Origin: Candidatus Sericytochromatia bacterium
GTDB taxonomy: Bacteria > Cyanobacteriota > Sericytochromatia > S15B-MN24 > VGJW01
Length of the DNA: 64,000 nt
Assembly (NCBI GenBank): GCA_035286125.1
Contig: JAYKIS010000003.1
Location: 6,264 to 70,263, forward strand
Reading direction: 5' to 3'
Shown: in pieces, positions 1 through 64,000 of the stretch
How the letters are laid out: each line of letters begins with the position of its first letter
Numbering within the stretch: the stretch's first letter is position 1
Made by a program: the position numbers and the translations under genes
The notes under the pieces: model-generated
Told to the model about the DNA's origin: nothing
Seen by the model: only the letters and a program-made list of their open reading frames with translations
Databases searched by the model: none

Positions 1-1010
1 CCAGGTCGACGACGGCAACCCTGTCGGCACCCTTGCAGGTGATGAACACCTTGGCCTTGTCCGCTGTCAGGACCGAGTCCGTGGGCGTGGAAAGGGTCGT
101 GGATTTCGCCACCACTGCCCTGGCCGCCGGGTCGTAGACCACGATGGTGTTGCTGGTCTTGTTGCCGTAAACCAGCATGTCCTTGCCGCCGACGAAACCC
201 ATCTCGATCGGACCGGGCTCGTTACCCTCCTTCAGGATCCACTTGTCACCCGTCGGATCACCGTCTTCATCCTTGAGCGCGGATAGAACCACGGCATGGT
301 CCGGTCCGCTCGGCGCCGCCACGAAGGCCTTGCCGACGGCGATGAAGCCGCCCGCACTGCCCGTGGCCACCGGAGCCAGGTCGAAGCTGCGCGTGCTGGG
401 GATCGCGGCAAAATCCGCCACCCCCGCAACCAGCGGCCAACGCACCCGGAAGAGACTGTTGGGCACCGATGCCTGTTGGAGCATGGCCGTCCTGTTGTCC
501 CACCAGCCCAGCCGGGAGCCAGGCTTTCCCTCCATGGCAACGAAGGCGACCTGATCGCGCATCGTCGGGGAAATGATGCGCAAACCCTTGGTCAGTCCGT
601 CCATCGCGATGGCGACACGACGAGCAGGGTCCGCCTTGGTATAGCTGGGGCTGGCCGAGACAGTAGCCGTCGCGGACCCCGGGAAGATGGCGGCGAAGTC
701 GAGGGTCCTGAGCACGGCACGAAGGCCGGCGTCGGCGGCCGACGCGTCGAACTGCGGGTCGATGATTTCCATCTTGCCCGCCGACGGATCGGCATTGAAG
801 ACGAGATCGCCCGCGACATCGATGCCATGGGGGCCCTTGGCCGTCGGGATGGTCGCCACGGGCTTCAGGGGCGGGGCGCCCGAGGTCGTCGGCGTATTGA
901 CGCTCGCACCGTCGGATGCGATGCCTGTGGCCGGCGTGCTGCAGGCAGCAAGCACGGCTGCCGAAGCGATGAGCAGGGAGCGATGGGATGGCTGCGGGCT
1001 TGCAGTCATG
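1..1010 (-). CDS. Lipoprotein with YVTN-type beta-propeller repeats (3' end runs off the window edge)
   Basis: Reverse-strand ORF starts with ATG at 1010-1008 and has no stop before the window edge, so it is absent from the ORF track. N-terminus MTASPQPSHRSLLIASAAVLAACS is a signal peptide plus lipobox. The C-terminal region has repeated V(V/F)YDP...KVFITCKGADRVAVVDL-like blades. Confidence 0.55.
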
Positions 1011-1108
1011 ATGGATGGCCTCCTATACGGACCGGCCTCGACGAAGGGGCCAGCCTCGGGGTAACGCGGGGTGTCAGGCGTTACGGAAGCGAGGGGGCGG
1101 CACTGGCG

Positions 1109-1123
1109 GACTTGTGACAAGTC
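1109..1123. promoter_or_regulatory. Perfect 15-bp palindrome GACTTGTGACAAGTC, candidate operator about 100 bp upstream of the lipoprotein gene
   Basis: The inverted repeat is seen directly in the sequence, within the 400-bp non-coding stretch 1011-1417. Confidence 0.3.
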
Positions 1124-1417
1124 TGGGCAGGCAACAATCGGGCCACGCCTTGGGCGCGCGGCCGTCGGCGTGGCGAACTTCCGCTACCCGTCGGGTCGGT
1201 GGCAAGGTGGCATCTTCAAGGCTCGGCAGGTCGACCGCGAGGAAAGCGTGCGCCTGATCCGGCGCGTCCACCTGGTCAGGTTCCGCAGCCACTGACCAGG
1301 AACACGGATGAGCCAGGCCTTGGTGAAGGCAGACCCTCGGACAGACGGAATCGGCGTTGCGCACGCCCAGCAAGGCCATGACCACAATCGCCACGACAAC
1401 CAGGCGCGCAAGCCGGA

Positions 1418-2461
1418 TCACGCGATGCGATCCTCCTGCAGCCCGATTTGTGTCACGACACGCGCAGCGCCAACGTAGCCCTCTTCCGGCACATCCTGGA
1501 ACCCTGCCTCGGCAAGGCGAGCGGCAATGCGGCGATGCCCCTCCTCGAGCGCATACCAGGGCACGAAGGCGAACGCGTGGTGGACCGAATGGTAGTTCAG
1601 ATAGTTGAAGTAGCGGGCAAGTAAGGGATGCGTCGCCACATTCCGGCAGCCGGCCCACTGGGTGTCGAAGAACGTGGGTCCGGCACCCCACAACCCGTCG
1701 TGCTCGATCTGGCCCCGAAACTGCATGATGGCCCCGACGACCCGCTCCAGAACCAGCCAGGTGATACCCCAGGCCAGGGCCATCTCGCCGCCGCGCCCTC
1801 CTAGGACGTGCTCTCCGAGCCACCAGGCTCCGCCGTACAACAGGCCCTGGGTAATCACGATACCGACCAGATCACGAACCAGGGCCCCACGCATCCGCGG
1901 GTCCTCGTCGCGCAGCTTGTAGCCGTGCCGCGCCATCTCGACGATGAGCCCGACGCCACCCTCGAGGAACACCCTGATCCAGAGTCGGTGCTTCATGCGC
2001 CACCGCTTCAGCATCCCCGCGCTGGCCCGTTCGTGCGGGAGTGGCTCGATGCGCTCGGGATCGCGGATGTCCGTGCCGTTCCACTTGTGGTGCAGCAGGT
2101 GAAGGCGGCCATAGGTCAGGTGGGGCCAGAAGATCGGCCACGAAAGCAAGGGGGGCAAGCCGTCGTCGAGCCAACGAATACCCGTGAGGGTCCGGTGGAT
2201 GGCATCGTGCGTGAGAATCATCGCGGAAGCCACCCAGAAGGCGAGCACGACAAGCCCCCCCCCGAAGACCCACGGATCCCGAACGACCGCGCCACTGGCG
2301 ACCACCACGGCCAACCCCAGCATCACGAGGCCCCGCACGGCGACCTGCAGCAGCCCCGGCCCGGGGCGGACAACTGCCAGGTCCCGCACGAGGGCGGCAA
2401 GCTCGGCGACGGGCACGGCCCGAGAATAGGCCGGCACTTCACGTGGCGCGCCAACTTGCAT
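1418..2461 (-). CDS. Membrane fatty-acid desaturase family protein
   Basis: Histidine boxes HDAIH, HLLHH and HSVHH, with two predicted TM helices before the first box. Start chosen at the internal ATG (MQVGAP...) at 2461. Confidence 0.75.
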   Translation of the reverse strand: MQVGAPREVPAYSRAVPVAELAALVRDLAVVRPGPGLLQVAVRGLVMLGLAVVVASGAVVRDPWVFGGGLVVLAFWVASAMILTHDAIHRTLTGIRWLDDGLPPLLSWPIFWPHLTYGRLHLLHHKWNGTDIRDPERIEPLPHERASAGMLKRWRMKHRLWIRVFLEGGVGLIVEMARHGYKLRDEDPRMRGALVRDLVGIVITQGLLYGGAWWLGEHVLGGRGGEMALAWGITWLVLERVVGAIMQFRGQIEHDGLWGAGPTFFDTQWAGCRNVATHPLLARYFNYLNYHSVHHAFAFVPWYALEEGHRRIAARLAEAGFQDVPEEGYVGAARVVTQIGLQEDRIA

Positions 2462-3135
2462 GGCTGCATGATGCCCTGAATGGACCAAGTCTTTCAAGCT
2501 GCTGGGACGAGAACAAGGACCCGCGAACCGTGGATGAGCAAGCCCTGACACGAGATTTCACGCGCCGACTGGGCGTACCATTGCTGCTGCGCTGGTGCTC
2601 GGAGGCTGCCCAAGGTCCGGCGTGGACCGGGGGCCCCGGCGCCCATCCGATGCGCATCGATGCCTGGCGGCGGGGACGCGCGGCCTTGGCAGAGGTGGTC
2701 ACGGGCCTCGGGCGATCGGATGATTGCGGCCGTCCGGGCCCACCCGCCTGCGGCCTGTCTCTCGCGCATTCGGGGGCGTGGGCAGTGGCGGTCGGACGAC
2801 GCGATGCGGGCCCCATCGGGGTCGACCTCGAACTACCGGGCCGAGAGGTGTCCGAGGCGGTGCTGCTGCGGATGGGGGTTCCCGCGGAGGCCATCCGGCC
2901 AATGGGGGCGACCGGCCGGCTGGTCCTGTGGACCGCGCTCGAAGCCGTCCACAAGGCCCGCGGGACCACCGGTGGTCTCGTGCCGGGCCAAATCCGCCTG
3001 GAACCCGCGGACCGGCGCGCCGGAAGGGCGTGGGTCTCCGGCCTTGCCTACGCGTGGTGTGCGCGCCAGACCTCCAGGGGCATGGTCACGCTGGCGGTGC
3101 CTCTGGGTGTCGGGGCGGAACCCCCCGCCACATGA
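2443..3135 (+). CDS. 4'-phosphopantetheinyl transferase (Sfp-type)
   Basis: GVDLE motif and WTALEAVHKARG (W/FxxKEAxxK) motif. GTG start at 2443 is uncertain because it overlaps the desaturase 5' end. Confidence 0.55.
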   Translation: MARQLAWLHDALNGPSLSSCWDENKDPRTVDEQALTRDFTRRLGVPLLLRWCSEAAQGPAWTGGPGAHPMRIDAWRRGRAALAEVVTGLGRSDDCGRPGPPACGLSLAHSGAWAVAVGRRDAGPIGVDLELPGREVSEAVLLRMGVPAEAIRPMGATGRLVLWTALEAVHKARGTTGGLVPGQIRLEPADRRAGRAWVSGLAYAWCARQTSRGMVTLAVPLGVGAEPPAT

Positions 3136-3577
3136 CCACGTGGGGAAGGCCTACCAGCGAGAACGCTTCCCCGACCTGCAACCAGCCTTCTCTCAGGTAG
3201 AAGGCCCGGGCCCCCACACGGGCGTTGCACCAGACGCGGGCCACTCCGGCAGAAGCCAGGCAATCATTCATAGCCTGAAGCAATGCGGCCCCCACTCCAC
3301 GCGAGCGCCACGCCGCATCAACCGCCATGCCGCGTAGCTGTCGGGTAGCACCCGGGACGCCTGCATGACCTTCTGCGACGACGGTGCAGCAACCCACAAG
3401 CGTGCCACCCGCCCACGCCGCCAGATGCAGCGTCAGGCCATCGGCATCCTGGGGATACCGGCTTTCCGCCTCGGGGCGCCCGGCCCGCAGGACGGCATGC
3501 CTGAGCGGCCTCACGACCGTGGCATCCACCACCTGGACCGACAGGTCGCGAAGACCTTCCTGACCGGCTGCCGGCAT
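3086..3577 (-). CDS. GNAT family N-acetyltransferase
   Basis: Only the C-terminal 163 aa of ORF 3086..4441 are real. Acetyl-CoA motif WRSRGVGAALL. The upstream part of that ORF is antisense to the subtilase gene. Confidence 0.7.
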   Translation of the reverse strand: MPAAGQEGLRDLSVQVVDATVVRPLRHAVLRAGRPEAESRYPQDADGLTLHLAAWAGGTLVGCCTVVAEGHAGVPGATRQLRGMAVDAAWRSRGVGAALLQAMNDCLASAGVARVWCNARVGARAFYLREGWLQVGEAFSLVGLPHVVMWRGVPPRHPEAPPA

Positions 3578-3694
3578 CCGCTGCGTTCCCTCATACGAAA
3601 TTCGTCCTTGATCTTTTCCGGATTTTAACAAGTTCTTGAACTGTCTTCCTATGAACATTATGGCTGAGTTAATCCCCTCTACAGAGGCCCTCCC
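3578..3694. promoter_or_regulatory. AT-rich divergent promoter region between the GNAT (-) and S8 protease (+) genes
   Basis: Markedly AT-rich island in a 70% GC genome. Contains TTGAAC-N17-TATGGC upstream of the 3695 ATG. Confidence 0.3.
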
Positions 3695-5248
3695 ATGCAC
3701 AGACTGCCCCGCCCGATCGCCACTCTGCTGGCCCTGGCCGTGACGGCCTGCGGCACAGGCCATCAGTTCCCGGCCGTGCAGCCGCCGACGGTCACCCTGC
3801 GTACCGAGGCCCAGTTGCCCCGCTTCGCCCCTCCGCCAGCCGCAGGGGAAGCCGTTCCCGGGGAAGCCATCGTACGCTTCGGCCCCGGTGAGGCAGCGCC
3901 CCCCCAGTTGCCCGGCGCCATCCGGGTGAGGGCTGTCGCCGGCGTCGACAACGCTTGGGTCTACCGGCTGACCGGGGGCAGCTACACGGCCTCCACGACG
4001 CAGGCTTGGGATGCCCTGAAGGCCATCGCCTACGCCGAGCCGGTCTACACCTACCACGCCATGGGCTATCCGTCCGGCGAAGACGACTCCCTCTACGGCC
4101 TGAACCTCATCGAGGCTCCCAAGGCGTGGGACCGCGTCACGGCGAAGCGGGACGTGATCGTCGCCGTCATCGACACGGGCGTCGACTATACCCATCCCGA
4201 CCTTGCCGGAGCCGTCATCAAGGGACCTGACGTCGTGAACGATGATGATGATCCGATGGACGATCAGGGGCATGGCACCCATTGCGCCGGGACCGTCGGA
4301 GCCGCCGCGAATGGCACAGGCATCGTCGGAGTTGCGCACGGAGCCAGGATCCTGGCCATCAAGGTGCTCAACTCCCGGGGTTCCGGCAATAACGTCGACA
4401 TTGCCGCCGGCATCGACGCCGCCGTCAAGGGCGGGGCACAAGTCATCAGCCTGAGCCTGGGTGGTCCGGCGTCGCGGGCCACCCGCGACGCCATCCGCGC
4501 CGCGACAGAGAAGGGCGTCCTGTGCGTGGCTGCGGCGGGTAACGAGAACAGCAAGCGTCCAAGCTTCCCTGGGGCACAGGCCGAGGCCCTGGGGGTCGGA
4601 TCATCGGATGCCCGGGACCGGCGCTCGACCTTCTCGAACTACGGGGACACCGTCGATATCGCGGCACCAGGCACGGACATCATGTCGCTGGCCATCGGTG
4701 GCGGCTACCGGAAGTTGTCCGGAACCAGCATGGCCACGCCCCACGTGGCAGGTGCCGCAGCCGTGTTGCTCTCCCGGCAGCCGGACCTCGGGGTGGCGCG
4801 CTTGCGCCGGATCCTCGAGGCCAGCGGCGACAAGGTCTCGGGATTCACCGAGACCCCGTCCGTCAGGCGTCTCAACCTGGCACGTGCACTGGACATGCTC
4901 GACAATCCGGCCGTCGAGATACCCGGCGCCCCGGCGGGGCCCGACGCCCCGGTCGAGGATGGCCAACCGGTCGTGGCGGAACTCAAGGTCGCCGCCAAGT
5001 CCACAAGTGCCGTCCTGACGTGGAAGACGGCCGCGCCTGCCCGGTCAACCGTGGCCTACGGTATCGGCGACGAGCTTACCGAAAAGGCAGAGGGCAGTGA
5101 TGCCGCGGTCCTCGAACACAAGGTCACGCTCAGGAACCTGAAGCGCAACAAGACCTACAGTTTCCGCATCACCACCACGGCCCGTGATGGCCAGTCACTG
5201 ACGACCCGGGTCAAGACCTTCAGGACGCGCCTCTTCGCCATCTTGTAG
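3695..5248 (+). CDS. Subtilisin-like serine protease (S8), lipoprotein, with I9 propeptide and C-terminal FN3-like domain
   Basis: Catalytic triad motifs DTGVDYTHPDL, HGTHCAGTVGA and GTSMATPHVAGAAA. Signal peptide plus lipobox LAVTAC. Confidence 0.9.
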   Translation: MHRLPRPIATLLALAVTACGTGHQFPAVQPPTVTLRTEAQLPRFAPPPAAGEAVPGEAIVRFGPGEAAPPQLPGAIRVRAVAGVDNAWVYRLTGGSYTASTTQAWDALKAIAYAEPVYTYHAMGYPSGEDDSLYGLNLIEAPKAWDRVTAKRDVIVAVIDTGVDYTHPDLAGAVIKGPDVVNDDDDPMDDQGHGTHCAGTVGAAANGTGIVGVAHGARILAIKVLNSRGSGNNVDIAAGIDAAVKGGAQVISLSLGGPASRATRDAIRAATEKGVLCVAAAGNENSKRPSFPGAQAEALGVGSSDARDRRSTFSNYGDTVDIAAPGTDIMSLAIGGGYRKLSGTSMATPHVAGAAAVLLSRQPDLGVARLRRILEASGDKVSGFTETPSVRRLNLARALDMLDNPAVEIPGAPAGPDAPVEDGQPVVAELKVAAKSTSAVLTWKTAAPARSTVAYGIGDELTEKAEGSDAAVLEHKVTLRNLKRNKTYSFRITTTARDGQSLTTRVKTFRTRLFAIL

Positions 5249-5262
5249 GTCACACGCTACGG

Positions 5263-8610
<3,348 letters not shown>

Positions 8611-8645
8611 CAGGCGAACAGGATGCCGACGGCATCCCTCTGGAG

Positions 8646-9230
8646 ATGCAGGGGATGTACGCGGACATGACGGCCCTTTACGCGGACGTCGCGCGCAACA
8701 TGGCCGTCGTTCTCGAGGTTCATGCCGAGATGGGCCAGGTACCGTCCTGTACCAGAGGTTGCGACGCGTGCTGTCATCAACTGGTGTTGTCCACCGTGGC
8801 CGAGGCCGGGGTGATGGCCGATGCCCTCGACAGCCTTGAATCCTCTGCCCGCACCCTCGTCGCCGGACGCATCGATCACTGGCTGGAGGTCACGGAGCCG
8901 CTGCGTCACGCCCTGCAGCAGGCAGACAACGAAACGCTCGACGCAGTCGTCGACACCATGGCGGCGCAGTACTGGCAGCAGCGCATCCCGTGCCCCTTCC
9001 TCGTGGAACGGGCATGCATCCTGCACGATGTACGCCCTTTGGCCTGCCGCCAGCATCACGCGCTGGGAGATCCGGTGCACTGCGGGGAAGCCGACGGGCA
9101 GAACGTCGCCCAGATGGAAGCGATGGAAGACCTGTTCTTCCTGGCGCAGGACGCCATCACTGGGGAAGAGGCCGAAATCGGTATCTTCCCCGAGTTGGTG
9201 GCCATGCTCTCCCGGGCCCGACAGCCCTAG
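8646..9230 (+). CDS. YkgJ/UPF0153-like zinc/iron-chelating Cys-rich protein
   Basis: CTRGCDACC (CxxxCxxCC) plus CPFLVERACILHDVRPLACRQHH, typical of the CxxCxxCC-domain family. Start at ATG 8646; an alternative GTG at 8607 overlaps the fadH stop. Confidence 0.5.
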   Translation: MQGMYADMTALYADVARNMAVVLEVHAEMGQVPSCTRGCDACCHQLVLSTVAEAGVMADALDSLESSARTLVAGRIDHWLEVTEPLRHALQQADNETLDAVVDTMAAQYWQQRIPCPFLVERACILHDVRPLACRQHHALGDPVHCGEADGQNVAQMEAMEDLFFLAQDAITGEEAEIGIFPELVAMLSRARQP

Positions 9231-9309
9231 ATTTCATCGGGACACAAGAATCCGGGCGGGTCCGGGGCACGACAAGACCTCAGGGTCACAGGGCCCGGAA
9301 GGGTGTTCC

Positions 9310-9894
9310 ATGCCGTCTCCCGCAAGTATCCGGCCCGGCAACGTGTCCGGCTGGTCCCGCCCCGTGGTTCCTGCGGCTGATGCCGGCGTTGCCGGGCGCA
9401 ACGCACCAGCGGGCGATGTGCTGCACCTTTCGAGATCCGAGGCGGCTTCCGTCGACCTGATGGAGGTGCTTGTCACGCACCCCGGGCATCGAGCCATCCT
9501 TGCCCGACGCGGCGTCACGACGCCGGAGGCCATCCAGGCGTGGGCCAGCGAACCTTGGCGCCGGGCTGCCTTCACAGTGTGGACCGGCCTGCCTGATGTC
9601 AGCCTCGAAAGCTATGGCCAGCGTTACGACATGCTGCGTATCCCGGGCATCACCCCCGGCGAGGTCCGCTTGCTTCATGAGGCGGGCATCGAGACGGCAG
9701 GCCACCTTGCCGCGCTGGGCGGTGACCACGCAGCTGCCCGCGAAGGCCGGTCCGAGTTCCTGCGACGCCTGGACCTTGTGCGGGACCAGTTGGCAAGGCA
9801 GGCCAGCCTGCAGCTTCGGGTACCGGACGAAGGAAGGCTCATCGAACTCGCGACAGCCGCGGCTGGTGTGGAGAGCCGCATCCGGTCGCGCTAG
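9310..9894 (+). CDS. Hypothetical protein with helix-hairpin-helix motif
   Basis: GITPGEVRLLHEAGIETAGHLAAL is HhH-like. Start chosen at the internal ATG 9310, because the upstream part of ORF 8821..9894 is an alternate frame of the Cys-rich gene. Confidence 0.4.
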   Translation: MPSPASIRPGNVSGWSRPVVPAADAGVAGRNAPAGDVLHLSRSEAASVDLMEVLVTHPGHRAILARRGVTTPEAIQAWASEPWRRAAFTVWTGLPDVSLESYGQRYDMLRIPGITPGEVRLLHEAGIETAGHLAALGGDHAAAREGRSEFLRRLDLVRDQLARQASLQLRVPDEGRLIELATAAAGVESRIRSR

Positions 9895-10353
9895 TTACTC
9901 TTCAGCGAGGTTGAGCAGCCTTTCAGGCTGGTTCGACTCGAAATGCAGGTGGGGCCCCGTTGTCCACGAGCCGGTATTGCCACAGGCCCCGATGACGTCC
10001 CCACGTCGGTAGGCACCTGCACCGCGGGCGGATTGCAGATGCGCATAGGAAGTCTCCAGGCCATCTGCCGCACGCAAGGCGAACACGTTGCCATGCGTAT
10101 GGCTGCGGTAGGAACGTCCCTGGCCGTCGTGCGCAGCGCGCACAGGCGTGCCCTCGAAGCACGCGATATCCAGCGCAGGATGGCCGGGCTGGACGCCCCG
10201 GGTCACGACGCCGGGCATGGGCCTGAGCAAGGGCGCCTTGTCCCCCTTGGGCGTCGACAAGCGACCGACATGGGGACGCGGTACTGGGGCAAGTCTTGGC
10301 AACACGGTCTGTGACGTGACCTCTCGGGACGGGACAAGCATCCATCGCCCCAA
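9895..10353 (-). CDS. M23 family metallopeptidase (LytM domain)
   Basis: HxxxD motif (GHPALDIA) and GNTGSWTTGPHLHFE motif. Confidence 0.75.
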   Translation of the reverse strand: MGRWMLVPSREVTSQTVLPRLAPVPRPHVGRLSTPKGDKAPLLRPMPGVVTRGVQPGHPALDIACFEGTPVRAAHDGQGRSYRSHTHGNVFALRAADGLETSYAHLQSARGAGAYRRGDVIGACGNTGSWTTGPHLHFESNQPERLLNLAEE

Positions 10354-10414
10354 ACATCGCGGCGGCGCCTTAAGGACACACTATGATCGAATCAAGACCA
10401 CGCACATAATCGCT

Positions 10415-10711
10415 TCAGCGTCCCCCACCCACCCAGCCCATCACGGCCAGGAGCACCAGAACCACCAGGACCCGGACGCCTGCGCCGCTCCTGCGCTGGC
10501 CCGAACGCCAAGCAGCCCGGGACGAGTAGGACAAGCCCGTTCCCGGCAAGCCGGTTGTCGCCCGTATCCCCTCCTCATCAAGCGTCACGCGGGCGCCACG
10601 CCTGCCGAAGGACAGCGAAGGCCGCCCCATGCCCAGGTTGAGGCTGATGCCAGGCAACAGCCGTATCGTCCTGCGAAATCTCCAGCCCACGTCGTCCCCC
10701 GTGATCATCAT
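10415..10711 (-). CDS. DUF4236-like small protein with C-terminal TM helix
   Basis: TIRLLPGISLNLGMGRPSLSFGRRGARVTLDEEGIRATTGLPGTGLSY matches the DUF4236 signature. Internal ATG start avoids overlap with the upstream gene. Confidence 0.5.
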   Translation of the reverse strand: MMITGDDVGWRFRRTIRLLPGISLNLGMGRPSLSFGRRGARVTLDEEGIRATTGLPGTGLSYSSRAAWRSGQRRSGAGVRVLVVLVLLAVMGWVGGGR

Positions 10712-10740
10712 GCCCGGAACGCCCCATTCGCGCGGGGACC

Positions 10741-11250
10741 TCAGTCTTCGTGCCCGTTGGGGTTCGACTGCCGGTCGGTTGCCGGGATGCGGCGGGCATC
10801 GGCTGCTCCGTGACGATAAACGAGTTCTCCGCCGCTGGCGCCAGCCCGAATTCCTAACCCCACGGCGGCTCCGGTCCCCGTCGTCGAAGCCAAGGCCAAC
10901 CATGGACCGGCGGGTGTCGCCTGAAGCAGCAGGGCGCCCGCACCCAAGGCTGTCGAGGCGGCCATCGCCCAGACGAACTGTTCGGCAAGCTCTTCATGCC
11001 TCTCCAGGGCCTCATCCGGAATCTGGCCCTCGAGAAGTTCTTCCTCAGCCTCGCCGGTTCGCATCGCCAGCACACCGCTGGCCGTCGTGACGACCTGCAA
11101 GAACAGGACGACGCCCCAGGTCCGGAACGGTAGCCATTGCCGTCGCGAGGCCAGCAGGACGCCAAAGCCCACGAACGGCAGCACGATGGCGAGTCCGAGC
11201 GGCACGTGAACGAGCGCGGGATGGAATGGAACAGCATCCATAGGGAACAT
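10741..11250 (-). CDS. Predicted membrane protein (DUF2231-like)
   Basis: Hydrophobic N-terminal helices (FHPALVHVPLGLAIVLPFVGFGVLL). Start at internal ATG 11250, because the longer ORF would run through the tRNA-Pro gene. Confidence 0.45.
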   Translation of the reverse strand: MFPMDAVPFHPALVHVPLGLAIVLPFVGFGVLLASRRQWLPFRTWGVVLFLQVVTTASGVLAMRTGEAEEELLEGQIPDEALERHEELAEQFVWAMAASTALGAGALLLQATPAGPWLALASTTGTGAAVGLGIRAGASGGELVYRHGAADARRIPATDRQSNPNGHED

Positions 11251-11382
11251 CCTGAAACGGACCACTCCGGGCGCGCCACTTCCACGTAGGCCAGCGAAAT
11301 CCGTCCCCGAAGCAGGGACTGCGGCCATCCGGGGTCCCAAAGCAGAATCCCTTCCATCTGAAACAGACGGAAGGGACCCCAG

Positions 11383-11456
<74 letters not shown>

Positions 11457-11516
11457 AACAGAGGATGATGATAGCAGCCCGCCCCATGCTGGTCCAGAGG
11501 CCGGGTCCCCGACCGG

Positions 11517-11969
11517 TCAGACCAGCAGGTCGAGAATCAGGCCCCGGATGGCATCGAGCCGCCCTGCCAGATCCACCACGCCGGACTGACTCTTCAGGAC
11601 ATCCTCGGATAGCTGCTCCAGATCCTGATCCAGCGTCCGCAGGATGGCCAGCGTCCGGTTGCGCCGGTCCGTATGCTGGTCGACCCGACCGAGACGCTCG
11701 TGCACCCGCTTGATGAAGCGCCTCACCAGCTCCCTGTAAGCGGCCAACTCCCCCATCGAGGGGCGCTCCATCAACCTCCTGGCCTGACGCTCGATGTCGG
11801 CAACCAGATCCTCGGCACTCCCCGGCGCGTGGCTCGCGCGCGGCACCGCGGCCAACTGGTCCTGGAAGCTTGCAGGGCCGACCCCGGCGACCTCACGGGC
11901 CGGCGAAGGGCGATCCTGCCTGAGCGGCGTGGCCGACCCGCGGCCATCCTGCCCAACCTTGAGGTCCAT
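11517..11969 (-). CDS. Hypothetical protein (DUF327/YaaR-like?)
   Basis: ORF with helical C-terminal region and no confident family match. Start at internal ATG so it is divergent from the helicase gene without overlap. Confidence 0.35.
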   Translation of the reverse strand: MDLKVGQDGRGSATPLRQDRPSPAREVAGVGPASFQDQLAAVPRASHAPGSAEDLVADIERQARRLMERPSMGELAAYRELVRRFIKRVHERLGRVDQHTDRRNRTLAILRTLDQDLEQLSEDVLKSQSGVVDLAGRLDAIRGLILDLLV

Positions 11970-12030
11970 GGGTGCATCGTACCCGGGAACGGTCTCTGAA
12001 GCCGTGATACGCTGGACCAGCCTTGTTCCG

Positions 12031-13956
12031 ATGAGCCAGCTTTTCCTGCACGACACCCTGTTGGACGGTCTCAACCCCGCCCAACTTCAGGCCGTGACCA
12101 CGATTGACGGGCCGGTCCTCGTGATTGCCGCCCCAGGCTCGGGCAAGACCAGCGTCCTGACGCGCCGCATTGCCCGCATGGTCCGTCAGGGCATCAAGCC
12201 CGAGGCCATCCTGGCCGTCACGTTCACCCGGAAGGCTGCGGGCGAGATGGCCGAGCGTGTGGGCTTGCTGCTGGGTAACAAGGGCGTCCACGACGGCCTG
12301 ACCATCGCGACCTTCAACAGCCTCGGCATGAAGCTCATCCAGCAGCACCATACGGCGCTGAGCTACGCACGCCCGCCGCGACTGCTTCTGGAGCAAGGCC
12401 AACGCATGGTGCTGGACATGGTGCGTAAGGAGCTCCGGGCCGAGGTCTCCGCGCAGGACATGGCTGCGTTCATCTCGTGGAACAAGAGCAGGCTGGTCCC
12501 GCCGGACCAGGTGCGCAGCGTCAGTGCCGACCCGCGGGATGCCGTGCTGGCGCAGGCATATGCCAAGTATGAGGATTGGCTCCGGACGCGGGGTGTCTAT
12601 GACTTCGACGACCAGATCGTGTTGCCGGTTCGTCTGCTGGAGAAGCAACCGGACATCCGGGCAAGCGTGCAGGCCACATGGACCCACCTGCTCATCGACG
12701 AGTTCCAGGATACGAACCGTGCCCAATACCGCCTGGCGAGGCTGCTCGCGGGGGAGCGGATGAACCTCTTTGCCGTCGGGGACGATGCGCAGGGGATCTA
12801 CGGGTTCCGCGCGGCTGAGTTGGACAACCTGCTTGGCTTCGAGCGGGACTTCCCCGGCACGACGCGCATCATGATGGAGCAGAACTACCGCTCGACACCC
12901 CAGATCCTTGACTTGGCCAACCGTCTGATTCGTCACAACAGCAAGCAGATCGAGAAGACAATCCGGGCGGTCAAGCCCCCCGGGGAACCCTGGGAGCAGT
13001 GCATCTGCGGAGATTCCTTCCAGGAAGCAGAGTGGGTCGTGAGCCGCATTCAGGCCCTCGCAAGCCGTGGTCATCCGCTGGACGAGATCGCCGTCCTCTA
13101 CCGCACCCATGCGCAGGCAGGTCTCCTGATCGAGCAACTGGACCAAGCCAGGATCCCCTACTCGGCCAAACGCAGCGGGAGTTTCCTGGAGCATCCCGGC
13201 TTGCAGGAGCTGCTCGGCTACCTGCGCCTGGTCCCGCCCTCGAGCGGCATGGCCGATCTGGGCCTCGAGGCCCTGCTCAAGCGTCGCGGGGCGACGGCCG
13301 AGACCATCTCGGCCCTGACCGGCACCGCACGCATGCGCAAGACCGCCTTGCTGGACATCTGCCGGGATGCACGGTCGTGCCCGCTCCCGACGCTGGCCCA
13401 GCAGCAGGTTGTCCTCCAGACCGTCGCCATGATCGATAGTTGGCGTCGCTTCAAGGAGCCCGTCGACAAGCTGATCCTGAAGATTCTCGAGGATACTCGC
13501 CTGCGGGGCCAACTGGAGAACAGCCGCAAGGAAGAGGCACGGCAGAAGCTGGACGTGCTGTCCACGTTCCACGCGATGGCCCAGCGCTGGGCCTGCAAGT
13601 CCGCTGGCGAACTGCTGCGTCGGGTCGATGACAGCCTGAAGCCCCGCAAGCCCAAGGGTCGCCAGAAAGCCGTCCAACTGGTGACGATCCACGCGTCCAA
13701 GGGCCTCGAATGGGACACGGTCTTCCTGATGGGCCTCGAAGAGGAAACCCTGCCCTACCAGGTCGCCATCGAGGAGGGGGGCATCGCCGAGGAGCGCCGC
13801 CTCTGCTACGTCGCCGTCACCCGCGCCAAGTCCCGACTCATGCTCAGCCACAGCAACCAACGCATCCGCTTCGGTCACCGAAGGGATGCCATACCGTCCC
13901 GTTTCCTGAGCGAGATGGGCGCCGGAACCCCTGCCCCGGAGGTTCGTGAGGCATGA
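12031..13956 (+). CDS. UvrD/PcrA/Rep-family SF1 DNA helicase
   Basis: Walker A AAPGSGKT, motif II LLIDEFQDTN, motif VI VAVTRAKSRL. Start at ATG 12031 (MSQLFLHDTLLDGLNPAQLQAV). Confidence 0.85.
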   Translation: MSQLFLHDTLLDGLNPAQLQAVTTIDGPVLVIAAPGSGKTSVLTRRIARMVRQGIKPEAILAVTFTRKAAGEMAERVGLLLGNKGVHDGLTIATFNSLGMKLIQQHHTALSYARPPRLLLEQGQRMVLDMVRKELRAEVSAQDMAAFISWNKSRLVPPDQVRSVSADPRDAVLAQAYAKYEDWLRTRGVYDFDDQIVLPVRLLEKQPDIRASVQATWTHLLIDEFQDTNRAQYRLARLLAGERMNLFAVGDDAQGIYGFRAAELDNLLGFERDFPGTTRIMMEQNYRSTPQILDLANRLIRHNSKQIEKTIRAVKPPGEPWEQCICGDSFQEAEWVVSRIQALASRGHPLDEIAVLYRTHAQAGLLIEQLDQARIPYSAKRSGSFLEHPGLQELLGYLRLVPPSSGMADLGLEALLKRRGATAETISALTGTARMRKTALLDICRDARSCPLPTLAQQQVVLQTVAMIDSWRRFKEPVDKLILKILEDTRLRGQLENSRKEEARQKLDVLSTFHAMAQRWACKSAGELLRRVDDSLKPRKPKGRQKAVQLVTIHASKGLEWDTVFLMGLEEETLPYQVAIEEGGIAEERRLCYVAVTRAKSRLMLSHSNQRIRFGHRRDAIPSRFLSEMGAGTPAPEVREA

Positions 13957-14984
13957 CCCTGTTCATCGACATCGTCGCCCTGGTGGCGCTCATCGCCGTC
14001 GTCATCTGGTTCTGCGAGTTGTTCACGAATGCCATCGAATGGACCGGAAAGAAGCTGGGTCTGAACGAGGGGGCGGTCGGCAGTGTCCTGGCCGCCGTCG
14101 GCACGGCCTTGCCGGAGACGGTGGTGCCCCTGATCGCGCTCGTGGGCGGCTGGCTGGCAGGTCATCAGGCGGGCGGAGCCGTCGCCGAGGGGGCCATCTT
14201 GGGCGCACCCTTCATGCTGGCAACCTTGGCGATGTTCGTCACCGGCGTCGCCGTCATCGTCTACACGCGCAGGGGCAGGCGGACGGCCGTCATCGCGGTC
14301 AACAGCAAGGTGATGGGCCGTGACCTCACGACCTTCCTCGTGACGTTCGTGGCGGCCATCGGCGTTTCCTTCCTGCCGGTCATCCAGCTGGGCCCCGTGA
14401 CGCTCAAGCAGCTGGCAGCCCTGCCCTTCCTCGCCGCCTACGGCCTCTATGTCGCCCGCACGCTTGCGGACGAAGGCGAGATGGAGGGTGACCTCCTTCC
14501 CCTGACCTTCGATGGCAAGCGGGACGAGCCGCGCGGAGGCATCGTGGCCCTGCAGGTCATCGTCGCCCTGCTGGGCATCGTGGGGACGGCCCACTTCTTC
14601 GTCGAGCGCCTGCAGCACCTGGCCGAAATCGTGCATCTGAATCCGCTCATCCTGTCGCTGCTGATCACGCCCATTGCGACGGAGCTGCCCGAGAAGCTCA
14701 ACAGCGTCCTCTGGATCGGGGCCCGAAAGGACACCCTTGCGCTCGGGAACCTGACAGGAGCCATGGTTTTCCAGACCTGTATCCCGATGGCCGTGGGCAT
14801 GGCCTTGACACCGTGGGTGCTCAGCCCGTCGTCACTGCTCGCGGCCGGCCTGACGGTCCTCGCGTCCGGCCTGATGATCATCCAGCTTCGGGTCCGTGGG
14901 GAGTTGACGCCTGTGGTCCTGCTGGCCGGCGGAATCTTCTACCTGATGTTCGCCGCGGGCCTGTTCGCATTCCGACTGTGGTGA
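13953..14984 (+). CDS. Ca2+/cation antiporter (CaCA family)
   Basis: Two alpha-repeat signatures, GTALPE and ATELPE, about 10 TM helices, and a 4-nt ATGA overlap with the helicase stop. Confidence 0.75.
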   Translation: MTLFIDIVALVALIAVVIWFCELFTNAIEWTGKKLGLNEGAVGSVLAAVGTALPETVVPLIALVGGWLAGHQAGGAVAEGAILGAPFMLATLAMFVTGVAVIVYTRRGRRTAVIAVNSKVMGRDLTTFLVTFVAAIGVSFLPVIQLGPVTLKQLAALPFLAAYGLYVARTLADEGEMEGDLLPLTFDGKRDEPRGGIVALQVIVALLGIVGTAHFFVERLQHLAEIVHLNPLILSLLITPIATELPEKLNSVLWIGARKDTLALGNLTGAMVFQTCIPMAVGMALTPWVLSPSSLLAAGLTVLASGLMIIQLRVRGELTPVVLLAGGIFYLMFAAGLFAFRLW

Positions 14985-15013
14985 CGGTGCCTGCGTGCTA
15001 GCATGACGTGTCT

Positions 15014-15098
15014 GGAGGAGTGGCGGAGCGGTCGATCGCGCCGGTCTTGAAAACCGGAGATGGGCAACCATCCGTGGGTTCGAATCCCACCTCCTCCG
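15014..15098 (+). tRNA. tRNA-Ser (anticodon TGA)
   Basis: Acceptor GGAGGAG/CTCCTCC, anticodon loop CTTGAAA, long variable arm, T-loop GGTTCGAATCC, discriminator G. Confidence 0.85.
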
Positions 15099-15121
15099 CC
15101 TGATTGTCACGAGGTCGACGC

Positions 15122-15688
15122 ATGCCCTTCACTTTCGAGAATCTCGGCCTGCCGGGCGTGGTCCTCGCCCGGCCGCGGACGTTCGCCGACGCCCGGGGCT
15201 TCTTCAGGGAAACCTTCAAGGCTTCGGACTTTGCGGCGGCAGGTATCCCGGACACCTTCCTGCAGGACAACCTGTCCTTCTCGCGCAGGGGTACCGTGCG
15301 GGGCCTGCACTACCAGGTCGCGCCCCACGCCCAGGGCAAGCTGGTCCAATGTGTCTCCGGCCGCATCTGGGATGTTGCCGTGGACATCCGCCCCGGCAGC
15401 GCGACCTTCGGCCAGTGGGTCGCCGCAGAGTTGACGGAGGAGGGTGGCGAGGCCCTTTTCATCCCCGAGGACTTCGCCCACGGCTTCCAGGTCCTGAGCG
15501 AGACGGCCCTCGTGTCCTACAAGTGCACCAGGCAGTTCGACGGCCCCTCGGAAGGGAGCATCCGCTGGAATGATCCTGAACTTGCCGTGGCCTGGCCGCT
15601 GCCCGGGGAGGCCGTGCTCTCGGATCGCGATGGCGCAAGTCCCTTCCTGCGCGACCGGGTCCTTTCCGCCCCCTTGCCCACGACCTGA
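15122..15688 (+). CDS. rfbC: dTDP-4-dehydrorhamnose 3,5-epimerase
   Basis: MPFTFENLGLPGVVL...RGLHYQ family signature. ATG at 15122 preceded by GAGG. No rfbA, rfbB or rfbD nearby. Confidence 0.85.
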   Translation: MPFTFENLGLPGVVLARPRTFADARGFFRETFKASDFAAAGIPDTFLQDNLSFSRRGTVRGLHYQVAPHAQGKLVQCVSGRIWDVAVDIRPGSATFGQWVAAELTEEGGEALFIPEDFAHGFQVLSETALVSYKCTRQFDGPSEGSIRWNDPELAVAWPLPGEAVLSDRDGASPFLRDRVLSAPLPTT

Positions 15689-15706
15689 ATCCAGACCGAG
15701 GTAGCC

Positions 15707-16630
15707 GTGCCCCTCCCCGCCCTGTTGCTCGCTGCCGTTCCCGCCATCGCCACGCCGCCGCTCCCGCAAGAGCCCCGTGGGGGCACATCCCGGGAGGTCG
15801 AGGTCCGTGTCGAGGTCCGGGACGCCACCTCCTCGGCAGCCCCGGGAACCGTGGAAGAGGTGCGGACCACCGTGGTCACCACCGGCGCCGAAGGTCCCCG
15901 AAAGCGGCCGGGCCCCCTCGACGGCTTCTGGTTCGATCTCGAGACAGGTCCCTTGCTGATCGCCCGTAACGATGCCCAGTACGGACCGAACGACGGCACA
16001 TTCTTCACGGCGGGCGACCTGATGCAAAACAGGAACCTGCTTCCGTCCCAGCGCGTGGTCGCCGAGGCCCGGTTCTGGGACACCGAAAGCCTGATTTTCC
16101 TATATGCCCCCCTCGACCTGACGACGCGCGTGGTCCTGCCCAAGGACATCACCTTCCAGGACACGGCCTTTGCACGTGGCACCGTGGTCGATGCCCGGTA
16201 CAAGTTCGAAGGCTGGCGCCTGTCATGGCTGCATCGGGTCGCGGGAACCTGGGAAGACGGCTTCGAAGTCGGTTTGACGAACCAGATCCGCAACGCCATC
16301 GTCTCGTTTTCGGACGTTCAGGGCCTCAAGTATGACGACGAGCAGGACATTGGCTGGGTGCCGGCCCTCAAGGTCCGCTGGCGCAAGCCGTTGCCGCAGG
16401 GCATGTCCTTCGTCTGGGAGGCTGATGCCAGTTCCACCCTCGGCTTGCTGCCGGTGAAGGGGGGCCTGCTGGATACGGCCGCGACGCTTCTTATTCCGCT
16501 GCAGAGGAAGCTGGACACCTTTTTCCGCGTGCGTCTCGTCAACGGCGGGGCCACCGTGGCCGAGCGGAGGATCTTCAACGACAGCGACTTCTATGCGGGC
16601 CTCGTGGGCCTGCGGTGGCGCGTTCGGTAA
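15707..16630 (+). CDS. Secreted hypothetical protein (signal peptide, beta-rich)
   Basis: GTG start with GAGG upstream. N-terminus PLPALLLAAVPAIA is signal-like. No recognised domain. Confidence 0.4.
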   Translation: MPLPALLLAAVPAIATPPLPQEPRGGTSREVEVRVEVRDATSSAAPGTVEEVRTTVVTTGAEGPRKRPGPLDGFWFDLETGPLLIARNDAQYGPNDGTFFTAGDLMQNRNLLPSQRVVAEARFWDTESLIFLYAPLDLTTRVVLPKDITFQDTAFARGTVVDARYKFEGWRLSWLHRVAGTWEDGFEVGLTNQIRNAIVSFSDVQGLKYDDEQDIGWVPALKVRWRKPLPQGMSFVWEADASSTLGLLPVKGGLLDTAATLLIPLQRKLDTFFRVRLVNGGATVAERRIFNDSDFYAGLVGLRWRVR

Positions 16631-16765
16631 CAAGCGCAGCCCCTGACCGGCCAGAGCCCCCGGGAAACGGCGTCATGGCCTAGAATTGGGCAGTTGCCCA
16701 GCCTACTTCGCCGACGTCGTCCAGCGCGCTGGTATCCGTCGGCTTCATGGACAAGGAGTCCTGCC

Positions 16766-18247
16766 ATGTCGGCCACCCTGACCCTGCCCCAGACCCCCCT
16801 GTGGATCGATGGTGCCGCTGTGCCGGCAACGTCGGGCCAGTCGCTGACCGTCGCCAGCTCCGCAACCGAGGAACTGATCGCCGAACTTGGCGTGGCGGGC
16901 AAGGACGATGTCGACCGCGCCGTCGCGGCGGCGCGCAAGGCCTTCGGGCGGTGGGCGACGACGCCGGCGGGCAAGCGGACCCGCATCCTCAACAAGGCCG
17001 CCGACCTCATCCGCGCGCGCGCAGGGGAGCTGGCCGAGCTCGAGAGCCGCAACAACGGCAAGCCCGTCGCGCACTGCAAGGGCGAGATCCTCTCGGGTGC
17101 CGAGGTCTTCGAATTCTTCGCCGGCGCCGCAACCAAGATCAGCGGTGAGACCGTCCCCGCCATCATGCCCGGTACCCTGTCCCTGACCGTCAAGGAACCC
17201 ATCGGGGTATGCGCCCAGATCATTCCCTGGAACTACCCGTTCATGATGGCGAGCTGGAAGCTGGCTCCCGCGCTGGCCGCCGGCTGCTGCATCGTTCTGA
17301 AGCCATCCGAGCTCACGCCCCTGACCGCCATGAAGCTCGCGGAAATCCTGGCGGAAGCCGGTCTACCGGCAGGCGTGCTCAACGTCGTCCACGGTCCCGG
17401 CGAGACGGTCGGCAACTGGCTGGTCACCCATCCGGGCGTCGACAAGGTTGCCTTTACGGGTGGCACGGACACGGGCCGGGCCATCATGGCCGCTGCAGCA
17501 GGGAGGCTCAAGCGCCTGACGCTTGAACTGGGCGGCAAGTCGCCCAGCGTGGTCTTCGCCGACGTCGATGTCGAGGCTGTCGCCGCAGCCTCGGTCCATG
17601 CCATCTTCTACAGCGCCGGGCAATCCTGCGAGGCCCGCAGCCGCATTCTGGTCGAGCAGCCGATCCATGACCGCTTCGTCGAGGCCTTCGTGGCCAAGGC
17701 AAGCAAACTGGTGGTCGGCGATCCGACCCACGAGGCCACCCACGTGGGCTCGCTGATCTCCGAAGGGCACCTCGCCAAGGTGGACGGCTTCGTCCAGCGT
17801 GCGGTTGCCGCCGGAGCCACTGTCGCCCTCGGAGGCAAGCGTGCCGAGGCGCCTGCCAAAGGTCACTTCTACATGCCGACCGTCCTGACCGGCGTCACGG
17901 CAGAGCACGAGGTCTTCCAGCAGGAGGTCTTCGGGCCCGTCGTCACCATCACCCCCTTCTCCTCGGAGGCCGAGGCCCTCAAGCTGGCCAACGGCACCGA
18001 CTATGGCCTTTTCGCCTCGGTGTGGACCCGGGATCTGGCCCGAGGCCTTAGGATGGCTCAGGGCATCAGTTCGGGCGGCGTGGGCATCAACCAGCCCTTC
18101 ACCGCCTTCTCGGGCCTGCCGTTCGGCGGAACGAAGCAGTCCGGCCTCGGACGTGAACTCTCGGTCCGCAGCCTCGATGCCTACCTCGAAGAGAAGGCCA
18201 TCATGGCCAACACGACGGACAAGGTCTTCAATCCGTTCGGACTCTAG
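16766..18247 (+). CDS. NAD(P)+-dependent aldehyde dehydrogenase family protein
   Basis: ELGGKSP motif, catalytic Cys region GQSCEA, AAGGAG-like RBS before ATG 16766. Confidence 0.9.
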   Translation: MSATLTLPQTPLWIDGAAVPATSGQSLTVASSATEELIAELGVAGKDDVDRAVAAARKAFGRWATTPAGKRTRILNKAADLIRARAGELAELESRNNGKPVAHCKGEILSGAEVFEFFAGAATKISGETVPAIMPGTLSLTVKEPIGVCAQIIPWNYPFMMASWKLAPALAAGCCIVLKPSELTPLTAMKLAEILAEAGLPAGVLNVVHGPGETVGNWLVTHPGVDKVAFTGGTDTGRAIMAAAAGRLKRLTLELGGKSPSVVFADVDVEAVAAASVHAIFYSAGQSCEARSRILVEQPIHDRFVEAFVAKASKLVVGDPTHEATHVGSLISEGHLAKVDGFVQRAVAAGATVALGGKRAEAPAKGHFYMPTVLTGVTAEHEVFQQEVFGPVVTITPFSSEAEALKLANGTDYGLFASVWTRDLARGLRMAQGISSGGVGINQPFTAFSGLPFGGTKQSGLGRELSVRSLDAYLEEKAIMANTTDKVFNPFGL

Positions 18248-18255
18248 CGTGCACG

Positions 18256-18302
18256 GCCCCGACCGGACAGCATGGCGGTTGCCCGGTCGGGGCACGTTTT
18301 TT
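18256..18302 (+). terminator. Rho-independent terminator after the aldehyde dehydrogenase
   Basis: GGCCCCGACCGG...CCGGTCGGGGC hairpin followed by ACGTTTTTT. Confidence 0.6.
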
Positions 18303-18319
18303 CAATCAGGTCTTCAGGC

Positions 18320-19336
18320 ATGCGAATCTTCAATGACGTCACCGAGTTGGCCGGCCGCACCCCACTGGTGCGCCTGAACCGCGTGACGGAAGGTTGTCAC
18401 GCGACAGTGGTCGCCAAGCTCGAGAAGTACAACCCGATGCACTCCGTGAAGTGCCGGATCGGCGTGGCCATGATCGATGGTGCCGAACGGTCCGGGCTGA
18501 TACGACCGGGCCATACGACCATCGTCGAGCCGACAAGCGGCAACACGGGCCTTGCACTGGCCTACGTGGCCGCGGCAAGAGGCTACCGACTGATCGTGAC
18601 GATGCCGGAGACGGTATCGATGGAGCGTCGGACCCTGCTACTGTCCTTGGGCGCCGAGGTTGTGCTGACGCCGGGACCGCTCGGCATGCCAGAAGCCATC
18701 CGGCGCGCCGAGGAAATCTGTCAGGAGGGACCCGATCGCTGGATGCCCATGCAGTTCGCGAATCCCGACAACCCGAAAGTCCATCGGGAGACCACCGCTG
18801 AGGAAATCTGGGCGGATACGGACGGCAAGGTGGATGTCCTGGTGGGTGGCATCGGGACGGGAGGGACGCTGTCCGGGCTGTGGCAGGCCCTGGCCGGCCG
18901 GAAGACCGACCTTGGCTTCATCGGTGTCGAGCCGGTCGAGAGCGCGATCCTGTCCGGGGGCAGCCACGCGCCCCATCGGATCCAGGGGATCGGTACCGGC
19001 TTCGTACCGGAAACACTCGACCCGTCCCTGGTTGCCGCCTGGCGGGCAGGGGAACGGGGAGAGGTCATGACAGTCTCGGCGGACGACGCGATGGTCATGG
19101 CGCGTCGACTTGCCCGCGAGGAAGGCCTGCACGTCGGCATCAGCTGCGGCGCTGCAGCGGCCTGCGCCATCCGTTACGCACAGCGACCCGAGACGGCAGG
19201 CAGGTTGGTCGTCGTGATCCTGCCCGACCTGGGTGAACGCTACTTGTCCACCCTGCTTTTCGCTGAAGAGCGTGCCGCGGCCGAAGCTCTGGTCGCAAGT
19301 CCTTCCCTCGCCACGGCCCGTGCAGCCTTTCCCTGA
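18320..19336 (+). CDS. cysK: Cysteine synthase A (O-acetylserine sulfhydrylase)
   Basis: PLP lysine motif in SVKCRIG, and GNTG glycine loop. Confidence 0.9.
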
Positions 19337-19923
19337 TGAACGAGGATCTTTCATTCAATGAGGCCTGGCAGGACCTGAGCGAGGTGGTGGACCGGATCCT
19401 GCGCGAGGATCCCGCTGCCCGCACCCGGCTTGAAGTCTGGCTCTGCTACCCCGCGGTGCATGCCCTCGCCGGCCACCGTGTTGCGCACGCGCTCTGGGTC
19501 CGTGGCCATCGCCTGCTCGCCCGGCTGCTCTCCCAGTGGTTCCGCAACCTGACCTTGATCGAGATCCATCCGGGTGCCCGGATCGGTCGTCGCCTGTTCA
19601 TCGATCACGGCGCGGCCGTCGTCATCGGCGAAACGGCCGAGATTGGTCACGACGTCCTGATCTACCACCAGGTGACGCTCGGGGGCGTCTCGAGCGAGCG
19701 TGCCAAGCGTCACCCCACCCTTTCGGACCGGGTCGTCGTCGGTGCCGGCGCGGCTATCCTGGGGGACATCCTCGTTGGTGAGGATGCCCGCATCGGTGCC
19801 GGCAGCGTCGTCCTTCGCGACGTTCCGGCCAAGGCCCGCGTCGTCGGTATCCCCGGACGCATCACGATGCCGGTGCGCCAACCCGAGGTCGCCGAGACCT
19901 TCGAGCTCGGGGCCGGAATCTGA
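19336..19923 (+). CDS. cysE: Serine O-acetyltransferase
   Basis: Left-handed beta-helix hexapeptide repeats ([28 protein letters not shown]). Directly follows cysK. Confidence 0.9.
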
Positions 19924-19939
19924 CCCGTTCTCGGCTTTG

Positions 19940-20146
19940 CTAGCCGCGTCGGCTGAAGCCGGAGCTCCGGTTGACCTCGTCTCCCAGAGGCTTCGGCAGG
20001 GCCCGCAGGCTGAAGGGATCAGGCGACTGGGGACGCACGGCAGGCTCCGCGGCGGGACGAGCGGGCATGGATTGGCCACGGCCTGCAATCTGCTGGCTGT
20101 AGCCCCCGACAAGAGGTGCCGTAACGCCGCGACTCGGAATACGCAT
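19940..20146 (-). CDS. Small Pro/Arg-rich hypothetical protein (68 aa)
   Basis: Very strong RBS AAGGAGGAG 8 nt upstream of ATG 20146. Divergent from the P-type ATPase. No homology recognised. Confidence 0.3.
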   Translation of the reverse strand: MRIPSRGVTAPLVGGYSQQIAGRGQSMPARPAAEPAVRPQSPDPFSLRALPKPLGDEVNRSSGFSRRG

Positions 20147-20245
20147 GGACCACTCCTCCTTGGCTGTAGGCTCCATCGGCAAGGTCGGACAGGCCAACGC
20201 TAGATTTCACAAGCGCACAATCGTCCGACGGCTGGTTCGCCGACC

Positions 20246-22849
20246 ATGGCTCGTGTGCAGCCATCCAGGTCCCCGTCCGTCCCAGGATTGACTTCGGACG
20301 AAGCAGGACGCCGCCTCTCGGTGGAAGGACCGAATGCCCTGCCCCCTCCCCCGGGCAGGCACATGCGGCACGCAGTGCGGACCTTGGCGGGCGAACCCAT
20401 GTTGTTGCTGCTCATGGGGACGACTGGCCTCTACGCCCTGCTCGGGGCTCGCGAGGACGCCCTGTCGATGGTCGTGGGAGTCTGCTTCGTGATTGGCTTG
20501 ACGCTGGCCCAACAATGGCGGACCCGGCGCGCACTCGAGGCCCTGAGGGCCCAGGCATCGCCGTGGGCTGTCGCCATCCGTGACGGCCAACCGCTTCGCC
20601 TGCCGGCCAGGGATCTGGTGGTCGGTGACTGGCTGATCGTCACGGCAGGTGAGCGGCTGCCTGCCGATGCCATCCTGCGTGAGGGGGACGATGTCCAGAC
20701 CGACGAGAGTCTGCTGACAGGGGAATCCCTGCCTGTGGCCAAAAGGTGCCTGGCAGGACCGCCGGGGGATGATGGTACGGCAGGGACCGAGGACGCGACA
20801 CTCTGGGCAGGCTCGCTTGTCCGGACGGGGCGTGGCCTTGCCGAAGTCCGACGAACGGGCGTCCGAAGTGGCCTCGGACGCCTCGGTGCCAGCCTGTCCG
20901 GCATCACGGAGACCGGAGAGGTTCAGGATGCGGCAACGCGCAGGATGGTGCACCAACTCTCCCTGATCGCGCTCGTGGCTTGTCTGCTGGCAACGGTCAC
21001 GCACGCCCTGCACGAGGGTGGCTCTGCCTCGGCGTGGCGGGATGGAGCCCTTGCCGGCATGGCGCTCGCCATCTCCCTGATTCCCAAGGAACTTCCCGTC
21101 GTCCTCACGGTATTCCTCGCGATGAGTGCCTGGCGCCTCACCCATCGTCGGGTCCTGACACGGCACCTCGCCAGCCTGCAGACCCTCGGCGCAACCTCGG
21201 TACTGTGTGTCGACAAGACCGGAACGTTGACATCGAATCGCATGACACTCGTCCACCCGGACCTCAGCGACGCGATCACGGCTACCGGTGGATCGGGTGG
21301 GACGTCCCGGCTGCATGCGCCACTCGAACTCGGATTACTTGCCTGTCCGGCCATGGTGGACGACCCGATGGACCGCGCCCTGCACGAAGCGTGGATGGCC
21401 CAAGGCCAGGGAGTCTGGCAGGTACCCGAGGGCTGGCTGGCTGGCCCCAGCCTCAAGCCCGGACCCGGCTGGACGGGTTTCGGCCAATCCTGGCTGGACG
21501 CCAGCGGGAGGACGGTGTTTCAGGCCATCAAGGGTGCTCCCGAACAGGTCCTGGACCTGTGCCACCTCTCGGACGCCGAGCGCAAAGCGTTCCTTCGGGC
21601 AATCGCGGCCCTGGCAGGGCGCGGGATGCGGGTGCTGGGCGTCGCCTGGGCCAGCCCGTCCCGAACAGCCATGGCATCCGGGCCGCAGACCTACATGTGG
21701 GGAGGGACGCTCGCCTTCGCCGATCCGATTCGTCCCGGCGTCAAGGAGGCCGTCGCCCGATGTCGGGAGGCCGGCATCCGCGTGGTCATGCTGACCGGTG
21801 ATCACGTGGCCACGGCGCGGGCCATCGCCGAGGAGGCGGGCCTCGACGCCTCGAGGCCCAGCATCGAAGGACCGGAACTGGATGCCCTCGATCCTGAAGA
21901 CTGGCCTCGGGCAGTTGCCGACACCTCGGTCTTTGCCAGGGTCCGCCCCGAACACAAGCTGCGCCTTGTCACGCTCCTCAAGGCCCGTGGCGAACGCGTC
22001 ACGATGACCGGTGACGGAGTGAACGATGCACCCGCTCTGCTGGCTGCCGATGTCGGCGTCGCCATGGGCAGGCGTGGGGCAGACGTGGCCCGGGAAACGG
22101 CCGACCTGATCCTGCTCGATGACGATTTTCCAGCTCTTGTCGAGGCCATCTCGGAGGGCAGGGAAGTCCGCCAAAAGCTTTCCCGGGCTGCGGCTTTCAT
22201 CGTTTCAGCCCATATCCCGATTGCAGGTCTCGCCCTGCTGCCGGCCGTGGCGCCTTCGCTTCCCCTGATCCTGCAGCCCATCCATCTGGTGCTGCTCGAG
22301 CTGATCATCGATCCCTCATGCACCCTCGTCATCGAGGCCGATCGCCCCTCGACCGAAGTCATGCGTCGTCCTCCCCATCTCTCGGACAGACCGTTGCTGG
22401 AGGCCGGTACCCTCCATCTCGCGCTGGCCAGAGGGTTGATGGGCGCGTCCGGATGCCTTGCGGCCACACTGTTGACCTGGGGGGCTACGGCGAGCGCGGA
22501 GCAGGCACGGACGGCAGGGTTCTCATGTCTCGGCGCGACACTTGTGATGATTCTGCTGGTCTCCCGGGAGACGGGCAAGCATCAGAAGAGGCCCAACGTC
22601 CCCCTCGTCGTGCTCATCGCCGCAATGGGCAGCGCGGCGCTGATCTTTGCCATGACCCCTGGGCTGCGCAAGGCGTTGCATCTCGGAAACCTGAACCCGG
22701 ATCTGGGCCTGCCCGTTGGCCTTTGCATCACCATGACCCTTGGCCTGCTCGGACTGAGCAGGGTGTTCGAAGCCCGCGAGCTTGCCCAAAATGCCGACCG
22801 GGGGAAGCACGGCGCTTCCCCCGGCCAACCAGGCAGGATCAGGCGGTGA
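20246..22849 (+). CDS. Cation-transporting P-type ATPase (P2-type, Ca2+/Mg2+-like)
   Basis: DKTGTLT phosphorylation motif, MLTGDH, GDGVNDAPAL, TGES. N-terminal GLTSDEA...GPNAL segment. Confidence 0.9.
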   Translation: MARVQPSRSPSVPGLTSDEAGRRLSVEGPNALPPPPGRHMRHAVRTLAGEPMLLLLMGTTGLYALLGAREDALSMVVGVCFVIGLTLAQQWRTRRALEALRAQASPWAVAIRDGQPLRLPARDLVVGDWLIVTAGERLPADAILREGDDVQTDESLLTGESLPVAKRCLAGPPGDDGTAGTEDATLWAGSLVRTGRGLAEVRRTGVRSGLGRLGASLSGITETGEVQDAATRRMVHQLSLIALVACLLATVTHALHEGGSASAWRDGALAGMALAISLIPKELPVVLTVFLAMSAWRLTHRRVLTRHLASLQTLGATSVLCVDKTGTLTSNRMTLVHPDLSDAITATGGSGGTSRLHAPLELGLLACPAMVDDPMDRALHEAWMAQGQGVWQVPEGWLAGPSLKPGPGWTGFGQSWLDASGRTVFQAIKGAPEQVLDLCHLSDAERKAFLRAIAALAGRGMRVLGVAWASPSRTAMASGPQTYMWGGTLAFADPIRPGVKEAVARCREAGIRVVMLTGDHVATARAIAEEAGLDASRPSIEGPELDALDPEDWPRAVADTSVFARVRPEHKLRLVTLLKARGERVTMTGDGVNDAPALLAADVGVAMGRRGADVARETADLILLDDDFPALVEAISEGREVRQKLSRAAAFIVSAHIPIAGLALLPAVAPSLPLILQPIHLVLLELIIDPSCTLVIEADRPSTEVMRRPPHLSDRPLLEAGTLHLALARGLMGASGCLAATLLTWGATASAEQARTAGFSCLGATLVMILLVSRETGKHQKRPNVPLVVLIAAMGSAALIFAMTPGLRKALHLGNLNPDLGLPVGLCITMTLGLLGLSRVFEARELAQNADRGKHGASPGQPGRIRR

Positions 22850-23441
22850 CGGCGCCGAAGTGCTTCGTCGCGGCAGCGCGCACGTCGTCCAGATAGCCCT
22901 TGCGGGTGGCATCGTCGACCGACGGCACGCTGCCGAAGTACAGGTGCTGAACGACTTCCATGCCGCAGAAGGCGTAGATGCCGGCGTCCTGAGTCTGCGT
23001 CATCGAGCCGTGCATGCCGATCGATGCGTAATAGTCCGATGGATTGCCGTGATTGCTGACCAACAGGACCTTCTTGCCACTCAAGAGACCTTCGACACCA
23101 TTGGGACCGTAGCGATACGCAAAGCCGGGGAGAAGAACCCGGTCAATGTAGCCCTTGAGGACAGCCGGCAGGCCCGCCCACCACACGGGCGCAACGACGG
23201 TCACGGCGTCGGCCCATGTGAGATGGGCCTGCTCCGCCGCGATGTCCTCCGGCAGGCTGCCGGCCTTCATGGCAGCGAAGTCGCTGCCCTTGAGGACAGG
23301 CTCGAAATCCATGGCGTAGAGGTCACGAACGACCACCTCGGAGCCCTGCGCCTTGTAGGTTTCGACCAGGACATCCTTCATGGCATTCGAGAGACTGGCG
23401 GGGTTGGGATGTGCGTAGATGACGAGGTGCTTCACGTCCAT
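22839..23441 (-). CDS. NAD(P)H:quinone oxidoreductase (flavodoxin-like fold)
   Basis: MDVKHLVIYAHPNP... family signature. Internal ATG 23441. Convergent 11-nt overlap with the ATPase gene. Confidence 0.75.
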   Translation of the reverse strand: MDVKHLVIYAHPNPASLSNAMKDVLVETYKAQGSEVVVRDLYAMDFEPVLKGSDFAAMKAGSLPEDIAAEQAHLTWADAVTVVAPVWWAGLPAVLKGYIDRVLLPGFAYRYGPNGVEGLLSGKKVLLVSNHGNPSDYYASIGMHGSMTQTQDAGIYAFCGMEVVQHLYFGSVPSVDDATRKGYLDDVRAAATKHFGAVTA

Positions 23442-23528
23442 GCTCCGTTCGGTGTTAGCAAGCTGACAGCAGGTCAAGGTACGGCATCCCGGCCTCGCTT
23501 GTCCACTCGCAACCCGACGCTGGCACCC

Positions 23529-24383
23529 TCAGGAGAGCCGGTACAGGCGCTCCGTGTTTCTCGCCGCCGCCAGGCCCAGCTCCCGCATGGGCATGCCACG
23601 GACCTCCGCCAGGACCTCCAGCACCCGCACGACCCACGCCGGTTCATTTCGCTTCCCGCGGTAGGGCGGCGGCGCCAGGAAGGGCGCGTCCGTCTCGACG
23701 AGGATGCGGTCCAGGGGGACCCACGCCGCAACTTCGCGCAGATCGGCAGCCTTGGGGAAGGTCGCGATGCCGCTGAACGAGATATGAAGGCCTCGAGCAA
23801 CAGCAGCCTGGGCCATGGCGAGCGTGCCCGTAAAGCAGTGAAGCACGCCGCCACGGGGGGGGACGCCTGCTTCATCGAGAATCCTGAGTGTATCCTCCTC
23901 GGCCAGGCGGGTGTGGATGACGACTGGCTTGTCCAGCCGAGCGGCCAGTCGCAACTGCGCGGCGAAGGCCGCTTGCTGGAGATCGCGAGGACTATGGTCA
24001 TAGTGGTAGTCAAGGCCGCATTCGCCCACGGCCACAGCCTTGGGGTGGGCAAGCGCGCGCACCAGGAGGGCCTCGACATCCGGGCCCCAATCCCGCGCCT
24101 CATGAGGATGCAGGCCGAAGGCCGACCATAGAACCGGAACACGGTCGAGCAGGTGCAGCAGGCCCGGCACCTCTTCCGGCCGGCAGCTTGCGGCAATCAT
24201 CCGACCGACGCCCGCGGCCCGGGCCCGTGCGACAAGGTCGTCAATCTCGGATGCACGGGCGGCGCCATCAGGCGCGGTACCGCCCACCTCCCCCCTGCCC
24301 CAATCCGGCAACATGTCGAGATGGCAATGACTATCGATCCAGGGCGCTTCGCCGTCCGCCAGGACGGCATCCTCGCTGCTCAA
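23529..24383 (-). CDS. tatD: TatD family metal-dependent DNase/hydrolase
   Basis: IDSHCHLD metal-binding start motif. TTG start. 4-nt overlap with metG. Confidence 0.85.
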   Translation of the reverse strand: MSSEDAVLADGEAPWIDSHCHLDMLPDWGRGEVGGTAPDGAARASEIDDLVARARAAGVGRMIAASCRPEEVPGLLHLLDRVPVLWSAFGLHPHEARDWGPDVEALLVRALAHPKAVAVGECGLDYHYDHSPRDLQQAAFAAQLRLAARLDKPVVIHTRLAEEDTLRILDEAGVPPRGGVLHCFTGTLAMAQAAVARGLHISFSGIATFPKAADLREVAAWVPLDRILVETDAPFLAPPPYRGKRNEPAWVVRVLEVLAEVRGMPMRELGLAAARNTERLYRLS

Positions 24384-25945
24384 GCCTTGGCTCCCTTTGC
24401 GGCCGCCACCCCGATGCGCGGGTAGACGGGCCCCGTGCGGACCAAGGCAAAAGTCCGACCGGGCGTACCGTCAAACACTGTATCTTCCCATCGAGCCGAG
24501 GCCAGATCCTGACCCGGCCCAAGCTGCTCCCACAGTTTAAGGGCCAGCCCGGGGATGGCCGGCGAGGCCATGATGGCCGCGACACGCAAGCTCTCGAAGA
24601 CGCCCCAGAGCACTTGTTGCAGGAGTGCCAGGTCGCCGGCCTTGGCCAACGCCCAAGGGGCCATCCTGTCGATGAAAAGGTTGGTCTCGTCGAGCAAGCC
24701 CCAGACCGCGCCAAGCGCTTCATGCAGGGCAAATCGCTCCATCGCCTCACGATGGGCGTCACGCGCTGATGCGGCAGCCCCCGCCAGCGCCGTGACCTCG
24801 GCAGCCAGTTCCTCTGGCCGTGCGACACGCATCTCGAAATGACGCTCGGCGAACGTCAGCATCCTGTGCAAGGCGTTGCCGAAATTGTTGGCAAGGTCCG
24901 CATTGACGCGATTCTCGAAGGCCTCCTGAGTGAACTCCCCATCCTTGCCGAAGACGATCTCGCGGAGCAGGTAGTAACGCAGGGCATCAGGACCGTATTC
25001 CCGAGCCATGGTGACCGGATCAACGACGACACCTGTCGACTTGGACATCTTTTCCTGGCCGACCAACACCCAGCCGTGGGCGTAGACCTTGCGGGGCAAG
25101 GGCAGGTCGAGGGCCAGCAGCAGGGCGGGCCAGATGATGGCGTGGAACTTGGTGATGTCCTTGCCGACAAGGTGCAGGTCCGCAGGCCACCAGCGCTTGA
25201 ACAAGTTCTCGTCGCGCATGTAGCCGATGCCTGACAGGTAGTTGGAGAGCGCGTCAATCCAGACATAGACGACATGGTCGGGGTCTTCCGCGACAGGCAC
25301 GCCCCACTTCAGGCTCTGCCGCGAGACGGAGACATCGGGAAACCCCTCGAGCAGGTTCAGCGTCTCGCGACAGCGCCAATCGGGCTCCAGCGGCCGCGCG
25401 TCACTCTCCAACCAGGCCCGGACGCGATCCTTGTAGCGGGACACGAGGAAGACATAATTCTCCTCGCTCTGCCAATCCGTGGGCGCGCCGTGTACCGGAC
25501 ATTGGCGATCCTCAGCCATGTCCCGTTCCAGCTTGAACTCCTCGCAGGAGCGGCAATACCAACCCTCGTAGCGGGCCTTGGCAATGTCCCCCTGTTGCAG
25601 CAAGCGCGAGAAGATGCGCTGGACCATGGCCTCGTGATCCGCATCCGTGGTGCGGATGAACCGATCCGGAGCGATACCGAGCAGTTCCCAGGCTTCCTTG
25701 AATTGGGCGGCCTTCTCGTCGCACCACGCGGCCGGGGAGACCCCAGCCTCGCGGGCGACCTTCTCGATCTTGGCCCCGTGCTCATCCGTGCCCGTCAGGT
25801 AGAACACGTCCTCAGGACCCAGCAGCAAACGCTGGTGGCGAGCAATCATGTCGGCGGCAATCTTCTCGTAGGCATGGCCGAGATGAGGCCGTCCGTTGAC
25901 GTAGTCGATGGCGGTGGTGACGTAGTAGGACACGGTGTACTCCAA
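24380..25945 (-). CDS. metG: Methionyl-tRNA synthetase
   Basis: HLGHAY (HIGH-type) and KMSKS motifs. TTG start. Confidence 0.95.
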   Translation of the reverse strand: MEYTVSYYVTTAIDYVNGRPHLGHAYEKIAADMIARHQRLLLGPEDVFYLTGTDEHGAKIEKVAREAGVSPAAWCDEKAAQFKEAWELLGIAPDRFIRTTDADHEAMVQRIFSRLLQQGDIAKARYEGWYCRSCEEFKLERDMAEDRQCPVHGAPTDWQSEENYVFLVSRYKDRVRAWLESDARPLEPDWRCRETLNLLEGFPDVSVSRQSLKWGVPVAEDPDHVVYVWIDALSNYLSGIGYMRDENLFKRWWPADLHLVGKDITKFHAIIWPALLLALDLPLPRKVYAHGWVLVGQEKMSKSTGVVVDPVTMAREYGPDALRYYLLREIVFGKDGEFTQEAFENRVNADLANNFGNALHRMLTFAERHFEMRVARPEELAAEVTALAGAAASARDAHREAMERFALHEALGAVWGLLDETNLFIDRMAPWALAKAGDLALLQQVLWGVFESLRVAAIMASPAIPGLALKLWEQLGPGQDLASARWEDTVFDGTPGRTFALVRTGPVYPRIGVAAAKGAKA

Positions 25946-25990
25946 AGGGCCTTACCAAGGGCCATGACCCATGCTATCCTGTGACCCTGC

Positions 25991-26063
25991 GGCGCGGTAG
26001 CTCAGTTGGTAGAGCACTAGACTGAAAATCTGGGTGTCGGCGGTTCGATTCCGCCCTGCGCCA
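25991..26063 (+). tRNA. tRNA-Phe (anticodon GAA)
   Basis: Close match to canonical tRNA-Phe (TAGCTCAGTTGGTAGAGC, anticodon loop CTGAAAA, GGTTCGATTCC). Discriminator A, no CCA. Confidence 0.9.
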
Positions 26064-26067
26064 CTTC

Positions 26068-26103
26068 AAGGCCCCGTCTTCCTCCGGAAGGCGGGGCCTT
26101 TTG
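26068..26103 (+). terminator. Rho-independent terminator after tRNA-Phe
   Basis: AAGGCCCCG...CGGGGCCTT hairpin followed by TTTT. Confidence 0.7.
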
Positions 26104-26217
26104 CCTGTTCTTGTCCATAGATGATCTTTTGATCACGCGGGATGAAATGTTGCGCATGGACCGCAAGTTCTCTTGACAAGACCTTCGGTCGGGGGACCGT
26201 CTTCCAAGGAGAACAAG

Positions 26218-26622
26218 ATGATTGCCGAGATGATGTTGGCCCAAAGGCTCATGCGCGGTGGACACGGGGAACTCGATGTCGAGGAGGACAAGGGCTTCGG
26301 GGAGGCCGGCCTGATGGCGGCCATGCTCGGTCTCGAACGGCAACAGTCGATGCAGCGGGCTCTGGACGGCATCGGCCAGCTCCTGAAGGAACAGACCGAC
26401 CTCCTCAGGGGCATGAGGGACCGCAACCAGATGGGGCCGGGGGGCGGACTATCGTCCGAGATGGCTCTCGAAGCCTTCAAGACGCTTGACCAGGACAAGG
26501 ACGGCAACGTGACGCGCACGGAACTCGATCGCCACCTTGGCCTGGCTGGGCAGGCACCCGGACTGCCCCAGACGCCGGGTTCAGGCAGCCTGCCTGCGGG
26601 AGGCCTTGCCCCGGTCCGATGA
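26218..26622 (+). CDS. Small EF-hand calcium-binding protein
   Basis: Canonical EF loop DQDKDGNVTRTE. AAGGAG 6 nt upstream of ATG 26218. Confidence 0.55.
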   Translation: MIAEMMLAQRLMRGGHGELDVEEDKGFGEAGLMAAMLGLERQQSMQRALDGIGQLLKEQTDLLRGMRDRNQMGPGGGLSSEMALEAFKTLDQDKDGNVTRTELDRHLGLAGQAPGLPQTPGSGSLPAGGLAPVR

Positions 26623-26656
26623 CGCCAGGGCGCCAGGACGTCGCTTGCGCCGCGGT

Positions 26657-26694
26657 CCCGGTCCGGATGCCGGCCAGTCCCCATCCGGACCGGG
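26657..26694. terminator. 13-bp perfect inverted repeat between the convergent EF-hand and queE genes (possible bidirectional terminator)
   Basis: CCCGGTCCGGATG...CATCCGGACCGGG. No U-tract. Confidence 0.3.
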
Positions 26695-26739
26695 GTGCGC
26701 AGACCCTGTCGCCTCCGGAACCGACAAGCCGAGACAGCT

Positions 26740-27390
26740 TCAGCGCAACCCCACAAGCTTGTGGGTCTGCAGGGACAAGCGCCATTCCGGATGCAGCATG
26801 CAGTAGGCGATCGCCGCTTCGGTTGCACCTGCCTGGTCCGGGCCGTCCATGGGCTGCAGGAAGAAGTGATCGAACGCCAGGCCCGTGAAACGGTCCGGAG
26901 GAGCATCCGCCTGGGGATAGATCAGCTTGAGTTCGTTGCCACAAGTCTGAACCAGCGGCGCATCAGCCTTGGGACTGACGCAGACCCAGTCGAGTCCTTC
27001 CGGCACGGTCCGGGTACCGTTGGTCTCGATGGCGACCCGGAATCCCGCCTGCTGCAGGGCGCTGACGAGGCCGGAATCGAGTTGCAACGTCGGTTCACCA
27101 CCCGTGCAGACGACCCAACGGCGGGTCCCTGAAGCACCTGTAGCGGTCCAGGCATCCTCGACCGCACGGACCAGGGCCTGCTCATCGTAGGTGCCACCGC
27201 CTTGGCCGTTCGTGCCTACGAAGTCGGTGTCGCAGAAGACGCACGTGGCTACCTGCCGATCCGACTCCCTGCCCGTCCAGAGGTTGCAGCCCGCAAACCT
27301 GAGGAAAACAGCCATCTGGCCAGCCTGGGCACCCTCACCCTGAAGCGTGGGGTAAATCTCCTTGACGGCATATCGACGGGGCTCGCTCAT
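26740..27390 (-). CDS. queE: 7-carboxy-7-deazaguanine synthase (radical SAM)
   Basis: KEIYPTLQGEG...FLRFAGCNLWTG...CVFCDT signature. Confidence 0.9.
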   Translation of the reverse strand: MSEPRRYAVKEIYPTLQGEGAQAGQMAVFLRFAGCNLWTGRESDRQVATCVFCDTDFVGTNGQGGGTYDEQALVRAVEDAWTATGASGTRRWVVCTGGEPTLQLDSGLVSALQQAGFRVAIETNGTRTVPEGLDWVCVSPKADAPLVQTCGNELKLIYPQADAPPDRFTGLAFDHFFLQPMDGPDQAGATEAAIAYCMLHPEWRLSLQTHKLVGLR

Positions 27391-27439
27391 CCCGCCATGG
27401 TAAGCACCGGGAGCCGGGGCGACCAGCCCGGGATCGCGA

Positions 27440-28699
27440 CTACTTGCCCACCTGGCCGATGATGGAGAAGACCGGCAGGTACATCGCCACGACGATGGAC
27501 CCGACGAGAATGCCGATCGAGCCCATCATGATGGGCTCGAGCAGGCTCGTCAGCGACTTGATGGAGGCCTCGACCTCGCTGTCGAAGAAGTCCGCGACCT
27601 TCTCCAGCATGGAGTCGATCTGCCCGGTCTCCTCTCCAACCGAGACCATCTGCGTGACCATGGGCGGAAAGATATCGGCCTTCTCCAAGGGTCTGGAGAT
27701 ACCTTCACCTTCACGGACGGCTTGGCGAATGTCCTCCATGGCCCCGGAGATAACGGTATTGCCCGCCGAGTCACGGACAATCTCGAGTGCAGACAACAGG
27801 GGCACACCGGAGCGCAACAACGTTCCGAGCGTCCGGGTGAAGCGTGCAACCGCCACCTTCTGGACGAGGGCGCCAATCACGGGCAACTGCAGCATGTACT
27901 TGTCGATCAGGTGCCGCCCCTGATCGGTTGCGGCGAACCGCTTGTAGAGGAAGACAAGGATGGCGATGGTACAGACCACGCTCAGACCGGCCGGCCCTCG
28001 GGCATTCTCGGACAGGTCGATCATGAACTGGGTGTAGGCCGGCAGCTTGGCATTCATCTGCGCGAACATGTTCGAGAAGACCGGCAGGATGAAGAGCAGC
28101 ATGCCGATGAAGATCGACACCGCCATGATGGCGACGGCAATCGGATAGGTCATGGCTGACTTCACCTGGCGGCGAAGCTTGGCGGACGCCTCATTGAAGC
28201 TCGCGATGCGCTGGAGGACCTCGTCCAGCACACCACCCGCTTCACCGGCACGAACCATGCCAACGAAGAGATTGTCGAAGACCTCAGGGTGCTTGGCCAT
28301 CGCATCCGAGAGGGCCGTGCCTGCCTCGACACGCATTCGGATATCGTTGGCCACCTCGGAAAGGCTTGGATTGGACGTCTGTTCGGCCATGATGGACAGG
28401 GCACGGACCAAGGCCACCCCGGAGTTGATCATGGTCGCCAACTGCCGCGTGAAGATCGAGAGGTCCTCGAGCTTGACCTTGGGCTTCAGGAAGCTGAAGT
28501 TGCGCAAGCGCTCGCTCAAGCTGGGACCGAGGTCGGCCGCCTCTTCCCCCGTCCCGTCCTTGGCAACCCGAAGCGGCGTGACGATGATGTAGCCCATCTC
28601 GCGCAGCTTGTCCCGGACCTCTTCTGGAGAGTTGCCCGGCATGACCTTGATGAAGGACTTGCCGCTGTGGTCCCGGACCTTGCAGCTGTACTGGGGCAT
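27440..28699 (-). CDS. pilC: Type IV pilus assembly platform protein PilC (GspF family)
   Basis: Two GspF repeats, 3 TM helices, start at internal ATG 28699 (MPQYSCKVRDHSGKSFIKV). Confidence 0.9.
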   Translation of the reverse strand: MPQYSCKVRDHSGKSFIKVMPGNSPEEVRDKLREMGYIIVTPLRVAKDGTGEEAADLGPSLSERLRNFSFLKPKVKLEDLSIFTRQLATMINSGVALVRALSIMAEQTSNPSLSEVANDIRMRVEAGTALSDAMAKHPEVFDNLFVGMVRAGEAGGVLDEVLQRIASFNEASAKLRRQVKSAMTYPIAVAIMAVSIFIGMLLFILPVFSNMFAQMNAKLPAYTQFMIDLSENARGPAGLSVVCTIAILVFLYKRFAATDQGRHLIDKYMLQLPVIGALVQKVAVARFTRTLGTLLRSGVPLLSALEIVRDSAGNTVISGAMEDIRQAVREGEGISRPLEKADIFPPMVTQMVSVGEETGQIDSMLEKVADFFDSEVEASIKSLTSLLEPIMMGSIGILVGSIVVAMYLPVFSIIGQVGK

Positions 28700-28709
28700 C
28701 GTAACGCTC

Positions 28710-29816
28710 CTAGTGCGCCATCGACTGGGCCATGGACCCTGCCGGTGCCGCACCAATCATGCGGATCAGGTCATCCGGGCGCGACGTCTTGGAAATGGCG
28801 TCCTCATAGGCAATCTGCTTGTTGAGGTAGAGGTCGCGCAGCGCGTTCTCGAGCGTCTGCATGCCGTGCTTCTGCCCCGTCTGGATCGACGAGTAGATCT
28901 GGGCCGTCTTGCCTTCGCGAATCAGATTGGCGATGGCGGGCGTATTGATCATGATCTCGAGGGCCATGCATCGACCCTTGCCGGCCTTTCCGGGCTCACC
29001 CATCTTGGGCACCAGGGTCTGCGAAAGCACGGCGACCAGCGAGTTGGAAATCTGCACGCGAATCTGCTGTTGCTGGTGGGGCGGGAAGACGTCGACGATA
29101 CGGTCGACCGTCTGCATCGCCGAGCTGGTGTGCAGCGTACCGAAGACGAGGTGGCCGGTCTCCGCAGCCGACATGGCGAGGCGGATGGTCTCCAGGTCGC
29201 GCATCTCACCGACCAGGATGACGTCGGGATCCTCGCGCAGCGCCGCCCTCAGGGCGTTGTCGAAGCTTCGCGTGTCGGCACCCAGCTCACGCTGGTTGAC
29301 GAGGCTCATCTTGGGCGTATGGACGAACTCGATGGGGTCCTCAATCGTCAGGATGTGCTCGGCCCGCGTTGCATTGATGTTGTCGATCATAGCGGCGAGG
29401 GTCGTCGACTTGCCGGAACCCGTCGGACCCGTGACCAGGATGACACCGCGAGGCTTGTGGGTCAGCTCGCGGATAAGCGGGGGCAAGCCCAGGTCCTCGA
29501 AGCGAGGGACCTTAGACTTGATGGTACGCAGGACTGCGGCGAAGGCACCCTTGGACCGGAACGCGTTGACGCGGAACCGGCCCAGGCCCACGACACCGTA
29601 GGAGCAGTCCAGCTCCAGGGTCTGCTCGAGGGTCTTGCGCTGGTCGTTCGAAAGAATCGAGAAGATCAGGCGCTGCGTGTCCTCAGGGGACAACGGCTCA
29701 TAGTCGGTGCGCACCAGCTTGCCGTTGATGCGGATGATCGGGGGGACGCCGGAAGAGATATGCAGGTCCGATCCATCCCGGTCGAAGGTCAGCTGCAGCA
29801 GTTCTTCCATGTACAT
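28710..29816 (-). CDS. pilT: Twitching motility ATPase PilT
   Basis: Walker A GPTGSGKST, AIRE/GMQTxxxxLxxL-type motifs, size 368 aa. Confidence 0.9.
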   Translation of the reverse strand: MYMEELLQLTFDRDGSDLHISSGVPPIIRINGKLVRTDYEPLSPEDTQRLIFSILSNDQRKTLEQTLELDCSYGVVGLGRFRVNAFRSKGAFAAVLRTIKSKVPRFEDLGLPPLIRELTHKPRGVILVTGPTGSGKSTTLAAMIDNINATRAEHILTIEDPIEFVHTPKMSLVNQRELGADTRSFDNALRAALREDPDVILVGEMRDLETIRLAMSAAETGHLVFGTLHTSSAMQTVDRIVDVFPPHQQQQIRVQISNSLVAVLSQTLVPKMGEPGKAGKGRCMALEIMINTPAIANLIREGKTAQIYSSIQTGQKHGMQTLENALRDLYLNKQIAYEDAISKTSRPDDLIRMIGAAPAGSMAQSMAH

Positions 29817-29860
29817 GGCGGAGGTCCTCCCAGGGGTGGCGTCGGTTCAGCGATTGTCAG

Positions 29861-31774
29861 CTACGCGGCAAGCAGGGTCCCGCAATTGGGACAACCCTTC
29901 CAGCCCTCTTCCACCCGCTGGTGGCACTGTGGGCACATCTTCTTGAGATCCACCTGACAGAAGGGACACTTGATGAACTCGTCCCCGACGGGATTACGAC
30001 ACCCGGGACAGAGTTTCTCTTCGCCTTCGCCGGAGAACGTCACGCGGACGACCTCCTCCAGCGAGGTGTGGCCATCCCGGACCAGCTTCAAGGAATAGTC
30101 CTTGAGCGTCACCATGCCGCTCTGCTTGGCCGCGTAGCGAATCAGGGCCGTCGAAGCGCCACGACCCACCAGATCACGAAGCTCGTCGTTCATCTTCATG
30201 ATCTCGTAGACGCCCAGGCGCCCCGAATAGCCCTTGTTGCACTGGGGGCAACCCACGGCCTTGTGGAAAGTCGGCAGGGCACCGGGATCATAGCGGTAAC
30301 CGACAAAGTCGAGATCACGAACCTCGGGCGTGTAGGGAACCTTGCAGGACGAGCAGAGGCGACGGACGAGCCGCTGGGCGACGACGCCAATGGTCGCGGC
30401 GGACACCAGGAAGCCCTCGACCCCCATCTCGGAGAGCCTCATGATGGCTCCGGGCGCGTCGTTGGTATGCAGCGAGGTGAACACCAGGTGCCCCGTAAGG
30501 GCGGACTCGATGGCGATCTTGGCAACCTCGTAGTCGCGCGTCTCGCCAATCAGCATGATGTCCGGATCCTGCCTCAGGAAGGCCTTGAGGATGCGGGCAA
30601 AGGTGTAACCGATCTCGGGACGCGCCTGGCACTGGATGAGGCCCGGGGCATCGTATTCGATGGGGTCTTCGGCCGTGGAGATATTGACGTCCGGCGTGTT
30701 GCGCTCGTTCAGGATCGAATAGAGCGTGGTCGTCTTGCCTGAGCCCGTAGGTCCCGTCACGAAGATGATGCCGAAAGGGCGGTTGGCCATCTCGCGCACC
30801 AGTTCGAGGTCCTCGGGATAGAGGAACAGCTTGTCGAGCCCCAGAGTCGTGCTGCCCTTGTCCAGGATACGCATGCAGACCTTCTCGCCATGCTTGGACG
30901 GCAATGTCGACACGCGGAAGTCCACATCCCGATTCTTGAAACGCACGCGGATGCGGCCATCCTGAGGCAACCGCTTCTCCGAGATATCCAGCGAAGCCAT
31001 GATCTTGAAACGGCTCACGAGGGCGGGCAGGAACTTCTTGGGAATCAGGGACTGCTTGTGCAGCAGGCCGTCGATGCGATATCGGACCTGGACCTCGTTC
31101 TCGAAAGGTTCTATGTGGATGTCCGAGACCTTCTTGCCGCCCAGCGCGCCCGTCAGGATAGAGTTGGCAAGCTTGATGATGGGCGATTCCTCGCTCATCC
31201 GCTCGAGGTCAGTGACCTTGAGGTTGTCCTCCTTCTGCTCGATCATCTCGATGTCGTCATCGCCGGCCAGGTCGCCCAGAACGGATGCGAGGTCGGGCAC
31301 GGCCCCGCCGGAACCCTGAGCGGCAACTTGCTCGGGCGATTCGCCGCGCATCTGGTCCAGGAACCAGAAGAACTCGTCCTCGGTGATGACAACCTGCTGG
31401 ATGGATATGCCCTTGAGCATGAACCTGACGTCATCCAGCGCGATCAGATTCTGGGGGTCGACCATCGCCAGTTGCAGACGATTGTTCGTCAGCGACACCG
31501 GCACGATCATGTGCTGCCGGATCAGGTTCTCCGGGATGAGTTTCAGGACCTCGGGCGGAACCTTGGTCTTGCGCAGGTTGATGTAGCGCAAGCCGTACTG
31601 CAACTCGAGCGCGTCCTTGATCGTCGCCTCGGTGACATAGCCCTGCTTGATCAGGATGAGCCCGAGGGACTCCTTCGAGGCCTTCTGCACCTCGACGGCC
31701 TGGGCGAGTTGGGCCTCGGTGATCGCGTTCGCATTGAGCAGGATCTCCCCGAGCTTCATCTTGACGATGGCCAA
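29861..31774 (-). CDS. pilB: Type IV pilus extension ATPase PilB (GspE family) with extra C-terminal double zinc ribbon
   Basis: GSPII_E N-terminal domain, Walker A GPTGSGKTTT, canonical tetracysteine CSSC...CPQC, plus an additional ~55 aa CPGC-CPFC-CPQC-CPNC tail. Confidence 0.9.
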   Translation of the reverse strand: MAIVKMKLGEILLNANAITEAQLAQAVEVQKASKESLGLILIKQGYVTEATIKDALELQYGLRYINLRKTKVPPEVLKLIPENLIRQHMIVPVSLTNNRLQLAMVDPQNLIALDDVRFMLKGISIQQVVITEDEFFWFLDQMRGESPEQVAAQGSGGAVPDLASVLGDLAGDDDIEMIEQKEDNLKVTDLERMSEESPIIKLANSILTGALGGKKVSDIHIEPFENEVQVRYRIDGLLHKQSLIPKKFLPALVSRFKIMASLDISEKRLPQDGRIRVRFKNRDVDFRVSTLPSKHGEKVCMRILDKGSTTLGLDKLFLYPEDLELVREMANRPFGIIFVTGPTGSGKTTTLYSILNERNTPDVNISTAEDPIEYDAPGLIQCQARPEIGYTFARILKAFLRQDPDIMLIGETRDYEVAKIAIESALTGHLVFTSLHTNDAPGAIMRLSEMGVEGFLVSAATIGVVAQRLVRRLCSSCKVPYTPEVRDLDFVGYRYDPGALPTFHKAVGCPQCNKGYSGRLGVYEIMKMNDELRDLVGRGASTALIRYAAKQSGMVTLKDYSLKLVRDGHTSLEEVVRVTFSGEGEEKLCPGCRNPVGDEFIKCPFCQVDLKKMCPQCHQRVEEGWKGCPNCGTLLAA

Positions 31775-31849
31775 GGTGTCCTACCCTCCGTAACAACAAC
31801 GCATGCAAAAGGTCCTGAAGGGTTACTTACCCGCCCGGAGCCCGTTGTC

Positions 31850-33691
31850 TCAAGTGTCGCGGGTCGAGATGACTTCCCAGACCCCGCCGATGTCCAGTTC
31901 CGCCACCCCTTCGGCAAGCACGACGAGAACGCCGATCTCGAGCCCGACGATCATCAGCGAGCCCTCGCTGCAATCCATCATGGCCCAGCCCAGCTTGCCG
32001 ACTTGCATCTTTCGGACCTGGACCTCCAGGTTGGCGAACATCGAGGACGCAATCGCTCCCAGCATTTCACGGTCATGATCCGAGGTGAGCTGGGCCGAGA
32101 TAACGAGGCCATCCCGGCCGACAATCAAGGCACCCGACGCACCGCGAACCGCCTGGATGCGCTGGAGCATCTGGTCCAGCTCCTCGCCACGCGCCGACGT
32201 GATGAGCCGGGTACGGCCATCTCCTCCTTCGCCACGGTCGATGATCTTCTTGAGCTGGTTCTGGTCCACGAGCATCTTGCCCACGGAGACCAAGCCGTCA
32301 GGACGCGGCGGCTCGGGTATCCCGGCGGGAGGCGCAGGCACGCCGGGCGTGGCCGTAGGCGGCTCCGGAGCGACAGGCGGCGGCGCAGGCGGCATCAGGG
32401 GTGCCTCGGGGACAACGGCTTCAAGCGGAGGCAGATAGGCGGCCTCCGGCGCGACTGGCGCCTGCCAGCCAGCATCGCCACCCTCGACCGGCGGTTGCCA
32501 GGCGACCTCTGCAGTCTCGGCAGGAGCCTGCCAACCACCCTCGACAGGCGGTTGCCAACCGGCATCGGCACCCTCGACTGGAGCCTGCCAACCCCCGTCG
32601 GCACGAGGCTGCCAACCGGCATCAGCGCCCTCGACTGGCGCCTGCCAGCCACCGTCGGCAGGAGGCTGCCAACCGGCATCAGCGCCCTCGACAGGGGGCT
32701 GCCAGCCGGCATCGGCACCTTCGACAGGCGCTTGCCACCCGCCGTCGGCAGGCGGTTGCCAGCCGGCATCGGCACCTTCGCCAGGGGCTTGCCATCCGCC
32801 GTCGGCAGGGGGCTGCCAGCCGGCATCAGCGCCCTCGGCAGGAGCCTGCCAGCCCCCTTCAGCAGTTTCGGGAGGGGCCTGCCAGCCGGCATCCGTCGCC
32901 GGTGCGGCATCTTGCCATCCCTCGACGACAGGTGCATCCGCGGCAACAGGTGCGGTCTCAGCGGCGCCGGGCAACATGCCCATGAACTCACCCATCAGGT
33001 CCGCTGCCGGCGACGAGACGGGTGCTTCCGGGTGGGCAGCCTCGGCTGCAGGTTGCGGGACCGGGGCAGCTGGCGCCACGGGCGCTGCGGGCTGTGGTTC
33101 GAAGCTGTCGAAGAGACTGTCCAGCGAGGCATCGACGCCATCAGGAAACAGCTTGTTGGGGTCCGAGGCAGCGGCATCCTCGGTCTGCTGGGGGACTGGT
33201 GCCGGAGCAGGTACCGCCATCTGGGGCGCTGGTCCGGGGGACTGTTCCCAACTGCTCGAGGCTCCCCAGCCATCATCCGCAGGGACATCCGACGCAGCCG
33301 GATCCTCGGCAGTCGCCGAACCACTCAGCCAATCCTGCCCCATCGGACCGGCATCGGCCCAATCGGTGGCAGCGGCCCCGCCATCGCCTTCGGCAGCGGA
33401 AGCCCAGGCATCACCGCTCTCACCCCAGTTCGCCTCACCGCCCCAATTGCTGTCCGAGGAGTCCCAACCGGCCTCGGCGGCCAGCGACGTCTCCTCGTCG
33501 GACCAACCGGCGTCATCGGCCACGGGCGCCGCATCACCGCCCTTGCGCTTCTTGCCCTTGGCAGGCTTTGCCTTGCCCTTGCCCCCCGGCAACAAGCGTG
33601 CGAGGAAGCCCATCAGGCCACCGTAGGGGGCCTTGCCGGACTTGCCCTTCCCCTTGCCCTTCGTGGCGGCTTTGGACCTTTGCCTTGCCAT
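31850..33691 (-). CDS. Roadblock/LC7 (MglB-like) domain protein with long disordered N-terminal region: polybasic KG-rich head and at least 11 acidic Trp-containing tandem repeats
   Basis: C-terminal ~110 aa VRGASGALIVGRDGLVISAQLTSD...LGAIASSMFANLEV...LMIVGLEIGVLVVLAEG has the Robl/LC7 pattern. The N-terminus opens KGKGKGKSGKAPYGG...KGKAKPAKGKKRKGG and then carries repeating GWQAPVEGADAGWQPPADG units. Confidence 0.7.
   Translation of the reverse strand: MARQRSKAATKGKGKGKSGKAPYGGLMGFLARLLPGGKGKAKPAKGKKRKGGDAAPVADDAGWSDEETSLAAEAGWDSSDSNWGGEANWGESGDAWASAAEGDGGAAATDWADAGPMGQDWLSGSATAEDPAASDVPADDGWGASSSWEQSPGPAPQMAVPAPAPVPQQTEDAAASDPNKLFPDGVDASLDSLFDSFEPQPAAPVAPAAPVPQPAAEAAHPEAPVSSPAADLMGEFMGMLPGAAETAPVAADAPVVEGWQDAAPATDAGWQAPPETAEGGWQAPAEGADAGWQPPADGGWQAPGEGADAGWQPPADGGWQAPVEGADAGWQPPVEGADAGWQPPADGGWQAPVEGADAGWQPRADGGWQAPVEGADAGWQPPVEGGWQAPAETAEVAWQPPVEGGDAGWQAPVAPEAAYLPPLEAVVPEAPLMPPAPPPVAPEPPTATPGVPAPPAGIPEPPRPDGLVSVGKMLVDQNQLKKIIDRGEGGDGRTRLITSARGEELDQMLQRIQAVRGASGALIVGRDGLVISAQLTSDHDREMLGAIASSMFANLEVQVRKMQVGKLGWAMMDCSEGSLMIVGLEIGVLVVLAEGVAELDIGGVWEVISTRDT
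32400..32900 (-). repeat. Coding tandem DNA repeats (about 27-30 and 57-nt periodicity) encoding the GWQ decapeptide array
   Basis: Direct near-identical repeats visible in the sequence (ggcgcctgccagcc...gccctcgac...), in frame within the 31850..33691 ORF. Confidence 0.7.
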
Positions 33692-33798
33692 GCGTGTTCC
33701 TCGAGAAGCGCGTTCTGACCGGGCCGAACAAGGTCAGGACGACATGCTATGTTACCCGGGCCCCGACGATTCTCACGCCGGCCGCCTGAGGCTGCGGA

Positions 33799-36177
33799 TC
33801 AGCTGCGCCGACGCGCCCCGAGTCGACGTTCGAGTTCGGCCAGCAAGCCAGCCTCGAGGGCTTCAACCTCGGCATCTTTCAAGGTCCGATCCTCGGCCCC
33901 GAAATCCAGGGCCATCGCGAGGCTGACCGAGCCGTCGGGCAACCCGGGGCCGGCATAGCGATCAAAGCAGCGCACGGAGCGTACGGCCTGCCTGCCTGCA
34001 TCGCGAATGATCTCCTCGACCTCTGCCGCCGTCACCGTCGCCGCCACCACGACCGCGAGATCGCGACGTGCAACCGGATGGCGATCGAAAGGCCGGAAAA
34101 GGCGTGGGCCGGTATCAGCGGCTAGCGCGGGCAGCCGTGCCTCAACCAGGACCACACGCCCCCAGGCTGCCAAATCGAGCCTTTCAAGGAGTTCGGGATG
34201 CACCTCGGCTGCCACGCAGGCTCCCGAGGGCCCACCCTGGGCCGTTCGTCCGGGCTGAAGGCCGGGTAGGGTCGTAGCCCGCCATCCGGCTGTCCCGGCC
34301 ACACCCAGGCAAGACATGAGCGACTCGAGCAGTCCTTGTCCCCAACGGACGTCCGGTTGCAGGGCCTGAGGCACATGAAGCCAAGGCCCGGTCTCGAGGG
34401 CACCCGCGATCAGCGCTGCGAAACGCTGCTCCTCGCGAATCACCCCCTCCTCAACCCACGCGACCTGACCTATCTCGAAGAACACCGCCCGGTCTGCCCC
34501 GTCGCGCCGACGGCGGGCCGCGATATCGAGCAACCCGGGCCAGAGGGAACGTCGAAGGACCTGGAAGTCGCCCATGCCCTCGGCAACGGCGACGGCAGGC
34601 CACGACACGAAGAAATCGTCCCGATGGGCCGGAACGAGAGAGGGCAGAACCACCTCATCCAGGCCGGCGGCGGTGGCCCAGCCGCGCAACGTCGCCGCGA
34701 GATCCGGCTTGCCGGCGCCCGCGACCCGGACCATCGGGGGCAGAATAGCCGGCACCGCATCGAGACCACACTGGAAGGCGACTTCCTCGACGAGGTCCAC
34801 CTCACGCTGCAGGTCGAGGCGTCGCCAATCAGGGGGCGTGACCCGCCAGGTCGCACCGGTGGCATCCACCCTGGCACCGATACGCGCAAGAGCGGCGAGC
34901 TGGCCTTGATCCTGAACATCATGGCCAAGCAATCCACGGGTTCGCGCTGGCCGGAATGACACGACAGGAGCAACGATGGCGTCGGGATCCGGAACCAGAT
35001 CCGCCACCTGACCGGGAGTGCCACCGGCAACGTCCACGATGCGCCGCACGGCCTCGGCAAGCAGGGCGGGAACAGCTGCTGCATCCACACCACGCGAGAA
35101 ACGCTGGGCAGATTCCGAGTTCACCTGGTGGCGCCGGGCCGTCGCACGAACAGCAGCCGGATCGAAACTGGCCGCCTCGAGCAGCAAGGCCGTCGTACCC
35201 GCGTGGACGGCCGTCGCCTGACCGCCCATCACGCCCGCAAGGGCGACAGGCCTGTCCGCATCCGCAACCACCAGGTCGGCCCCATCCAGTTGCACCACGC
35301 GACCGTCAAGAAGGGCAAGCGTCTCGCCGGCCTTGCCCATGCGGACTTCCACGCGCCCTCCCTGCAGGCACTGGGCATCAAAGGCATGCATCGGCTGACC
35401 GAACTCGAGCAACATCATGTTGGTGACATCGACGATGGCATCCACAGCGCGCAAGCCGGCCGCTTCGAGGATGCGCGCAACCTTGGGCAAGGAAGGAGTC
35501 ACGCGCACTCCCTCGATGGCACAGGCGGCATAGCGCCAGACACCCTCTGGCGCCATGGTCAGATGAGGTGCCACGGGTCCACCTGGCGGCATACCATCCG
35601 GGGTCGGCATGGGCACCAGTTGGCCCACACCCAGCGCCGCCAACTCACGTGCCACACCATGGGCCGACAAGAGATCACCGCGATGGGCTGGCACGGCCAG
35701 TTCAAGCACGACCTCCCCCAGGTCCATCGCTTCGGCAATGGGCATCCCCAACTCGGTTTCCGAAGGCAGGACCCAGACGCCCTCGACGCCATCCCCGAGC
35801 GCCAGTTCCTCGAGCGAGCAGAACATGCCCTGGGACATCACGCCCCGCATCTTCGAGGCGGCAATGGCCTTGCCCGTCGGCAGGACCGCCCCATCCAGCG
35901 CGACAGGCACGATATCTCCGGCCTGAACATTGGTCGCGGCCGTGACGATCTGCAAGGCACCTGCAGCGCCGGCATCCACCGCACAAACACGAAGTCGATC
36001 TGCATCCGGATGGGCTGCGGCCTCGACGATACGTCCCGTGATGACCCGATCCATCCCCGGCGCGAAGCGCTCGACACCTTCGAGCTCAAGGGGGGAGCGC
36101 GCGAGCGTCGCGCTGACCTCGCTCAGGCTCCAGGTCCCTCCAAGGCGGCCGCGCAGCAGATTCAGGGGCAGACGCAC
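33799..36177 (-). CDS. pheT: Phenylalanyl-tRNA synthetase beta subunit
   Basis: N-terminal tRNA-binding domain, B3/4 and B5 domains, 792 aa. Confidence 0.95.
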   Translation of the reverse strand: MRLPLNLLRGRLGGTWSLSEVSATLARSPLELEGVERFAPGMDRVITGRIVEAAAHPDADRLRVCAVDAGAAGALQIVTAATNVQAGDIVPVALDGAVLPTGKAIAASKMRGVMSQGMFCSLEELALGDGVEGVWVLPSETELGMPIAEAMDLGEVVLELAVPAHRGDLLSAHGVARELAALGVGQLVPMPTPDGMPPGGPVAPHLTMAPEGVWRYAACAIEGVRVTPSLPKVARILEAAGLRAVDAIVDVTNMMLLEFGQPMHAFDAQCLQGGRVEVRMGKAGETLALLDGRVVQLDGADLVVADADRPVALAGVMGGQATAVHAGTTALLLEAASFDPAAVRATARRHQVNSESAQRFSRGVDAAAVPALLAEAVRRIVDVAGGTPGQVADLVPDPDAIVAPVVSFRPARTRGLLGHDVQDQGQLAALARIGARVDATGATWRVTPPDWRRLDLQREVDLVEEVAFQCGLDAVPAILPPMVRVAGAGKPDLAATLRGWATAAGLDEVVLPSLVPAHRDDFFVSWPAVAVAEGMGDFQVLRRSLWPGLLDIAARRRRDGADRAVFFEIGQVAWVEEGVIREEQRFAALIAGALETGPWLHVPQALQPDVRWGQGLLESLMSCLGVAGTAGWRATTLPGLQPGRTAQGGPSGACVAAEVHPELLERLDLAAWGRVVLVEARLPALAADTGPRLFRPFDRHPVARRDLAVVVAATVTAAEVEEIIRDAGRQAVRSVRCFDRYAGPGLPDGSVSLAMALDFGAEDRTLKDAEVEALEAGLLAELERRLGARRRS

Positions 36178-36186
36178 GGCACTCTC

Positions 36187-37218
36187 CTAGAACTGGGCCA
36201 AGAAACGGGCATCGTTCTCCCACAGCAGGCGGATATCCGGAATCCGGTGCCGCAGCATGGCAATGCGCTCCACACCAAGACCGAAGGCGAAGCCCGAATA
36301 ACGCTCGGAATCGATGCCTACGGCCCCGAGGACTGCCGGATCCACCATCCCGCAGCCAAGTATCTCCAGCCAGCCCGTATGGGAGCAGACCCTGCAGCCC
36401 GCGCCCTCGCAGAAGACGCAACGAACATCCATCTCTGCCGAAGGTTCCGTGAAGGGGAAGAAACTGGGCCGCAACCTCATGGGCGTCCCGGGGCCGAAGA
36501 CACCGTCGGCAAAGGCCTGCAGCACACCCTTGAGGTGGGCAAAGGTGATGCCCTCATCCACGTGCAGGCCCTCGAGCTGGTGAAACATCGGGAAGTGGCG
36601 CGGCGTCACGGCGTCGCGACGATACACCCGACCCGGAGCAATGATCCGGATGGGAGGCCTTCCCGCTGCCATGTGGCGAATCTGGACAGACGAGGTCTGG
36701 GTGCGGAGCAGGCGACCGTCCGGCAGGTAGAACGTATCTTTGGGGTCCCGGGCCGGGTGATCATCCGGGGTATTGAGCGCCGAAAAGTTGTGCCAGGCGT
36801 CCTCGACCTCCGGACCCTCGGCAAGCCCATAGCCCAAGCTACCGAAAAGGGCAACCAACTCGTCACGGACCTGGGACAGGACGTGCGCATGGCCCATCGG
36901 GCGACCGATGGAAGGCATCGAGAGATCCAACGCTTCGGATTCGATACGCGCAGCCGTCTCGGCCGCACGGAGCAGACGCTCCCTCTCCGCGTGAGCAGCC
37001 TCAAGGGCCACCTTGAGACGATTGACGGCCCCGCCATAGGGCTTGCGCTCTTCCGCCGGCAAGGTCGGAATCATCTTGAGGGCCTGGGTGACCCGACCGC
37101 GCTCACGACCGAGGAACTCGGTCAGCCAGGCCTCGAGTCCAGCCGTCGTCGACACCGTGCCCAGACGATCAAGCGCTTCCCGCTCAATCGCCCCGAGTGC
37201 TTCCTGAGCGGTCGTCAT
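36187..37218 (-). CDS. pheS: Phenylalanyl-tRNA synthetase alpha subunit
   Basis: Class II aaRS motifs (FRPSFFPFTEPS, GCGMVDP). Confidence 0.95.
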   Translation of the reverse strand: MTTAQEALGAIEREALDRLGTVSTTAGLEAWLTEFLGRERGRVTQALKMIPTLPAEERKPYGGAVNRLKVALEAAHAERERLLRAAETAARIESEALDLSMPSIGRPMGHAHVLSQVRDELVALFGSLGYGLAEGPEVEDAWHNFSALNTPDDHPARDPKDTFYLPDGRLLRTQTSSVQIRHMAAGRPPIRIIAPGRVYRRDAVTPRHFPMFHQLEGLHVDEGITFAHLKGVLQAFADGVFGPGTPMRLRPSFFPFTEPSAEMDVRCVFCEGAGCRVCSHTGWLEILGCGMVDPAVLGAVGIDSERYSGFAFGLGVERIAMLRHRIPDIRLLWENDARFLAQF

Positions 37219-37255
37219 CCGTCAAATCCGTTTGCAGGCATGCCCGCGGAGGGCA

Positions 37256-37711
37256 TCAGAAGGGGTACGGACCGTCGAAGTCCGCCTCGCCGGCTCCCCA
37301 CGGGTCTGCGTCGGCCGCAGGCAAAACCGCCTTGGGCGCGACGGGGCGTTCCGCATCATAGGCTGACGTCGAGGCAGGAAGACCAGCATCCAGCGAAGCG
37401 CCGATCGCCTGAACGACAGCAGCCTCGATGAAGATCCGGGTCGCGTTCTGCTCGTCCCGGAACGTCTTCATGCGTCCCTCGACGGCCACGACCGACCCGG
37501 GCTTCAACTGAGCCGCCACCTCGGCCTGCCGCCCGACGGCCTCGACGGAGAAGATGTCGAAACGTGGAGCATCCTGCTCGTTCCGCGCCGGCTTGGAAAC
37601 ACGAATGCGGAAACGGGTCAGATCGTAGCCTGTGGGCGTGGTACCACGATGCGGCACACCCTGGGCGTCGGTATCGACCGTACCCACGAGCACAATCTGG
37701 TTGACCGACAC
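37256..37711 (-). CDS. ssb: Single-stranded DNA-binding protein
   Basis: OB-fold N-terminus, acidic C-terminal tail ...DFDGPYPF. Confidence 0.9.
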   Translation of the reverse strand: MSVNQIVLVGTVDTDAQGVPHRGTTPTGYDLTRFRIRVSKPARNEQDAPRFDIFSVEAVGRQAEVAAQLKPGSVVAVEGRMKTFRDEQNATRIFIEAAVVQAIGASLDAGLPASTSAYDAERPVAPKAVLPAADADPWGAGEADFDGPYPF

Positions 37712-37721
37712 GCGCCTGCTC

Positions 37722-38057
37722 CTAGGCTTCGGCCGGTGCGGCCGCAGCCTTGGTCTGGATGGGGCCGGCCTCTTCCTGCGTCAGGATCATGGCCCGGAGG
37801 AAGTCATCCGAGATGGCGAACATGCGACGGAGCTCGTCGAGGAGGAGCTGCGCACCCTCGAAGTTGACGAGGCAGTAGGTCCCTTCGCGCTGATCGTTCA
37901 CTTCATAGGCCAGACGGCGCTTGCCCTTCTTCTCGTGGCGGACGACCGAGCCGCCGAACTTGGCGATCAGATCCTCGACCTGCTTCATGGCCGCATCCAC
38001 CTGCTCATCCTCGAGCTGGGGACGGACGATGTACATCGACTCGTAAGCCTTGGTCAC
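37722..38057 (-). CDS. rpsF: 30S ribosomal protein S6
   Basis: MTKAYESMYIVRPQLEDEQ...RRLAYEV signature. Confidence 0.9.
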   Translation of the reverse strand: MTKAYESMYIVRPQLEDEQVDAAMKQVEDLIAKFGGSVVRHEKKGKRRLAYEVNDQREGTYCLVNFEGAQLLLDELRRMFAISDDFLRAMILTQEEAGPIQTKAAAAPAEA

Positions 38058-38166
38058 GACAATGTCTCCACACGGACAACGGCCCGCCGCCTGCGGCGGT
38101 CGAACAAAAGGGATGAAGCTTCAGCGTACCACGTCAGCCCCCTTCGGGAAAGGGGGCCCAACTCCG

Positions 38167-39198
38167 TCAGGCAGTCGCCTGGGCCGACGGGGCCTGACCG
38201 GAAGGCGGCAGCTTCGCAGCCGCGCGATCCCGCCAGAGGACCAGCAGGGGCGCCGCATTGAAGATGCTGCTGTAGGTGCCTGAAACGATGCCGATGAGCA
38301 TCGCGAGGCAGAAGAAGAAGATGCTCGAACCGCCGAAGAGGACCAACGGAATCAACGTCAGGACGACGGTCAGGCTGGTATTGACCGAACGCGCGAAAGT
38401 CTGGTTGACGCTGCGGTTGGCCACGTCCCCGAAGGTGTCGCCCTTGCGCGCCAGACCAAGGTTCTCGCGGAAACGGTCGAAGATGACGATGGTGTCGTGG
38501 ACCGAGAAGCCCATCACCGTGAGCAAAGCCGTCACGAGGAGACCGTCCGCCTCGGCACCGAGTGTCAGGCTGAGAATCGCGAACGAGCCAAGCATCACGA
38601 CGACGTCGTGAACCATCGCGGCGATGGCGCACATCGCGAAGTCGAACTGGTAGCGCACGGCGATGTAGCCCAGGATGACCAGGATGCCCGCGGCAAGGGC
38701 CAGCATCGCGTTGCGGAGCAACTCGGCACCAATCTTGGGCCCGACCGTCTCGATGCGCTCGGGCACGAAGGTACCGAGACCGGACTTCCCGGCAAGTTCG
38801 GACTTGAGCTGGCCGACCTCCGAAGCGGTCAGCGTCCGGGTCCGCAGGATCAGCGTCGACCCTTCGACGCTACCCGAGGCATCCCGTTGCGCCGTCTCAA
38901 GCACCTCCTGAATCTCGCCTTCGACCTTGTGGCCATCCAGACTGATGGTCCCGAGTGCGTCTCGAAGTTGCTCGACGGAGACCACCCTGTCGAAACGCAA
39001 CTGCAGGAGCGAGCCCCCCACGAAGTCGATCCCCAGCTTGACCGGGGCACCGAACCGCGAGAAGCACATCACGATGGCGATGATGCCCGGGATCATCATG
39101 GCGGCCGAGATTCCGAACCACAGGGTCTTGCGGCCCATCACGTCGATGAGGGGCGCAGGCTCCGGCGCTCCGGCGGGTGCAGTGTTCTCGACGGCCAT
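38167..39198 (-). CDS. secF: Protein translocase subunit SecF
   Basis: SecF family with 6 TM helices. Adjacent to and overlapping secD by 1 nt. Confidence 0.9.
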   Translation of the reverse strand: MAVENTAPAGAPEPAPLIDVMGRKTLWFGISAAMMIPGIIAIVMCFSRFGAPVKLGIDFVGGSLLQLRFDRVVSVEQLRDALGTISLDGHKVEGEIQEVLETAQRDASGSVEGSTLILRTRTLTASEVGQLKSELAGKSGLGTFVPERIETVGPKIGAELLRNAMLALAAGILVILGYIAVRYQFDFAMCAIAAMVHDVVVMLGSFAILSLTLGAEADGLLVTALLTVMGFSVHDTIVIFDRFRENLGLARKGDTFGDVANRSVNQTFARSVNTSLTVVLTLIPLVLFGGSSIFFFCLAMLIGIVSGTYSSIFNAAPLLVLWRDRAAAKLPPSGQAPSAQATA

Positions 39199-40460
39199 CA
39201 GATACGGACTCCGAAGAGGGTGGGGGACTTCATCGAGGGAGACTCGAGGACCTGGTGGAGCAAGGCGCGGGTGACGGTGATGGCTGTAAACAGGCTGCAG
39301 AGGACACCGACGGCCAACGTGAGCGCGAAGCCCCTGACGAGGCCCGTGCCCAGCGCGTACAGGATGAAGCAGGTCAGCAGCGTGGTCGAGTTCGAGTCGA
39401 AGATCGCCGTGAAAGCGCGGCGGAAGCCGATTTCAATCGCCGAGTAGAGGCTGCGGCCGGCGCGCAACTCTTCCTTGGTTCGCTCGAAGATGAGCACGTT
39501 TGCATCGACGGCCATGCCGACGGACAGGATGAAGCCGGCAATGCCCGGCACCGTGAGCGTGATGGGAATCAGCTTGAAGATGGCCAGGACCAGAACCGCA
39601 TAGACGGCAAGCGCGAGGTCGGCGACCAGGCCCGGCAGGCGGTAGTAGGCGAGCATGAACAGGACGACGAGCACGAAACCGGCGATGCCGGCCCGGACGG
39701 CGCTGCGGACGACATCTGTTCCCAGCGAGGCGCCGACGACCCGGTTCTCGATCTCGACCAGGGGCACGGGCAAGGCACCAGCCTTGAGCTGACTGGCCAA
39801 CAACTGGGCTTCCCGGGCTGTGAACGACCCCGTGATGATCGCCTCGCCCTGAAGAATGGGTTCGTTGACCCGCGGGGCGGAGACAACCTTGTCGTCAAGC
39901 TTGATGGCGATGGTCTGCCCCACGAATCGGCTTGTCAGGTCCCCGAAGAGCTTGCCACCCTCGGCATTGAAGCGCAGCGAAACGTGCCAGCCCTTGCCGG
40001 TCCCCGCCCCGTCAGGTTGAGCGCTTGCGTCGACGAGCATCTTGCCTGTGAGCGGAGTATCGGCGTAGGCCGAAGCCGTAGCGTTCCGCATCGGGGAGGT
40101 GGTGACGGGCTCCTGGAAGACCAGCTGCGCCGTCTTGCCCAGATAGTTCCGGGCTTCCTCAGGATTGCGCAGGCCGGGCAGGTCGATGACGACCTGACGA
40201 TCGCCCTTGCGCTGGATCGAGGGCTCCGTGACGCCGTACTGGTCGACGCGATTGCGGATGACCTGAATGACCGACGCCATGACCTTGTCGTCGACCTTGA
40301 CCGTGGAGGTGTCCTTGGCCTCGAGGACCAGATGCATGCCGCCCTGAATGTCGAGACCCAGGCGGAACGGGAACTGCTTGCCGTCCTGGACGACCCACAT
40401 GGACCCCATGGTCAGCAGGACCACGAGAAGCAGCATCACCTGGCGCGGCGTTATTTTCAC
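39198..40460 (-). CDS. secD: Protein translocase subunit SecD
   Basis: SecD family with large periplasmic domain plus 6 TM helices. Confidence 0.9.
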   Translation of the reverse strand: MKITPRQVMLLLVVLLTMGSMWVVQDGKQFPFRLGLDIQGGMHLVLEAKDTSTVKVDDKVMASVIQVIRNRVDQYGVTEPSIQRKGDRQVVIDLPGLRNPEEARNYLGKTAQLVFQEPVTTSPMRNATASAYADTPLTGKMLVDASAQPDGAGTGKGWHVSLRFNAEGGKLFGDLTSRFVGQTIAIKLDDKVVSAPRVNEPILQGEAIITGSFTAREAQLLASQLKAGALPVPLVEIENRVVGASLGTDVVRSAVRAGIAGFVLVVLFMLAYYRLPGLVADLALAVYAVLVLAIFKLIPITLTVPGIAGFILSVGMAVDANVLIFERTKEELRAGRSLYSAIEIGFRRAFTAIFDSNSTTLLTCFILYALGTGLVRGFALTLAVGVLCSLFTAITVTRALLHQVLESPSMKSPTLFGVRI

Positions 40461-40543
40461 GAAGCATCACCGGGAAAGGAAGGACAAGGCCGTTCAGTCT
40501 AGGCCGGTGGCAAGGGAGGGTCAAGAGACCGTAGCATGCAGGA

Positions 40544-41146
40544 GTGTCACGATTGCTGCTTGTCCTGCTCGGACTCACCCTGACCGTCCTCGGCCTGTTC
40601 GTCGAGGTGCCGTGCCCTTTCCTGGCACCTGCCGGCACCCTGCCCTTCGGGGGAAGAGTCCTGTTCGAGGCCGCGGGTTGGACCGTCGGCACCGCTCCGT
40701 GGACGTTGCAAGGACTCGGGCCGTGGGTTGCGGGCCTGACCCTGCCCCCGGCGCAGGCAAGCGTCGCTCTGGCCCTGTGGCTGACCGCCTGCCTCCTCGG
40801 GGCTCCCTGGGCAGAGTCGTCCCGCGGCCTCGCGATGGTCACGGGACCGGCCTTCGGCTTCCAGTTCGGCTTGGTGGTCCAGGCCATGGTCATCGCCCTG
40901 AGCGTACGGGGAGGAACGTTCCGGCATCGCTTCATGGGCCTGTTGCTGGGCCAGGCTGCCAGTTGGTCCTGCGGTGCCGCCTGGCTGGCCCTGCGTGACG
41001 TGGACCCCTGGCCCCTGGTTGCAGGCCAGGCTTCGGGGCTGCCCGGCCTGCTGGTTGCCTGGGCCGCGCTGGCCAGCCTGCCCACCGCACTGGGGCGCCG
41101 CAAGGAGGCGCCCAAGGCCCCGGCGTCGCCTCACGTGATCCGCTGA
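40544..41146 (+). CDS. Hypothetical membrane protein
   Basis: GTG start. Several hydrophobic helices. No recognisable domain. 3' end overlaps ispE convergently by 16 nt. Confidence 0.35.
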   Translation: MSRLLLVLLGLTLTVLGLFVEVPCPFLAPAGTLPFGGRVLFEAAGWTVGTAPWTLQGLGPWVAGLTLPPAQASVALALWLTACLLGAPWAESSRGLAMVTGPAFGFQFGLVVQAMVIALSVRGGTFRHRFMGLLLGQAASWSCGAAWLALRDVDPWPLVAGQASGLPGLLVAWAALASLPTALGRRKEAPKAPASPHVIR

Positions 41147-42021
41147 AGCGGCTCCGCCACCGTCCGGAACGGAAAAACCCAGCCGGAGAAGCCCGACGAG
41201 GCCCGCGCGACCCCCTTGGCGTGTTGGGCATCCCTGGCCCAGCCCACCCAGCATGCCCCGCTTCCCGCAAGCAGGACGGACTCGGCGCCCGCCGCGAGCA
41301 AGGCATCCGGGGTGGTCGCCAAAGCCGGCAAGGCCCGCCGCACCGGAATCTCGAAATCATTGGCCATGGCGGACAGGATGCCCGGCCTGTCTCTGCGCAG
41401 CCATGCGTCCCTCAAGGGAGCGAGATCACACGGAAGCCGAGCTGGCACCGCATCGAGCCAACGGTAGGCGTCGCGCGTGGGCACCCGCTCCGGGCCGCAG
41501 GCCAGGACGCCGTACAGTTCCGGTCCCTGCGGCAAGGGCTCCAGCAGTTCCCCGCGGCCCGTTGCCCATGCCGGCCCTGTCCCCAGGAAGAATGCCACAT
41601 CCGAACCCAGGCCGCGCGCAAGAGCCTCCGCCTGCTCATCAGAGATAGCCCCGCCCAGGACGAGGACCTTCAGGACAGCCGCCGCATCGGCAGAGCCGGC
41701 TCCGAGGCCGCCCCCCGCCGGCAGTTGCTTCACGAGGTGGAACGCGTACCCTCCGGGAGATCCCGCCAGCCGCCACGCCCTGTGGGCCAGGTTCTGTTCG
41801 ACAGGCCCGAGATCCGTGGCGGGGGCATCCTCCGCCCATGAGACCTCCCACGATGTGGGCCCCGGACGCCGCGCGACGTGCAACACATCGCAGGCATCGA
41901 TGGCAACCAGCAAGGTGTTGACGGGATGATAACCGTCGGTCCCCGGAGGGCCCACCGAAAGTCCCAGGTTCAGCTTGGCACGGACCCGCCAGCTGCCCAC
42001 GGGATCAGTCCGGCAAGGCAT
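41131..42021 (-). CDS. ispE: 4-diphosphocytidyl-2-C-methyl-D-erythritol kinase
   Basis: AKLNLGLSV...DGYH motif and GHMP kinase PxGxGLGxGSA motif. Start is ATG 42021 inside the ksgA 3' end, or GTG 42000. Confidence 0.85.
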   Translation of the reverse strand: MPCRTDPVGSWRVRAKLNLGLSVGPPGTDGYHPVNTLLVAIDACDVLHVARRPGPTSWEVSWAEDAPATDLGPVEQNLAHRAWRLAGSPGGYAFHLVKQLPAGGGLGAGSADAAAVLKVLVLGGAISDEQAEALARGLGSDVAFFLGTGPAWATGRGELLEPLPQGPELYGVLACGPERVPTRDAYRWLDAVPARLPCDLAPLRDAWLRRDRPGILSAMANDFEIPVRRALPALATTPDALLAAGAESVLLAGSGACWVGWARDAQHAKGVARASSGFSGWVFPFRTVAEPLQRIT

Positions 42022-42829
42022 CGGCGAGTCGCACCAGGCCGGCCAAATCGAGCGTCTCCCCGCGAACGAGCGGATCCAGACCCGCACACGCCTCGGCCAG
42101 GACTTCGGAGGACCAACCGGCAGATTTGAGTGCGTTACGCAGGGTCTTGCGCCGCTGGGCAAAGATGGCCCTGACCACGCGCCGGAAACGTAACGGGCTG
42201 GCGGGCGGTACCGCCCACTGCGCACGGACATCGATGCAGACAACGGCGGAGTCCACGCCGGGTACCGGCTTGAAAGCCCTGCGCGGAACCTTGCAGACCA
42301 GGCGCACCTCGGCACGTTGCCGGACCGCGACAGACAAGGCACCCCACTGGCGCGACCCCGGCTCGGCAAGCAGGCGATCGGCCACCTCCTCCTGGACCAT
42401 CAGCACCAGTCGGCGGAACGGCGTGCCGGTGTCCCCGGCGTCATCCGCACCCAGGGCACGCAGGATCAGCGGCGATGTCAGGTAGTAGGGGATATTGGCA
42501 ACCAGCATCGACCCTTCGGGCAAGCCGAGTGCAGGCCACGACGTGTCCATGACGTCCGCCCACACCACCTCGAGGTTCGGATGATTGGCCTCGAGCACCC
42601 GCAGGCCCGTCCGTAACCGCTCGTCGAGCTCCACGGCGACGACGCGTGCCCCTGTCGCCAGCAGGCGCTCCGTAAGGGCACCCTTGCCCGGCCCGACCTC
42701 GAGCACCGTATCCCCATCGCCCGCCCCTGCGGCCTCGATGATACGGTCGAGGACCGAAGCATCCGTCAGGAAATTCTGCCCCAGGCTGCGCTTGGCCCGG
42801 AAGGCCGGGACCGGCGGACGCTCCCTCAT
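42005..42829 (-). CDS. rsmA: 16S rRNA (adenine1518/1519-N6)-dimethyltransferase RsmA/KsgA
   Basis: LGQNFL and EVGPGKGALT motifs. Start at internal ATG 42829 (MRERPPV...). Confidence 0.9.
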   Translation of the reverse strand: MRERPPVPAFRAKRSLGQNFLTDASVLDRIIEAAGAGDGDTVLEVGPGKGALTERLLATGARVVAVELDERLRTGLRVLEANHPNLEVVWADVMDTSWPALGLPEGSMLVANIPYYLTSPLILRALGADDAGDTGTPFRRLVLMVQEEVADRLLAEPGSRQWGALSVAVRQRAEVRLVCKVPRRAFKPVPGVDSAVVCIDVRAQWAVPPASPLRFRRVVRAIFAQRRKTLRNALKSAGWSSEVLAEACAGLDPLVRGETLDLAGLVRLADALPD

Positions 42830-43449
42830 GGCTGCACCGTGCCGATGCGAGGTTCCTGCCCCAGGCGCAAACGCTTCATGTTGTCCCTGTGCCGGAAGAT
42901 GATCCAGGGACCAGCGAGACCGCCAAAGACCACGACGGGCAAGGGAACGGGCCACGGTCCCACGCCGAGGTTCCCGAGCCACAAGGCCAGAGGCATCGCC
43001 GCCGCCGCCCCGATACTGGCCACGGAAACGGTGCGCGTCGCGGCAAGAAGCGCAATCCAGATGAGCAGCACGACAGCTGCGCCAGCAGGCGAGAAGGTGA
43101 GTAGCGCACCCGCCGTCGTCGACACGCCCTTGCCACCGGCACCCCGAAGCCACGGTGAATGACCGTGGCCCACGAGGGCGAGCAGCGCCGCAGCGACCGC
43201 GACGGGCAAGGATGCCCCCAGGGACTCGGCAAGCAGGATGGCCAGTGCACCCTTGCCGGCATCAAGCAACACGCAGCACGCCCCGATGAGCTTGCCCGCG
43301 GTCCGTGCGGCATTGGTGGCACCGACGTTGCGACTGCCCAGGGAGCGGACGTCCCGGCCCGTGAACCATCGCGGCAGCAGATAGGAGAAGGGAACGGTCC
43401 CGAGAAGCCAGGCCAAGGGCAGGACAAGCCACCAACCGACCGGGTTCAA
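42826..43449 (-). CDS. plsY: Glycerol-3-phosphate acyltransferase PlsY
   Basis: SRNVGATNAAR signature, 5 TM helices. Confidence 0.9.
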   Translation of the reverse strand: MNPVGWWLVLPLAWLLGTVPFSYLLPRWFTGRDVRSLGSRNVGATNAARTAGKLIGACCVLLDAGKGALAILLAESLGASLPVAVAAALLALVGHGHSPWLRGAGGKGVSTTAGALLTFSPAGAAVVLLIWIALLAATRTVSVASIGAAAAMPLALWLGNLGVGPWPVPLPVVVFGGLAGPWIIFRHRDNMKRLRLGQEPRIGTVQP

Positions 43450-44771
43450 CGTTCGCGGCGCTCCCGACGCGGCCGGTAGATGAACCGTATGGGCACGCCG
43501 ACGAAGCCGAAAGCATCCCGCATCCGATGCTCCAGATACCGCGTGTAGGAGGGCACGGAAAGTTCGGGTTCGTTGCAGAACAGGATGAAGGTCGGTGGAT
43601 GGGTCGGCCCCTGCTGCGCGTAGTAGATCTTCAGGCGCCGGCCATGTCGGGTCGGAGCGGGTTGCATGGCCGTTGCCTCGGACATGACCTCGTTCAGGAC
43701 TCCGGTCGTGATGCGACGGCCGTTCTCGTCAGCGACCTTGATGGCGGTGTCCAGCACCTGCAACGCGCGCTGGCCCGTCAGGGCAGAGATGAAGACGACA
43801 GGCGCGAAGTCCGCGTGCGGAAGGGCCGCCAGCACGTCGCGGCGAAAGGGCTCCATGGTGTGCTGGTCCTTGGGTACGAGATCCCATTTGTTGATGACGA
43901 GCACCAGGCCCTTGCCGCCTTCGACCGCCATCTCGGCCAGCCGCTTGTCCTGATCCGTGACACCCATCGTGCCGTCCATGACAAGCACCACGACATCGGC
44001 ACGCTCGAGGGCCTTGAGCGCGCGGACGACGGAGAACTGTTCCACACCATAGTCGACCTTGGACTTCCGTCGGATACCCGCCGTATCGACCAACCAGAAT
44101 CGCCGCCCCTCGTGTTCGATGGCCGTGTCGATGGCGTCTCGCGTCGTCCCGGAGACGGGGGATACGATCATCCGGTCCTCGCCGATCAGGCGATTGACGA
44201 GTGAGCTCTTGCCCGCATTGGGACGTCCGACGACCGCAATGCGGATGGAGTCGTCTTCCTCGTGGGCATCGACCACCGGCAAGCCGACGAGCATCGCATC
44301 CAGCATGTCGCCCGTACCCGTTCCGTGCACCCCTGATACGGGCCAGGGCTGCCCAAGCCCGAGGGCATGGAAGTCGAGGACCTGTTCGAAGTCCTCGTAC
44401 CTGTCGCACTTGTTGACGACCACAAGGACGGGCTTGCGGGACTTGCGCAGCAGATGGGCAATCTCGTCATCAGCGGGCAAACGACCTGCCTTGCCGTCCA
44501 CGACGAACAGGACGAGGTCGGCCTCGGCAATGGCAAGGCGGGCCTGATCGGCGACCTGCGCCAGCATATCGTCATCGGTACCCGGGACGATGCCTCCGGT
44601 GTCGACGGCCAGGAACTGGCGACCACACCATTCGACGCGGGCATAGAGGCGGTCTCGGGTCACCCCCTCCTCACCGTGGACGATGGCCTCGCGTGACCCG
44701 ACGAAGCGGTTCAGCAGCGTGGATTTGCCGACATTGGGACGACCGACGATGGCCACGATGGGCAGGTTCAA
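43446..44771 (-). CDS. der: Ribosome-biogenesis GTPase Der (EngA), tandem GTPase domains plus KH-like domain
   Basis: Two G-domains (GRPNVGKS, GRPNAGKSS). Confidence 0.95.
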   Translation of the reverse strand: MNLPIVAIVGRPNVGKSTLLNRFVGSREAIVHGEEGVTRDRLYARVEWCGRQFLAVDTGGIVPGTDDDMLAQVADQARLAIAEADLVLFVVDGKAGRLPADDEIAHLLRKSRKPVLVVVNKCDRYEDFEQVLDFHALGLGQPWPVSGVHGTGTGDMLDAMLVGLPVVDAHEEDDSIRIAVVGRPNAGKSSLVNRLIGEDRMIVSPVSGTTRDAIDTAIEHEGRRFWLVDTAGIRRKSKVDYGVEQFSVVRALKALERADVVVLVMDGTMGVTDQDKRLAEMAVEGGKGLVLVINKWDLVPKDQHTMEPFRRDVLAALPHADFAPVVFISALTGQRALQVLDTAIKVADENGRRITTGVLNEVMSEATAMQPAPTRHGRRLKIYYAQQGPTHPPTFILFCNEPELSVPSYTRYLEHRMRDAFGFVGVPIRFIYRPRRERRER

Positions 44772-45559
44772 GACAACACCTCGAATGGTTCCGGCTCGCG
44801 AAAGCCCTGGACGGCTACGGTCCGCGGCAACCGCTCCCGAAGATAACCGACGACCACGTCCACGACGGGCTCCTCAGAGGCCTGATGACCGACCTCGAGC
44901 ACACAGACCCCGTGAGCAGCCGCATCCAGGGCATCGTGGTAACGAATCTCGCCGGTGATGTAGAGGTCGAGGCCAAGCGCGGCGACGCGCGGCCAGAAGT
45001 CCCCACCCGAACCCGAGCAGACAGCCACCGTGGCCACCTCACGGTCGTGACCGCGCACCAGCCGCAGCGAGCGCGCCTGCAGGGTGCGCCCCACTTCGCG
45101 ACACAACGCATCGAGGGCACGGGGTGCCGCAAGGTGCCCCCAGAGGCCCAGGCCCCACGGCAGGCCGTCCTCGTCGCGCCCCTCGGGCACGAGAATCTGG
45201 TCCAGCTCCCAGCCCATCAGATCGGAAAGGCGCCTGTTGCAAGCCGTGACATCCAGGTTGGTGTGTGCGGCGTAGAGCATCAGATCCCCGGCGAGGGCTT
45301 CGGCGAGGATTCGCCCGGATTCGCGATCCGTCCGGACCTCGGCGAGGGGCTTGAAAATCAGCGGATGATGGGTCACGAGCACGTTCGCACCCATGGCCCT
45401 CGCCGCACGGACGGCGGCCAGCGAAGGATTGACGCTGACACAGACACCCGTAATGGCACCTGTGTCCCGCCCCACCTGCAGGCCGATACGGTCCCAGGAC
45501 GCGGCCCGGGTCGGCGGAGCCAATACCTCGAGCCAGCGGACAAGCTCCGAGCGCTCCAT
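44768..45559 (-). CDS. Nif3-like dinuclear metal-centre protein (YqfO/YbgI family)
   Basis: Family resemblance across the full length (NVLVTHHPLIF, HTNLD). Confidence 0.8.
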   Translation of the reverse strand: MERSELVRWLEVLAPPTRAASWDRIGLQVGRDTGAITGVCVSVNPSLAAVRAARAMGANVLVTHHPLIFKPLAEVRTDRESGRILAEALAGDLMLYAAHTNLDVTACNRRLSDLMGWELDQILVPEGRDEDGLPWGLGLWGHLAAPRALDALCREVGRTLQARSLRLVRGHDREVATVAVCSGSGGDFWPRVAALGLDLYITGEIRYHDALDAAAHGVCVLEVGHQASEEPVVDVVVGYLRERLPRTVAVQGFREPEPFEVLS

Positions 45560-45601
45560 GAACTCATGCTAGCACGGAGGCCCCGAAGCAGCCTGAGCGG
45601 C

Positions 45602-45607
45602 TATAAT
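45602..45607 (+). promoter_or_regulatory. Perfect TATAAT -10 box in the 46-bp divergent nif3/lysA intergenic region (near-leaderless lysA)
   Basis: TATAAT lies 13 nt upstream of ATG 45621. A TAGCAT hexamer sits about 7 nt upstream of the nif3 ATG on the other strand. Confidence 0.35.
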
Positions 45608-46964
45608 GGAACAGACCTCCATGCCCGTCGATGCCCCCCCGACCCGCTCCATGCCCGCCACGTTCCGGCCAGCCTCGGCCACGTCTGGCGCAGCGGGCTG
45701 GCAAGTAGGCGGAAACCCTCTGGCCGAGCTGGCCGAGGACCTCGGCACCCCCGTCTGGGTGGTCGACACCGGCGAAATCCGGTCACGTCTCCAACGCCTC
45801 GTTGCGGCGTGCAGTGCCCACTGGCCCTCCGGTTCGCGGATTCTCTTCGCAAGCAAGGCGCATGGCCATCCGGCCATCGCCCGGCTGATGGCCGACGGAG
45901 GAGCCGACCTCGAGACGGTATCCATCGGCGAGGTCGAGGCGGCCGTGGCGGCTGGGGTAGCGGGGGCTCGCATCGTCCTGCAGGGCCACGGACGGACACC
46001 CGACGATCACGTCCGGGCTCTTGCCCATGGCTTGCGGAGCTTCCACGTCGATGCTTGCGACGAGATTGCCCCGCTGGCCGAGGCAGCCGCTCGCGCCGAT
46101 GTCACGATCGATGTGCTGGTGCGCGTCCTGCCGGGTATTGCTGCAGACACCCACCCTGCCCTCGCGACAGGCGTCGCAGGCAGCAAGTTCGGCCTGCCCG
46201 AGGGCCAGGAGCTGGATCGCGCGATCTCGGACATCCGCCGTGCCGGCCATCTGCGGCTGGTCGGCCTGCAGTTCCACACGGGTTCCCAGATCCACGACTC
46301 CGAAACATTCAGGGCGACCGGGGCCGTGGCCGGGAGAATCGCCGCGGACCTGTACCGCCGCTTGGGCTGGATGCCCGCCGTGCTGGACCTCGGAGGCGGT
46401 CTGGCCGTGCCCTACGGCCCGGACGATGCCGAGCCCGGGCCGGAAGCCTGGATTGCGGCGTTGGCCGAAGGCTTCGCCGAAGGTTGGCCCGACGCTCCGT
46501 CCCCCTGGCCCCAGCTGGTCGTGGAACCGGGCCGCTGGCTGGTCGCTACGGCCGGGTGCACGGTCTACACCGTCCTCTCCGTCAAGCCTGCCAATGGCTG
46601 CGTCGTTGTCGATGGGGGCCTCGCGGACAACCCCCGGGTCGCCTTGTACGAAGCGAGCTACGTCCACGAAGGCCTGCTGCCCGGGCAATCGGAGGGCGGA
46701 CGGACGTGGCGGCTCGTCGGCAGGACCTGCGAGGAGGGCGACGAGTTGGGTACCGTGATGCTTCGGGACCCCCGCCCCGGTGATCGCATCGTCGGCTGGG
46801 TCGCAGGAGCCTACCACTACGCCATGGCCTCCCGCTACAACCGCCTGCCCCGACCTGCGCTCGTCCTGGTCGAGGATGGCCGTCGCGCGGTGGCCAGCCG
46901 CCGTGAGCATCCTGCCGACCTGCTGGCTGCGGAATTCCCCTCGCCCGAGTGGTCCCTGCGATGA
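45606..46964 (+). CDS. lysA: Diaminopimelate decarboxylase
   Basis: PLP-dependent Orn/DAP/Arg decarboxylase fold: FASKAHGH PLP-lysine region, LDLGGGL, VVEPGRWL. True start is probably ATG 45621. Confidence 0.85.
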   Translation: MEQTSMPVDAPPTRSMPATFRPASATSGAAGWQVGGNPLAELAEDLGTPVWVVDTGEIRSRLQRLVAACSAHWPSGSRILFASKAHGHPAIARLMADGGADLETVSIGEVEAAVAAGVAGARIVLQGHGRTPDDHVRALAHGLRSFHVDACDEIAPLAEAAARADVTIDVLVRVLPGIAADTHPALATGVAGSKFGLPEGQELDRAISDIRRAGHLRLVGLQFHTGSQIHDSETFRATGAVAGRIAADLYRRLGWMPAVLDLGGGLAVPYGPDDAEPGPEAWIAALAEGFAEGWPDAPSPWPQLVVEPGRWLVATAGCTVYTVLSVKPANGCVVVDGGLADNPRVALYEASYVHEGLLPGQSEGGRTWRLVGRTCEEGDELGTVMLRDPRPGDRIVGWVAGAYHYAMASRYNRLPRPALVLVEDGRRAVASRREHPADLLAAEFPSPEWSLR

Positions 46965-47815
46965 GCACGTCCGCCATTCTCGACGCCCTGGTGCGGCTGC
47001 TTTCGGTCCTGCGCTGGCAGGACCTGCTCGACATCACCATCGTGTCCCTGGTGTTCTATCGGCTGTTTCTGCTGATCCGCGGCACCCGCGCCGTCCAGTT
47101 GCTGCGCGGCCTGTTGCTGCTGCTGACGGCCTATCTTGTCGCCAATGCCCTGCAACTGCACACCATCACGTGGCTGGTCCAGAGCACGGCCACGATGCTG
47201 ATCGTGGCGGTCCCTCTGGTCTTCCAGCCGGAGTTGCGACGGGCGCTCGCGATGCTGGGGCAGGGCGAGATATTCCGTCCCGAGCGATTCGCGGCGGCAC
47301 GCCCCGACGAAGAAGTCCAGCATCTCATTGGCGAACTTGTGGCAACAGCCCGTGTACTTACCAGCCGCAAGGTCGGTGCGCTGATCATCCTCGAACGCCA
47401 GACCGGACTCAAGGAGTTCGCCGAGACAGGCACCGCCATTGGCGCCAAGGTATCGGCCGAATTGCTAACCAGCCTGTTCCTTCCCGGGAGCCCGCTGCAC
47501 GATGGCGCGGTCCTGCTGCGTGGCGACCGTATCGTGGCCGCCGGTGCCCTGCTGCCGCTTTCCGAGACCATCCGGCGCTCGGCGCGACGTCCGATCGGCA
47601 CCCGCCACCGGGCTGCGCTGGGCCTCACGGAAACGACGGATGCCCTGGCCATCGTGGTCTCCGAGGAGACCGGGGCGTTGTCCCTTGCCGAGCAGGGCCA
47701 GTTGCACCGTTTCCTGACTGAAGACGAGTTGCGGGGGCGCCTCGAAGGTGCCCTGATGCTGTCGCGCCCCCCCGTGCCGAGTCCGCTCGGCCGACTCCTG
47801 CTGAGTCGCCGATGA
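46961..47815 (+). CDS. cdaA: Diadenylate cyclase CdaA (c-di-AMP synthase), membrane-anchored
   Basis: 3 N-terminal TM helices. DAC domain with GALIIL...DGA and RHRAALG motifs. Confidence 0.85.
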   Translation: MSTSAILDALVRLLSVLRWQDLLDITIVSLVFYRLFLLIRGTRAVQLLRGLLLLLTAYLVANALQLHTITWLVQSTATMLIVAVPLVFQPELRRALAMLGQGEIFRPERFAAARPDEEVQHLIGELVATARVLTSRKVGALIILERQTGLKEFAETGTAIGAKVSAELLTSLFLPGSPLHDGAVLLRGDRIVAAGALLPLSETIRRSARRPIGTRHRAALGLTETTDALAIVVSEETGALSLAEQGQLHRFLTEDELRGRLEGALMLSRPPVPSPLGRLLLSRR

Positions 47816-48285
47816 TCCGCCTCGGACGCCAGGAGGACGGGACCCGCGGCCTGCGGCTGCTGGCCTTCCTGATGGCGATCGCCATGTGGGGCTTCGTCGG
47901 CGTCAGCCAGGAGCGGTTCAAGGGCGAGGCCGAGCAGCGTCGCATCACCGTGCAGGTCACGCTGCGCAGCACGTCGGGCGAGGCCAGTCCGTCCGCACGC
48001 GTGGAACCCGCATGGGTCGATGTCCGGCTCCAGGGCCCTGCCGACCTCCTGAATGCGCTCGGGGACGCCCCCCCCACAGCCTCCGTGACGGTACCGGAGC
48101 GCTTCAGGGCCGGCGATCGCCTGCCTGTCCAGCTTGAGGTACCGGAGGGTGTCGTCAGCGAAGTCCTGCCCGACCGCGTGACTTGCTGGCCCGAACCGGG
48201 TGCAGGCGTCTCGCCGGCCCGCATCCCGGATCAGGGCCCGGGCCGAGTGGCACCAGGACAGCCCGTGACGGCCGACATCCCATGA
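47812..48285 (+). CDS. cdaR: CdaR/YbbR-like regulator of CdaA
   Basis: N-terminal TM helix plus beta-rich YbbR-like repeat. Position immediately 3' of cdaA with a 4-nt overlap. Confidence 0.5.
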   Translation: MIRLGRQEDGTRGLRLLAFLMAIAMWGFVGVSQERFKGEAEQRRITVQVTLRSTSGEASPSARVEPAWVDVRLQGPADLLNALGDAPPTASVTVPERFRAGDRLPVQLEVPEGVVSEVLPDRVTCWPEPGAGVSPARIPDQGPGRVAPGQPVTADIP

Positions 48286-49013
48286 GTGGCGTGTTTGATC
48301 GGCTCTCCAGAGAGCGCCTGCCGGGCCACGTCGCCATCATCATGGACGGCAACCGACGCTGGGCCAAGCAGCGATTGTTGCCCGCCACGGCTGGCCATGA
48401 GGCGGGACGACGGACGCTCAAGCGGATCGTCCAGGCGTGCCGGAACCTGGGCATTCCCTATCTCACGGTCTATGCCTTTTCGACCGAGAACTGGTCCCGC
48501 AGCCGCGAGGAAGTCGGCTTCCTCTGGGCCCTGTTCCGGGAGACGCTGCGGTCCGAAATTCGCGAACTCGACGCGGCTGGCGTCAGGATGACCTTTCCGG
48601 GGGAACGCGACGCGCTGCCCCATGACATCCGCACCCTCGTCGAGGAAGCCGAGGACCGCACCGCGAGGCACGGAGGCCTCACGCTCAACATCGCGCTCAA
48701 CTACGGTAGCCGGGCGGAAATCCTGCGTGCCGTCCGCCATCTGGCGACCGAGGTCTCGGAAGGCCGACTGGAACCCGGGGCGATCGATGAAGGCCGCGTG
48801 GCCTCAGCGCTCGACACGGCCGGACAACCGGACCCCGACTTGCTGATCCGCACAAGCGGTGAATCGCGCCTGTCCAACTTCCTGCTGTGGCAGTTGGCGT
48901 ACGCCGAGTTGCACATTACCCCCGTCCTGTGGCCAGACTTTGACGACGTGGCCCTCGCGCGCGCGCTCGAAGACTTCCAGGCCCGGGAGCGACGCTTCGG
49001 GGGTGGTGCGTGA
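48282..49013 (+). CDS. uppS: Undecaprenyl-diphosphate synthase
   Basis: HVAIIMDGNRRWA and FSTENW signature motifs. Confidence 0.9.
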   Translation: MSGVFDRLSRERLPGHVAIIMDGNRRWAKQRLLPATAGHEAGRRTLKRIVQACRNLGIPYLTVYAFSTENWSRSREEVGFLWALFRETLRSEIRELDAAGVRMTFPGERDALPHDIRTLVEEAEDRTARHGGLTLNIALNYGSRAEILRAVRHLATEVSEGRLEPGAIDEGRVASALDTAGQPDPDLLIRTSGESRLSNFLLWQLAYAELHITPVLWPDFDDVALARALEDFQARERRFGGGA

Positions 49014-50053
49014 TTCATCTGGTTCGGGGCGAAAAGAGTGGCGCCGAGAAGGATGGGCCCTACAGCATCGATGAGTACGATGCGGCCGAATGGTTGCGCG
49101 ACCAGCTCGAGGTGTGGTTGCCCGCGGAGCTTCGTCCCATGAACCTGACCAGCTTCGAGGGCGGCGGGGCAAGGGTCGTCGAGGTCCAGGCGGCGCTCAG
49201 GACTCCGTCGTTCTTCGGGGATCGGGTCGTGATCGTCCGGAACTGCCATTGGTTCTCTGCATCGGGCAAGGATGCTCCGAACGAGGGGGACAAGGCCGTG
49301 CTTGTCTCGTGGCTGAACGAGCAACGGCCCGAGGCAGGACACCTGGTCCTGCTCGCCGCAGGCTCTCCCAACAAGACGACTCGACAGTACAAGGCCTTCG
49401 CCTCGGCCCTGTCGAACAAGACGGCCGTGGAGCACGTGTTTCCGGGTCCGAATCCCTATAACGACCGAGCGACGGTGGCGTGGCTGGCAAGTCGGGCAGG
49501 CCGCATGGGCCTGAAGCTTCAATCGGGCGTCGCGGAGGCCGTGGTGGCACGAATCGGCCAGGACAAGGGAACGCTGATCCACGAACTGGACAAGCTGACA
49601 GCCTTTGCAGACGGCAGGCCGGTCACCTGCGAAGAGGTCGATCTGCTTTGTCATTCGGAAGAAAGCGAGGTATTCCCGGTCATCGAAGCCCTCCTGGCGT
49701 TTGACCTGCCCGGTGTCCTTGCCGCCTACGACGAGGTCGCGCGCCAGAAGCACCCGCTGGAGTGCCTCGCGACCATGGCGTCGGTCTGGCGCCACTACGT
49801 CTGCTGCAAGGACCTGGCTGGACAGCGGTTAGGTCCCGACAAGATTGCACGCCAGCTCAAGGCTCACCCATTCAAGGTCCAGAAGGATCTCGAGGCCCTC
49901 CGCCACTGGTCCCTCGAGGCGCTGGTCAAGGGCCTCGAGGCGATCGTGGCTTACGATCACGCGCTCAAGCGTGGTCTGGCAGATGACCGGGAGGGGTTTC
50001 ATCTCCTGTTGGCCCGGCTGGTACAGCTGGGCCGCGCGCGCGCCCGGGCCTGA
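49010..50053 (+). CDS. holA: DNA polymerase III delta subunit
   Basis: Family resemblance (N-terminal Rossmann-like domain without P-loop, C-terminal helical domain). GTG start overlapping the uppS stop. Confidence 0.65.
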   Translation: MIHLVRGEKSGAEKDGPYSIDEYDAAEWLRDQLEVWLPAELRPMNLTSFEGGGARVVEVQAALRTPSFFGDRVVIVRNCHWFSASGKDAPNEGDKAVLVSWLNEQRPEAGHLVLLAAGSPNKTTRQYKAFASALSNKTAVEHVFPGPNPYNDRATVAWLASRAGRMGLKLQSGVAEAVVARIGQDKGTLIHELDKLTAFADGRPVTCEEVDLLCHSEESEVFPVIEALLAFDLPGVLAAYDEVARQKHPLECLATMASVWRHYVCCKDLAGQRLGPDKIARQLKAHPFKVQKDLEALRHWSLEALVKGLEAIVAYDHALKRGLADDREGFHLLLARLVQLGRARARA

Positions 50054-50753
50054 GCCCCAGCTTCAAGGCCACCTTGGACGCCACCTGGCGCAGCAAGGCC
50101 GCCTCCTCGTCCGAAAAGGCAAGGCGGGCCAGCAACCGGCGGGCCGTCATGAGCTTCTTGGACCTGTGGTGGTCCCGCAAGACGCCCAGGGCCACGAGGG
50201 CCGACTCGAGGCGATCATCGATGCGAAACCGATGGCGAAGGCGGCCATCAGGAACCTGCACCACTGGCGCCCCTGTCCGCATCCTCGAGAACTCCCACCC
50301 CAGCAACAACACGGCCTGTGCAAGGTTGAAGGATTCGCCCGGCCTGCGCGAAGGCAGGCGGACGCACTGGTCGCAACGCCGAAGCATCTCGGTGGAAAGG
50401 CCGTACTTTTCGGACCCGAACAGCAGGGCAACACGCCCGGGCACGGTCCCCGCAAGCGCCACCGCCCCTTCAGGGTCCAGCGGCGGCAGGTCATCGGTCT
50501 TGGGGCGTGCCGAAGTCCCGATCACCAGATCGCAGCCCTCGAGGGCCGACTCCAGATCTTCGGTCTCCCGGAAGCCATCCAGGACGTCGGGCACGTGGAC
50601 GGCCATCATGCGGGCTTCGGGCTGATTCTTCAGGCCAGATGAGCCCACGATCACGACGTCTGCCAGGCCGAGATGCGCGACTGCACGGGCAATCGACCCC
50701 AGATTCCCGGGCACGCCGGGCTGATGCAGCACGATCCTCAGACGCTCACGCAT
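49965..50753 (-). CDS. SpoU/TrmH-family RNA 2'-O-methyltransferase (TrmJ-like)
   Basis: RIVLHQPGVPGNLGSIARAVAHLGLADVVIVG SPOUT signature. Start at internal ATG 50753. 89-nt convergent overlap with holA. Confidence 0.7.
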   Translation of the reverse strand: MRERLRIVLHQPGVPGNLGSIARAVAHLGLADVVIVGSSGLKNQPEARMMAVHVPDVLDGFRETEDLESALEGCDLVIGTSARPKTDDLPPLDPEGAVALAGTVPGRVALLFGSEKYGLSTEMLRRCDQCVRLPSRRPGESFNLAQAVLLLGWEFSRMRTGAPVVQVPDGRLRHRFRIDDRLESALVALGVLRDHHRSKKLMTARRLLARLAFSDEEAALLRQVASKVALKLGLRPGRARGPAVPAGPTGDETPPGHLPDHA

Positions 50754-50788
50754 CGCGCCCTCCCAGGGACCAAAGGTATCATGGACCC

Positions 50789-51430
50789 ATGGACCGGCGT
50801 GGGGAAGTTGCGGCTCGCCTGGCTGGGGGCAAGCTTGTTGCGGTGCTGCGGACCGGCATGGCGGACGAGGCCATATGGCTTGGCGAATGCCTGCTCGATC
50901 TCGGTTGGCCGGCCATCGAGGTGACGTGGACGATTCCCGATCCGGGCCGGGTACTACGCCATCTGGCGGAACGTGCACTCCAGGGAGCGACCCTGGTAGG
51001 TGCAGGCACGATTCGCAACAGACCCGATGCCCTCGAAGCCATTGCCGCCGGCGCCCGGTACCTGGTCAGTCCGGCGCGGCCCGCGGGACTGGCCGATTTG
51101 GCACACCACCATGACCTGCCCGTCGTCCTCGGGGCCCTCACGCCCCACGAGATCCACGAGGCAATCGAGGAAGGGGCTGACTTCGTGAAGATTTTCCCCA
51201 TCCACCGCGTTGGCGGGGCCGGGTACCTTCGTGACGTTCGCGCGCCGTTCCCCGACCTGCGAGCCTTCGCATCCGGGGGCATCGAGCCAGGTGATGCCGG
51301 AGCCTATCTGCAGGCGGGAGCGACCGTCGTCAGCCTGGGCCAGACCCTGACACCCGGCGACACCCTCGGTTGTCGCAGTGCCGAACGCGTGGCTGCGTGT
51401 GTGGCAACGGCCCGCGCATCCCTCGCCTAG
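50789..51430 (+). CDS. eda: KDPG/KHG aldolase
   Basis: IEVT, GAGTI and KIFP motifs. Start at internal ATG 50789. Confidence 0.8.
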   Translation: MDRRGEVAARLAGGKLVAVLRTGMADEAIWLGECLLDLGWPAIEVTWTIPDPGRVLRHLAERALQGATLVGAGTIRNRPDALEAIAAGARYLVSPARPAGLADLAHHHDLPVVLGALTPHEIHEAIEEGADFVKIFPIHRVGGAGYLRDVRAPFPDLRAFASGGIEPGDAGAYLQAGATVVSLGQTLTPGDTLGCRSAERVAACVATARASLA

Positions 51431-52146
51431 CGTCCCCTCGGCCGCTCGGGATCCACCTCCAGGCGCAAGCCCTGCCCGCGAATCGACAGCAAATGCACGG
51501 GACGGGCGGGATCCGGCTCGACCAGCCGGCGCAGGCGCATCACGAAGTTGTCGATCGTGCGGGTGGCACCTCCGGAAGGAAATCCCCAGACCGCCTCCAT
51601 CAAGGCATCGCGACCCACGATCCGTCCCTTGGCCTCGAAAAGGTGGCGCAGCAGGCGCAATTCCAGAGAGGTCAACCGGACCTGTTCATCCCCACGCAAC
51701 ACCTCACCACGCGCGAAGTCCACCTCACATTGTCCGATGCGCAGCTTGCCAACGGCCTCGGCAGGGGCTTCCCGATGCCAATCCTGACGTCTGAGCAAGG
51801 ATGAAATCCGAGCCAGCAACTCCTCGAGGTTGAAGGGCTTGGTGACATAGTCATCCGCACCCACATGCAAGCCAAGGACCTTCTCTCGGTCGAAGCCTCG
51901 TGCCGTCAGCATCAGGATAGGCGTGCGGACACCCGATGCGCGCCAGCCCCGGCACAGGTCGATGCCGCTCAAGCCCGGAAGCATGACGTCCAGCACGATC
52001 AGATCCGGATGGTCCCCTCCCCGGATCAACTGGTCGGCAGCCTCGCCGTCCACGACGACGGAGACCTCATGGCCCTCCGTGACAAGGTTGTAGCGCAAAC
52101 CCTGGGCGATGTGCGCCTCATCCTCGACGATCAGGATTCTCGCCAT
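51427..52146 (-). CDS. OmpR/PhoB-family response regulator
   Basis: Receiver domain (D at LIVLDVMLPG) plus winged-helix output (RLLRHL..., VWG). Confidence 0.9.
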   Translation of the reverse strand: MARILIVEDEAHIAQGLRYNLVTEGHEVSVVVDGEAADQLIRGGDHPDLIVLDVMLPGLSGIDLCRGWRASGVRTPILMLTARGFDREKVLGLHVGADDYVTKPFNLEELLARISSLLRRQDWHREAPAEAVGKLRIGQCEVDFARGEVLRGDEQVRLTSLELRLLRHLFEAKGRIVGRDALMEAVWGFPSGGATRTIDNFVMRLRRLVEPDPARPVHLLSIRGQGLRLEVDPERPRGR

Positions 52147-53080
52147 CCATCCTCCCTGGCAGGCTCACCGTGAAGACGGCCCCGCGTCCGACACCCGGAC
52201 TCGCGGCCTCGATGTTTCCCCCCATGCCCACCACCATCGAGCGTGCGAGATAGAGGCCAAGGCCTATTCCCTTGCGCCGTCGCGTCATCTCGTCTCCCAA
52301 CCTGACGAATCGACGGAAAATCCGACGCTCGTTGCCCGGAGCCCAACCGATACCCTGATCCGCAATCACGAGGGCAATCTGGCCTGGAACCTTGCCCTCG
52401 CGCAGCGTCAGGACCACCTCAATCCGATCATCGGGGCTGTACTTGACCGCATTCTCAAGCAGGTTCGTACAGACCAGATCGAGCGCATCGGCATCGGCGC
52501 GGACCCAGGCTTCGCGATCCGGCAACCGGATGCAGGCATCCGCCAGTCGCAAACGCAGCCGCAGACGGCCGGTCAGGTCGGCAAGCAACTGGCGCATCGG
52601 CACATCTTCGAGTCGATAGGACCGCGAGCCGGCTTCAAGCCTGCCGGCCTCGAGGACGCGCTCGACCAGAATCTGCAAGCGGTCGCAGTCGTCGGCCATC
52701 ATGCCCAGGAACATCCGGGCCTCGTCGGCAGGAACCTCCTTGCGCCTCAAGGTATCGAGCGCGAGGCGCAGAGACGTCAGGGGACTGCGGAACTCGTGGG
52801 TAACGGCGTCCATCACGTTCTGCTGCAGCTGGTTGGCCCTGATCTGCTGGGCAAGAAACACGACGTACAGGACCAACCCGGCAATAACGGCGAGGAAGAG
52901 CAGGGTTCCGGCCACCAGCATCAGCGTCCGGCCCCACGAACCCGGCTCGAAGACCCGTTGCCAGGTGCCGGAGTCCTGCAAAAGCGCGAGGTTCCAAGTC
53001 GTGCCCAGCAGGATGACGATCAGGATCAGCAGGACCCCGAAGACAATCGGGGGCACGATGGACTGGCGCCACGCCCTCAT
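52118..53080 (-). CDS. Sensor histidine kinase with minimal (~25 aa) periplasmic loop
   Basis: Two N-terminal TM helices. H-box HEFRSPL, N/G boxes NLLENAVKY and DQGIG. No extracytoplasmic sensor domain. Confidence 0.9.
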   Translation of the reverse strand: MRAWRQSIVPPIVFGVLLILIVILLGTTWNLALLQDSGTWQRVFEPGSWGRTLMLVAGTLLFLAVIAGLVLYVVFLAQQIRANQLQQNVMDAVTHEFRSPLTSLRLALDTLRRKEVPADEARMFLGMMADDCDRLQILVERVLEAGRLEAGSRSYRLEDVPMRQLLADLTGRLRLRLRLADACIRLPDREAWVRADADALDLVCTNLLENAVKYSPDDRIEVVLTLREGKVPGQIALVIADQGIGWAPGNERRIFRRFVRLGDEMTRRRKGIGLGLYLARSMVVGMGGNIEAASPGVGRGAVFTVSLPGRMDGENPDRRG

Positions 53081-53099
53081 CGGTTGGCCCGGTCAGGCT

Positions 53100-55799
53100 T
53101 CAGGAGCCCGGCCGCCGCTTGCGCAGCGTATCCTCTGCTGACTCACGGTCGCGCCCCATGAGGCGCCCCCAGAGGTCAATCGGGCGCTCCTCGCCGGGGG
53201 GCGGCGGAGGAGTCAGGGGTGGCTGGACCTGCTGGGCATGCATGCTGGGCGTCGGCGCCTGTTGGACGGGCCTGGTGTCAGACAGGCCACGAGCCTGCCC
53301 CTTGAGCCAGTCAATCTCCTGCATCGTGCGCGACTCGGCCTGATGGACCGTCTGGTTGAGACTCTGCATCAACTGGAGCACCTGTTGCACACGCTGCGCG
53401 AGGCGTTGGTTCTCCTGCTGCAAGGTGATGAACTGAATCTGTTGCTGTTCCAGCATCGGCGTGGCCTGGTGGACGTGGCTCAGTTCGCGTTGGACCTGCT
53501 GCAACAACTGCTGACGATCCTCGCGCTGGTCGCGGATCATCTGGTCCATCCTGCCGCGCAACTCCTCGACCTCTCGGTCCCGCTGGGCAAGCAGTGCCCT
53601 GAGATCCGTGACTTCCTGACGCATCTGCCCCAGCTGTCCCTGGGGCACCAGGCGATCATGCACCTGGCGCAGGGATTCCCGCTGGTGAATCTCGGCCTGC
53701 AGAATCTGCTGCCCGACACCATCCAGATCCCGGCCCAGTTGCTCCATTCGGCCTGCCGCGTGGACCGAAAGCTCCTCGAGCCTGGTGGCGAACTGCTGGA
53801 CCATCCGCTCGATCTCCCGCCGTCCGGCGCGATCTTCTTCACGGGCATCGTCGACGTGCTGACGCCGCTGGGCGGCCTCATCCCCTAACTCGGCCCGTAG
53901 TTGGCGCCGCGCCTCGTCCACGGCCTTCCGCAACTCGGCAAGCTCGCCACGCAGCATCTCGAACTCGGCGCGACTGTGGTCGGCAGCCTGCCTGAGCGCC
54001 TGCCCGACGCCATCGACCCGGGTTCCCATGGCCTCGACACCGGCCTCCTGGTTGGCCATGCGGCGCGCCATCGCCTCAGCCTGCTCGCGAAGGCGCAGTT
54101 CGGCCTCGGTCGATTTGGCGTCCGTACCGCGCCAGCGCAGTTCCACGGCAGCAAGATCCTGATCGAAACGCCCAAGTCGGGCATGCTGCTCCGCCAAGTC
54201 GCGCTCGCGCGCCTCCTGAAGGTCCTGGAAACGTCCCAGCAGTTCCTTGAAGCCGGAACGCTGAGCCTCAGTCGCCTCATGGGTCTTGCGCTCCAGGTCT
54301 TCCACGTTGCCCAGCATCCGCTGGAAGAGGCGATCCAGGCCGCGCTCGAGTACGCGGTCCAATTCACCCCGCGTGACAAGAACCTCTTCAGGCCGGACCC
54401 CACGGCGAACGCCCTGTGGCACCGGGGGCTGCTCCCCCCGCGCACGCGCCTTGAGCTCCTCGGCAACGGGCCTTGGCGGTGGCGCCACCGACAAGTCCAG
54501 GTCCTGAAGATCGACCTCCGTCATATCCAGCCCTGCGGCCTCCGGCGTCCCCTGCGCCTCAGGCGAACCGACGGCAGCGCCTTCGTCATCCTGTACACGG
54601 GCGGCAGACGCAGCCGGAACCAGGCCCTCGAGGGGATCCCCCTCGTCACGAGCCAACGCATCCAGGTAATCCACGGCCCCCATGTCCGGAACCTGGGTCC
54701 GGCCATGCTTCCGACGGCGCTGCTTGCGACGCTGGCGACGGCCATGCGCCAGGAGAAAGCCACCGACGACCACCGCAAGACCAAGTGGAGCCGCCACCAT
54801 CCAACGTTCCCGGACCATCGCGAGGACATTGCGGGACGGGGCGGCCTGGACCAAGGCCGGCTCAGGAAGCGACAGACTGCGTTCCGCCCCCTCGGGCAAG
54901 GTATCGGCCTGGATGACCAGATAAAGGGGCAGAACCCCTACGGGTGCAACCTGAAATTGCTTGCCCGTCGCCTTGACTTCGGTCTGACCAGAGGGCATCA
55001 GGCCACGGAAGACGGCAGCCTGGTCACGGGACAGAAGGCCCGAATGGACAACCGCCTCGCCCTCGCGATCGAGAAGCACCGAGCGCGCACCGGCCGGTGT
55101 CGCCTCGATGGCCTTGGCCAGATCCATCCAGGGCACGACGGTCGCCACGACTCCCTGCTGGGCACCAGGCACCGCAATCAACAGGCCATCGGGGACAGGC
55201 ATGGTCAACGAACCGGAACGCGCCTCCTCCAGCCTGGCAACCTCGAGCCCGCTCTCCTGAGCCGGGATCGAGCGCCAGCCAGAACCGGACTTCTGGTAGA
55301 AGACCAAGGGCAGCGCGGCACCCGCCGGACCAACCACGCGGGGCATCTTGCCCTCGAACCCCGCAGCACCCAGGGCTGCGGCCTCCTGCAGACGCAGTTC
55401 GATGCGACGAACCCACGCATCGAGCTCCTCAGCGAGGTCTGCCGCAAGGGCACGCTCCTCGGGATCGGAAGCATCCCCTTCGGCCCGCGCCCCCTTGCCC
55501 GGCGACGCCAATTCCTGCTGACCGACAGCCGACCGCCCGGAGGCGGCCTCCGTCACGCTGGCACCACCCGAGAGATCAGGCGCGGAACCGGACGCGGGGG
55601 GGGCGGCCAGTTCCGCAGCAGGAGCAGCATCGGGCACCGTGAGGGTGGCCGGACGCTCCCCCGCGCGGACTGTCGCGCCCGGGACCGGACGCAGGGGCTC
55701 GGCCAAGACCGGCATCGCGACCATCGGCACCGTGCCCGCAAGGACGAGCCACCCCGCAGCCTTGCCGGCCCAGCACAGCCCAGACCATCCCGCTCGCAT
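53100..55799 (-). CDS. Membrane protein: signal peptide, ~340 aa periplasmic Cache-like domain, one TM helix, ~500 aa cytoplasmic coiled coil
   Basis: GGAGG RBS. Signal peptide (cleavage near VLA/EP). TM helix followed by RRQRRKQRRRKHGR. Long heptad-like Q/E/R/L-rich region. No enzymatic output domain. Confidence 0.55.
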   Translation of the reverse strand: MRAGWSGLCWAGKAAGWLVLAGTVPMVAMPVLAEPLRPVPGATVRAGERPATLTVPDAAPAAELAAPPASGSAPDLSGGASVTEAASGRSAVGQQELASPGKGARAEGDASDPEERALAADLAEELDAWVRRIELRLQEAAALGAAGFEGKMPRVVGPAGAALPLVFYQKSGSGWRSIPAQESGLEVARLEEARSGSLTMPVPDGLLIAVPGAQQGVVATVVPWMDLAKAIEATPAGARSVLLDREGEAVVHSGLLSRDQAAVFRGLMPSGQTEVKATGKQFQVAPVGVLPLYLVIQADTLPEGAERSLSLPEPALVQAAPSRNVLAMVRERWMVAAPLGLAVVVGGFLLAHGRRQRRKQRRRKHGRTQVPDMGAVDYLDALARDEGDPLEGLVPAASAARVQDDEGAAVGSPEAQGTPEAAGLDMTEVDLQDLDLSVAPPPRPVAEELKARARGEQPPVPQGVRRGVRPEEVLVTRGELDRVLERGLDRLFQRMLGNVEDLERKTHEATEAQRSGFKELLGRFQDLQEARERDLAEQHARLGRFDQDLAAVELRWRGTDAKSTEAELRLREQAEAMARRMANQEAGVEAMGTRVDGVGQALRQAADHSRAEFEMLRGELAELRKAVDEARRQLRAELGDEAAQRRQHVDDAREEDRAGRREIERMVQQFATRLEELSVHAAGRMEQLGRDLDGVGQQILQAEIHQRESLRQVHDRLVPQGQLGQMRQEVTDLRALLAQRDREVEELRGRMDQMIRDQREDRQQLLQQVQRELSHVHQATPMLEQQQIQFITLQQENQRLAQRVQQVLQLMQSLNQTVHQAESRTMQEIDWLKGQARGLSDTRPVQQAPTPSMHAQQVQPPLTPPPPPGEERPIDLWGRLMGRDRESAEDTLRKRRPGS

Positions 55800-55887
55800 G
55801 TCGAAACCTCCGGATATTCCAGACCATCATGCGGAGGCGGGTGCGAGCAGGCGGTATGCTCCGTCACCCCTATCGTACCCGCAGGTG

Positions 55888-56160
55888 TCAGGTTCCCCGA
55901 AGCGTCCCCAGGTAGAGCAGGCTCGTCAGTTTGCCCGATTCGGCCTCGGAGAGGGCCCAACGGAGGTCCTCCTCGCCAGCGTAGGCCTGGACGGTGCAGC
56001 GCCCGCCCAGCACGAAATCCAGCAACTGGCCCTGAGCGTCCTGATCCTCGATGCGGCCCGCGTGGAAGGCATCACGAATGGCGGCTACCTCGGGCGAGCA
56101 GGACAGTTGGTAGGCCAACTCCTCGAGCGGGATTCGGTGCGTACGGGTTACCAGAGGCAT
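55888..56160 (-). CDS. Small hypothetical protein (about 90 aa)
   Basis: Internal ATG start. Follows the secreted protein gene by 10 nt. No homology recognised. Confidence 0.35.
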   Translation of the reverse strand: MPLVTRTHRIPLEELAYQLSCSPEVAAIRDAFHAGRIEDQDAQGQLLDFVLGGRCTVQAYAGEEDLRWALSEAESGKLTSLLYLGTLRGT

Positions 56161-56170
56161 GACGTCTCCC

Positions 56171-56725
56171 TCACGGCCGACGGGTTGGCACTGCCCCGGC
56201 AAGGCTGGTGGCTGACGCCCGCCAATAGAGCGTACCCGCGTGGGTGGCGAGGCCATCGCGCAGGCTCGAAGGCGGCTCCTCGAGCAACTCCAGCGCAATA
56301 CGCGCACCCCGCAGATCAAGGGTCGGCATCCGGACGCCCCCGTGGCGGATCCGATCCCGCATGCCGAGCAGCATCTGGTTCAGCGTCTCACCGTGACGAA
56401 GTCCCGTGGCCTCGACGAGCAACCGGGCGAGGATGCCGATCGGCACTTGGTCCCCGACCTGCTCCGGCCACTCGACCTCGACGACTTGTTCGCGCAGGAT
56501 TCCGCGTGCGGGGTTTGCCCGAACCGCGACCACGAGGCCCGCGATGCGCCCCGCCCACATTCGGGAAGGTGCCATACCCGGCACGTCATGCATCGTGGCC
56601 AGGGGCAATGCCTTGAGATATCGGTCCAACAGCCCCACGTCCCTGCCGAGTCTCGCCTCGGCAGGTCGCGCCATCGCGGCAAGCACGAGGGCCACCGCCA
56701 GGACCGCCCGTTTCCGGACCCTCAA
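56171..56725 (-). CDS. Secreted hypothetical protein
   Basis: Probable TTG start in a TTGA overlap with the nth stop, GGGGG upstream. Signal peptide RVRKRAVLAVALVLAAMARPAEA. Confidence 0.4.
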   Translation of the reverse strand: MRVRKRAVLAVALVLAAMARPAEARLGRDVGLLDRYLKALPLATMHDVPGMAPSRMWAGRIAGLVVAVRANPARGILREQVVEVEWPEQVGDQVPIGILARLLVEATGLRHGETLNQMLLGMRDRIRHGGVRMPTLDLRGARIALELLEEPPSSLRDGLATHAGTLYWRASATSLAGAVPTRRP

Positions 56726-57372
56726 GGAACCGCCCCCGGACAGTCTGCTGCCAGCGAACACGACGCACAGCGCGGCTTTCGGGCCATACAGACCCTGCGC
56801 CCGTGCAGGATCAGCCAATGGTGCCCTTCGGCCCAGGATTCCCGCGGGAGTCGAAGCTCCAGATCCTCCTCGACGCCCAACACATCCCCGGCCCGCGACA
56901 AGCCAAGGCGCCGGGCCACCCGGAAGACATGGGTGTCGACGGCCAGTGCGGGCACACCGAAGGCCTGCGCCAGGACGACATTGGCGGTTTTCCTGCCCAC
57001 TCCCGGGAGGGCCTCCAGCGCCTCACGGGAATCCGGTACCTCGCCCTGGTGGTGTTCCACGAGCATGCCCGCCATCGCCACGAGGTTCCTGGACTTGGCG
57101 GGCCAGAGGCCGCAGGAGCGGATGAGGTCGGCCACCTCGGCGACGTCCGCCGAGGCGAGGGCGTGGGCATCGGGAAACCTTCGGAACAGGCCGGGCGTGA
57201 CCAGATTGACACGGACATCCGTGCACTGTGCCGAAAGAATCACGGCACACAGCAGTTCGTAGGGATTGCCGAAGACCAACTCCGTTCGCGCATCCGGGTA
57301 GGCGTCGGCCAAGGCCTGCCAGACACGCGCGACTCGCGCCCGTTCGTCGGGACGTGGACGCCAGCGCTTCAA
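56722..57372 (-). CDS. nth: Endonuclease III
   Basis: HhH-GPD motif (LPGVGRKTANVVL), catalytic D, and C-x6-C-x2-C-x5-C 4Fe-4S cluster. Probable TTG start overlapping the cinA TGA, giving 217 aa. Confidence 0.85.
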   Translation of the reverse strand: MKRWRPRPDERARVARVWQALADAYPDARTELVFGNPYELLCAVILSAQCTDVRVNLVTPGLFRRFPDAHALASADVAEVADLIRSCGLWPAKSRNLVAMAGMLVEHHQGEVPDSREALEALPGVGRKTANVVLAQAFGVPALAVDTHVFRVARRLGLSRAGDVLGVEEDLELRLPRESWAEGHHWLILHGRRVCMARKPRCASCSLAADCPGAVP

Positions 57373-58616
57373 GGCTGCGGCCCCATGGCCAGCCAGAGCG
57401 CGCGCAGGGCGGACCGTGCCGCCCGCAACTTGACAGCCGCTCGATCGACACCGGGGAAGCGATGGGTCCAACTGCCGCAAAATCCATCCGGACCTTCGAG
57501 GGCCAGATGAACCAACCCTGCTTCCTCGCCCGGGCGGCCACCCTCCGGCCCGGCCCATCCCGTCGTTGCCAGACCCCACGTCGCACCATGCAACGCGCGG
57601 GCCTGCCGTGCCATGGCCTGGCTGACCTCGGGGCTGACGTGGCCCGCACGCGCAACCAGTTCCGGGTCCAACCCCAGTTGCCGCGTCTTGTGACCCACGG
57701 AGTAGGCGACTGCCCCACCCAGGAACCAGGCGGAACTGCCGGGAACATCCGTCAACAGGCTGGCGAGAAGTCCACCCGTGACACTCTCGGCGGTGGCCAG
57801 GGTTTCGCCGCGCTGGCCAAGGCGCCTTGCCACGGCGTCCGCCAACGCATCGTCGCCCTCGCCATGCACCAGGTCCCCGAGTCGCAGCCGGACCCCGGCC
57901 ACGAGCGAGGCCAATCTCTCCTCCGCAACCAGGGGTTCTGCCGCCGCCACGGCTATGTGGACCTCGACCTCACCCTCGCCGGCATAGGTGCCGAGGCGAC
58001 ATGCCGGATCATCGAACAGCACGGCGATGCGATCGGCGACCTCCCGCTCACCGGCGCCGGAGGTGCGCAGGACGTGCAACGCGACGTGCTGGTCGGAACC
58101 GGAGCGCAAGCATGGCAGGACCTCACCAAGCCACATGCGCCTGAACTCCGCAGGCACACCGGGAAGCGCCCAGATTTCGAGTCCCGTCGGACCGACCAGA
58201 TGGAACCCCGGGGCCGTCCCTACCGGGTTCGGCAGCACCGCAGCCCCCCTGGGCAGGGTCGCAAGCCTCGTGTCGGCTTCCACAAGCTCGCGCCGCCTCA
58301 AGGCCACCTGACGCACCACCTGCGCGTGGGCTATGGGATGGAGCTCGAGCGGAACCCCTGCCCAGGCCGCCACACCCTCGCGCGTCAGGTCATCGGGCGT
58401 AGGCCCGAGGCCACCAGTCAGGACGACACCCCTGACGCCTGCGGCCGACTCCGCCTCCAGCGCGGCCCGAATGGCCAAAACGTCGTCGGAGACCACCCGC
58501 GCTGAACGCAACGGCAGGCCATGCACCGCGAGATCACGCCCCACCTGTACCAAGTGGCGATCGAGGACGCGCCCCGTCAGCAGTTCATCACCGATGGCGA
58601 CGAAGGCAAGGCTCAC
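57369..58616 (-). CDS. cinA: CinA: MoCF-like domain plus C-terminal NMN deamidase (PncC) domain
   Basis: MSLAFVAIGDELLTGRVLD start. Two-domain architecture. Confidence 0.9.
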   Translation of the reverse strand: MSLAFVAIGDELLTGRVLDRHLVQVGRDLAVHGLPLRSARVVSDDVLAIRAALEAESAAGVRGVVLTGGLGPTPDDLTREGVAAWAGVPLELHPIAHAQVVRQVALRRRELVEADTRLATLPRGAAVLPNPVGTAPGFHLVGPTGLEIWALPGVPAEFRRMWLGEVLPCLRSGSDQHVALHVLRTSGAGEREVADRIAVLFDDPACRLGTYAGEGEVEVHIAVAAAEPLVAEERLASLVAGVRLRLGDLVHGEGDDALADAVARRLGQRGETLATAESVTGGLLASLLTDVPGSSAWFLGGAVAYSVGHKTRQLGLDPELVARAGHVSPEVSQAMARQARALHGATWGLATTGWAGPEGGRPGEEAGLVHLALEGPDGFCGSWTHRFPGVDRAAVKLRAARSALRALWLAMGPQP

Positions 58617-59263
58617 GACAGGGTGCCGAAGGTCCTGTCCCCAGCGTCGCCGAGGCCCGGGACGATATAGCCACGCTCATTGAGGTGGCTGTCGATGCAG
58701 ACCGTGTAGATGGGCACGGAGGGATGATCGGACCGCAACCTCGAAACTCCTTCGGGGCTGGCGATGAGACAGAGGAACTTGAGTTGGGCGACGCCCCGCT
58801 GGCGAAAGAGGTCGATGGTCGCCGAGGCAGACCCACCCGTCGCCAGCATGGGATCGATGACCAGGACCAGCGTCTCCGGCGGGAAACGCTCGGGAAGCTT
58901 GGCGTAGTAGGTCACGGGCTCGAGGCGCTCCTCATCCCGATACAGGCCGATGTGCCGGACTTCGGCCTCAGGCAGCAACTCCATGGCTGGCTCGACCAGC
59001 GCCAGGCCGGCACGAAGGATGGGTGCAATCACGATGGGCCTGTCGCCAATCGTCTTGCCCTTCGCGATGGCCAGCGGTGTCTCCACCTCGATGTCGGTCG
59101 TGGGCAGGTCGCGCGTGGCCTCGAGGATGAGAAACTTGGCCAGTTCCCGAGCCCGTTGACGGAATCGGGGGACCGAAGTGCCTCGGGCCCGAAGTTCGGC
59201 GACGGCCGTGTGCACGAGCGGATGATCCAACTCGTGGACCATGGCATCGCGGGAACGTGTCAT
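58613..59263 (-). CDS. upp: Uracil phosphoribosyltransferase
   Basis: PRPP-binding motif VLVIDPMLATGGS. GGAGGAG RBS before ATG 59263. Confidence 0.9.
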   Translation of the reverse strand: MTRSRDAMVHELDHPLVHTAVAELRARGTSVPRFRQRARELAKFLILEATRDLPTTDIEVETPLAIAKGKTIGDRPIVIAPILRAGLALVEPAMELLPEAEVRHIGLYRDEERLEPVTYYAKLPERFPPETLVLVIDPMLATGGSASATIDLFRQRGVAQLKFLCLIASPEGVSRLRSDHPSVPIYTVCIDSHLNERGYIVPGLGDAGDRTFGTLS

Positions 59264-59856
59264 GCACTCCTCCAGATGGCACGCGTCTGCCAGATCATCG
59301 CCACACCGGACCAGACGGTCAGGAAGACGGCCAGGCCATACAGGCCCATCGCCCACGGGACGAGCGGCGGCCAAGGAACGAGAAGCGCGGAAATCGAACA
59401 CATCTGCGCAATGGCCTTGGCCTTGCCTGACCAGGCGGCGGGCCGGATACCCTGGCCCATATCGGCCAGCACGATCCGCAAACCTGTCGCCACGAACTCG
59501 CGCGCCAGCACCACGCTGACACTCCAGCCCGGCAAGGTGCCCGCCTCGACGAAAGCCACGAGGCAAGCGGCAACCAGGACCTTGTCGGCCAGAGGATCGA
59601 GCCAGGCCCCCATCGCCGAGGTCTGCCCCATGCGTCGCGCGAGCAGTCCGTCCATCCAGTCCGACGCCGCAGCCAGGCTGAAGAGGCCAAGCGGCACCCA
59701 AGAGCGCCAATCCGAAAGGTCATGGGGTGCCCACGCCATAGACGCCACTATCGGCGGAACCAGCACGAACCGGAACAACGTGACCCAAGTTGCCACGGTC
59801 AGGGGAGAGACGGGCCTGCCCGGCGGGGCGTCAGAGGGCGACGCCATGGAAGTCAT
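59260..59856 (-). CDS. pgsA: CDP-diacylglycerol--glycerol-3-phosphate 3-phosphatidyltransferase
   Basis: CDP-alcohol phosphatidyltransferase motif DWMDGLLAR...G...DPLADK. Confidence 0.8.
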   Translation of the reverse strand: MTSMASPSDAPPGRPVSPLTVATWVTLFRFVLVPPIVASMAWAPHDLSDWRSWVPLGLFSLAAASDWMDGLLARRMGQTSAMGAWLDPLADKVLVAACLVAFVEAGTLPGWSVSVVLAREFVATGLRIVLADMGQGIRPAAWSGKAKAIAQMCSISALLVPWPPLVPWAMGLYGLAVFLTVWSGVAMIWQTRAIWRSA

Positions 59857-61147
59857 AGTGCGCAGCCTCGGTCACACGCACCGGAACGATGCTGCCGATC
59901 TCGAGGTCGTGCTCGGCACGGACAAAGGTAAGGCCATCGATCTCGGGGGCATCCCGATAGGTCCGTCCTATCCAGCGGCCACGCCGCTCGTCGAGTCCCT
60001 CGATCAACACGTCCAGCGTACGACCGACGAGCGCTTGATGGTGCTCCAGCGAGATGGCCTGCTGTACCTCCATGATGCGCCGCTGACGCGCCACGCGCGT
60101 CCGCTTCGGGACGACGGGCTTCATCTTCGCTCCGGGCGTTCCCTTTTCGGGGGAATAAGTGAAGGCACCCACATGATCGAGGCGGGCCTGCCGGACGAAA
60201 TCGAGCACGTGTTCGGCATGCTCCTCGGTTTCGCCGGGGAAGCCGGTGATGAAGGTGGTACGCAAGGCCATGTCAGGCACGATGGAGCGCATCCGTGCGA
60301 CCAGTTCCCCCGGGGGCTCGTGCCGGGGCCGCTTCATCGCCTTGAGCATGTCGGGATGCGTGTGCTGCAACGGAACATCCAGATAGGGCAGGACCTTGGG
60401 CAGGTCCCGGATGGCCTCGAGCAACTCGTTGGTCATGTAGTTGGGATAGGCATACAGGATACGGATCCAGGCAAGGCCATCGAGGGCATCGAGATCCGCA
60501 AGCAGTTGGGGCAGACGGAACTTGCCCGTCTCCTTCTGGCCATATCGGGTCGTGTCCTCGGCGATCAGCACGATCTCGCGGACTCCCTGGTCCACCAGAC
60601 GACGAGCCTCTGCCAGGATGGAAGGCTTCTCGCGCGACACGTACCGCCCCCTGAACTGCGGGATGATGCAGAACGTGCAAACGTGATCACAGCCCTCGGC
60701 TATCTTGAGATAGGCCGATGGCCCGAGGCCTGTCAGGCGGCGCGGCAGGTCGACCAGGACATTGCGGGCATCCGGCACGGGCGTCACGCCCTGGAATCGC
60801 TCGCCCTCGTCCACCCGACGCACGACATCGACGATGCCCCCGAAATCCCCCGTGCCGATGACGGCCGAAATCTCCGGCATGGTCTCGAGCAACTCTTCCT
60901 GATGCCGTTGGGCGAGGCAGCCCGCCACCACCACCCGTCGACCGTCCTGGCCCAGCTCGAGGATGGTGCGCACGGATTCCTGCGTCGCGTCACCCACGAA
61001 GGAACACGTATTGACGATGACGACGTCTGCGGCACGCTCGTCCCCGACGACCTCGTAGCCAGCCTCGGTCAACAGACCGAGCATGTTCTCGGAATCCACC
61101 GTGTTCTTGGAACAGCCGAGGCTGACCATGCCAACGCGACGCGTCAT
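59831..61147 (-). CDS. rimO: Ribosomal protein S12 methylthiotransferase (radical SAM MTTase with TRAM domain)
   Basis: N-terminal MTTase Cys triad, radical SAM CDHVCTFC, C-terminal TRAM. About 438 aa. Confidence 0.85.
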   Translation of the reverse strand: MTRRVGMVSLGCSKNTVDSENMLGLLTEAGYEVVGDERAADVVIVNTCSFVGDATQESVRTILELGQDGRRVVVAGCLAQRHQEELLETMPEISAVIGTGDFGGIVDVVRRVDEGERFQGVTPVPDARNVLVDLPRRLTGLGPSAYLKIAEGCDHVCTFCIIPQFRGRYVSREKPSILAEARRLVDQGVREIVLIAEDTTRYGQKETGKFRLPQLLADLDALDGLAWIRILYAYPNYMTNELLEAIRDLPKVLPYLDVPLQHTHPDMLKAMKRPRHEPPGELVARMRSIVPDMALRTTFITGFPGETEEHAEHVLDFVRQARLDHVGAFTYSPEKGTPGAKMKPVVPKRTRVARQRRIMEVQQAISLEHHQALVGRTLDVLIEGLDERRGRWIGRTYRDAPEIDGLTFVRAEHDLEIGSIVPVRVTEAAHYDFHGVAL

Positions 61148-61156
61148 CGACTTGCC

Positions 61157-62371
61157 TCAGCGACCGAGGCCGGGGGCCAGAACCACATCATCCGGAACCG
61201 GTGCGGCACCGGACAACAGGCTGTACAGGACGGAACCGGCCTGGTCCGTCAAACCACCCGAGGGAAGCAGATTCCAGGCGACGACCTTGCTCTTGCCGGG
61301 GGAAACGGCCCACAACTCGGAACCGTCCCCGTTGACCGTCAGGTTCGTTGGCTGGAAGCTGCCGCTCGGGGACAATGCCGTGAAATTGCCGGTCGAGGCA
61401 CCCGGGGCAATGGCATAGATGCCGAACGAGTCGGGATAAGCGAGGTACCGCCATCCCAGAGCATCCACGGCGATGCCTCCGACACCACCCGTGACGCCCG
61501 ACAGGAGCACCACGGTCTCGTTGACGACATTCAGGACACCCGGCTGCCACGAGGACAGGTCGCGGACCGACATGTAGGAGCCGTTGCCCGCATCCACGGA
61601 GTAGGCGAAGGCCGACGTGCCCGCGGCATCCTCCCAGATGACGACACGGGAGGGCTGCTGAGGATCCCGGCCTACGGCAGCGTCGAGAAGCTGGCCACTC
61701 GTCTGGATGTTGCCACTGTCGACGTTGTAGGCCAGCAAGCGGGCGACCTTGACCGTATTCGTCAGGGCCGGCTTGCGGGACAGGACCATCACCGCATGCT
61801 TGAAGGCACCGTCCGTGCCCAAGGGCGCCTGGCGGAAATTGCGCACGGCAACGGAGACGGGTTCGAAATCCTCAGGCAGGGAAACGGAACGATCCACCTG
61901 CCGCGTCCCGACATTGATGCGACGCAGCCTGCGCTCCTCGGGGCTGACGACATAGACGAACGCGCCGTCGCTGGTGATGGCAAGATCCGTCGGATTGACA
62001 CCAGCCTGGATGGTCGCCTCGATGTTGTTGCTGCGCCGATTGATGATGGCGACGGACCCGCTGACGCGGCACAGGACGAAGAGCAACTCGCGGTTCTTCT
62101 CGTTCGTCGTCCCGGCGGGCGCCACGACCATACGCGACGGATAGCCCGGCACCGAGATGGGATCCGAAACCGGCCGGCGAAGAACCGTATCGATGACGGC
62201 AACCTCGTTCGAGCTGCCCGTCGAGACGTAGGCACGCAACGTCGGAGCCCCGCCGGACGTCGGACCCGCAGCGTCCGCACCACGGAAGCAGCCCGCGAGC
62301 AACGCCACGAGGAGGCCGAGGACGCGGCCTCGGGCAGATACGGTCAGTCGGCGCAAGCAGGCCACCTCCAC
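61157..62371 (-). CDS. Lipoprotein with YVTN-type beta-propeller repeats
   Basis: Signal peptide plus lipobox LLAGC. Repeats such as AYVSTGSSNEVAVIDT and VYVVSPEERRLRRINV. Paralogue of the gene at 1..1010. Confidence 0.6.
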   Translation of the reverse strand: MEVACLRRLTVSARGRVLGLLVALLAGCFRGADAAGPTSGGAPTLRAYVSTGSSNEVAVIDTVLRRPVSDPISVPGYPSRMVVAPAGTTNEKNRELLFVLCRVSGSVAIINRRSNNIEATIQAGVNPTDLAITSDGAFVYVVSPEERRLRRINVGTRQVDRSVSLPEDFEPVSVAVRNFRQAPLGTDGAFKHAVMVLSRKPALTNTVKVARLLAYNVDSGNIQTSGQLLDAAVGRDPQQPSRVVIWEDAAGTSAFAYSVDAGNGSYMSVRDLSSWQPGVLNVVNETVVLLSGVTGGVGGIAVDALGWRYLAYPDSFGIYAIAPGASTGNFTALSPSGSFQPTNLTVNGDGSELWAVSPGKSKVVAWNLLPSGGLTDQAGSVLYSLLSGAAPVPDDVVLAPGLGR

Positions 62372-62380
62372 GCGCCCATC

Positions 62381-63928
62381 CTAGCAGACGGTAGCGCGGG
62401 TCGTCAGGGTCTCGCGCCCATCGCGCGCCAAATCACCGGAGGCCAGCATCTGGCCCAGGACACCCAGCACGGCGGGATCGAAATGGCCTGAGCCCTGCAT
62501 CTCTGCGAGCGCCTCGAGCGGCGGCAGCGCAGGCCGCCACGCCTTGGGCGTGGTCATCCCGTCCCAGGCCTCGGCCACGGCCAGGATACGTGCGAGCATC
62601 GGGATGGCCTCTCCCGCCAGCCCGCCGGGGTAGCCACTGCCGTCGAAACGTTCGTGGTGATGACGGATGGCCGCGATGGCCGAGGGATACCGGCTTACAG
62701 GGGCCAGCAAGCGCGCGCCGACCTCGGGGTGAACCTCCACGACGGCCCGCTCCTCGGGTGTCAGGGTACCCGGCTTGTGCAGCACGGTCGCCGGCACGGC
62801 AACCTTGCCCAGGTCGTGGAAACGCGCCGCAAGCCCCAAGGCCTCGAGGTCAGGCGCATCAAGGGACAAGCGGCGTCCCATTTCGGCGGTAAGGTGCTCG
62901 AGATAGCGGGCGTGGCCGGCCTCAAACCCATCCATCGCCTCGAGGGTCCCGACCAGCTCCCCGATAGCAGCCATGTAAGCTTCCTGACGCCGTTCCTCGA
63001 GGACGACGCGCCCGAGGGCCGAGGTCAGGCGCCCGGCCACCGTCCGGAACAGGCGACGTTCGCGGGCAACGAGGCGCTTGCCCTCACGCACGGACACCAG
63101 CACCACGCCCAACCACTGGCCTTCGTGCCGAAGGGGCAGGGCCCAGGCCTGGCCGATGCCGTAGCCTTGCGACTCTTCCGCGACACCGAACGGCGCCTCG
63201 ACGAGCTGGGGAGTGTCGGCAGCTGCGACCTGCGCTGGCCACGACGCGCCTTCCGGCACGATCCGAACGCCCTCTCCGCCGGATCGGGCACGCAAGACAA
63301 GGCCGTCACCATCACGCAGGAAGAGGAGCGCCGGCAAACCGCCCATGGCCTCGCGCAGGACGGCCAGACCCTGCTCAAGCCAGGCATCCAGGCTGCCCTG
63401 AACCCGATCCAGTTTCTCGAGCAGCAGCATGTCCCGGTGCGTCTGCTGGTAGCTCTCGTGCCAGACCAGCGACAAGGTCAGCGTGGCCTGACGGGACAGC
63501 CACTCGAGTCCGGACAGGACGATGAGCTTGTCCTGGGGCGAGAAGGGGCCGTGACGGACGTGGTCCTGGAACGAACCCGTCAAGGCCAACGCGATGTTTT
63601 CGGCCTGCGTCAAGGAAATACCGGCAGCCAGCCACGTGAGCGCCTCGGCCCGTAGTGCCTGATAGAAGACGATGGCCTCCGCAGGCTCCCCGGCATCACC
63701 GGCACCGGCCTCGAGACGGAGCAGGAGCAGGCCACGGGCCTGATCGACGAGCGCATCGGGGGCGTCCTCGGCCGTCACCGGCGCCCCACAGAGGCGAAGG
63801 GCCTGACGAAGCCGCTGCACGGCCGGCGCCTGGCCCTCGGCCAACCACGCGGCCCAGCGTCCCCGGTCCAGCACCGCCGACTGGCGGATGGGCTGGCGAG
63901 GCACGCTGCCGGGCTCGGGTGCCGCCAT
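62381..63928 (-). CDS. HD-GYP domain c-di-GMP phosphodiesterase with N-terminal GAF-like domain
   Basis: HDLGK...HHERFDGSGYPGG motifs. Confidence 0.8.
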   Translation of the reverse strand: MAAPEPGSVPRQPIRQSAVLDRGRWAAWLAEGQAPAVQRLRQALRLCGAPVTAEDAPDALVDQARGLLLLRLEAGAGDAGEPAEAIVFYQALRAEALTWLAAGISLTQAENIALALTGSFQDHVRHGPFSPQDKLIVLSGLEWLSRQATLTLSLVWHESYQQTHRDMLLLEKLDRVQGSLDAWLEQGLAVLREAMGGLPALLFLRDGDGLVLRARSGGEGVRIVPEGASWPAQVAAADTPQLVEAPFGVAEESQGYGIGQAWALPLRHEGQWLGVVLVSVREGKRLVARERRLFRTVAGRLTSALGRVVLEERRQEAYMAAIGELVGTLEAMDGFEAGHARYLEHLTAEMGRRLSLDAPDLEALGLAARFHDLGKVAVPATVLHKPGTLTPEERAVVEVHPEVGARLLAPVSRYPSAIAAIRHHHERFDGSGYPGGLAGEAIPMLARILAVAEAWDGMTTPKAWRPALPPLEALAEMQGSGHFDPAVLGVLGQMLASGDLARDGRETLTTRATVC

Positions 63929-64000
63929 CTGAACGGGCTGCTCCTTGTCGGCATCCCACCCGAAGACCCGATCCCGCCCTCCGTGCTTGGCTGCGTACAG

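Follow-up and report, generated by a model that had tools for sequence, protein, structure and literature searches.

Organization of the locus

The window (the whole stretch of DNA analyzed, 64,000 nucleotides) carries on its minus strand the genes pheS, pheT, X, pilB, pilT and pilC in this order, as the earlier note had described. According to Pfam, pheS (36187–37218) and pheT (33799–36177; the pair spans 33799–37218) are the upstream neighbors of gene X (31850–33691). The product of pilB (29861–31774) combines an MshEN domain with a c-di-GMP motif, a T2SSE ATPase and a C-terminal double zinc ribbon (Pfam, NCBIfam). It is followed by the gene of the retraction ATPase PilT (28710–29816; TIGR01420, 504.8 bits) and by pilC (27440–28756), encoding the platform protein with two T2SSF repeats (Pfam). 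The real start of pilC probably lies about 19 codons 3' of the listed TTG: the NCBIfam PilC alignments start at residue 20, and the pilC gene call of the related locus L001 has 419 aa. Further pilus genes (pilA, pilMNOQ) were sought in the 64-kb window and none was found. The host of X belongs to the Sericytochromatia and is Tanganyikabacteria-like.

Gene X and pilB are separated by a spacer of 75 nt (31775–31849, minus strand) with GGAGG before the TTG start of pilB; a spacing of 74–75 nt is kept in L001–L004. No terminator-like hairpin was detected in this spacer, where the counts of the terminator and promoter scan were at the level of shuffled sequence and the fold z-score was 0.63. An Rfam scan of the window and six related loci returned tRNAs only; neither X nor pilB had a riboswitch or leader in its vicinity. 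We infer co-transcription of X and pilB.

Gene X and its translation

The ORF of gene X starts with ATG (with GAGG about 8 nt 5' of it), ends with a stop codon at 31850–31852 and is translated into a 613-aa Roadblock protein with a disordered linker and a putative membrane tether. Comparison with three orthologues (L002–L004) gave dN/dS of 0.015–0.024 for the Roadblock part and of 0.05–0.39 for the disordered segments where dS is unsaturated. The proteins compared, X (613 aa) included, are 578, 613, 622 and 648 aa long, with all length differences and indels in frame. Purifying selection acts over the full length of X, and the protein is real; the dN/dS of 0.02–0.39 indicates that the entire ORF is translated. 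A 942-aa plus-strand ORF (30890–33718) overlaps X and is antisense to pilB as well. Since the same ORF continues antisense through pilB, it is presumably a high-GC artefact.

C-terminal Roadblock domain

Residues 471–613 (31853–32281, minus strand) comprise a conserved pre-domain helix (GKMLVDQNQLKKII), a Roadblock/LC7 domain and a C-terminal helix, as delimited by Pfam, AF2, Foldseek and dN/dS. The Pfam match to Robl_LC7 (PF03259) covers residues 506–593 (40 bits at a cut-off of 23, E = 3.3e-10); it was the only one in a Pfam search of X, with no LysM, TPR or ZipA_C domain. The AF2 core of the domain has pLDDT >90 and the topology alpha-beta-beta-alpha-beta-beta-beta-alpha (elements H36–50, E55–62, E67–71, H78–98, E106–111, E114–120 and E124–130 of the C-terminal model). 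Roadblock proteins make up all of the top Foldseek matches in the PDB, at target-normalised TM values of at most 0.88 and with probability 1.00 for many of them. The Gly-Ala pair (G545, A546) that opens alpha-2 is invariant. The earlier note had proposed this fold and a structure prediction as its check; the AF2 model has the Roadblock fold, and the domain assignment is confident.

Roadblock domains generally form homo- or heterodimers via helix alpha-2 and an edge strand. A tandem Roadblock paralogue present in 11 related loci hints at such pairing.

N-terminal tip and disordered linker

The first ~470 residues of X are disordered, in agreement with the low-complexity extension noticed previously, and contain 25 Trp, 16 of them in a GWQ array. 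At the tip (residues 1–55; 33527–33691, minus strand), polybasic stretches surround a short amphipathic helix (GLMGFLARLL, predicted by AF2 at 26–33, hydrophobic moment 0.48). The polybasic character claimed for this end holds, with 17 K/R among the first 60 residues and a net charge of +16 over residues 1–55. A Lys-flanked motif G-h-L-x-x-h-L-x-x-F is kept at the tip in P0004, P0007, P0012, P0035, L005, L009 and L045. Prediction of TM helices on X itself returned none, and other family members carry one to four TM helices in place of the polybasic tip. Because true TM helices occupy this position in orthologues, the N-terminus of X could serve as an inner-leaflet anchor, a putative role based on charge, AF2 and conservation. 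DNA binding, which the earlier note had proposed side by side with membrane binding, was considered and rejected as the less likely function on account of the same replacement.

The tip is followed by an acidic disordered linker of roughly 420 residues, in which the constrained positions are the aromatic ones (the 25 Trp and those of a conserved helix). This linker includes an acidic disordered region (residues 56–175; 33167–33526, minus strand; pLDDT <50), recognized by its composition and Trp positions and containing W-acidic motifs such as AGWSDEE and AGWDSSDSNWGGEANWGESGDAW. Nine Trp in addition to those of the array lie here, at residues 63–148, and all are kept in L002–L004. Residues 179–198 (33098–33157, minus strand) form a short linear motif, NKLFPDGVDASLDSLFDSFE, conserved family-wide (conserved form LFxxxVDxSLDSLF) and predicted by AF2 to be an acidic amphipathic helix at 185–194 (pLDDT ~60). 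F182, L190, D191 and F194 hardly vary in A2, and other family members contain the motif 1–9 times. These LFDxxxLDxxLDxLF motifs may resemble CheY-binding peptides of FliM and CheZ. Docking of the motif helix on the Roadblock domain was not seen in the full-length AF2 model; since the helix has pLDDT of only ~60 and the remaining linker is disordered, AF2 gives no evidence of motif docking. A second motif, SSPAADLMGEFMGMLPGAA (residues 226–244; 32960–33016, minus strand), is conserved within the clade: the window shares every one of residues 227–244 (SPAADLMGEFMGMLPGAA) with L002, L003 and L004 although synonymous divergence is saturated, and residue 226 is N in L004.

An array of 16 (G/A)WQ units, defined by Trp spacing and TRF (rows at 32478–32893), occupies residues 255–413 (32453–32929, minus strand). 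The units run from W259 to W409 at spacings of 8 or 11 residues, which mostly alternate to give a 19-aa double unit; TRF reports a period of 57 nt with 3.3–4 copies, 85–87% matches and scores of 258–273. Thus, the tandem Trp repeats reported earlier (at least 11) are real, and their description as decapeptides has to be replaced. The copy number of GWQ units varies among orthologues, yet all aligned Trp are invariant, and dN/dS of the array is 0.05–0.14. A Pro-rich spacer (residues 414–470; 32282–32452, minus strand; 33% Pro over residues 421–480, dN/dS 0.06–0.09) connects the array to the C-terminal part.

Family and gene neighborhood

An exhaustive phmmer search retrieved 294 relatives of X at E ≤ 1e-3; a word-indexed protein search queried with the last 154 aa of X found only one, P0001. 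The Roadblock domain is situated at the extreme C-terminus in nearly all of the 294. The common design consists of a membrane anchor (polybasic, 1-TM or 3–4-TM), an acidic linker, repeated LFDxxxLDxxLDxLF motifs and the C-terminal Roadblock. Membership was defined by an N-terminal anchor, a disordered acidic linker that contains one or more copies of h-F-x(3-6)-h-D-x-x-h-D-x-h-F, and an IGKxLVDQ helix followed by a Roadblock domain at the extreme C-terminus; X has each of these, the anchor being putative. This is an uncharacterised family, a variant architecture on the known Roadblock domain. The titles of the best 80 of 112 genomic relatives name non-photosynthetic Cyanobacteriota or bear generic or conflicting labels, and the family appears limited to the former group as far as these titles tell. 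Its hosts are uncultured. Searches of the literature on Roadblock proteins and on cyanobacterial and Sericytochromatia pili turned up no description of the family, and neither Roadblock nor MglA/MglB comes up in a 2025 review on the pili of cyanobacteria.

Examination of synteny with pilB, suggested in the earlier note, revealed X homologues directly 5' of pilB-pilT-pilC and co-oriented with them in all 24 of the 24 Sericytochromatia-type loci. This adjacency is kept at Roadblock identities down to 36–40%, and also where the upstream pheST is replaced by the phosphonate ABC transporter genes phnDCE. Eleven of the 24 loci contain a gene of a 109-aa Roadblock paralogue between X and pilB, separated from these neighbors by 2–3 nt and ~30 nt. 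Gaps of 360–424 nt between X and pilB in one clade were considered as independent promoters; this was rejected, since alignment shows the conserved 109-aa Roadblock gene in them.

The order pheS-pheT-X is found in L002–L010, L045 and ~45 Obscuribacterales loci as well. In this group of ~45 Obscuribacterales/Melainabacteria homologues, the gene comes after pheS-pheT, and none of pilB, pilT and pilC is encoded within 8 kb. Hence, of the tie to type IV pilus genes claimed for X, a non-random link with pilBTC is retained and its exclusivity is lost. In L044, the genes 3' of the X homologue encode AhpC, DsbD and GH1. A distant branch of the family has an anti-sigma-like zf-HC2 N-terminus and is encoded 3' of an ECF sigma gene and close to a PATAN gene, not linked to pilB; no PATAN-domain genes were found near X in the window or in L001–L081.

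Comparison with known systems

The best matches of X in sequence and structure are Asgard-archaeal Roadblocks (7f8m, E = 7.5e-13; 9jue, 3.1e-11; 7yh1, 7.7e-10). Together with LAMTOR2/p14 they superpose on the X domain with target-normalised TM of 0.77–0.88 at 19–24% identity. However, these are stand-alone archaeal and eukaryotic domains of ~120 aa with Rag/Arf-like GTPase partners, whereas X is bacterial, putatively tethered and encoded beside pilB. MglC, a Roadblock protein paralogous to MglB and paired with it in M. xanthus, offers a precedent for pairing of X with the 109-aa paralogue in 11 loci, although its profile match is weak (E = 0.26) and it belongs to the MglA polarity module.

FimV/HubP and ZipA share an anchor, a long acidic or P/Q-rich repeat-bearing linker and a C-terminal binding domain recruiting cytoplasmic NTPases; FimV acts on type IV pili. 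Their likeness to X is a functional analogy only, with no homology; X terminates in a Roadblock domain. The periplasmic LysM, single TM and C-terminal FimV TPR of FimV/HubP are all absent from X, in which only Robl_LC7 and no TM was found.

The archaeal arCOG02603 Roadblocks resemble X in being encoded in a type IV pilus cluster without a described MglA partner (PMC4858521). Unlike X, they are archaeal, and anchor, linker and motifs are not reported for them.

Proposed role of X

Our tentative reading, which we put somewhat short of an even chance, is that X could be a membrane-tethered Roadblock adaptor that sits on the cytoplasmic face and serves the type IVa pilus motor in Sericytochromatia. 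It draws on the architecture of X and the selection acting on it, on the anchor-linker-Roadblock design common to the family, and on the synteny with pilBTC. The N-terminus would keep X on the inner leaflet. The Roadblock domain would dimerise, or form a heterodimer where the 109-aa paralogue exists, and the dimer could provide a docking platform for an NTPase. Many weak aromatic and acidic binding sites would be supplied by the long linker. In this way, X may concentrate or position PilB/PilT, or their regulator, at the membrane beside PilC, perhaps at a particular place in the cell, and this would operate without a neighboring MglA-type GTPase. Archaeal type IV pilus loci often contain Roadblock genes (PMC4858521), and Roadblock proteins are platforms for NTPases (PMC4316618; PMC3747258). 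Against the adaptor reading stand the linkage of the distant branch to ECF sigma/anti-sigma and PATAN genes instead of pilB, the lack of motif docking in full-length AF2, and a window without pilA and pilMNOQ.

Because ~45 Obscuribacterales homologues are without pilBTC, the pilus adjacency could be a relic of an ancestral pheST-X-pilBTC order. X would then be a general membrane scaffold (polarity, envelope, division or unlinked signalling) with no specific pilus role and with inherited pilB adjacency, an explanation that we regard as rather unlikely. It draws on the pheS-pheT-X order common to both classes, where the Obscuribacterales X stays with pheST, on the zf-HC2 branch described above, and on the generic nature of the anchor-linker-globular-domain design, known from ZipA or FimV/HubP. 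However, the X-pilB junction persists in 24/24 Sericytochromatia loci despite rearrangement of the other flank, and one clade retains a Roadblock duplicate inside the cluster with operon-like gaps of 2–30 nt. Moreover, pheST is a housekeeping operon without a plausible functional tie to X.

The adaptor reading could be extended to a GTPase-independent Roadblock system, which we consider doubtful and quite unlikely. Here, a tethered dimer, or a heterodimer with the 109-aa paralogue, would directly bind PilB/PilT hexamers or else bind their PATAN/CheY-type regulator, with the multivalent Trp/acidic linker and the LFDxxxLDxxLDxLF motifs clustering partners at the membrane. Such a system might represent an ancestral mode of pilus positioning in cyanobacteria, older than and distinct from the MglA/MglB switch.

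Relation to MglB and extent of the protein

MglB promotes the hydrolysis of GTP by MglA, and small residues of its alpha-2 touch MglA. The MglB of M. xanthus and Thermus thermophilus has in common with X the Roadblock/LC7 fold with a C-terminal helix and an association, at the genome level, with functions in type IV pilus motility. In contrast, X shares only 15–17% identity with it, has no nearby mglA and possesses a 470-residue disordered extension with a putative membrane anchor.

The claim that no MglA-type GTPase is encoded in the 64 kb was borne out. A tblastn search with M. xanthus MglA (an approximate query) gave a best E of 1.9 in the window and of 0.51 in 81 related loci with flanks of up to 8–10 kb each side. 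Walker-A matches in real genes of the window occur only in PilB, PilT and the two-domain GTPase Der (43446–44771), the sole GTPase of the window; an extra match in an alternative frame (9895–10311, plus strand) has neither a G3 nor a G4 motif.

The label 'MglB-like', given previously to the Roadblock domain, finds no support. The family profile matched 39 Roadblock-type sequences of the PDB at E ≤ 1, with no MglB among them; it reaches archaeal Roadblocks, CvnB, dynein Roadblock, LAMTOR2 and MglC. Foldseek places MglB 22nd or lower, and its superposition on the X domain gives a TM of 0.68–0.78 when target-normalised and 0.63–0.67 when query-normalised. An mglA within a few genes, MglB as the closest sequence and a small stand-alone size, the marks of the MglB family, are all lacking in X. 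On sequence and model comparison, the X domain is no nearer to MglB than to archaeal and eukaryotic Roadblocks and is not a classical MglB.

It is very unlikely that X is an orphan MglB-type GAP for an MglA- or SofG-like GTPase encoded elsewhere, controlling pilus polarity as in Myxococcus/Thermus. The superposition on MglB and the IMG label of one family member (Roadblock/LC7/MglB-family regulator) favor it, as does the fact that 328 of 749 MglB-family genes are not adjacent to mglA and that Group 5 MglA is present in Cyanobacteria (PMC4316618). However, for 390 of 449 small MglA the cognate mglA and mglB lie within a few genes of each other (PMC4316618), no MglA homologue was found in the window or the 81 loci, and the profile and the identity values given above point away from MglB. 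Besides, the putatively tethered X has 613 aa, as opposed to 122–145 residues in PDB chains of MglB.

Finally, the notion that only the C-terminal ~180 aa of X are made, from Met433, and that the repeat-rich 5' part is non-coding or a high-GC artefact can practically be dismissed: the calling of P0001 as a 181-aa protein, the long spurious ORFs of high-GC genomes (such as the 942-aa antisense ORF) and the atypical GC3 of the repeat segment are outweighed by the truncated L001 contig, which starts within the repeats with the frame open from its first base, by the dN/dS of residues 1–470 and their in-frame indels, by the invariance of aligned Trp (23/23) and Phe (4/4), and by the N-terminal anchor and motif kept in orthologues at only 36–50% identity.

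Significance

Roadblock domains are known as platforms of small GTPases in MglB, Ragulator and the Asgard homologues. In the X family, this domain is found at the end of a putative membrane tether, and no gene for a GTPase lies close by. The linker of X is a disordered region in which only aromatics are constrained: every one of the 23 aligned Trp is invariant, whereas the number of repeats and the spacer sequence drift. It is therefore useful for studying the evolution of multivalent 'stickers' in bacteria.

Throughout the class Sericytochromatia, X adjoins the genes of the extension ATPase, the retraction ATPase and the platform protein. If this link with the pilus is functional, X would be a new kind of pilus-motor adaptor and could be tied to the unexplained Roadblock genes of archaeal pilus loci. 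It would then also be a candidate for the organization of motility in the non-photosynthetic sister lineages of cyanobacteria.

Gene X and its surroundings

Gene X (31850–33691, minus strand) is an intact ORF of 613 codons with an ATG start and a GAGG sequence about 8 nt upstream of it. It is located in the minus-strand series secD, secF, rpsF, an ssb-like gene, pheS (36187–37218), pheT (33799–36177), X, pilB (29861–31774), pilT (28710–29816), pilC (27440–28756), queE and metG. The end of X is separated from the start of pilB by 75 nt, and neither a terminator-like hairpin nor unusual structure was revealed in this spacer by a terminator scan and folding.

The pilC ORF as listed has a TTG start and overlaps pilT by 47 nt. 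Since pilC family alignments start at residue 20, and a related locus, L001, has its orthologue called as 419 aa, the true start is probably situated about 19 codons downstream. PilB carries an N-terminal MshEN c-di-GMP-binding motif (NF053729, 55.8 bits) and, after the ATPase domain, a Cys-rich double zinc ribbon (residues 589–632; Pfam DZR, 28.7 bits); match lengths suggest that the PilB of some deeper Sericytochromatia lacks this tail. The ssb-like gene between rpsF and pheS (37256–37711, minus strand, 151 aa) gives a weak SSB/PriB match (35 bits, below the cut-off) and is not followed by rpsR. ORFs of 899 aa (53100–55799, minus strand) and 404 aa (61157–62371, minus strand) have coding-like GC3 and no Pfam match at E ≤ 1e-5. 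A DAC-domain protein of the c-di-AMP synthase type (46949–47815, plus strand), an HD_5 (HD-GYP-like) protein (62381–63928, minus strand) and an OmpR-type response regulator with its histidine kinase (51427–53080, minus strand) are also encoded in the window; none of these genes adjoins the pilus genes. Three tRNA genes (11383–11456, minus; 15014–15098, plus; 25991–26063, plus) were the only Rfam matches in the window.

Linkage to the pilus motor genes

In 24 of the 24 Sericytochromatia-type loci that extend downstream (L001–L024, L045), pilB-pilT-pilC follows X directly and in the same orientation, and the X-pilB junction is kept while Roadblock identity drops to 36–40% and PilB identity to 44–60%. 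The genes pheS-pheT precede X only in L002–L010 and L045; in the two loci whose upstream side was annotated (L012, L021), the neighbours there are phnD-phnC-phnE, and X is still attached to pilB. Apparent X-pilB gaps of 360–424 nt in the L012-type clade correspond to a conserved stand-alone Roadblock paralogue of 109 aa (L012, 8471–8797; same position in L014–L018 and L020–L024), and therefore the order in this clade is X, small Roadblock gene, pilB, pilT, pilC. The paralogue, which is absent from the window, is 31–45% identical to the X domain (Pfam 20.7–26.2 bits), begins 2–3 nt past X and ends about 30 nt ahead of pilB. Archaeal type IV pilus loci, too, are reported to contain Roadblock genes frequently (PMC4858521).

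The link to the pilus motor is nevertheless not universal. In approximately 45 Obscuribacterales/Melainabacteria loci pheS-pheT-X is followed by unrelated genes (AhpC, DsbD and GH1 in L044); the Obscuribacterales homologues (L026–L081) always come directly after pheS-pheT, with no pilus genes within 8 kb. These loci favour an alternative in which X is a generic membrane scaffold and its adjacency to pilus genes is historical. The retention of X beside pilB in Sericytochromatia-type loci despite changed upstream neighbours argues against it, and we consider this alternative rather unlikely. The ancestral order was probably pheS-pheT-X-pilB-pilT-pilC, which would have been broken on different sides in different lineages.

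The Roadblock domain and its relation to MglB

Residues 471–613 of X comprise a conserved helix and, after it, a Roadblock/LC7 domain. The fold, anticipated in the earlier note, is strongly supported by Pfam (40 bits, cut-off 23), by an AlphaFold2 model built on a 25-sequence alignment (core pLDDT >90, alpha-beta-beta-alpha-beta-beta-beta-alpha topology) and by Foldseek, whose best PDB matches are all Roadblock proteins.

Assignment to the MglB family, proposed in the same note, finds no specific support here. Although X shares the MglB fold and superposes on it with a target-normalised TM score of 0.68–0.78, identity is only 15–17%, and MglB is ranked 22nd or lower, behind Asgard Roadblocks, LAMTOR2/p14 and the Chlamydomonas axonemal chain (8glv). 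The X-family profile matches Asgard Roadblocks (E = 7.5e-13), CvnB, dynein Roadblock, Rv3364c, LAMTOR2 and MglC (E = 0.26), and no MglB at E ≤ 1.

A search with an MglA query found no MglA-like sequence in the window, nor in 81 related loci whose flanks extend up to 8–10 kb, and Walker-A matches in real window genes are confined to PilB, PilT and Der; the reported absence of an MglA-type GTPase from the 64 kb thus holds. Roadblock genes often occur as orphans (328 of 749; PMC4316618), and therefore a GTPase partner unlinked to X is possible. X could then be an orphan MglB-type GAP acting on a distant MglA, which, given the negative MglA searches and the low likeness to MglB, is improbable.

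The N-terminal region

A 942-aa ORF (30890–33718, plus strand), which runs antisense through X and pilB, is most probably a product of the high GC content rather than a gene. Since high-GC DNA yields such long spurious ORFs, the length of X alone proves nothing, and the orthologues L002, L003 and L004, all three close and from Sericytochromatia MAGs, were used as a coding test. The reading of X as a short protein or ORF artefact is contradicted by in-frame length differences among these orthologues (578, 622 and 648 aa), by dN/dS of 0.05–0.39 in five N-terminal segments (synonymous divergence from 0.2 up to saturation; 0.015–0.024 in residues 471–613) and by the metagenomic fragment P0001 (a 181-aa gene call), whose contig begins within the repeats and has an open frame from its first base, and it can be set aside. 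Judged from their sequences, L002–L004 settle the question: X is coding along its whole length.

Residues 1–55 are polybasic (net charge +16) and flank a short hydrophobic/amphipathic helix, GLMGFLARLL (helix 26–33 predicted by AlphaFold2). Orthologues carry transmembrane helices at this end, and of the two options suggested previously for the polybasic tip, DNA binding appears less likely than membrane binding. Residues 56–175 are acidic and contain nine Trp in W-acidic contexts. Residues 179–198 (NKLFPDGVDASLDSLFDSFE) form the only further helix predicted in the N-terminal 470 residues. Within the motif at 226–244 (SSPAADLMGEFMGMLPGAA), residues 227–244 (SPAADLMGEFMGMLPGAA) are identical across all four close orthologues. 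The tandem GWQ array is real (residues 255–413), but its unit is not a decapeptide: the 16 (G/A)WQ units are spaced by 8 or 11 residues, mostly alternating, which gives a 19-aa double unit and a DNA period of 57 nt (85–87% matches). Residues 414–470 are Pro-rich. Among the four orthologues, every aligned Trp (23 of 23) and Phe (4 of 4) of the disordered part is invariant, against an overall invariance of 50%; selection therefore preserves the aromatic residues, whereas the spacer sequence and the number of repeats drift.

Extent and architecture of the family

When the C-terminal 154 aa of X served as query in an exhaustive phmmer search, 294 relatives were retrieved at E ≤ 1e-3, of which 76 reached E ≤ 1e-10; in nearly all of them the domain is at the extreme C-terminus behind an extension of 100–1500 residues. 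Scanning one genome per species gave 112 genomic relatives. The best 80 of these are nearly all titled Sericytochromatia, including Tanganyikabacteria (98% identity) and Blackallbacteria, or Melainabacteria/Obscuribacterales; for a minority the title is merely "bacterium" or "Cyanobacteria bacterium", and three titles conflict (Stenomitos, Oculatellaceae, Proteobacteria). The loci L009, L041 and L032 and the protein P0151 bear Stenomitos, Oculatellaceae, Proteobacteria or Bacteroidota titles, probably because the MAG bins were assigned to the wrong taxon; L009 shares its gene order with L010, a Sericytochromatia locus, and the two have near-equal identities to every window protein.

Three parts are shared: an N-terminal membrane anchor (a Lys-flanked G-h-L-x-x-h-L-x-x-F helix in the X subgroup, one transmembrane helix in another, three or four in Obscuribacterales); an acidic P/A-rich disordered linker with 1–9 copies of the acidic amphipathic motif (L/M)FDxxxLDxxLDxLF; and an IGKxLVDQ helix followed by the Roadblock domain. 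The linker motif may resemble the CheY-binding peptides of FliM and CheZ. The GWQ array is limited to the Tanganyikabacteria clade, and the closest outgroups have QQQWDPN and FDxPAFD (L005) or FDAPAFGDAP (P0003) repeats; thus aromatic-acidic repeats recur with differing sequences.

Obscuribacterales homologues (L026–L081, e.g., L044 5514–8474) are 700–1400 aa long with an N-terminal domain of 3–4 transmembrane helices. Several phmmer matches of this type fall in two stretches, and the sequences suggest two Roadblock domains, each behind a KEFGRLS motif, in several such homologues. In P0039 (223 aa), a Prok-RING_1 RING finger (46.6 bits) takes the place of anchor and linker.

In a distant branch (L083 38–4956; L084 1803–8989; L085 6093–15311), the proteins P0094, P0097 and P0099 have the motifs and the Roadblock domain of the family. 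The N-termini of P0094 and P0099 are similar and Cys-rich, that of P0099 matching anti-sigma-like zf-HC2 at 22.1 bits, just below the Pfam cut-off of 22.2; in L085 a separate gene upstream encodes the Cys-rich N-terminus. L084 and L085 have an ECF sigma gene upstream, and a convergent PATAN (PatA_N) gene of about 640 aa is nearby in all three contigs. A conserved gene of unknown function also occurs nearby, as does a LysM gene in L083 and L084. PATAN-domain response regulators of Synechocystis are reported to bind the pilus motor (bioRxiv 10.1101/2021.06.11.447907), and an earlier study noted MglB homologues close to PATAN genes (PMC4316618). No PATAN gene is near X itself (window, L001–L081).

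Possible role of X

The proposal of a scaffold or regulator for the motor of type IV pili is borne out in part: the protein is scaffold-like and its link to pilus genes is conserved, though not in every lineage. We tentatively propose that X could be a membrane-held Roadblock docking platform. The N-terminal helix with its polybasic flanks would hold X on the inner leaflet; the Roadblock domain would dimerise or pair with the small paralogue, and the pair could serve as a docking platform for an NTPase. Multivalent weak contacts could be provided by the acidic linker with its invariant aromatics and conserved acidic helix. Jointly, these parts may concentrate or position PilB/PilT, or their regulator, beside PilC. 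Such a design (anchor, flexible linker, binding domain) is similar to that of ZipA and FimV/HubP, with no homology to them.

Database annotation gives proteins of the X family generic labels only, and the family is mentioned neither in the literature searched nor in a 2025 review of cyanobacterial pili. X represents a new architecture within an established domain family and is confined to a lineage without cultured members.

Follow-up and report, generated by a model that had tools for sequence, protein, structure and literature searches.

How does a histidine kinase without a sensor domain receive information from outside the cell, and could the large protein encoded next to it supply that information? 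The locus that raises this question lies in a 64,000-nt stretch of DNA (hereafter, the window) from contig JAYKIS010000003.1 of a Candidatus Sericytochromatia bacterium. In it, the gene of an 899-aa membrane protein precedes those of a kinase and a response regulator (Table 1). An earlier note on this DNA proposed that the 899-aa protein is an accessory sensor for the kinase. We regard an accessory-sensor three-component system specific to Sericytochromatia as the best reading of the locus, a tentative one that may well be right.

Gene arrangement and the sensor-less kinase

The three open reading frames were confirmed, all starting with ATG and all on the minus strand. The 899-aa gene comes first and is followed, after the previously noted gap of 19 nt, by the kinase gene on the same strand and then by the regulator gene. 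The regulator reading frame begins 29 nt before the kinase gene ends, and its ATG is preceded by a separate ribosome-binding site, GGGAGG. We considered whether the 899-aa reading frame is an artefact of high GC content and rejected this, because its architecture is kept by both near orthologues (90, 73 and 60% identity) and remote ones (~28% identity).

Table 1 Features of the locus, with positions in the window and the basis of each assignment
Feature	Position	Strand	Basis
Conserved non-coding element, GGGTA-N(4-9)-GTGAYGG (plus TACCGC)	55847..55882	-	Motif scan
Gene of the 899-aa single-pass membrane protein	53100..55799	-	ORF and translation
Signal peptide or membrane anchor, aa 1-33	55701..55799	-	Hydropathy, sequence
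Ala/Pro/Gly/Ser low-complexity periplasmic spacer, aa 34-111	55467..55700	-	Composition, pLDDT ~30
Predicted periplasmic double-Cache-like (tandem PDC) fold domain, aa ~112-322	54834..55466	-	AF2, Foldseek
Single TM helix, aa 333-353	54741..54803	-	Hydropathy
Basic stop-transfer run and juxtamembrane motif	54624..54740	-	Two family alignments
Disordered cytoplasmic linker, aa 393-464	54408..54623	-	pLDDT <50, variable length
Cytoplasmic helical region, three long amphipathic helices	53280..54407	-	AF2 secondary structure
Proline-rich stretch, aa 841-869, then conserved C-terminal peptide, aa 870-899	53103..53279	-	Alignments
Histidine kinase gene, 320 aa	52118..53080	-	ORF, Pfam, hydropathy
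OmpR/PhoB-type response regulator gene, 239 aa	51427..52146	-	ORF, Pfam

Pfam searches of the kinase at E<=1 returned only HisKA (aa 87-151) and HATPase_c (aa 196-308); HAMP, PAS and other sensor domains gave no match, in agreement with its earlier description as a kinase without a sensor domain. The two transmembrane helices described at the same time were recovered as hydrophobic segments at ~aa 8-33 and ~aa 52-78, but the periplasmic loop between them is ~18 aa long, not ~25. His95 lies ~17 residues past TM2. The layout of two helices and a short loop is common to 13 aligned kinase homologues. With two TM helices, an ~18-aa loop and no HAMP domain, the kinase has an intramembrane-sensing architecture (two TM helices, a loop of <~25 aa, and no HAMP, PAS or GAF domain before the DHp). 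Its PGAP name, 'HAMP domain-containing', is generic. The regulator consists of Response_reg and Trans_reg_C domains and is therefore of the OmpR/PhoB type.

Full-length homologues of the kinase, at 39-42% identity, occur in other phyla, including Deltaproteobacteria and Myxococcota. The short kinases of these two groups retain the TM helices and the juxtamembrane residues, and no kinase homologue outside Sericytochromatia has a neighbour of the 899-aa type. The kinase architecture thus does not need the 899-aa protein.

An undescribed protein family with a predicted dCache fold

No Pfam or NCBIfam model reaches its threshold for the 899-aa protein. In searches that covered 1.8 to 5.8 billion sequences, ~7 distinct members came up (orthologues P0001-P0004 and remote P0125-P0127), all of them in Sericytochromatia. 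The family is undescribed, as the earlier note had supposed.

The N-terminus has a hydrophobic core (aa 14-33) followed by VLA|EP, where cleavage would be expected. What had been taken for a ~340-aa periplasmic domain is in fact a spacer of ~80 aa and a folded domain of ~210 aa (aa ~112-322). The spacer is predicted to be disordered and is poorly conserved, with 29-55% identity even between close orthologues. A single internal TM helix follows the folded domain, as previously reported, and carries a conserved Pro-Leu-Gly…Gly-Gly small-residue pattern in which P338 is invariant across the family. The run RRQRRKQRRRK comes directly after it.

Two independent AF2 models of the periplasmic part were built from only 4-7 sequences; the first reached a pLDDT of 67 and the second 77-91 over aa 120-300. 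When both were compared with the PDB by Foldseek, the matches were almost exclusively dCache ligand-binding domains of chemoreceptors and sensor kinases, among them CtaA, PctA/B/C, Tlp3, Mlp37, DctB and KinD. For the first model, this was true of all 47 best matches. The E-values were 3e-6 to 1e-3 and the TM score was ~0.5 over ~220 aligned columns, with an aligned identity of only 8-18%. The Cache-clan HMMs (dCache_1/2/3, sCache) had no match in the seven family members (Pfam, E<=1), and a profile search of PDB sequences gave no Cache domain for the family. At the level of these models, the periplasmic domain has a dCache fold. The original label "Cache-like" can therefore be refined to double Cache by fold (AF2 and Foldseek), but no sequence model detects it.

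As in dCache proteins, a long N-terminal helix and two alpha/beta PDC modules are predicted outside the membrane, followed by a TM helix. Unlike in those proteins, a cleavable-looking signal peptide and the 80-aa disordered spacer stand in place of TM1, and the polypeptide has no kinase, MCP, cyclase or phosphatase output. Gly and Pro make up most of the invariant periplasmic residues, and none of obvious ligand-binding character is conserved. PctA-type sensors carry a Y-R-W-Y-D amino-acid motif in the pocket of the membrane-distal module; the invariant residues of the family give no sign of it.

Conserved cytoplasmic regions

The cytoplasmic part had been described as a coiled coil of ~500 aa. 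Our analyses divide it into a disordered linker of ~110 aa, a helical region of ~365 aa and a 60-aa proline-rich tail with a conserved motif at its end. The three helices (aa 477-583, 588-717 and 723-840; ~107, 130 and 118 aa) have a hydrophobic period of 3.55-3.6, and helix 3 is significant at 3.5. No other large part of the protein is as well conserved (74-84% identity to P0004 vs 45% for the periplasmic domain). The linker ranges from ~70 to >300 aa across the family, being strongly acidic and much longer in the remote members.

The best-conserved short motifs stand at the two ends of the cytoplasmic part. Beside the membrane, ~22 residues past it, the motif V-D-Y-L-D-x-L (VDYLDAL here, aa 376-382) is invariant, within a segment that keeps 38-50% identity at deep divergence. 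The C-terminal peptide, P-I-D-L-W-G-R-L-x-G-R…R-K-R-R, keeps 50-63% at the same depth, with I874, D875, L876, W877, R879, L880, G882, R883, R893, R895 and R896 invariant.

The earlier view that the protein has no output domain holds: no enzymatic or MCP output, including MCPsignal and HAMP, was matched in any of the seven family members at E<=1. This bears on whether the protein might be a degenerate dCache chemoreceptor whose cytoplasmic helices are a highly diverged signalling hairpin. Its best structural matches are indeed chemoreceptor ligand-binding domains, including the full-length MCP model 9a69_B, and long helices make up its cytoplasmic part. However, there are three such helices and not a two-helix hairpin, one TM helix and not two, a long disordered linker (110 to >300 aa) after the membrane, and no che genes alongside. 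As the defining signalling domain is absent, we consider this origin effectively refuted and its probability very small.

That the helices are conserved far above the putative sensor domain is unusual for a periplasmic sensor and hints at another cytoplasmic function. One such function would be that of a membrane-anchored scaffold or landmark, with the layout of FimV/HubP or PodJ, that assembles cytoplasmic partners. The kinase and regulator would then be one client, or merely regulators of the scaffold's expression. PodJ recruits the histidine kinase PleC. Like FimV/HubP and PodJ, the 899-aa protein has a single TM helix that joins a periplasmic domain to a long region with disordered, acidic, proline-rich and helical parts, and it ends in a conserved C-terminal element, which in those proteins serves for docking. 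The conservation of the helices, and that of the C-terminal motif in remote members, would suit such a role, as would the variable linker, the proline-rich segment and the absence of an enzymatic output domain. The gene is also separable from those of the kinase and regulator (at one locus, L016, below), and the kinase family works elsewhere without the protein.

No homology to FimV/HubP or PodJ was detected, however, and the LysM, TPR and FimV C-terminal domains are absent. The periplasmic module has a predicted sensor fold and not that of a peptidoglycan binder; in known proteins, dCache is a small-molecule sensor and not an anchor such as LysM. For the earlier note, resemblance to a cytoskeletal or cell-division family would have been evidence against a sensor. 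We looked for membership in Scy/FilP, DivIVA, EzrA and SMC and found only SMC_prok_B noise (14 bits vs a cutoff of 567), and Foldseek returned no match, cytoskeletal or other, for the helical part. The tight spacing with the kinase gene in most lineages also speaks against a scaffold, which we consider somewhat unlikely.

A proposed accessory sensor and its precedents

It is plausible that the 899-aa protein serves as an outside sensor for the neighbouring sensor-less kinase. As such, it would be a single-pass (type I) membrane receptor whose periplasmic dCache-fold domain binds a small ligand. Having no enzymatic output of its own, the receptor would pass information to the adjacent intramembrane-type kinase, which would be unable to sense the periplasm itself and would phosphorylate the OmpR-type regulator.

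Since the kinase loop is only ~18 aa long, contact would have to be made within or below the membrane. Lateral contact, within and just below the membrane, is the most likely form: the TM helix of the receptor, with its Pro/Gly small-residue face, and VDYLDAL would act on the TM helices of the kinase and on its membrane-abutting DHp helix. Because the catalytic core of the kinase starts at the membrane, contact is more readily made through these elements than through the distal helices. The original proposal that the coiled coil transmits the signal is unsupported. The probable role of the long helices and the IDLWGRL…RKRR peptide is to bring receptor molecules together, to recruit further partners, or both.

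Accessory partners of kinases are known from several systems. BceAB-BceSR provides one for an intramembrane-type kinase, and in LpqB-MtrB-MtrA and YycH/YycI-WalK separate extracytoplasmic accessory proteins set kinase activity. For intramembrane-type kinases, membrane proteins in an accessory role are firmly established, as with LiaF, VraT, GraX and QseG (PMC3543457, PMC3128592, 10.1101/2025.01.23.634444, PMC12691602). An accessory sensor for a kinase of this type would be nothing new in principle; only the particular partner is new here.

The locus resembles LiaF-LiaS-LiaR, VraT-VraS-VraR and GraX-GraS-GraR in its two-TM, sensor-less kinase with a very short loop (PMC3543457, PMC3128592, 10.1101/2025.01.23.634444). 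In these Firmicutes systems, an accessory protein encoded in the cluster controls the kinase, and a response regulator is the output; here, gene adjacency suggests such control. LiaS and VraS are of the HisKA_3/NarL type, whereas the present pair is of the HisKA/OmpR type. Both LiaF and VraT cross the membrane several times and carry a DUF2154-type domain, whereas GraX is a cytosolic protein. All three lack a Cache domain and a helical tail of 365 aa, and none is related in sequence to the 899-aa protein, whose host belongs to Sericytochromatia, the cyanobacterial sister class. As in QseG-QseE-QseF, where QseG sets kinase activity, a separate extracytoplasmic protein is encoded with the two-component genes (PMC6075780, PMC12691602). 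However, the kinases of the QseG, LpqB and YycHI type have periplasmic domains of their own, to which the accessory protein binds.

Synteny and the predicted transcription unit

Of eight distinct loci, seven have the 899-aa gene directly upstream of the kinase-regulator pair, and the gaps measure 19-137 nt. This adjacency, on the same strand, was seen in the window, L001, L003, L004, L006/L008, L009 (39 nt), L011 and L018 (46 nt), and it holds even where the large proteins share ~28% identity and the kinases 45-50%. In L016, the large gene is set apart from the other two by three opposite-strand genes (4.6 kb), which means that the three need not be transcribed together. In L011, an insertion splits off the upstream small genes and the other three remain together; an 8-bp GC hairpin that lies there after the large gene, before the kinase, would speak against a joint unit but lacks statistical significance. 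In all the contexts seen, the large protein and a kinase of this clade are present together.

Synteny of the three genes in other genomes, which the earlier note had suggested as a check, is thus conserved, but so is the whole RimO-to-SpoU neighbourhood. The syntenic run comprises RimO, Upp, CinA, Nth, two small genes, the large gene, the kinase, the regulator, Eda, SpoU, HolA, UppS and CdaA, and synteny extends >10 kb on each side in all loci compared. Because the entire neighbourhood is syntenic, perhaps as inherited gene order, adjacency is weak evidence.

The genes could be neighbours only through this regional order across Sericytochromatia, with no functional link. The kinase would then sense a membrane-intrinsic or cytoplasmic cue alone, and the large protein would signal to, or bind, something else. 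We think this unlikely. It agrees with the extended synteny, the split L016 locus and the kinase homologues that have conserved TM helices and no such neighbour, but an output-less predicted sensor fold beside an input-less kinase makes a complementary pair, which speaks against it. In most lineages, moreover, the genes share a strand and lie 19-46 nt apart. This also counts against it, as does the absence of a terminator-like site between the large gene and the kinase in the window.

A further argument for a link, and for the accessory sensor that we favour, comes from the conserved element 68-75 nt upstream of the ATG of the large gene. It is unique in the window (0.04 matches expected), and each of 10 loci has a single copy, invariably upstream of the large gene. 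Forms with altered spacing are present in L016 and L018; no comparable element is evident before the kinase. It probably serves as a promoter or as a binding site for a regulator and marks where the transcription unit begins. Together with the ribosome-binding site directly upstream, it points to a transcription start at the large gene. The element, ~70 nt from that gene, may also be where the regulator acts on the expression of its own unit.

A minus-strand locus with a sensor-less kinase

Three minus-strand ORFs occupy positions 51427-55799 of the window, which has a GC content of ~67%. The large gene ends 19 nt before the kinase gene, and the kinase and regulator genes overlap by 29 nt, with a GGGAGG five bases upstream of the regulator ATG. 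In Pfam, the 320-aa protein matched HisKA (E = 1.7e-11) and HATPase_c (1.1e-20), and the 239-aa protein matched Response_reg (6e-24) and Trans_reg_C (1.7e-17). NCBIfam assigned them to a generic PhoR/WalK-like kinase and a generic PhoB/OmpR/MtrA-like regulator, respectively, and neither reached an equivalog cut-off. The ORFs, gaps and domain matches thus bear out the large gene, kinase and OmpR-type regulator that an earlier note, made from the sequence alone, had placed here.

The kinase has two strongly hydrophobic segments separated by a ~18-aa loop (QDSGTWQRVFEPGSWGRT). HisKA begins ~10 residues past TM2, and no HAMP, PAS or GAF domain was found with Pfam at E<=1. The earlier note had called the kinase sensor-less, and this proved correct; by architecture, it is of the intramembrane-sensing type. 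Public records name the protein a 'HAMP domain-containing sensor histidine kinase'. No HAMP was detected, and one would not fit, since the phospho-accepting His95 lies only ~17 residues past TM2.

Kinases of 300-340 aa that match 95% of its length at 39-43% identity number in the hundreds, and many come from Deltaproteobacteria and Myxococcota. By this comparison, the short-kinase architecture is not peculiar to the Sericytochromatia lineage. The aligned proteins share invariant glycines and a tryptophan within the TM helices, together with a juxtamembrane R-x-N-x-x-Q motif. At the three loci examined outside the lineage of the 899-aa family, no large partner adjoins the kinase-regulator pair. 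These same-family pairs (39-42% identity) are on metagenomic contigs, one of them annotated Deltaproteobacteria (L013 3487-6657, L014 3467-6607 and L015 156-3519). A divergently transcribed DUF1329 gene adjoins all three, DUF1302 is also present in two, and downstream of each pair are PAC2 and acyl-CoA dehydrogenase genes; the arrangement may be a conserved regulatory association.

Coordinates of the ORFs, the segments of the 899-aa protein and the conserved upstream element
Feature	Position	Strand	Sequence or basis
899-aa ORF	53100-55799	-	ORF + translation
320-aa ORF (kinase)	52118-53080	-	ORF + translation
239-aa ORF (regulator)	51427-52146	-	ORF + translation
Conserved element, window	55847-55882	-	GGGTA-N(4-9)-GTGAYGG, then TACCGC
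Conserved element, loci of relatives	L001 2110-2129; L003 2236-2255; L011 3575-3594; L016 ~5925-5960; L018 ~245-270		
Signal-peptide-like N-terminus	aa 1-33		end VLA-EP
Ala/Pro/Gly/Ser spacer, predicted disordered	aa 34-111		
Folded periplasmic domain	aa ~112-322		
Single TM helix, then basic run	aa 333-353		RRQRRKQRRRK (basic run)
Invariant motif	aa 376-382		V-D-Y-L-D-x-L
Disordered linker	up to aa ~476		
Three long helices	aa 477-583, 588-717, 723-840		
Proline-rich stretch	aa 841-869		
Conserved C-terminal peptide	aa 870-899		PIDLWGRLxGR…RKRR

The periplasmic domain is predicted to be a double Cache

No Pfam or NCBIfam family was above threshold for the 899-aa protein or six relatives. DUF6203 was rejected (20.7 bits against a cut-off of 26.7, covering the TM helix and basic run only), and matches to SMC, Prominin and 4HB_MCP were treated as coiled-coil noise. 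Likewise, no Cache domain emerged when a profile of the periplasmic alignment was searched against all PDB chain sequences; the one match was marginal and irrelevant (E = 0.027).

Structure prediction gave a different picture. An AF2 model of the periplasmic part built from four sequences had a mean pLDDT of 67, and a whole-protein model built from seven reached 77-91 in this region. When the first model was compared with the PDB using Foldseek, all of the top 47 matches were dCache ligand-binding domains, with TM scores of ~0.5 across ~220 columns. The best was CtaA (6pxy, E = 3.4e-6), and others included PctA/B/C, Tlp3, Mlp37, DctB, KinD and three "HK1S" sensor domains. The second model again retrieved dCache domains, among them the alpha2-delta subunits of calcium channels, which contain Cache domains. 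On these models, the periplasmic domain is a double Cache at the level of fold. The 'Cache-like' label of the earlier note therefore stands for the predicted fold but not for the sequence, where aligned identity to dCache structures is 8-18% and the PDB profile search was negative. Our proposed likeness to dCache sensors concerns how the periplasmic domain works, whereas sequence models do not place it in their family. A dCache fold can thus escape every sequence model, and censuses of sensor repertoires in candidate lineages would therefore under-count such proteins.

The same note had described the cytoplasmic part as a ~500-aa coiled coil. Long amphipathic helices that are in part heptad would be the more cautious description. 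The hydrophobic periodicity of the helical part is 3.55-3.6; at 3.5, periodicity was significant in helix 3 alone (0/2000 shuffles reached the observed value). Foldseek found no structural match in the PDB for the helical part. We also considered a degenerate chemoreceptor, given a periplasmic sensor fold above cytoplasmic helices, and rejected it as highly improbable: the MCPsignal domain is absent in seven members, and the three-helix layout argues against it.

A narrow family with a constrained cytoplasmic part

Database records include an identical 899-aa protein from a Candidatus Sericytochromatia metagenome-assembled genome, and a 90%-identical copy comes from Candidatus Tanganyikabacteria of Lake Tanganyika. 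A word-indexed search of 5.8 billion proteins returned four clusters (100, 90, 73 and 60% identity), and a scan of 185,579 species, one genome each, returned three loci, all from Sericytochromatia or Tanganyikabacteria. When the periplasmic profile was run exhaustively with an HMM against 1.84 billion representatives, six matches resulted, four of them true family members; three remote members (P0125-P0127, of 986-1078 aa and with E values from 2e-16 to 2e-13) were new from this search. One more member was read from locus L009 of a relative. P0128 and P0129 were treated as spurious, as they are tandem-repeat proteins of another architecture with many weak partial matches. A word-indexed search with the cytoplasmic alignment came back empty, missing even the known family, probably because low-complexity candidates swamped it, and is uninformative on distribution. 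From these searches, the family is narrow and lineage-specific. Its layout and short motifs are common to all members, and we found no literature on it (Sericytochromatia or Tanganyikabacteria with coiled-coil; dCache with scaffold).

Compared with P0004, the 60%-identical orthologue, the periplasmic domain is 45% identical, while the three helices are 81, 74 and 84%, the juxtamembrane motif 81% and the C-terminal peptide 83% identical. Against the remote members, these values are 22-27% for the periplasmic domain, 34-39% for helix 1, 38-50% for the juxtamembrane motif and 50-63% for the C-terminal peptide. Because identity there exceeds that of the periplasmic domain, the cytoplasmic part is the more strongly constrained. 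Such constraint fits specific protein-protein contacts and would be unexpected for a passive spacer.

Gene order is conserved but can be broken

In the window and at relatives' loci (L001, L003, L004 and L006/L008), CinA and Nth come first, then genes for a ~190-aa secreted protein and a 90-aa protein, and after these the large gene, kinase and regulator, followed by a convergent Eda aldolase and then SpoU methylase, HolA, UppS and CdaA. At the loci of two remote members, L009 and L018, the large gene, kinase, regulator, Eda and SpoU are kept in this order, with gaps of 39 and 46 nt. At L011, the small upstream genes are cut off from the large gene by an opposite-strand PMT glycosyltransferase and a 90-aa gene, and the large gene, kinase and regulator are still together. 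The three-gene synteny that the earlier note had offered as a check thus holds at all of these loci but not at L016, where an opposite-strand 83-aa ORF, an SSF transporter and a raffinose synthase (9272-13678, 4.6 kb) split the large gene from the kinase-regulator pair. L016 holds the most divergent family member, and its kinase is a clear orthologue.

The linkage of the three genes is strong but breakable. Since the entire neighbourhood is syntenic, adjacency weighs less than it would in shuffled genomes; we nevertheless regard it as unlikely that the 899-aa protein and the kinase-regulator pair have no functional link. The split locus favours another alternative, the leading one, in which the protein would be a scaffold anchored in the membrane, comparable to FimV/HubP or PodJ, with the kinase as its client or merely a regulator. 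The conservation pattern and the disordered and proline-rich segments point the same way; we consider a scaffold possible, if rather doubtful.

Kinase starts appear to be called too far downstream in L011 (~6959) and L016 (~13826), as in-frame upstream ATGs restore the N-terminus M-x-R-x-x-x-S-I-G-P-P-I of the other orthologues. The L011 kinase probably starts upstream of its called start, leaving a gap of ~95 nt. Two small genes sit between nth and the large gene, at 56171-56818 (-; a ~190-aa secreted or membrane-anchored product, the listed 215-aa ORF probably starting further in) and 55888-56160 (-; a 90-aa cytoplasmic product). They are kept in Sericytochromatia, at 30-47% identity at depth, and have no Pfam match. 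We left them out of the module because they travel with nth and are split off by the opposite-strand genes of L011.

A conserved element upstream of the large gene

Close relatives share 89% identity in the 88-nt spacer upstream of the large gene, with a perfectly conserved 29-nt block. The core GGGTA-N(4-9)-GTGAYGG has a single match in the 64-kb window against 0.04 expected, and occurs once per locus at ten loci, always 68-75 nt before the ATG of the large gene. L016 and L018 have spacing variants, and the element is retained among members with only ~28% protein identity. It stays whatever lies upstream, and so the regulatory region that it marks belongs to the large gene. In the simplest case, it would be the promoter or operator of one transcript spanning the large gene, kinase and regulator. 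GT(G)AC-like repeats within it are ~11 nt apart, a spacing that might suit an OmpR-family regulator and makes the element a candidate binding site.

A scan of 51000-57800 revealed no promoter-like sites, and terminator-like sites were at chance level. In L011, an 8-bp GC-rich hairpin between the large gene and the kinase (6886-6908; GGCGGCCC-CACAU-GGGCCGCC, then UUCAGGGUUUUCG) looked like a terminator by eye. It was not called by the scan and had a folding z-score of -1.37, so we did not count it as evidence.

A putative three-component system

The best-supported reading, which we advance tentatively, is a putative three-component system of dCache receptor, kinase and regulator. In this system, a type I dCache receptor without its own output would inform a kinase without its own input; the functional link between the two is plausible but unproven. 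Contact could occur at the receptor TM helix, with its invariant Pro338 and Gly-rich face, and at the VDYLDAL motif ~22 residues below it. This is more plausible than the distal helices favoured by the earlier note because the kinase DHp starts at the membrane. The helices and C-terminal peptide would probably serve to oligomerise the receptor or bring in other partners.

The significance is limited in that the concept of an accessory sensor paired with an intramembrane kinase is not itself new, being known mainly from Firmicutes cell-envelope stress systems. LiaFSR, VraTSR, GraXSR, BceAB-RS and QseEGF share the proposed logic, in that an accessory protein controls the kinase. The Sericytochromatia module is nevertheless outside these families, as its pair is of the HisKA/OmpR type and its partner shows no relationship to theirs in sequence or architecture. 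Should the link be real, this logic would reach another phylum and extend to an OmpR-type pair, with a Cache-fold partner supplying true ligand sensing instead of stress sensing. The link would, in addition, offer a first way into the function of a protein family restricted to Sericytochromatia, an uncultured lineage used in reasoning on the origin of Cyanobacteria. A bolder proposal, which we rate as somewhat improbable, is that the protein represents a putative new receptor type: a single-pass dCache sensor of type I that signals not by way of an enzyme but through a long, highly conserved helical scaffold and a C-terminal docking peptide, coupling periplasmic ligand binding to the sensor-less kinase (via the membrane and VDYLDAL) and to further cytoplasmic partners. 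Such a receptor-scaffold hybrid would be confined to the non-photosynthetic sister lineage of Cyanobacteria.

Other ORFs in the window

Plus-strand ORFs at 53901-56162 (753 aa), 52109-53161 (350 aa) and 58685-62491 (1268 aa) have Arg/Pro/Gly-rich translations and were rejected as genes, being the usual high-GC shadow ORFs opposite real genes. At 62381-63928 (-), the translation of a 515-aa protein has HD-GYP-like motifs (HDLGK…HHERFDGSGYP), seen by eye, in its C-terminal part; a c-di-GMP phosphodiesterase whose N-terminal region is sensory is the probable identity.
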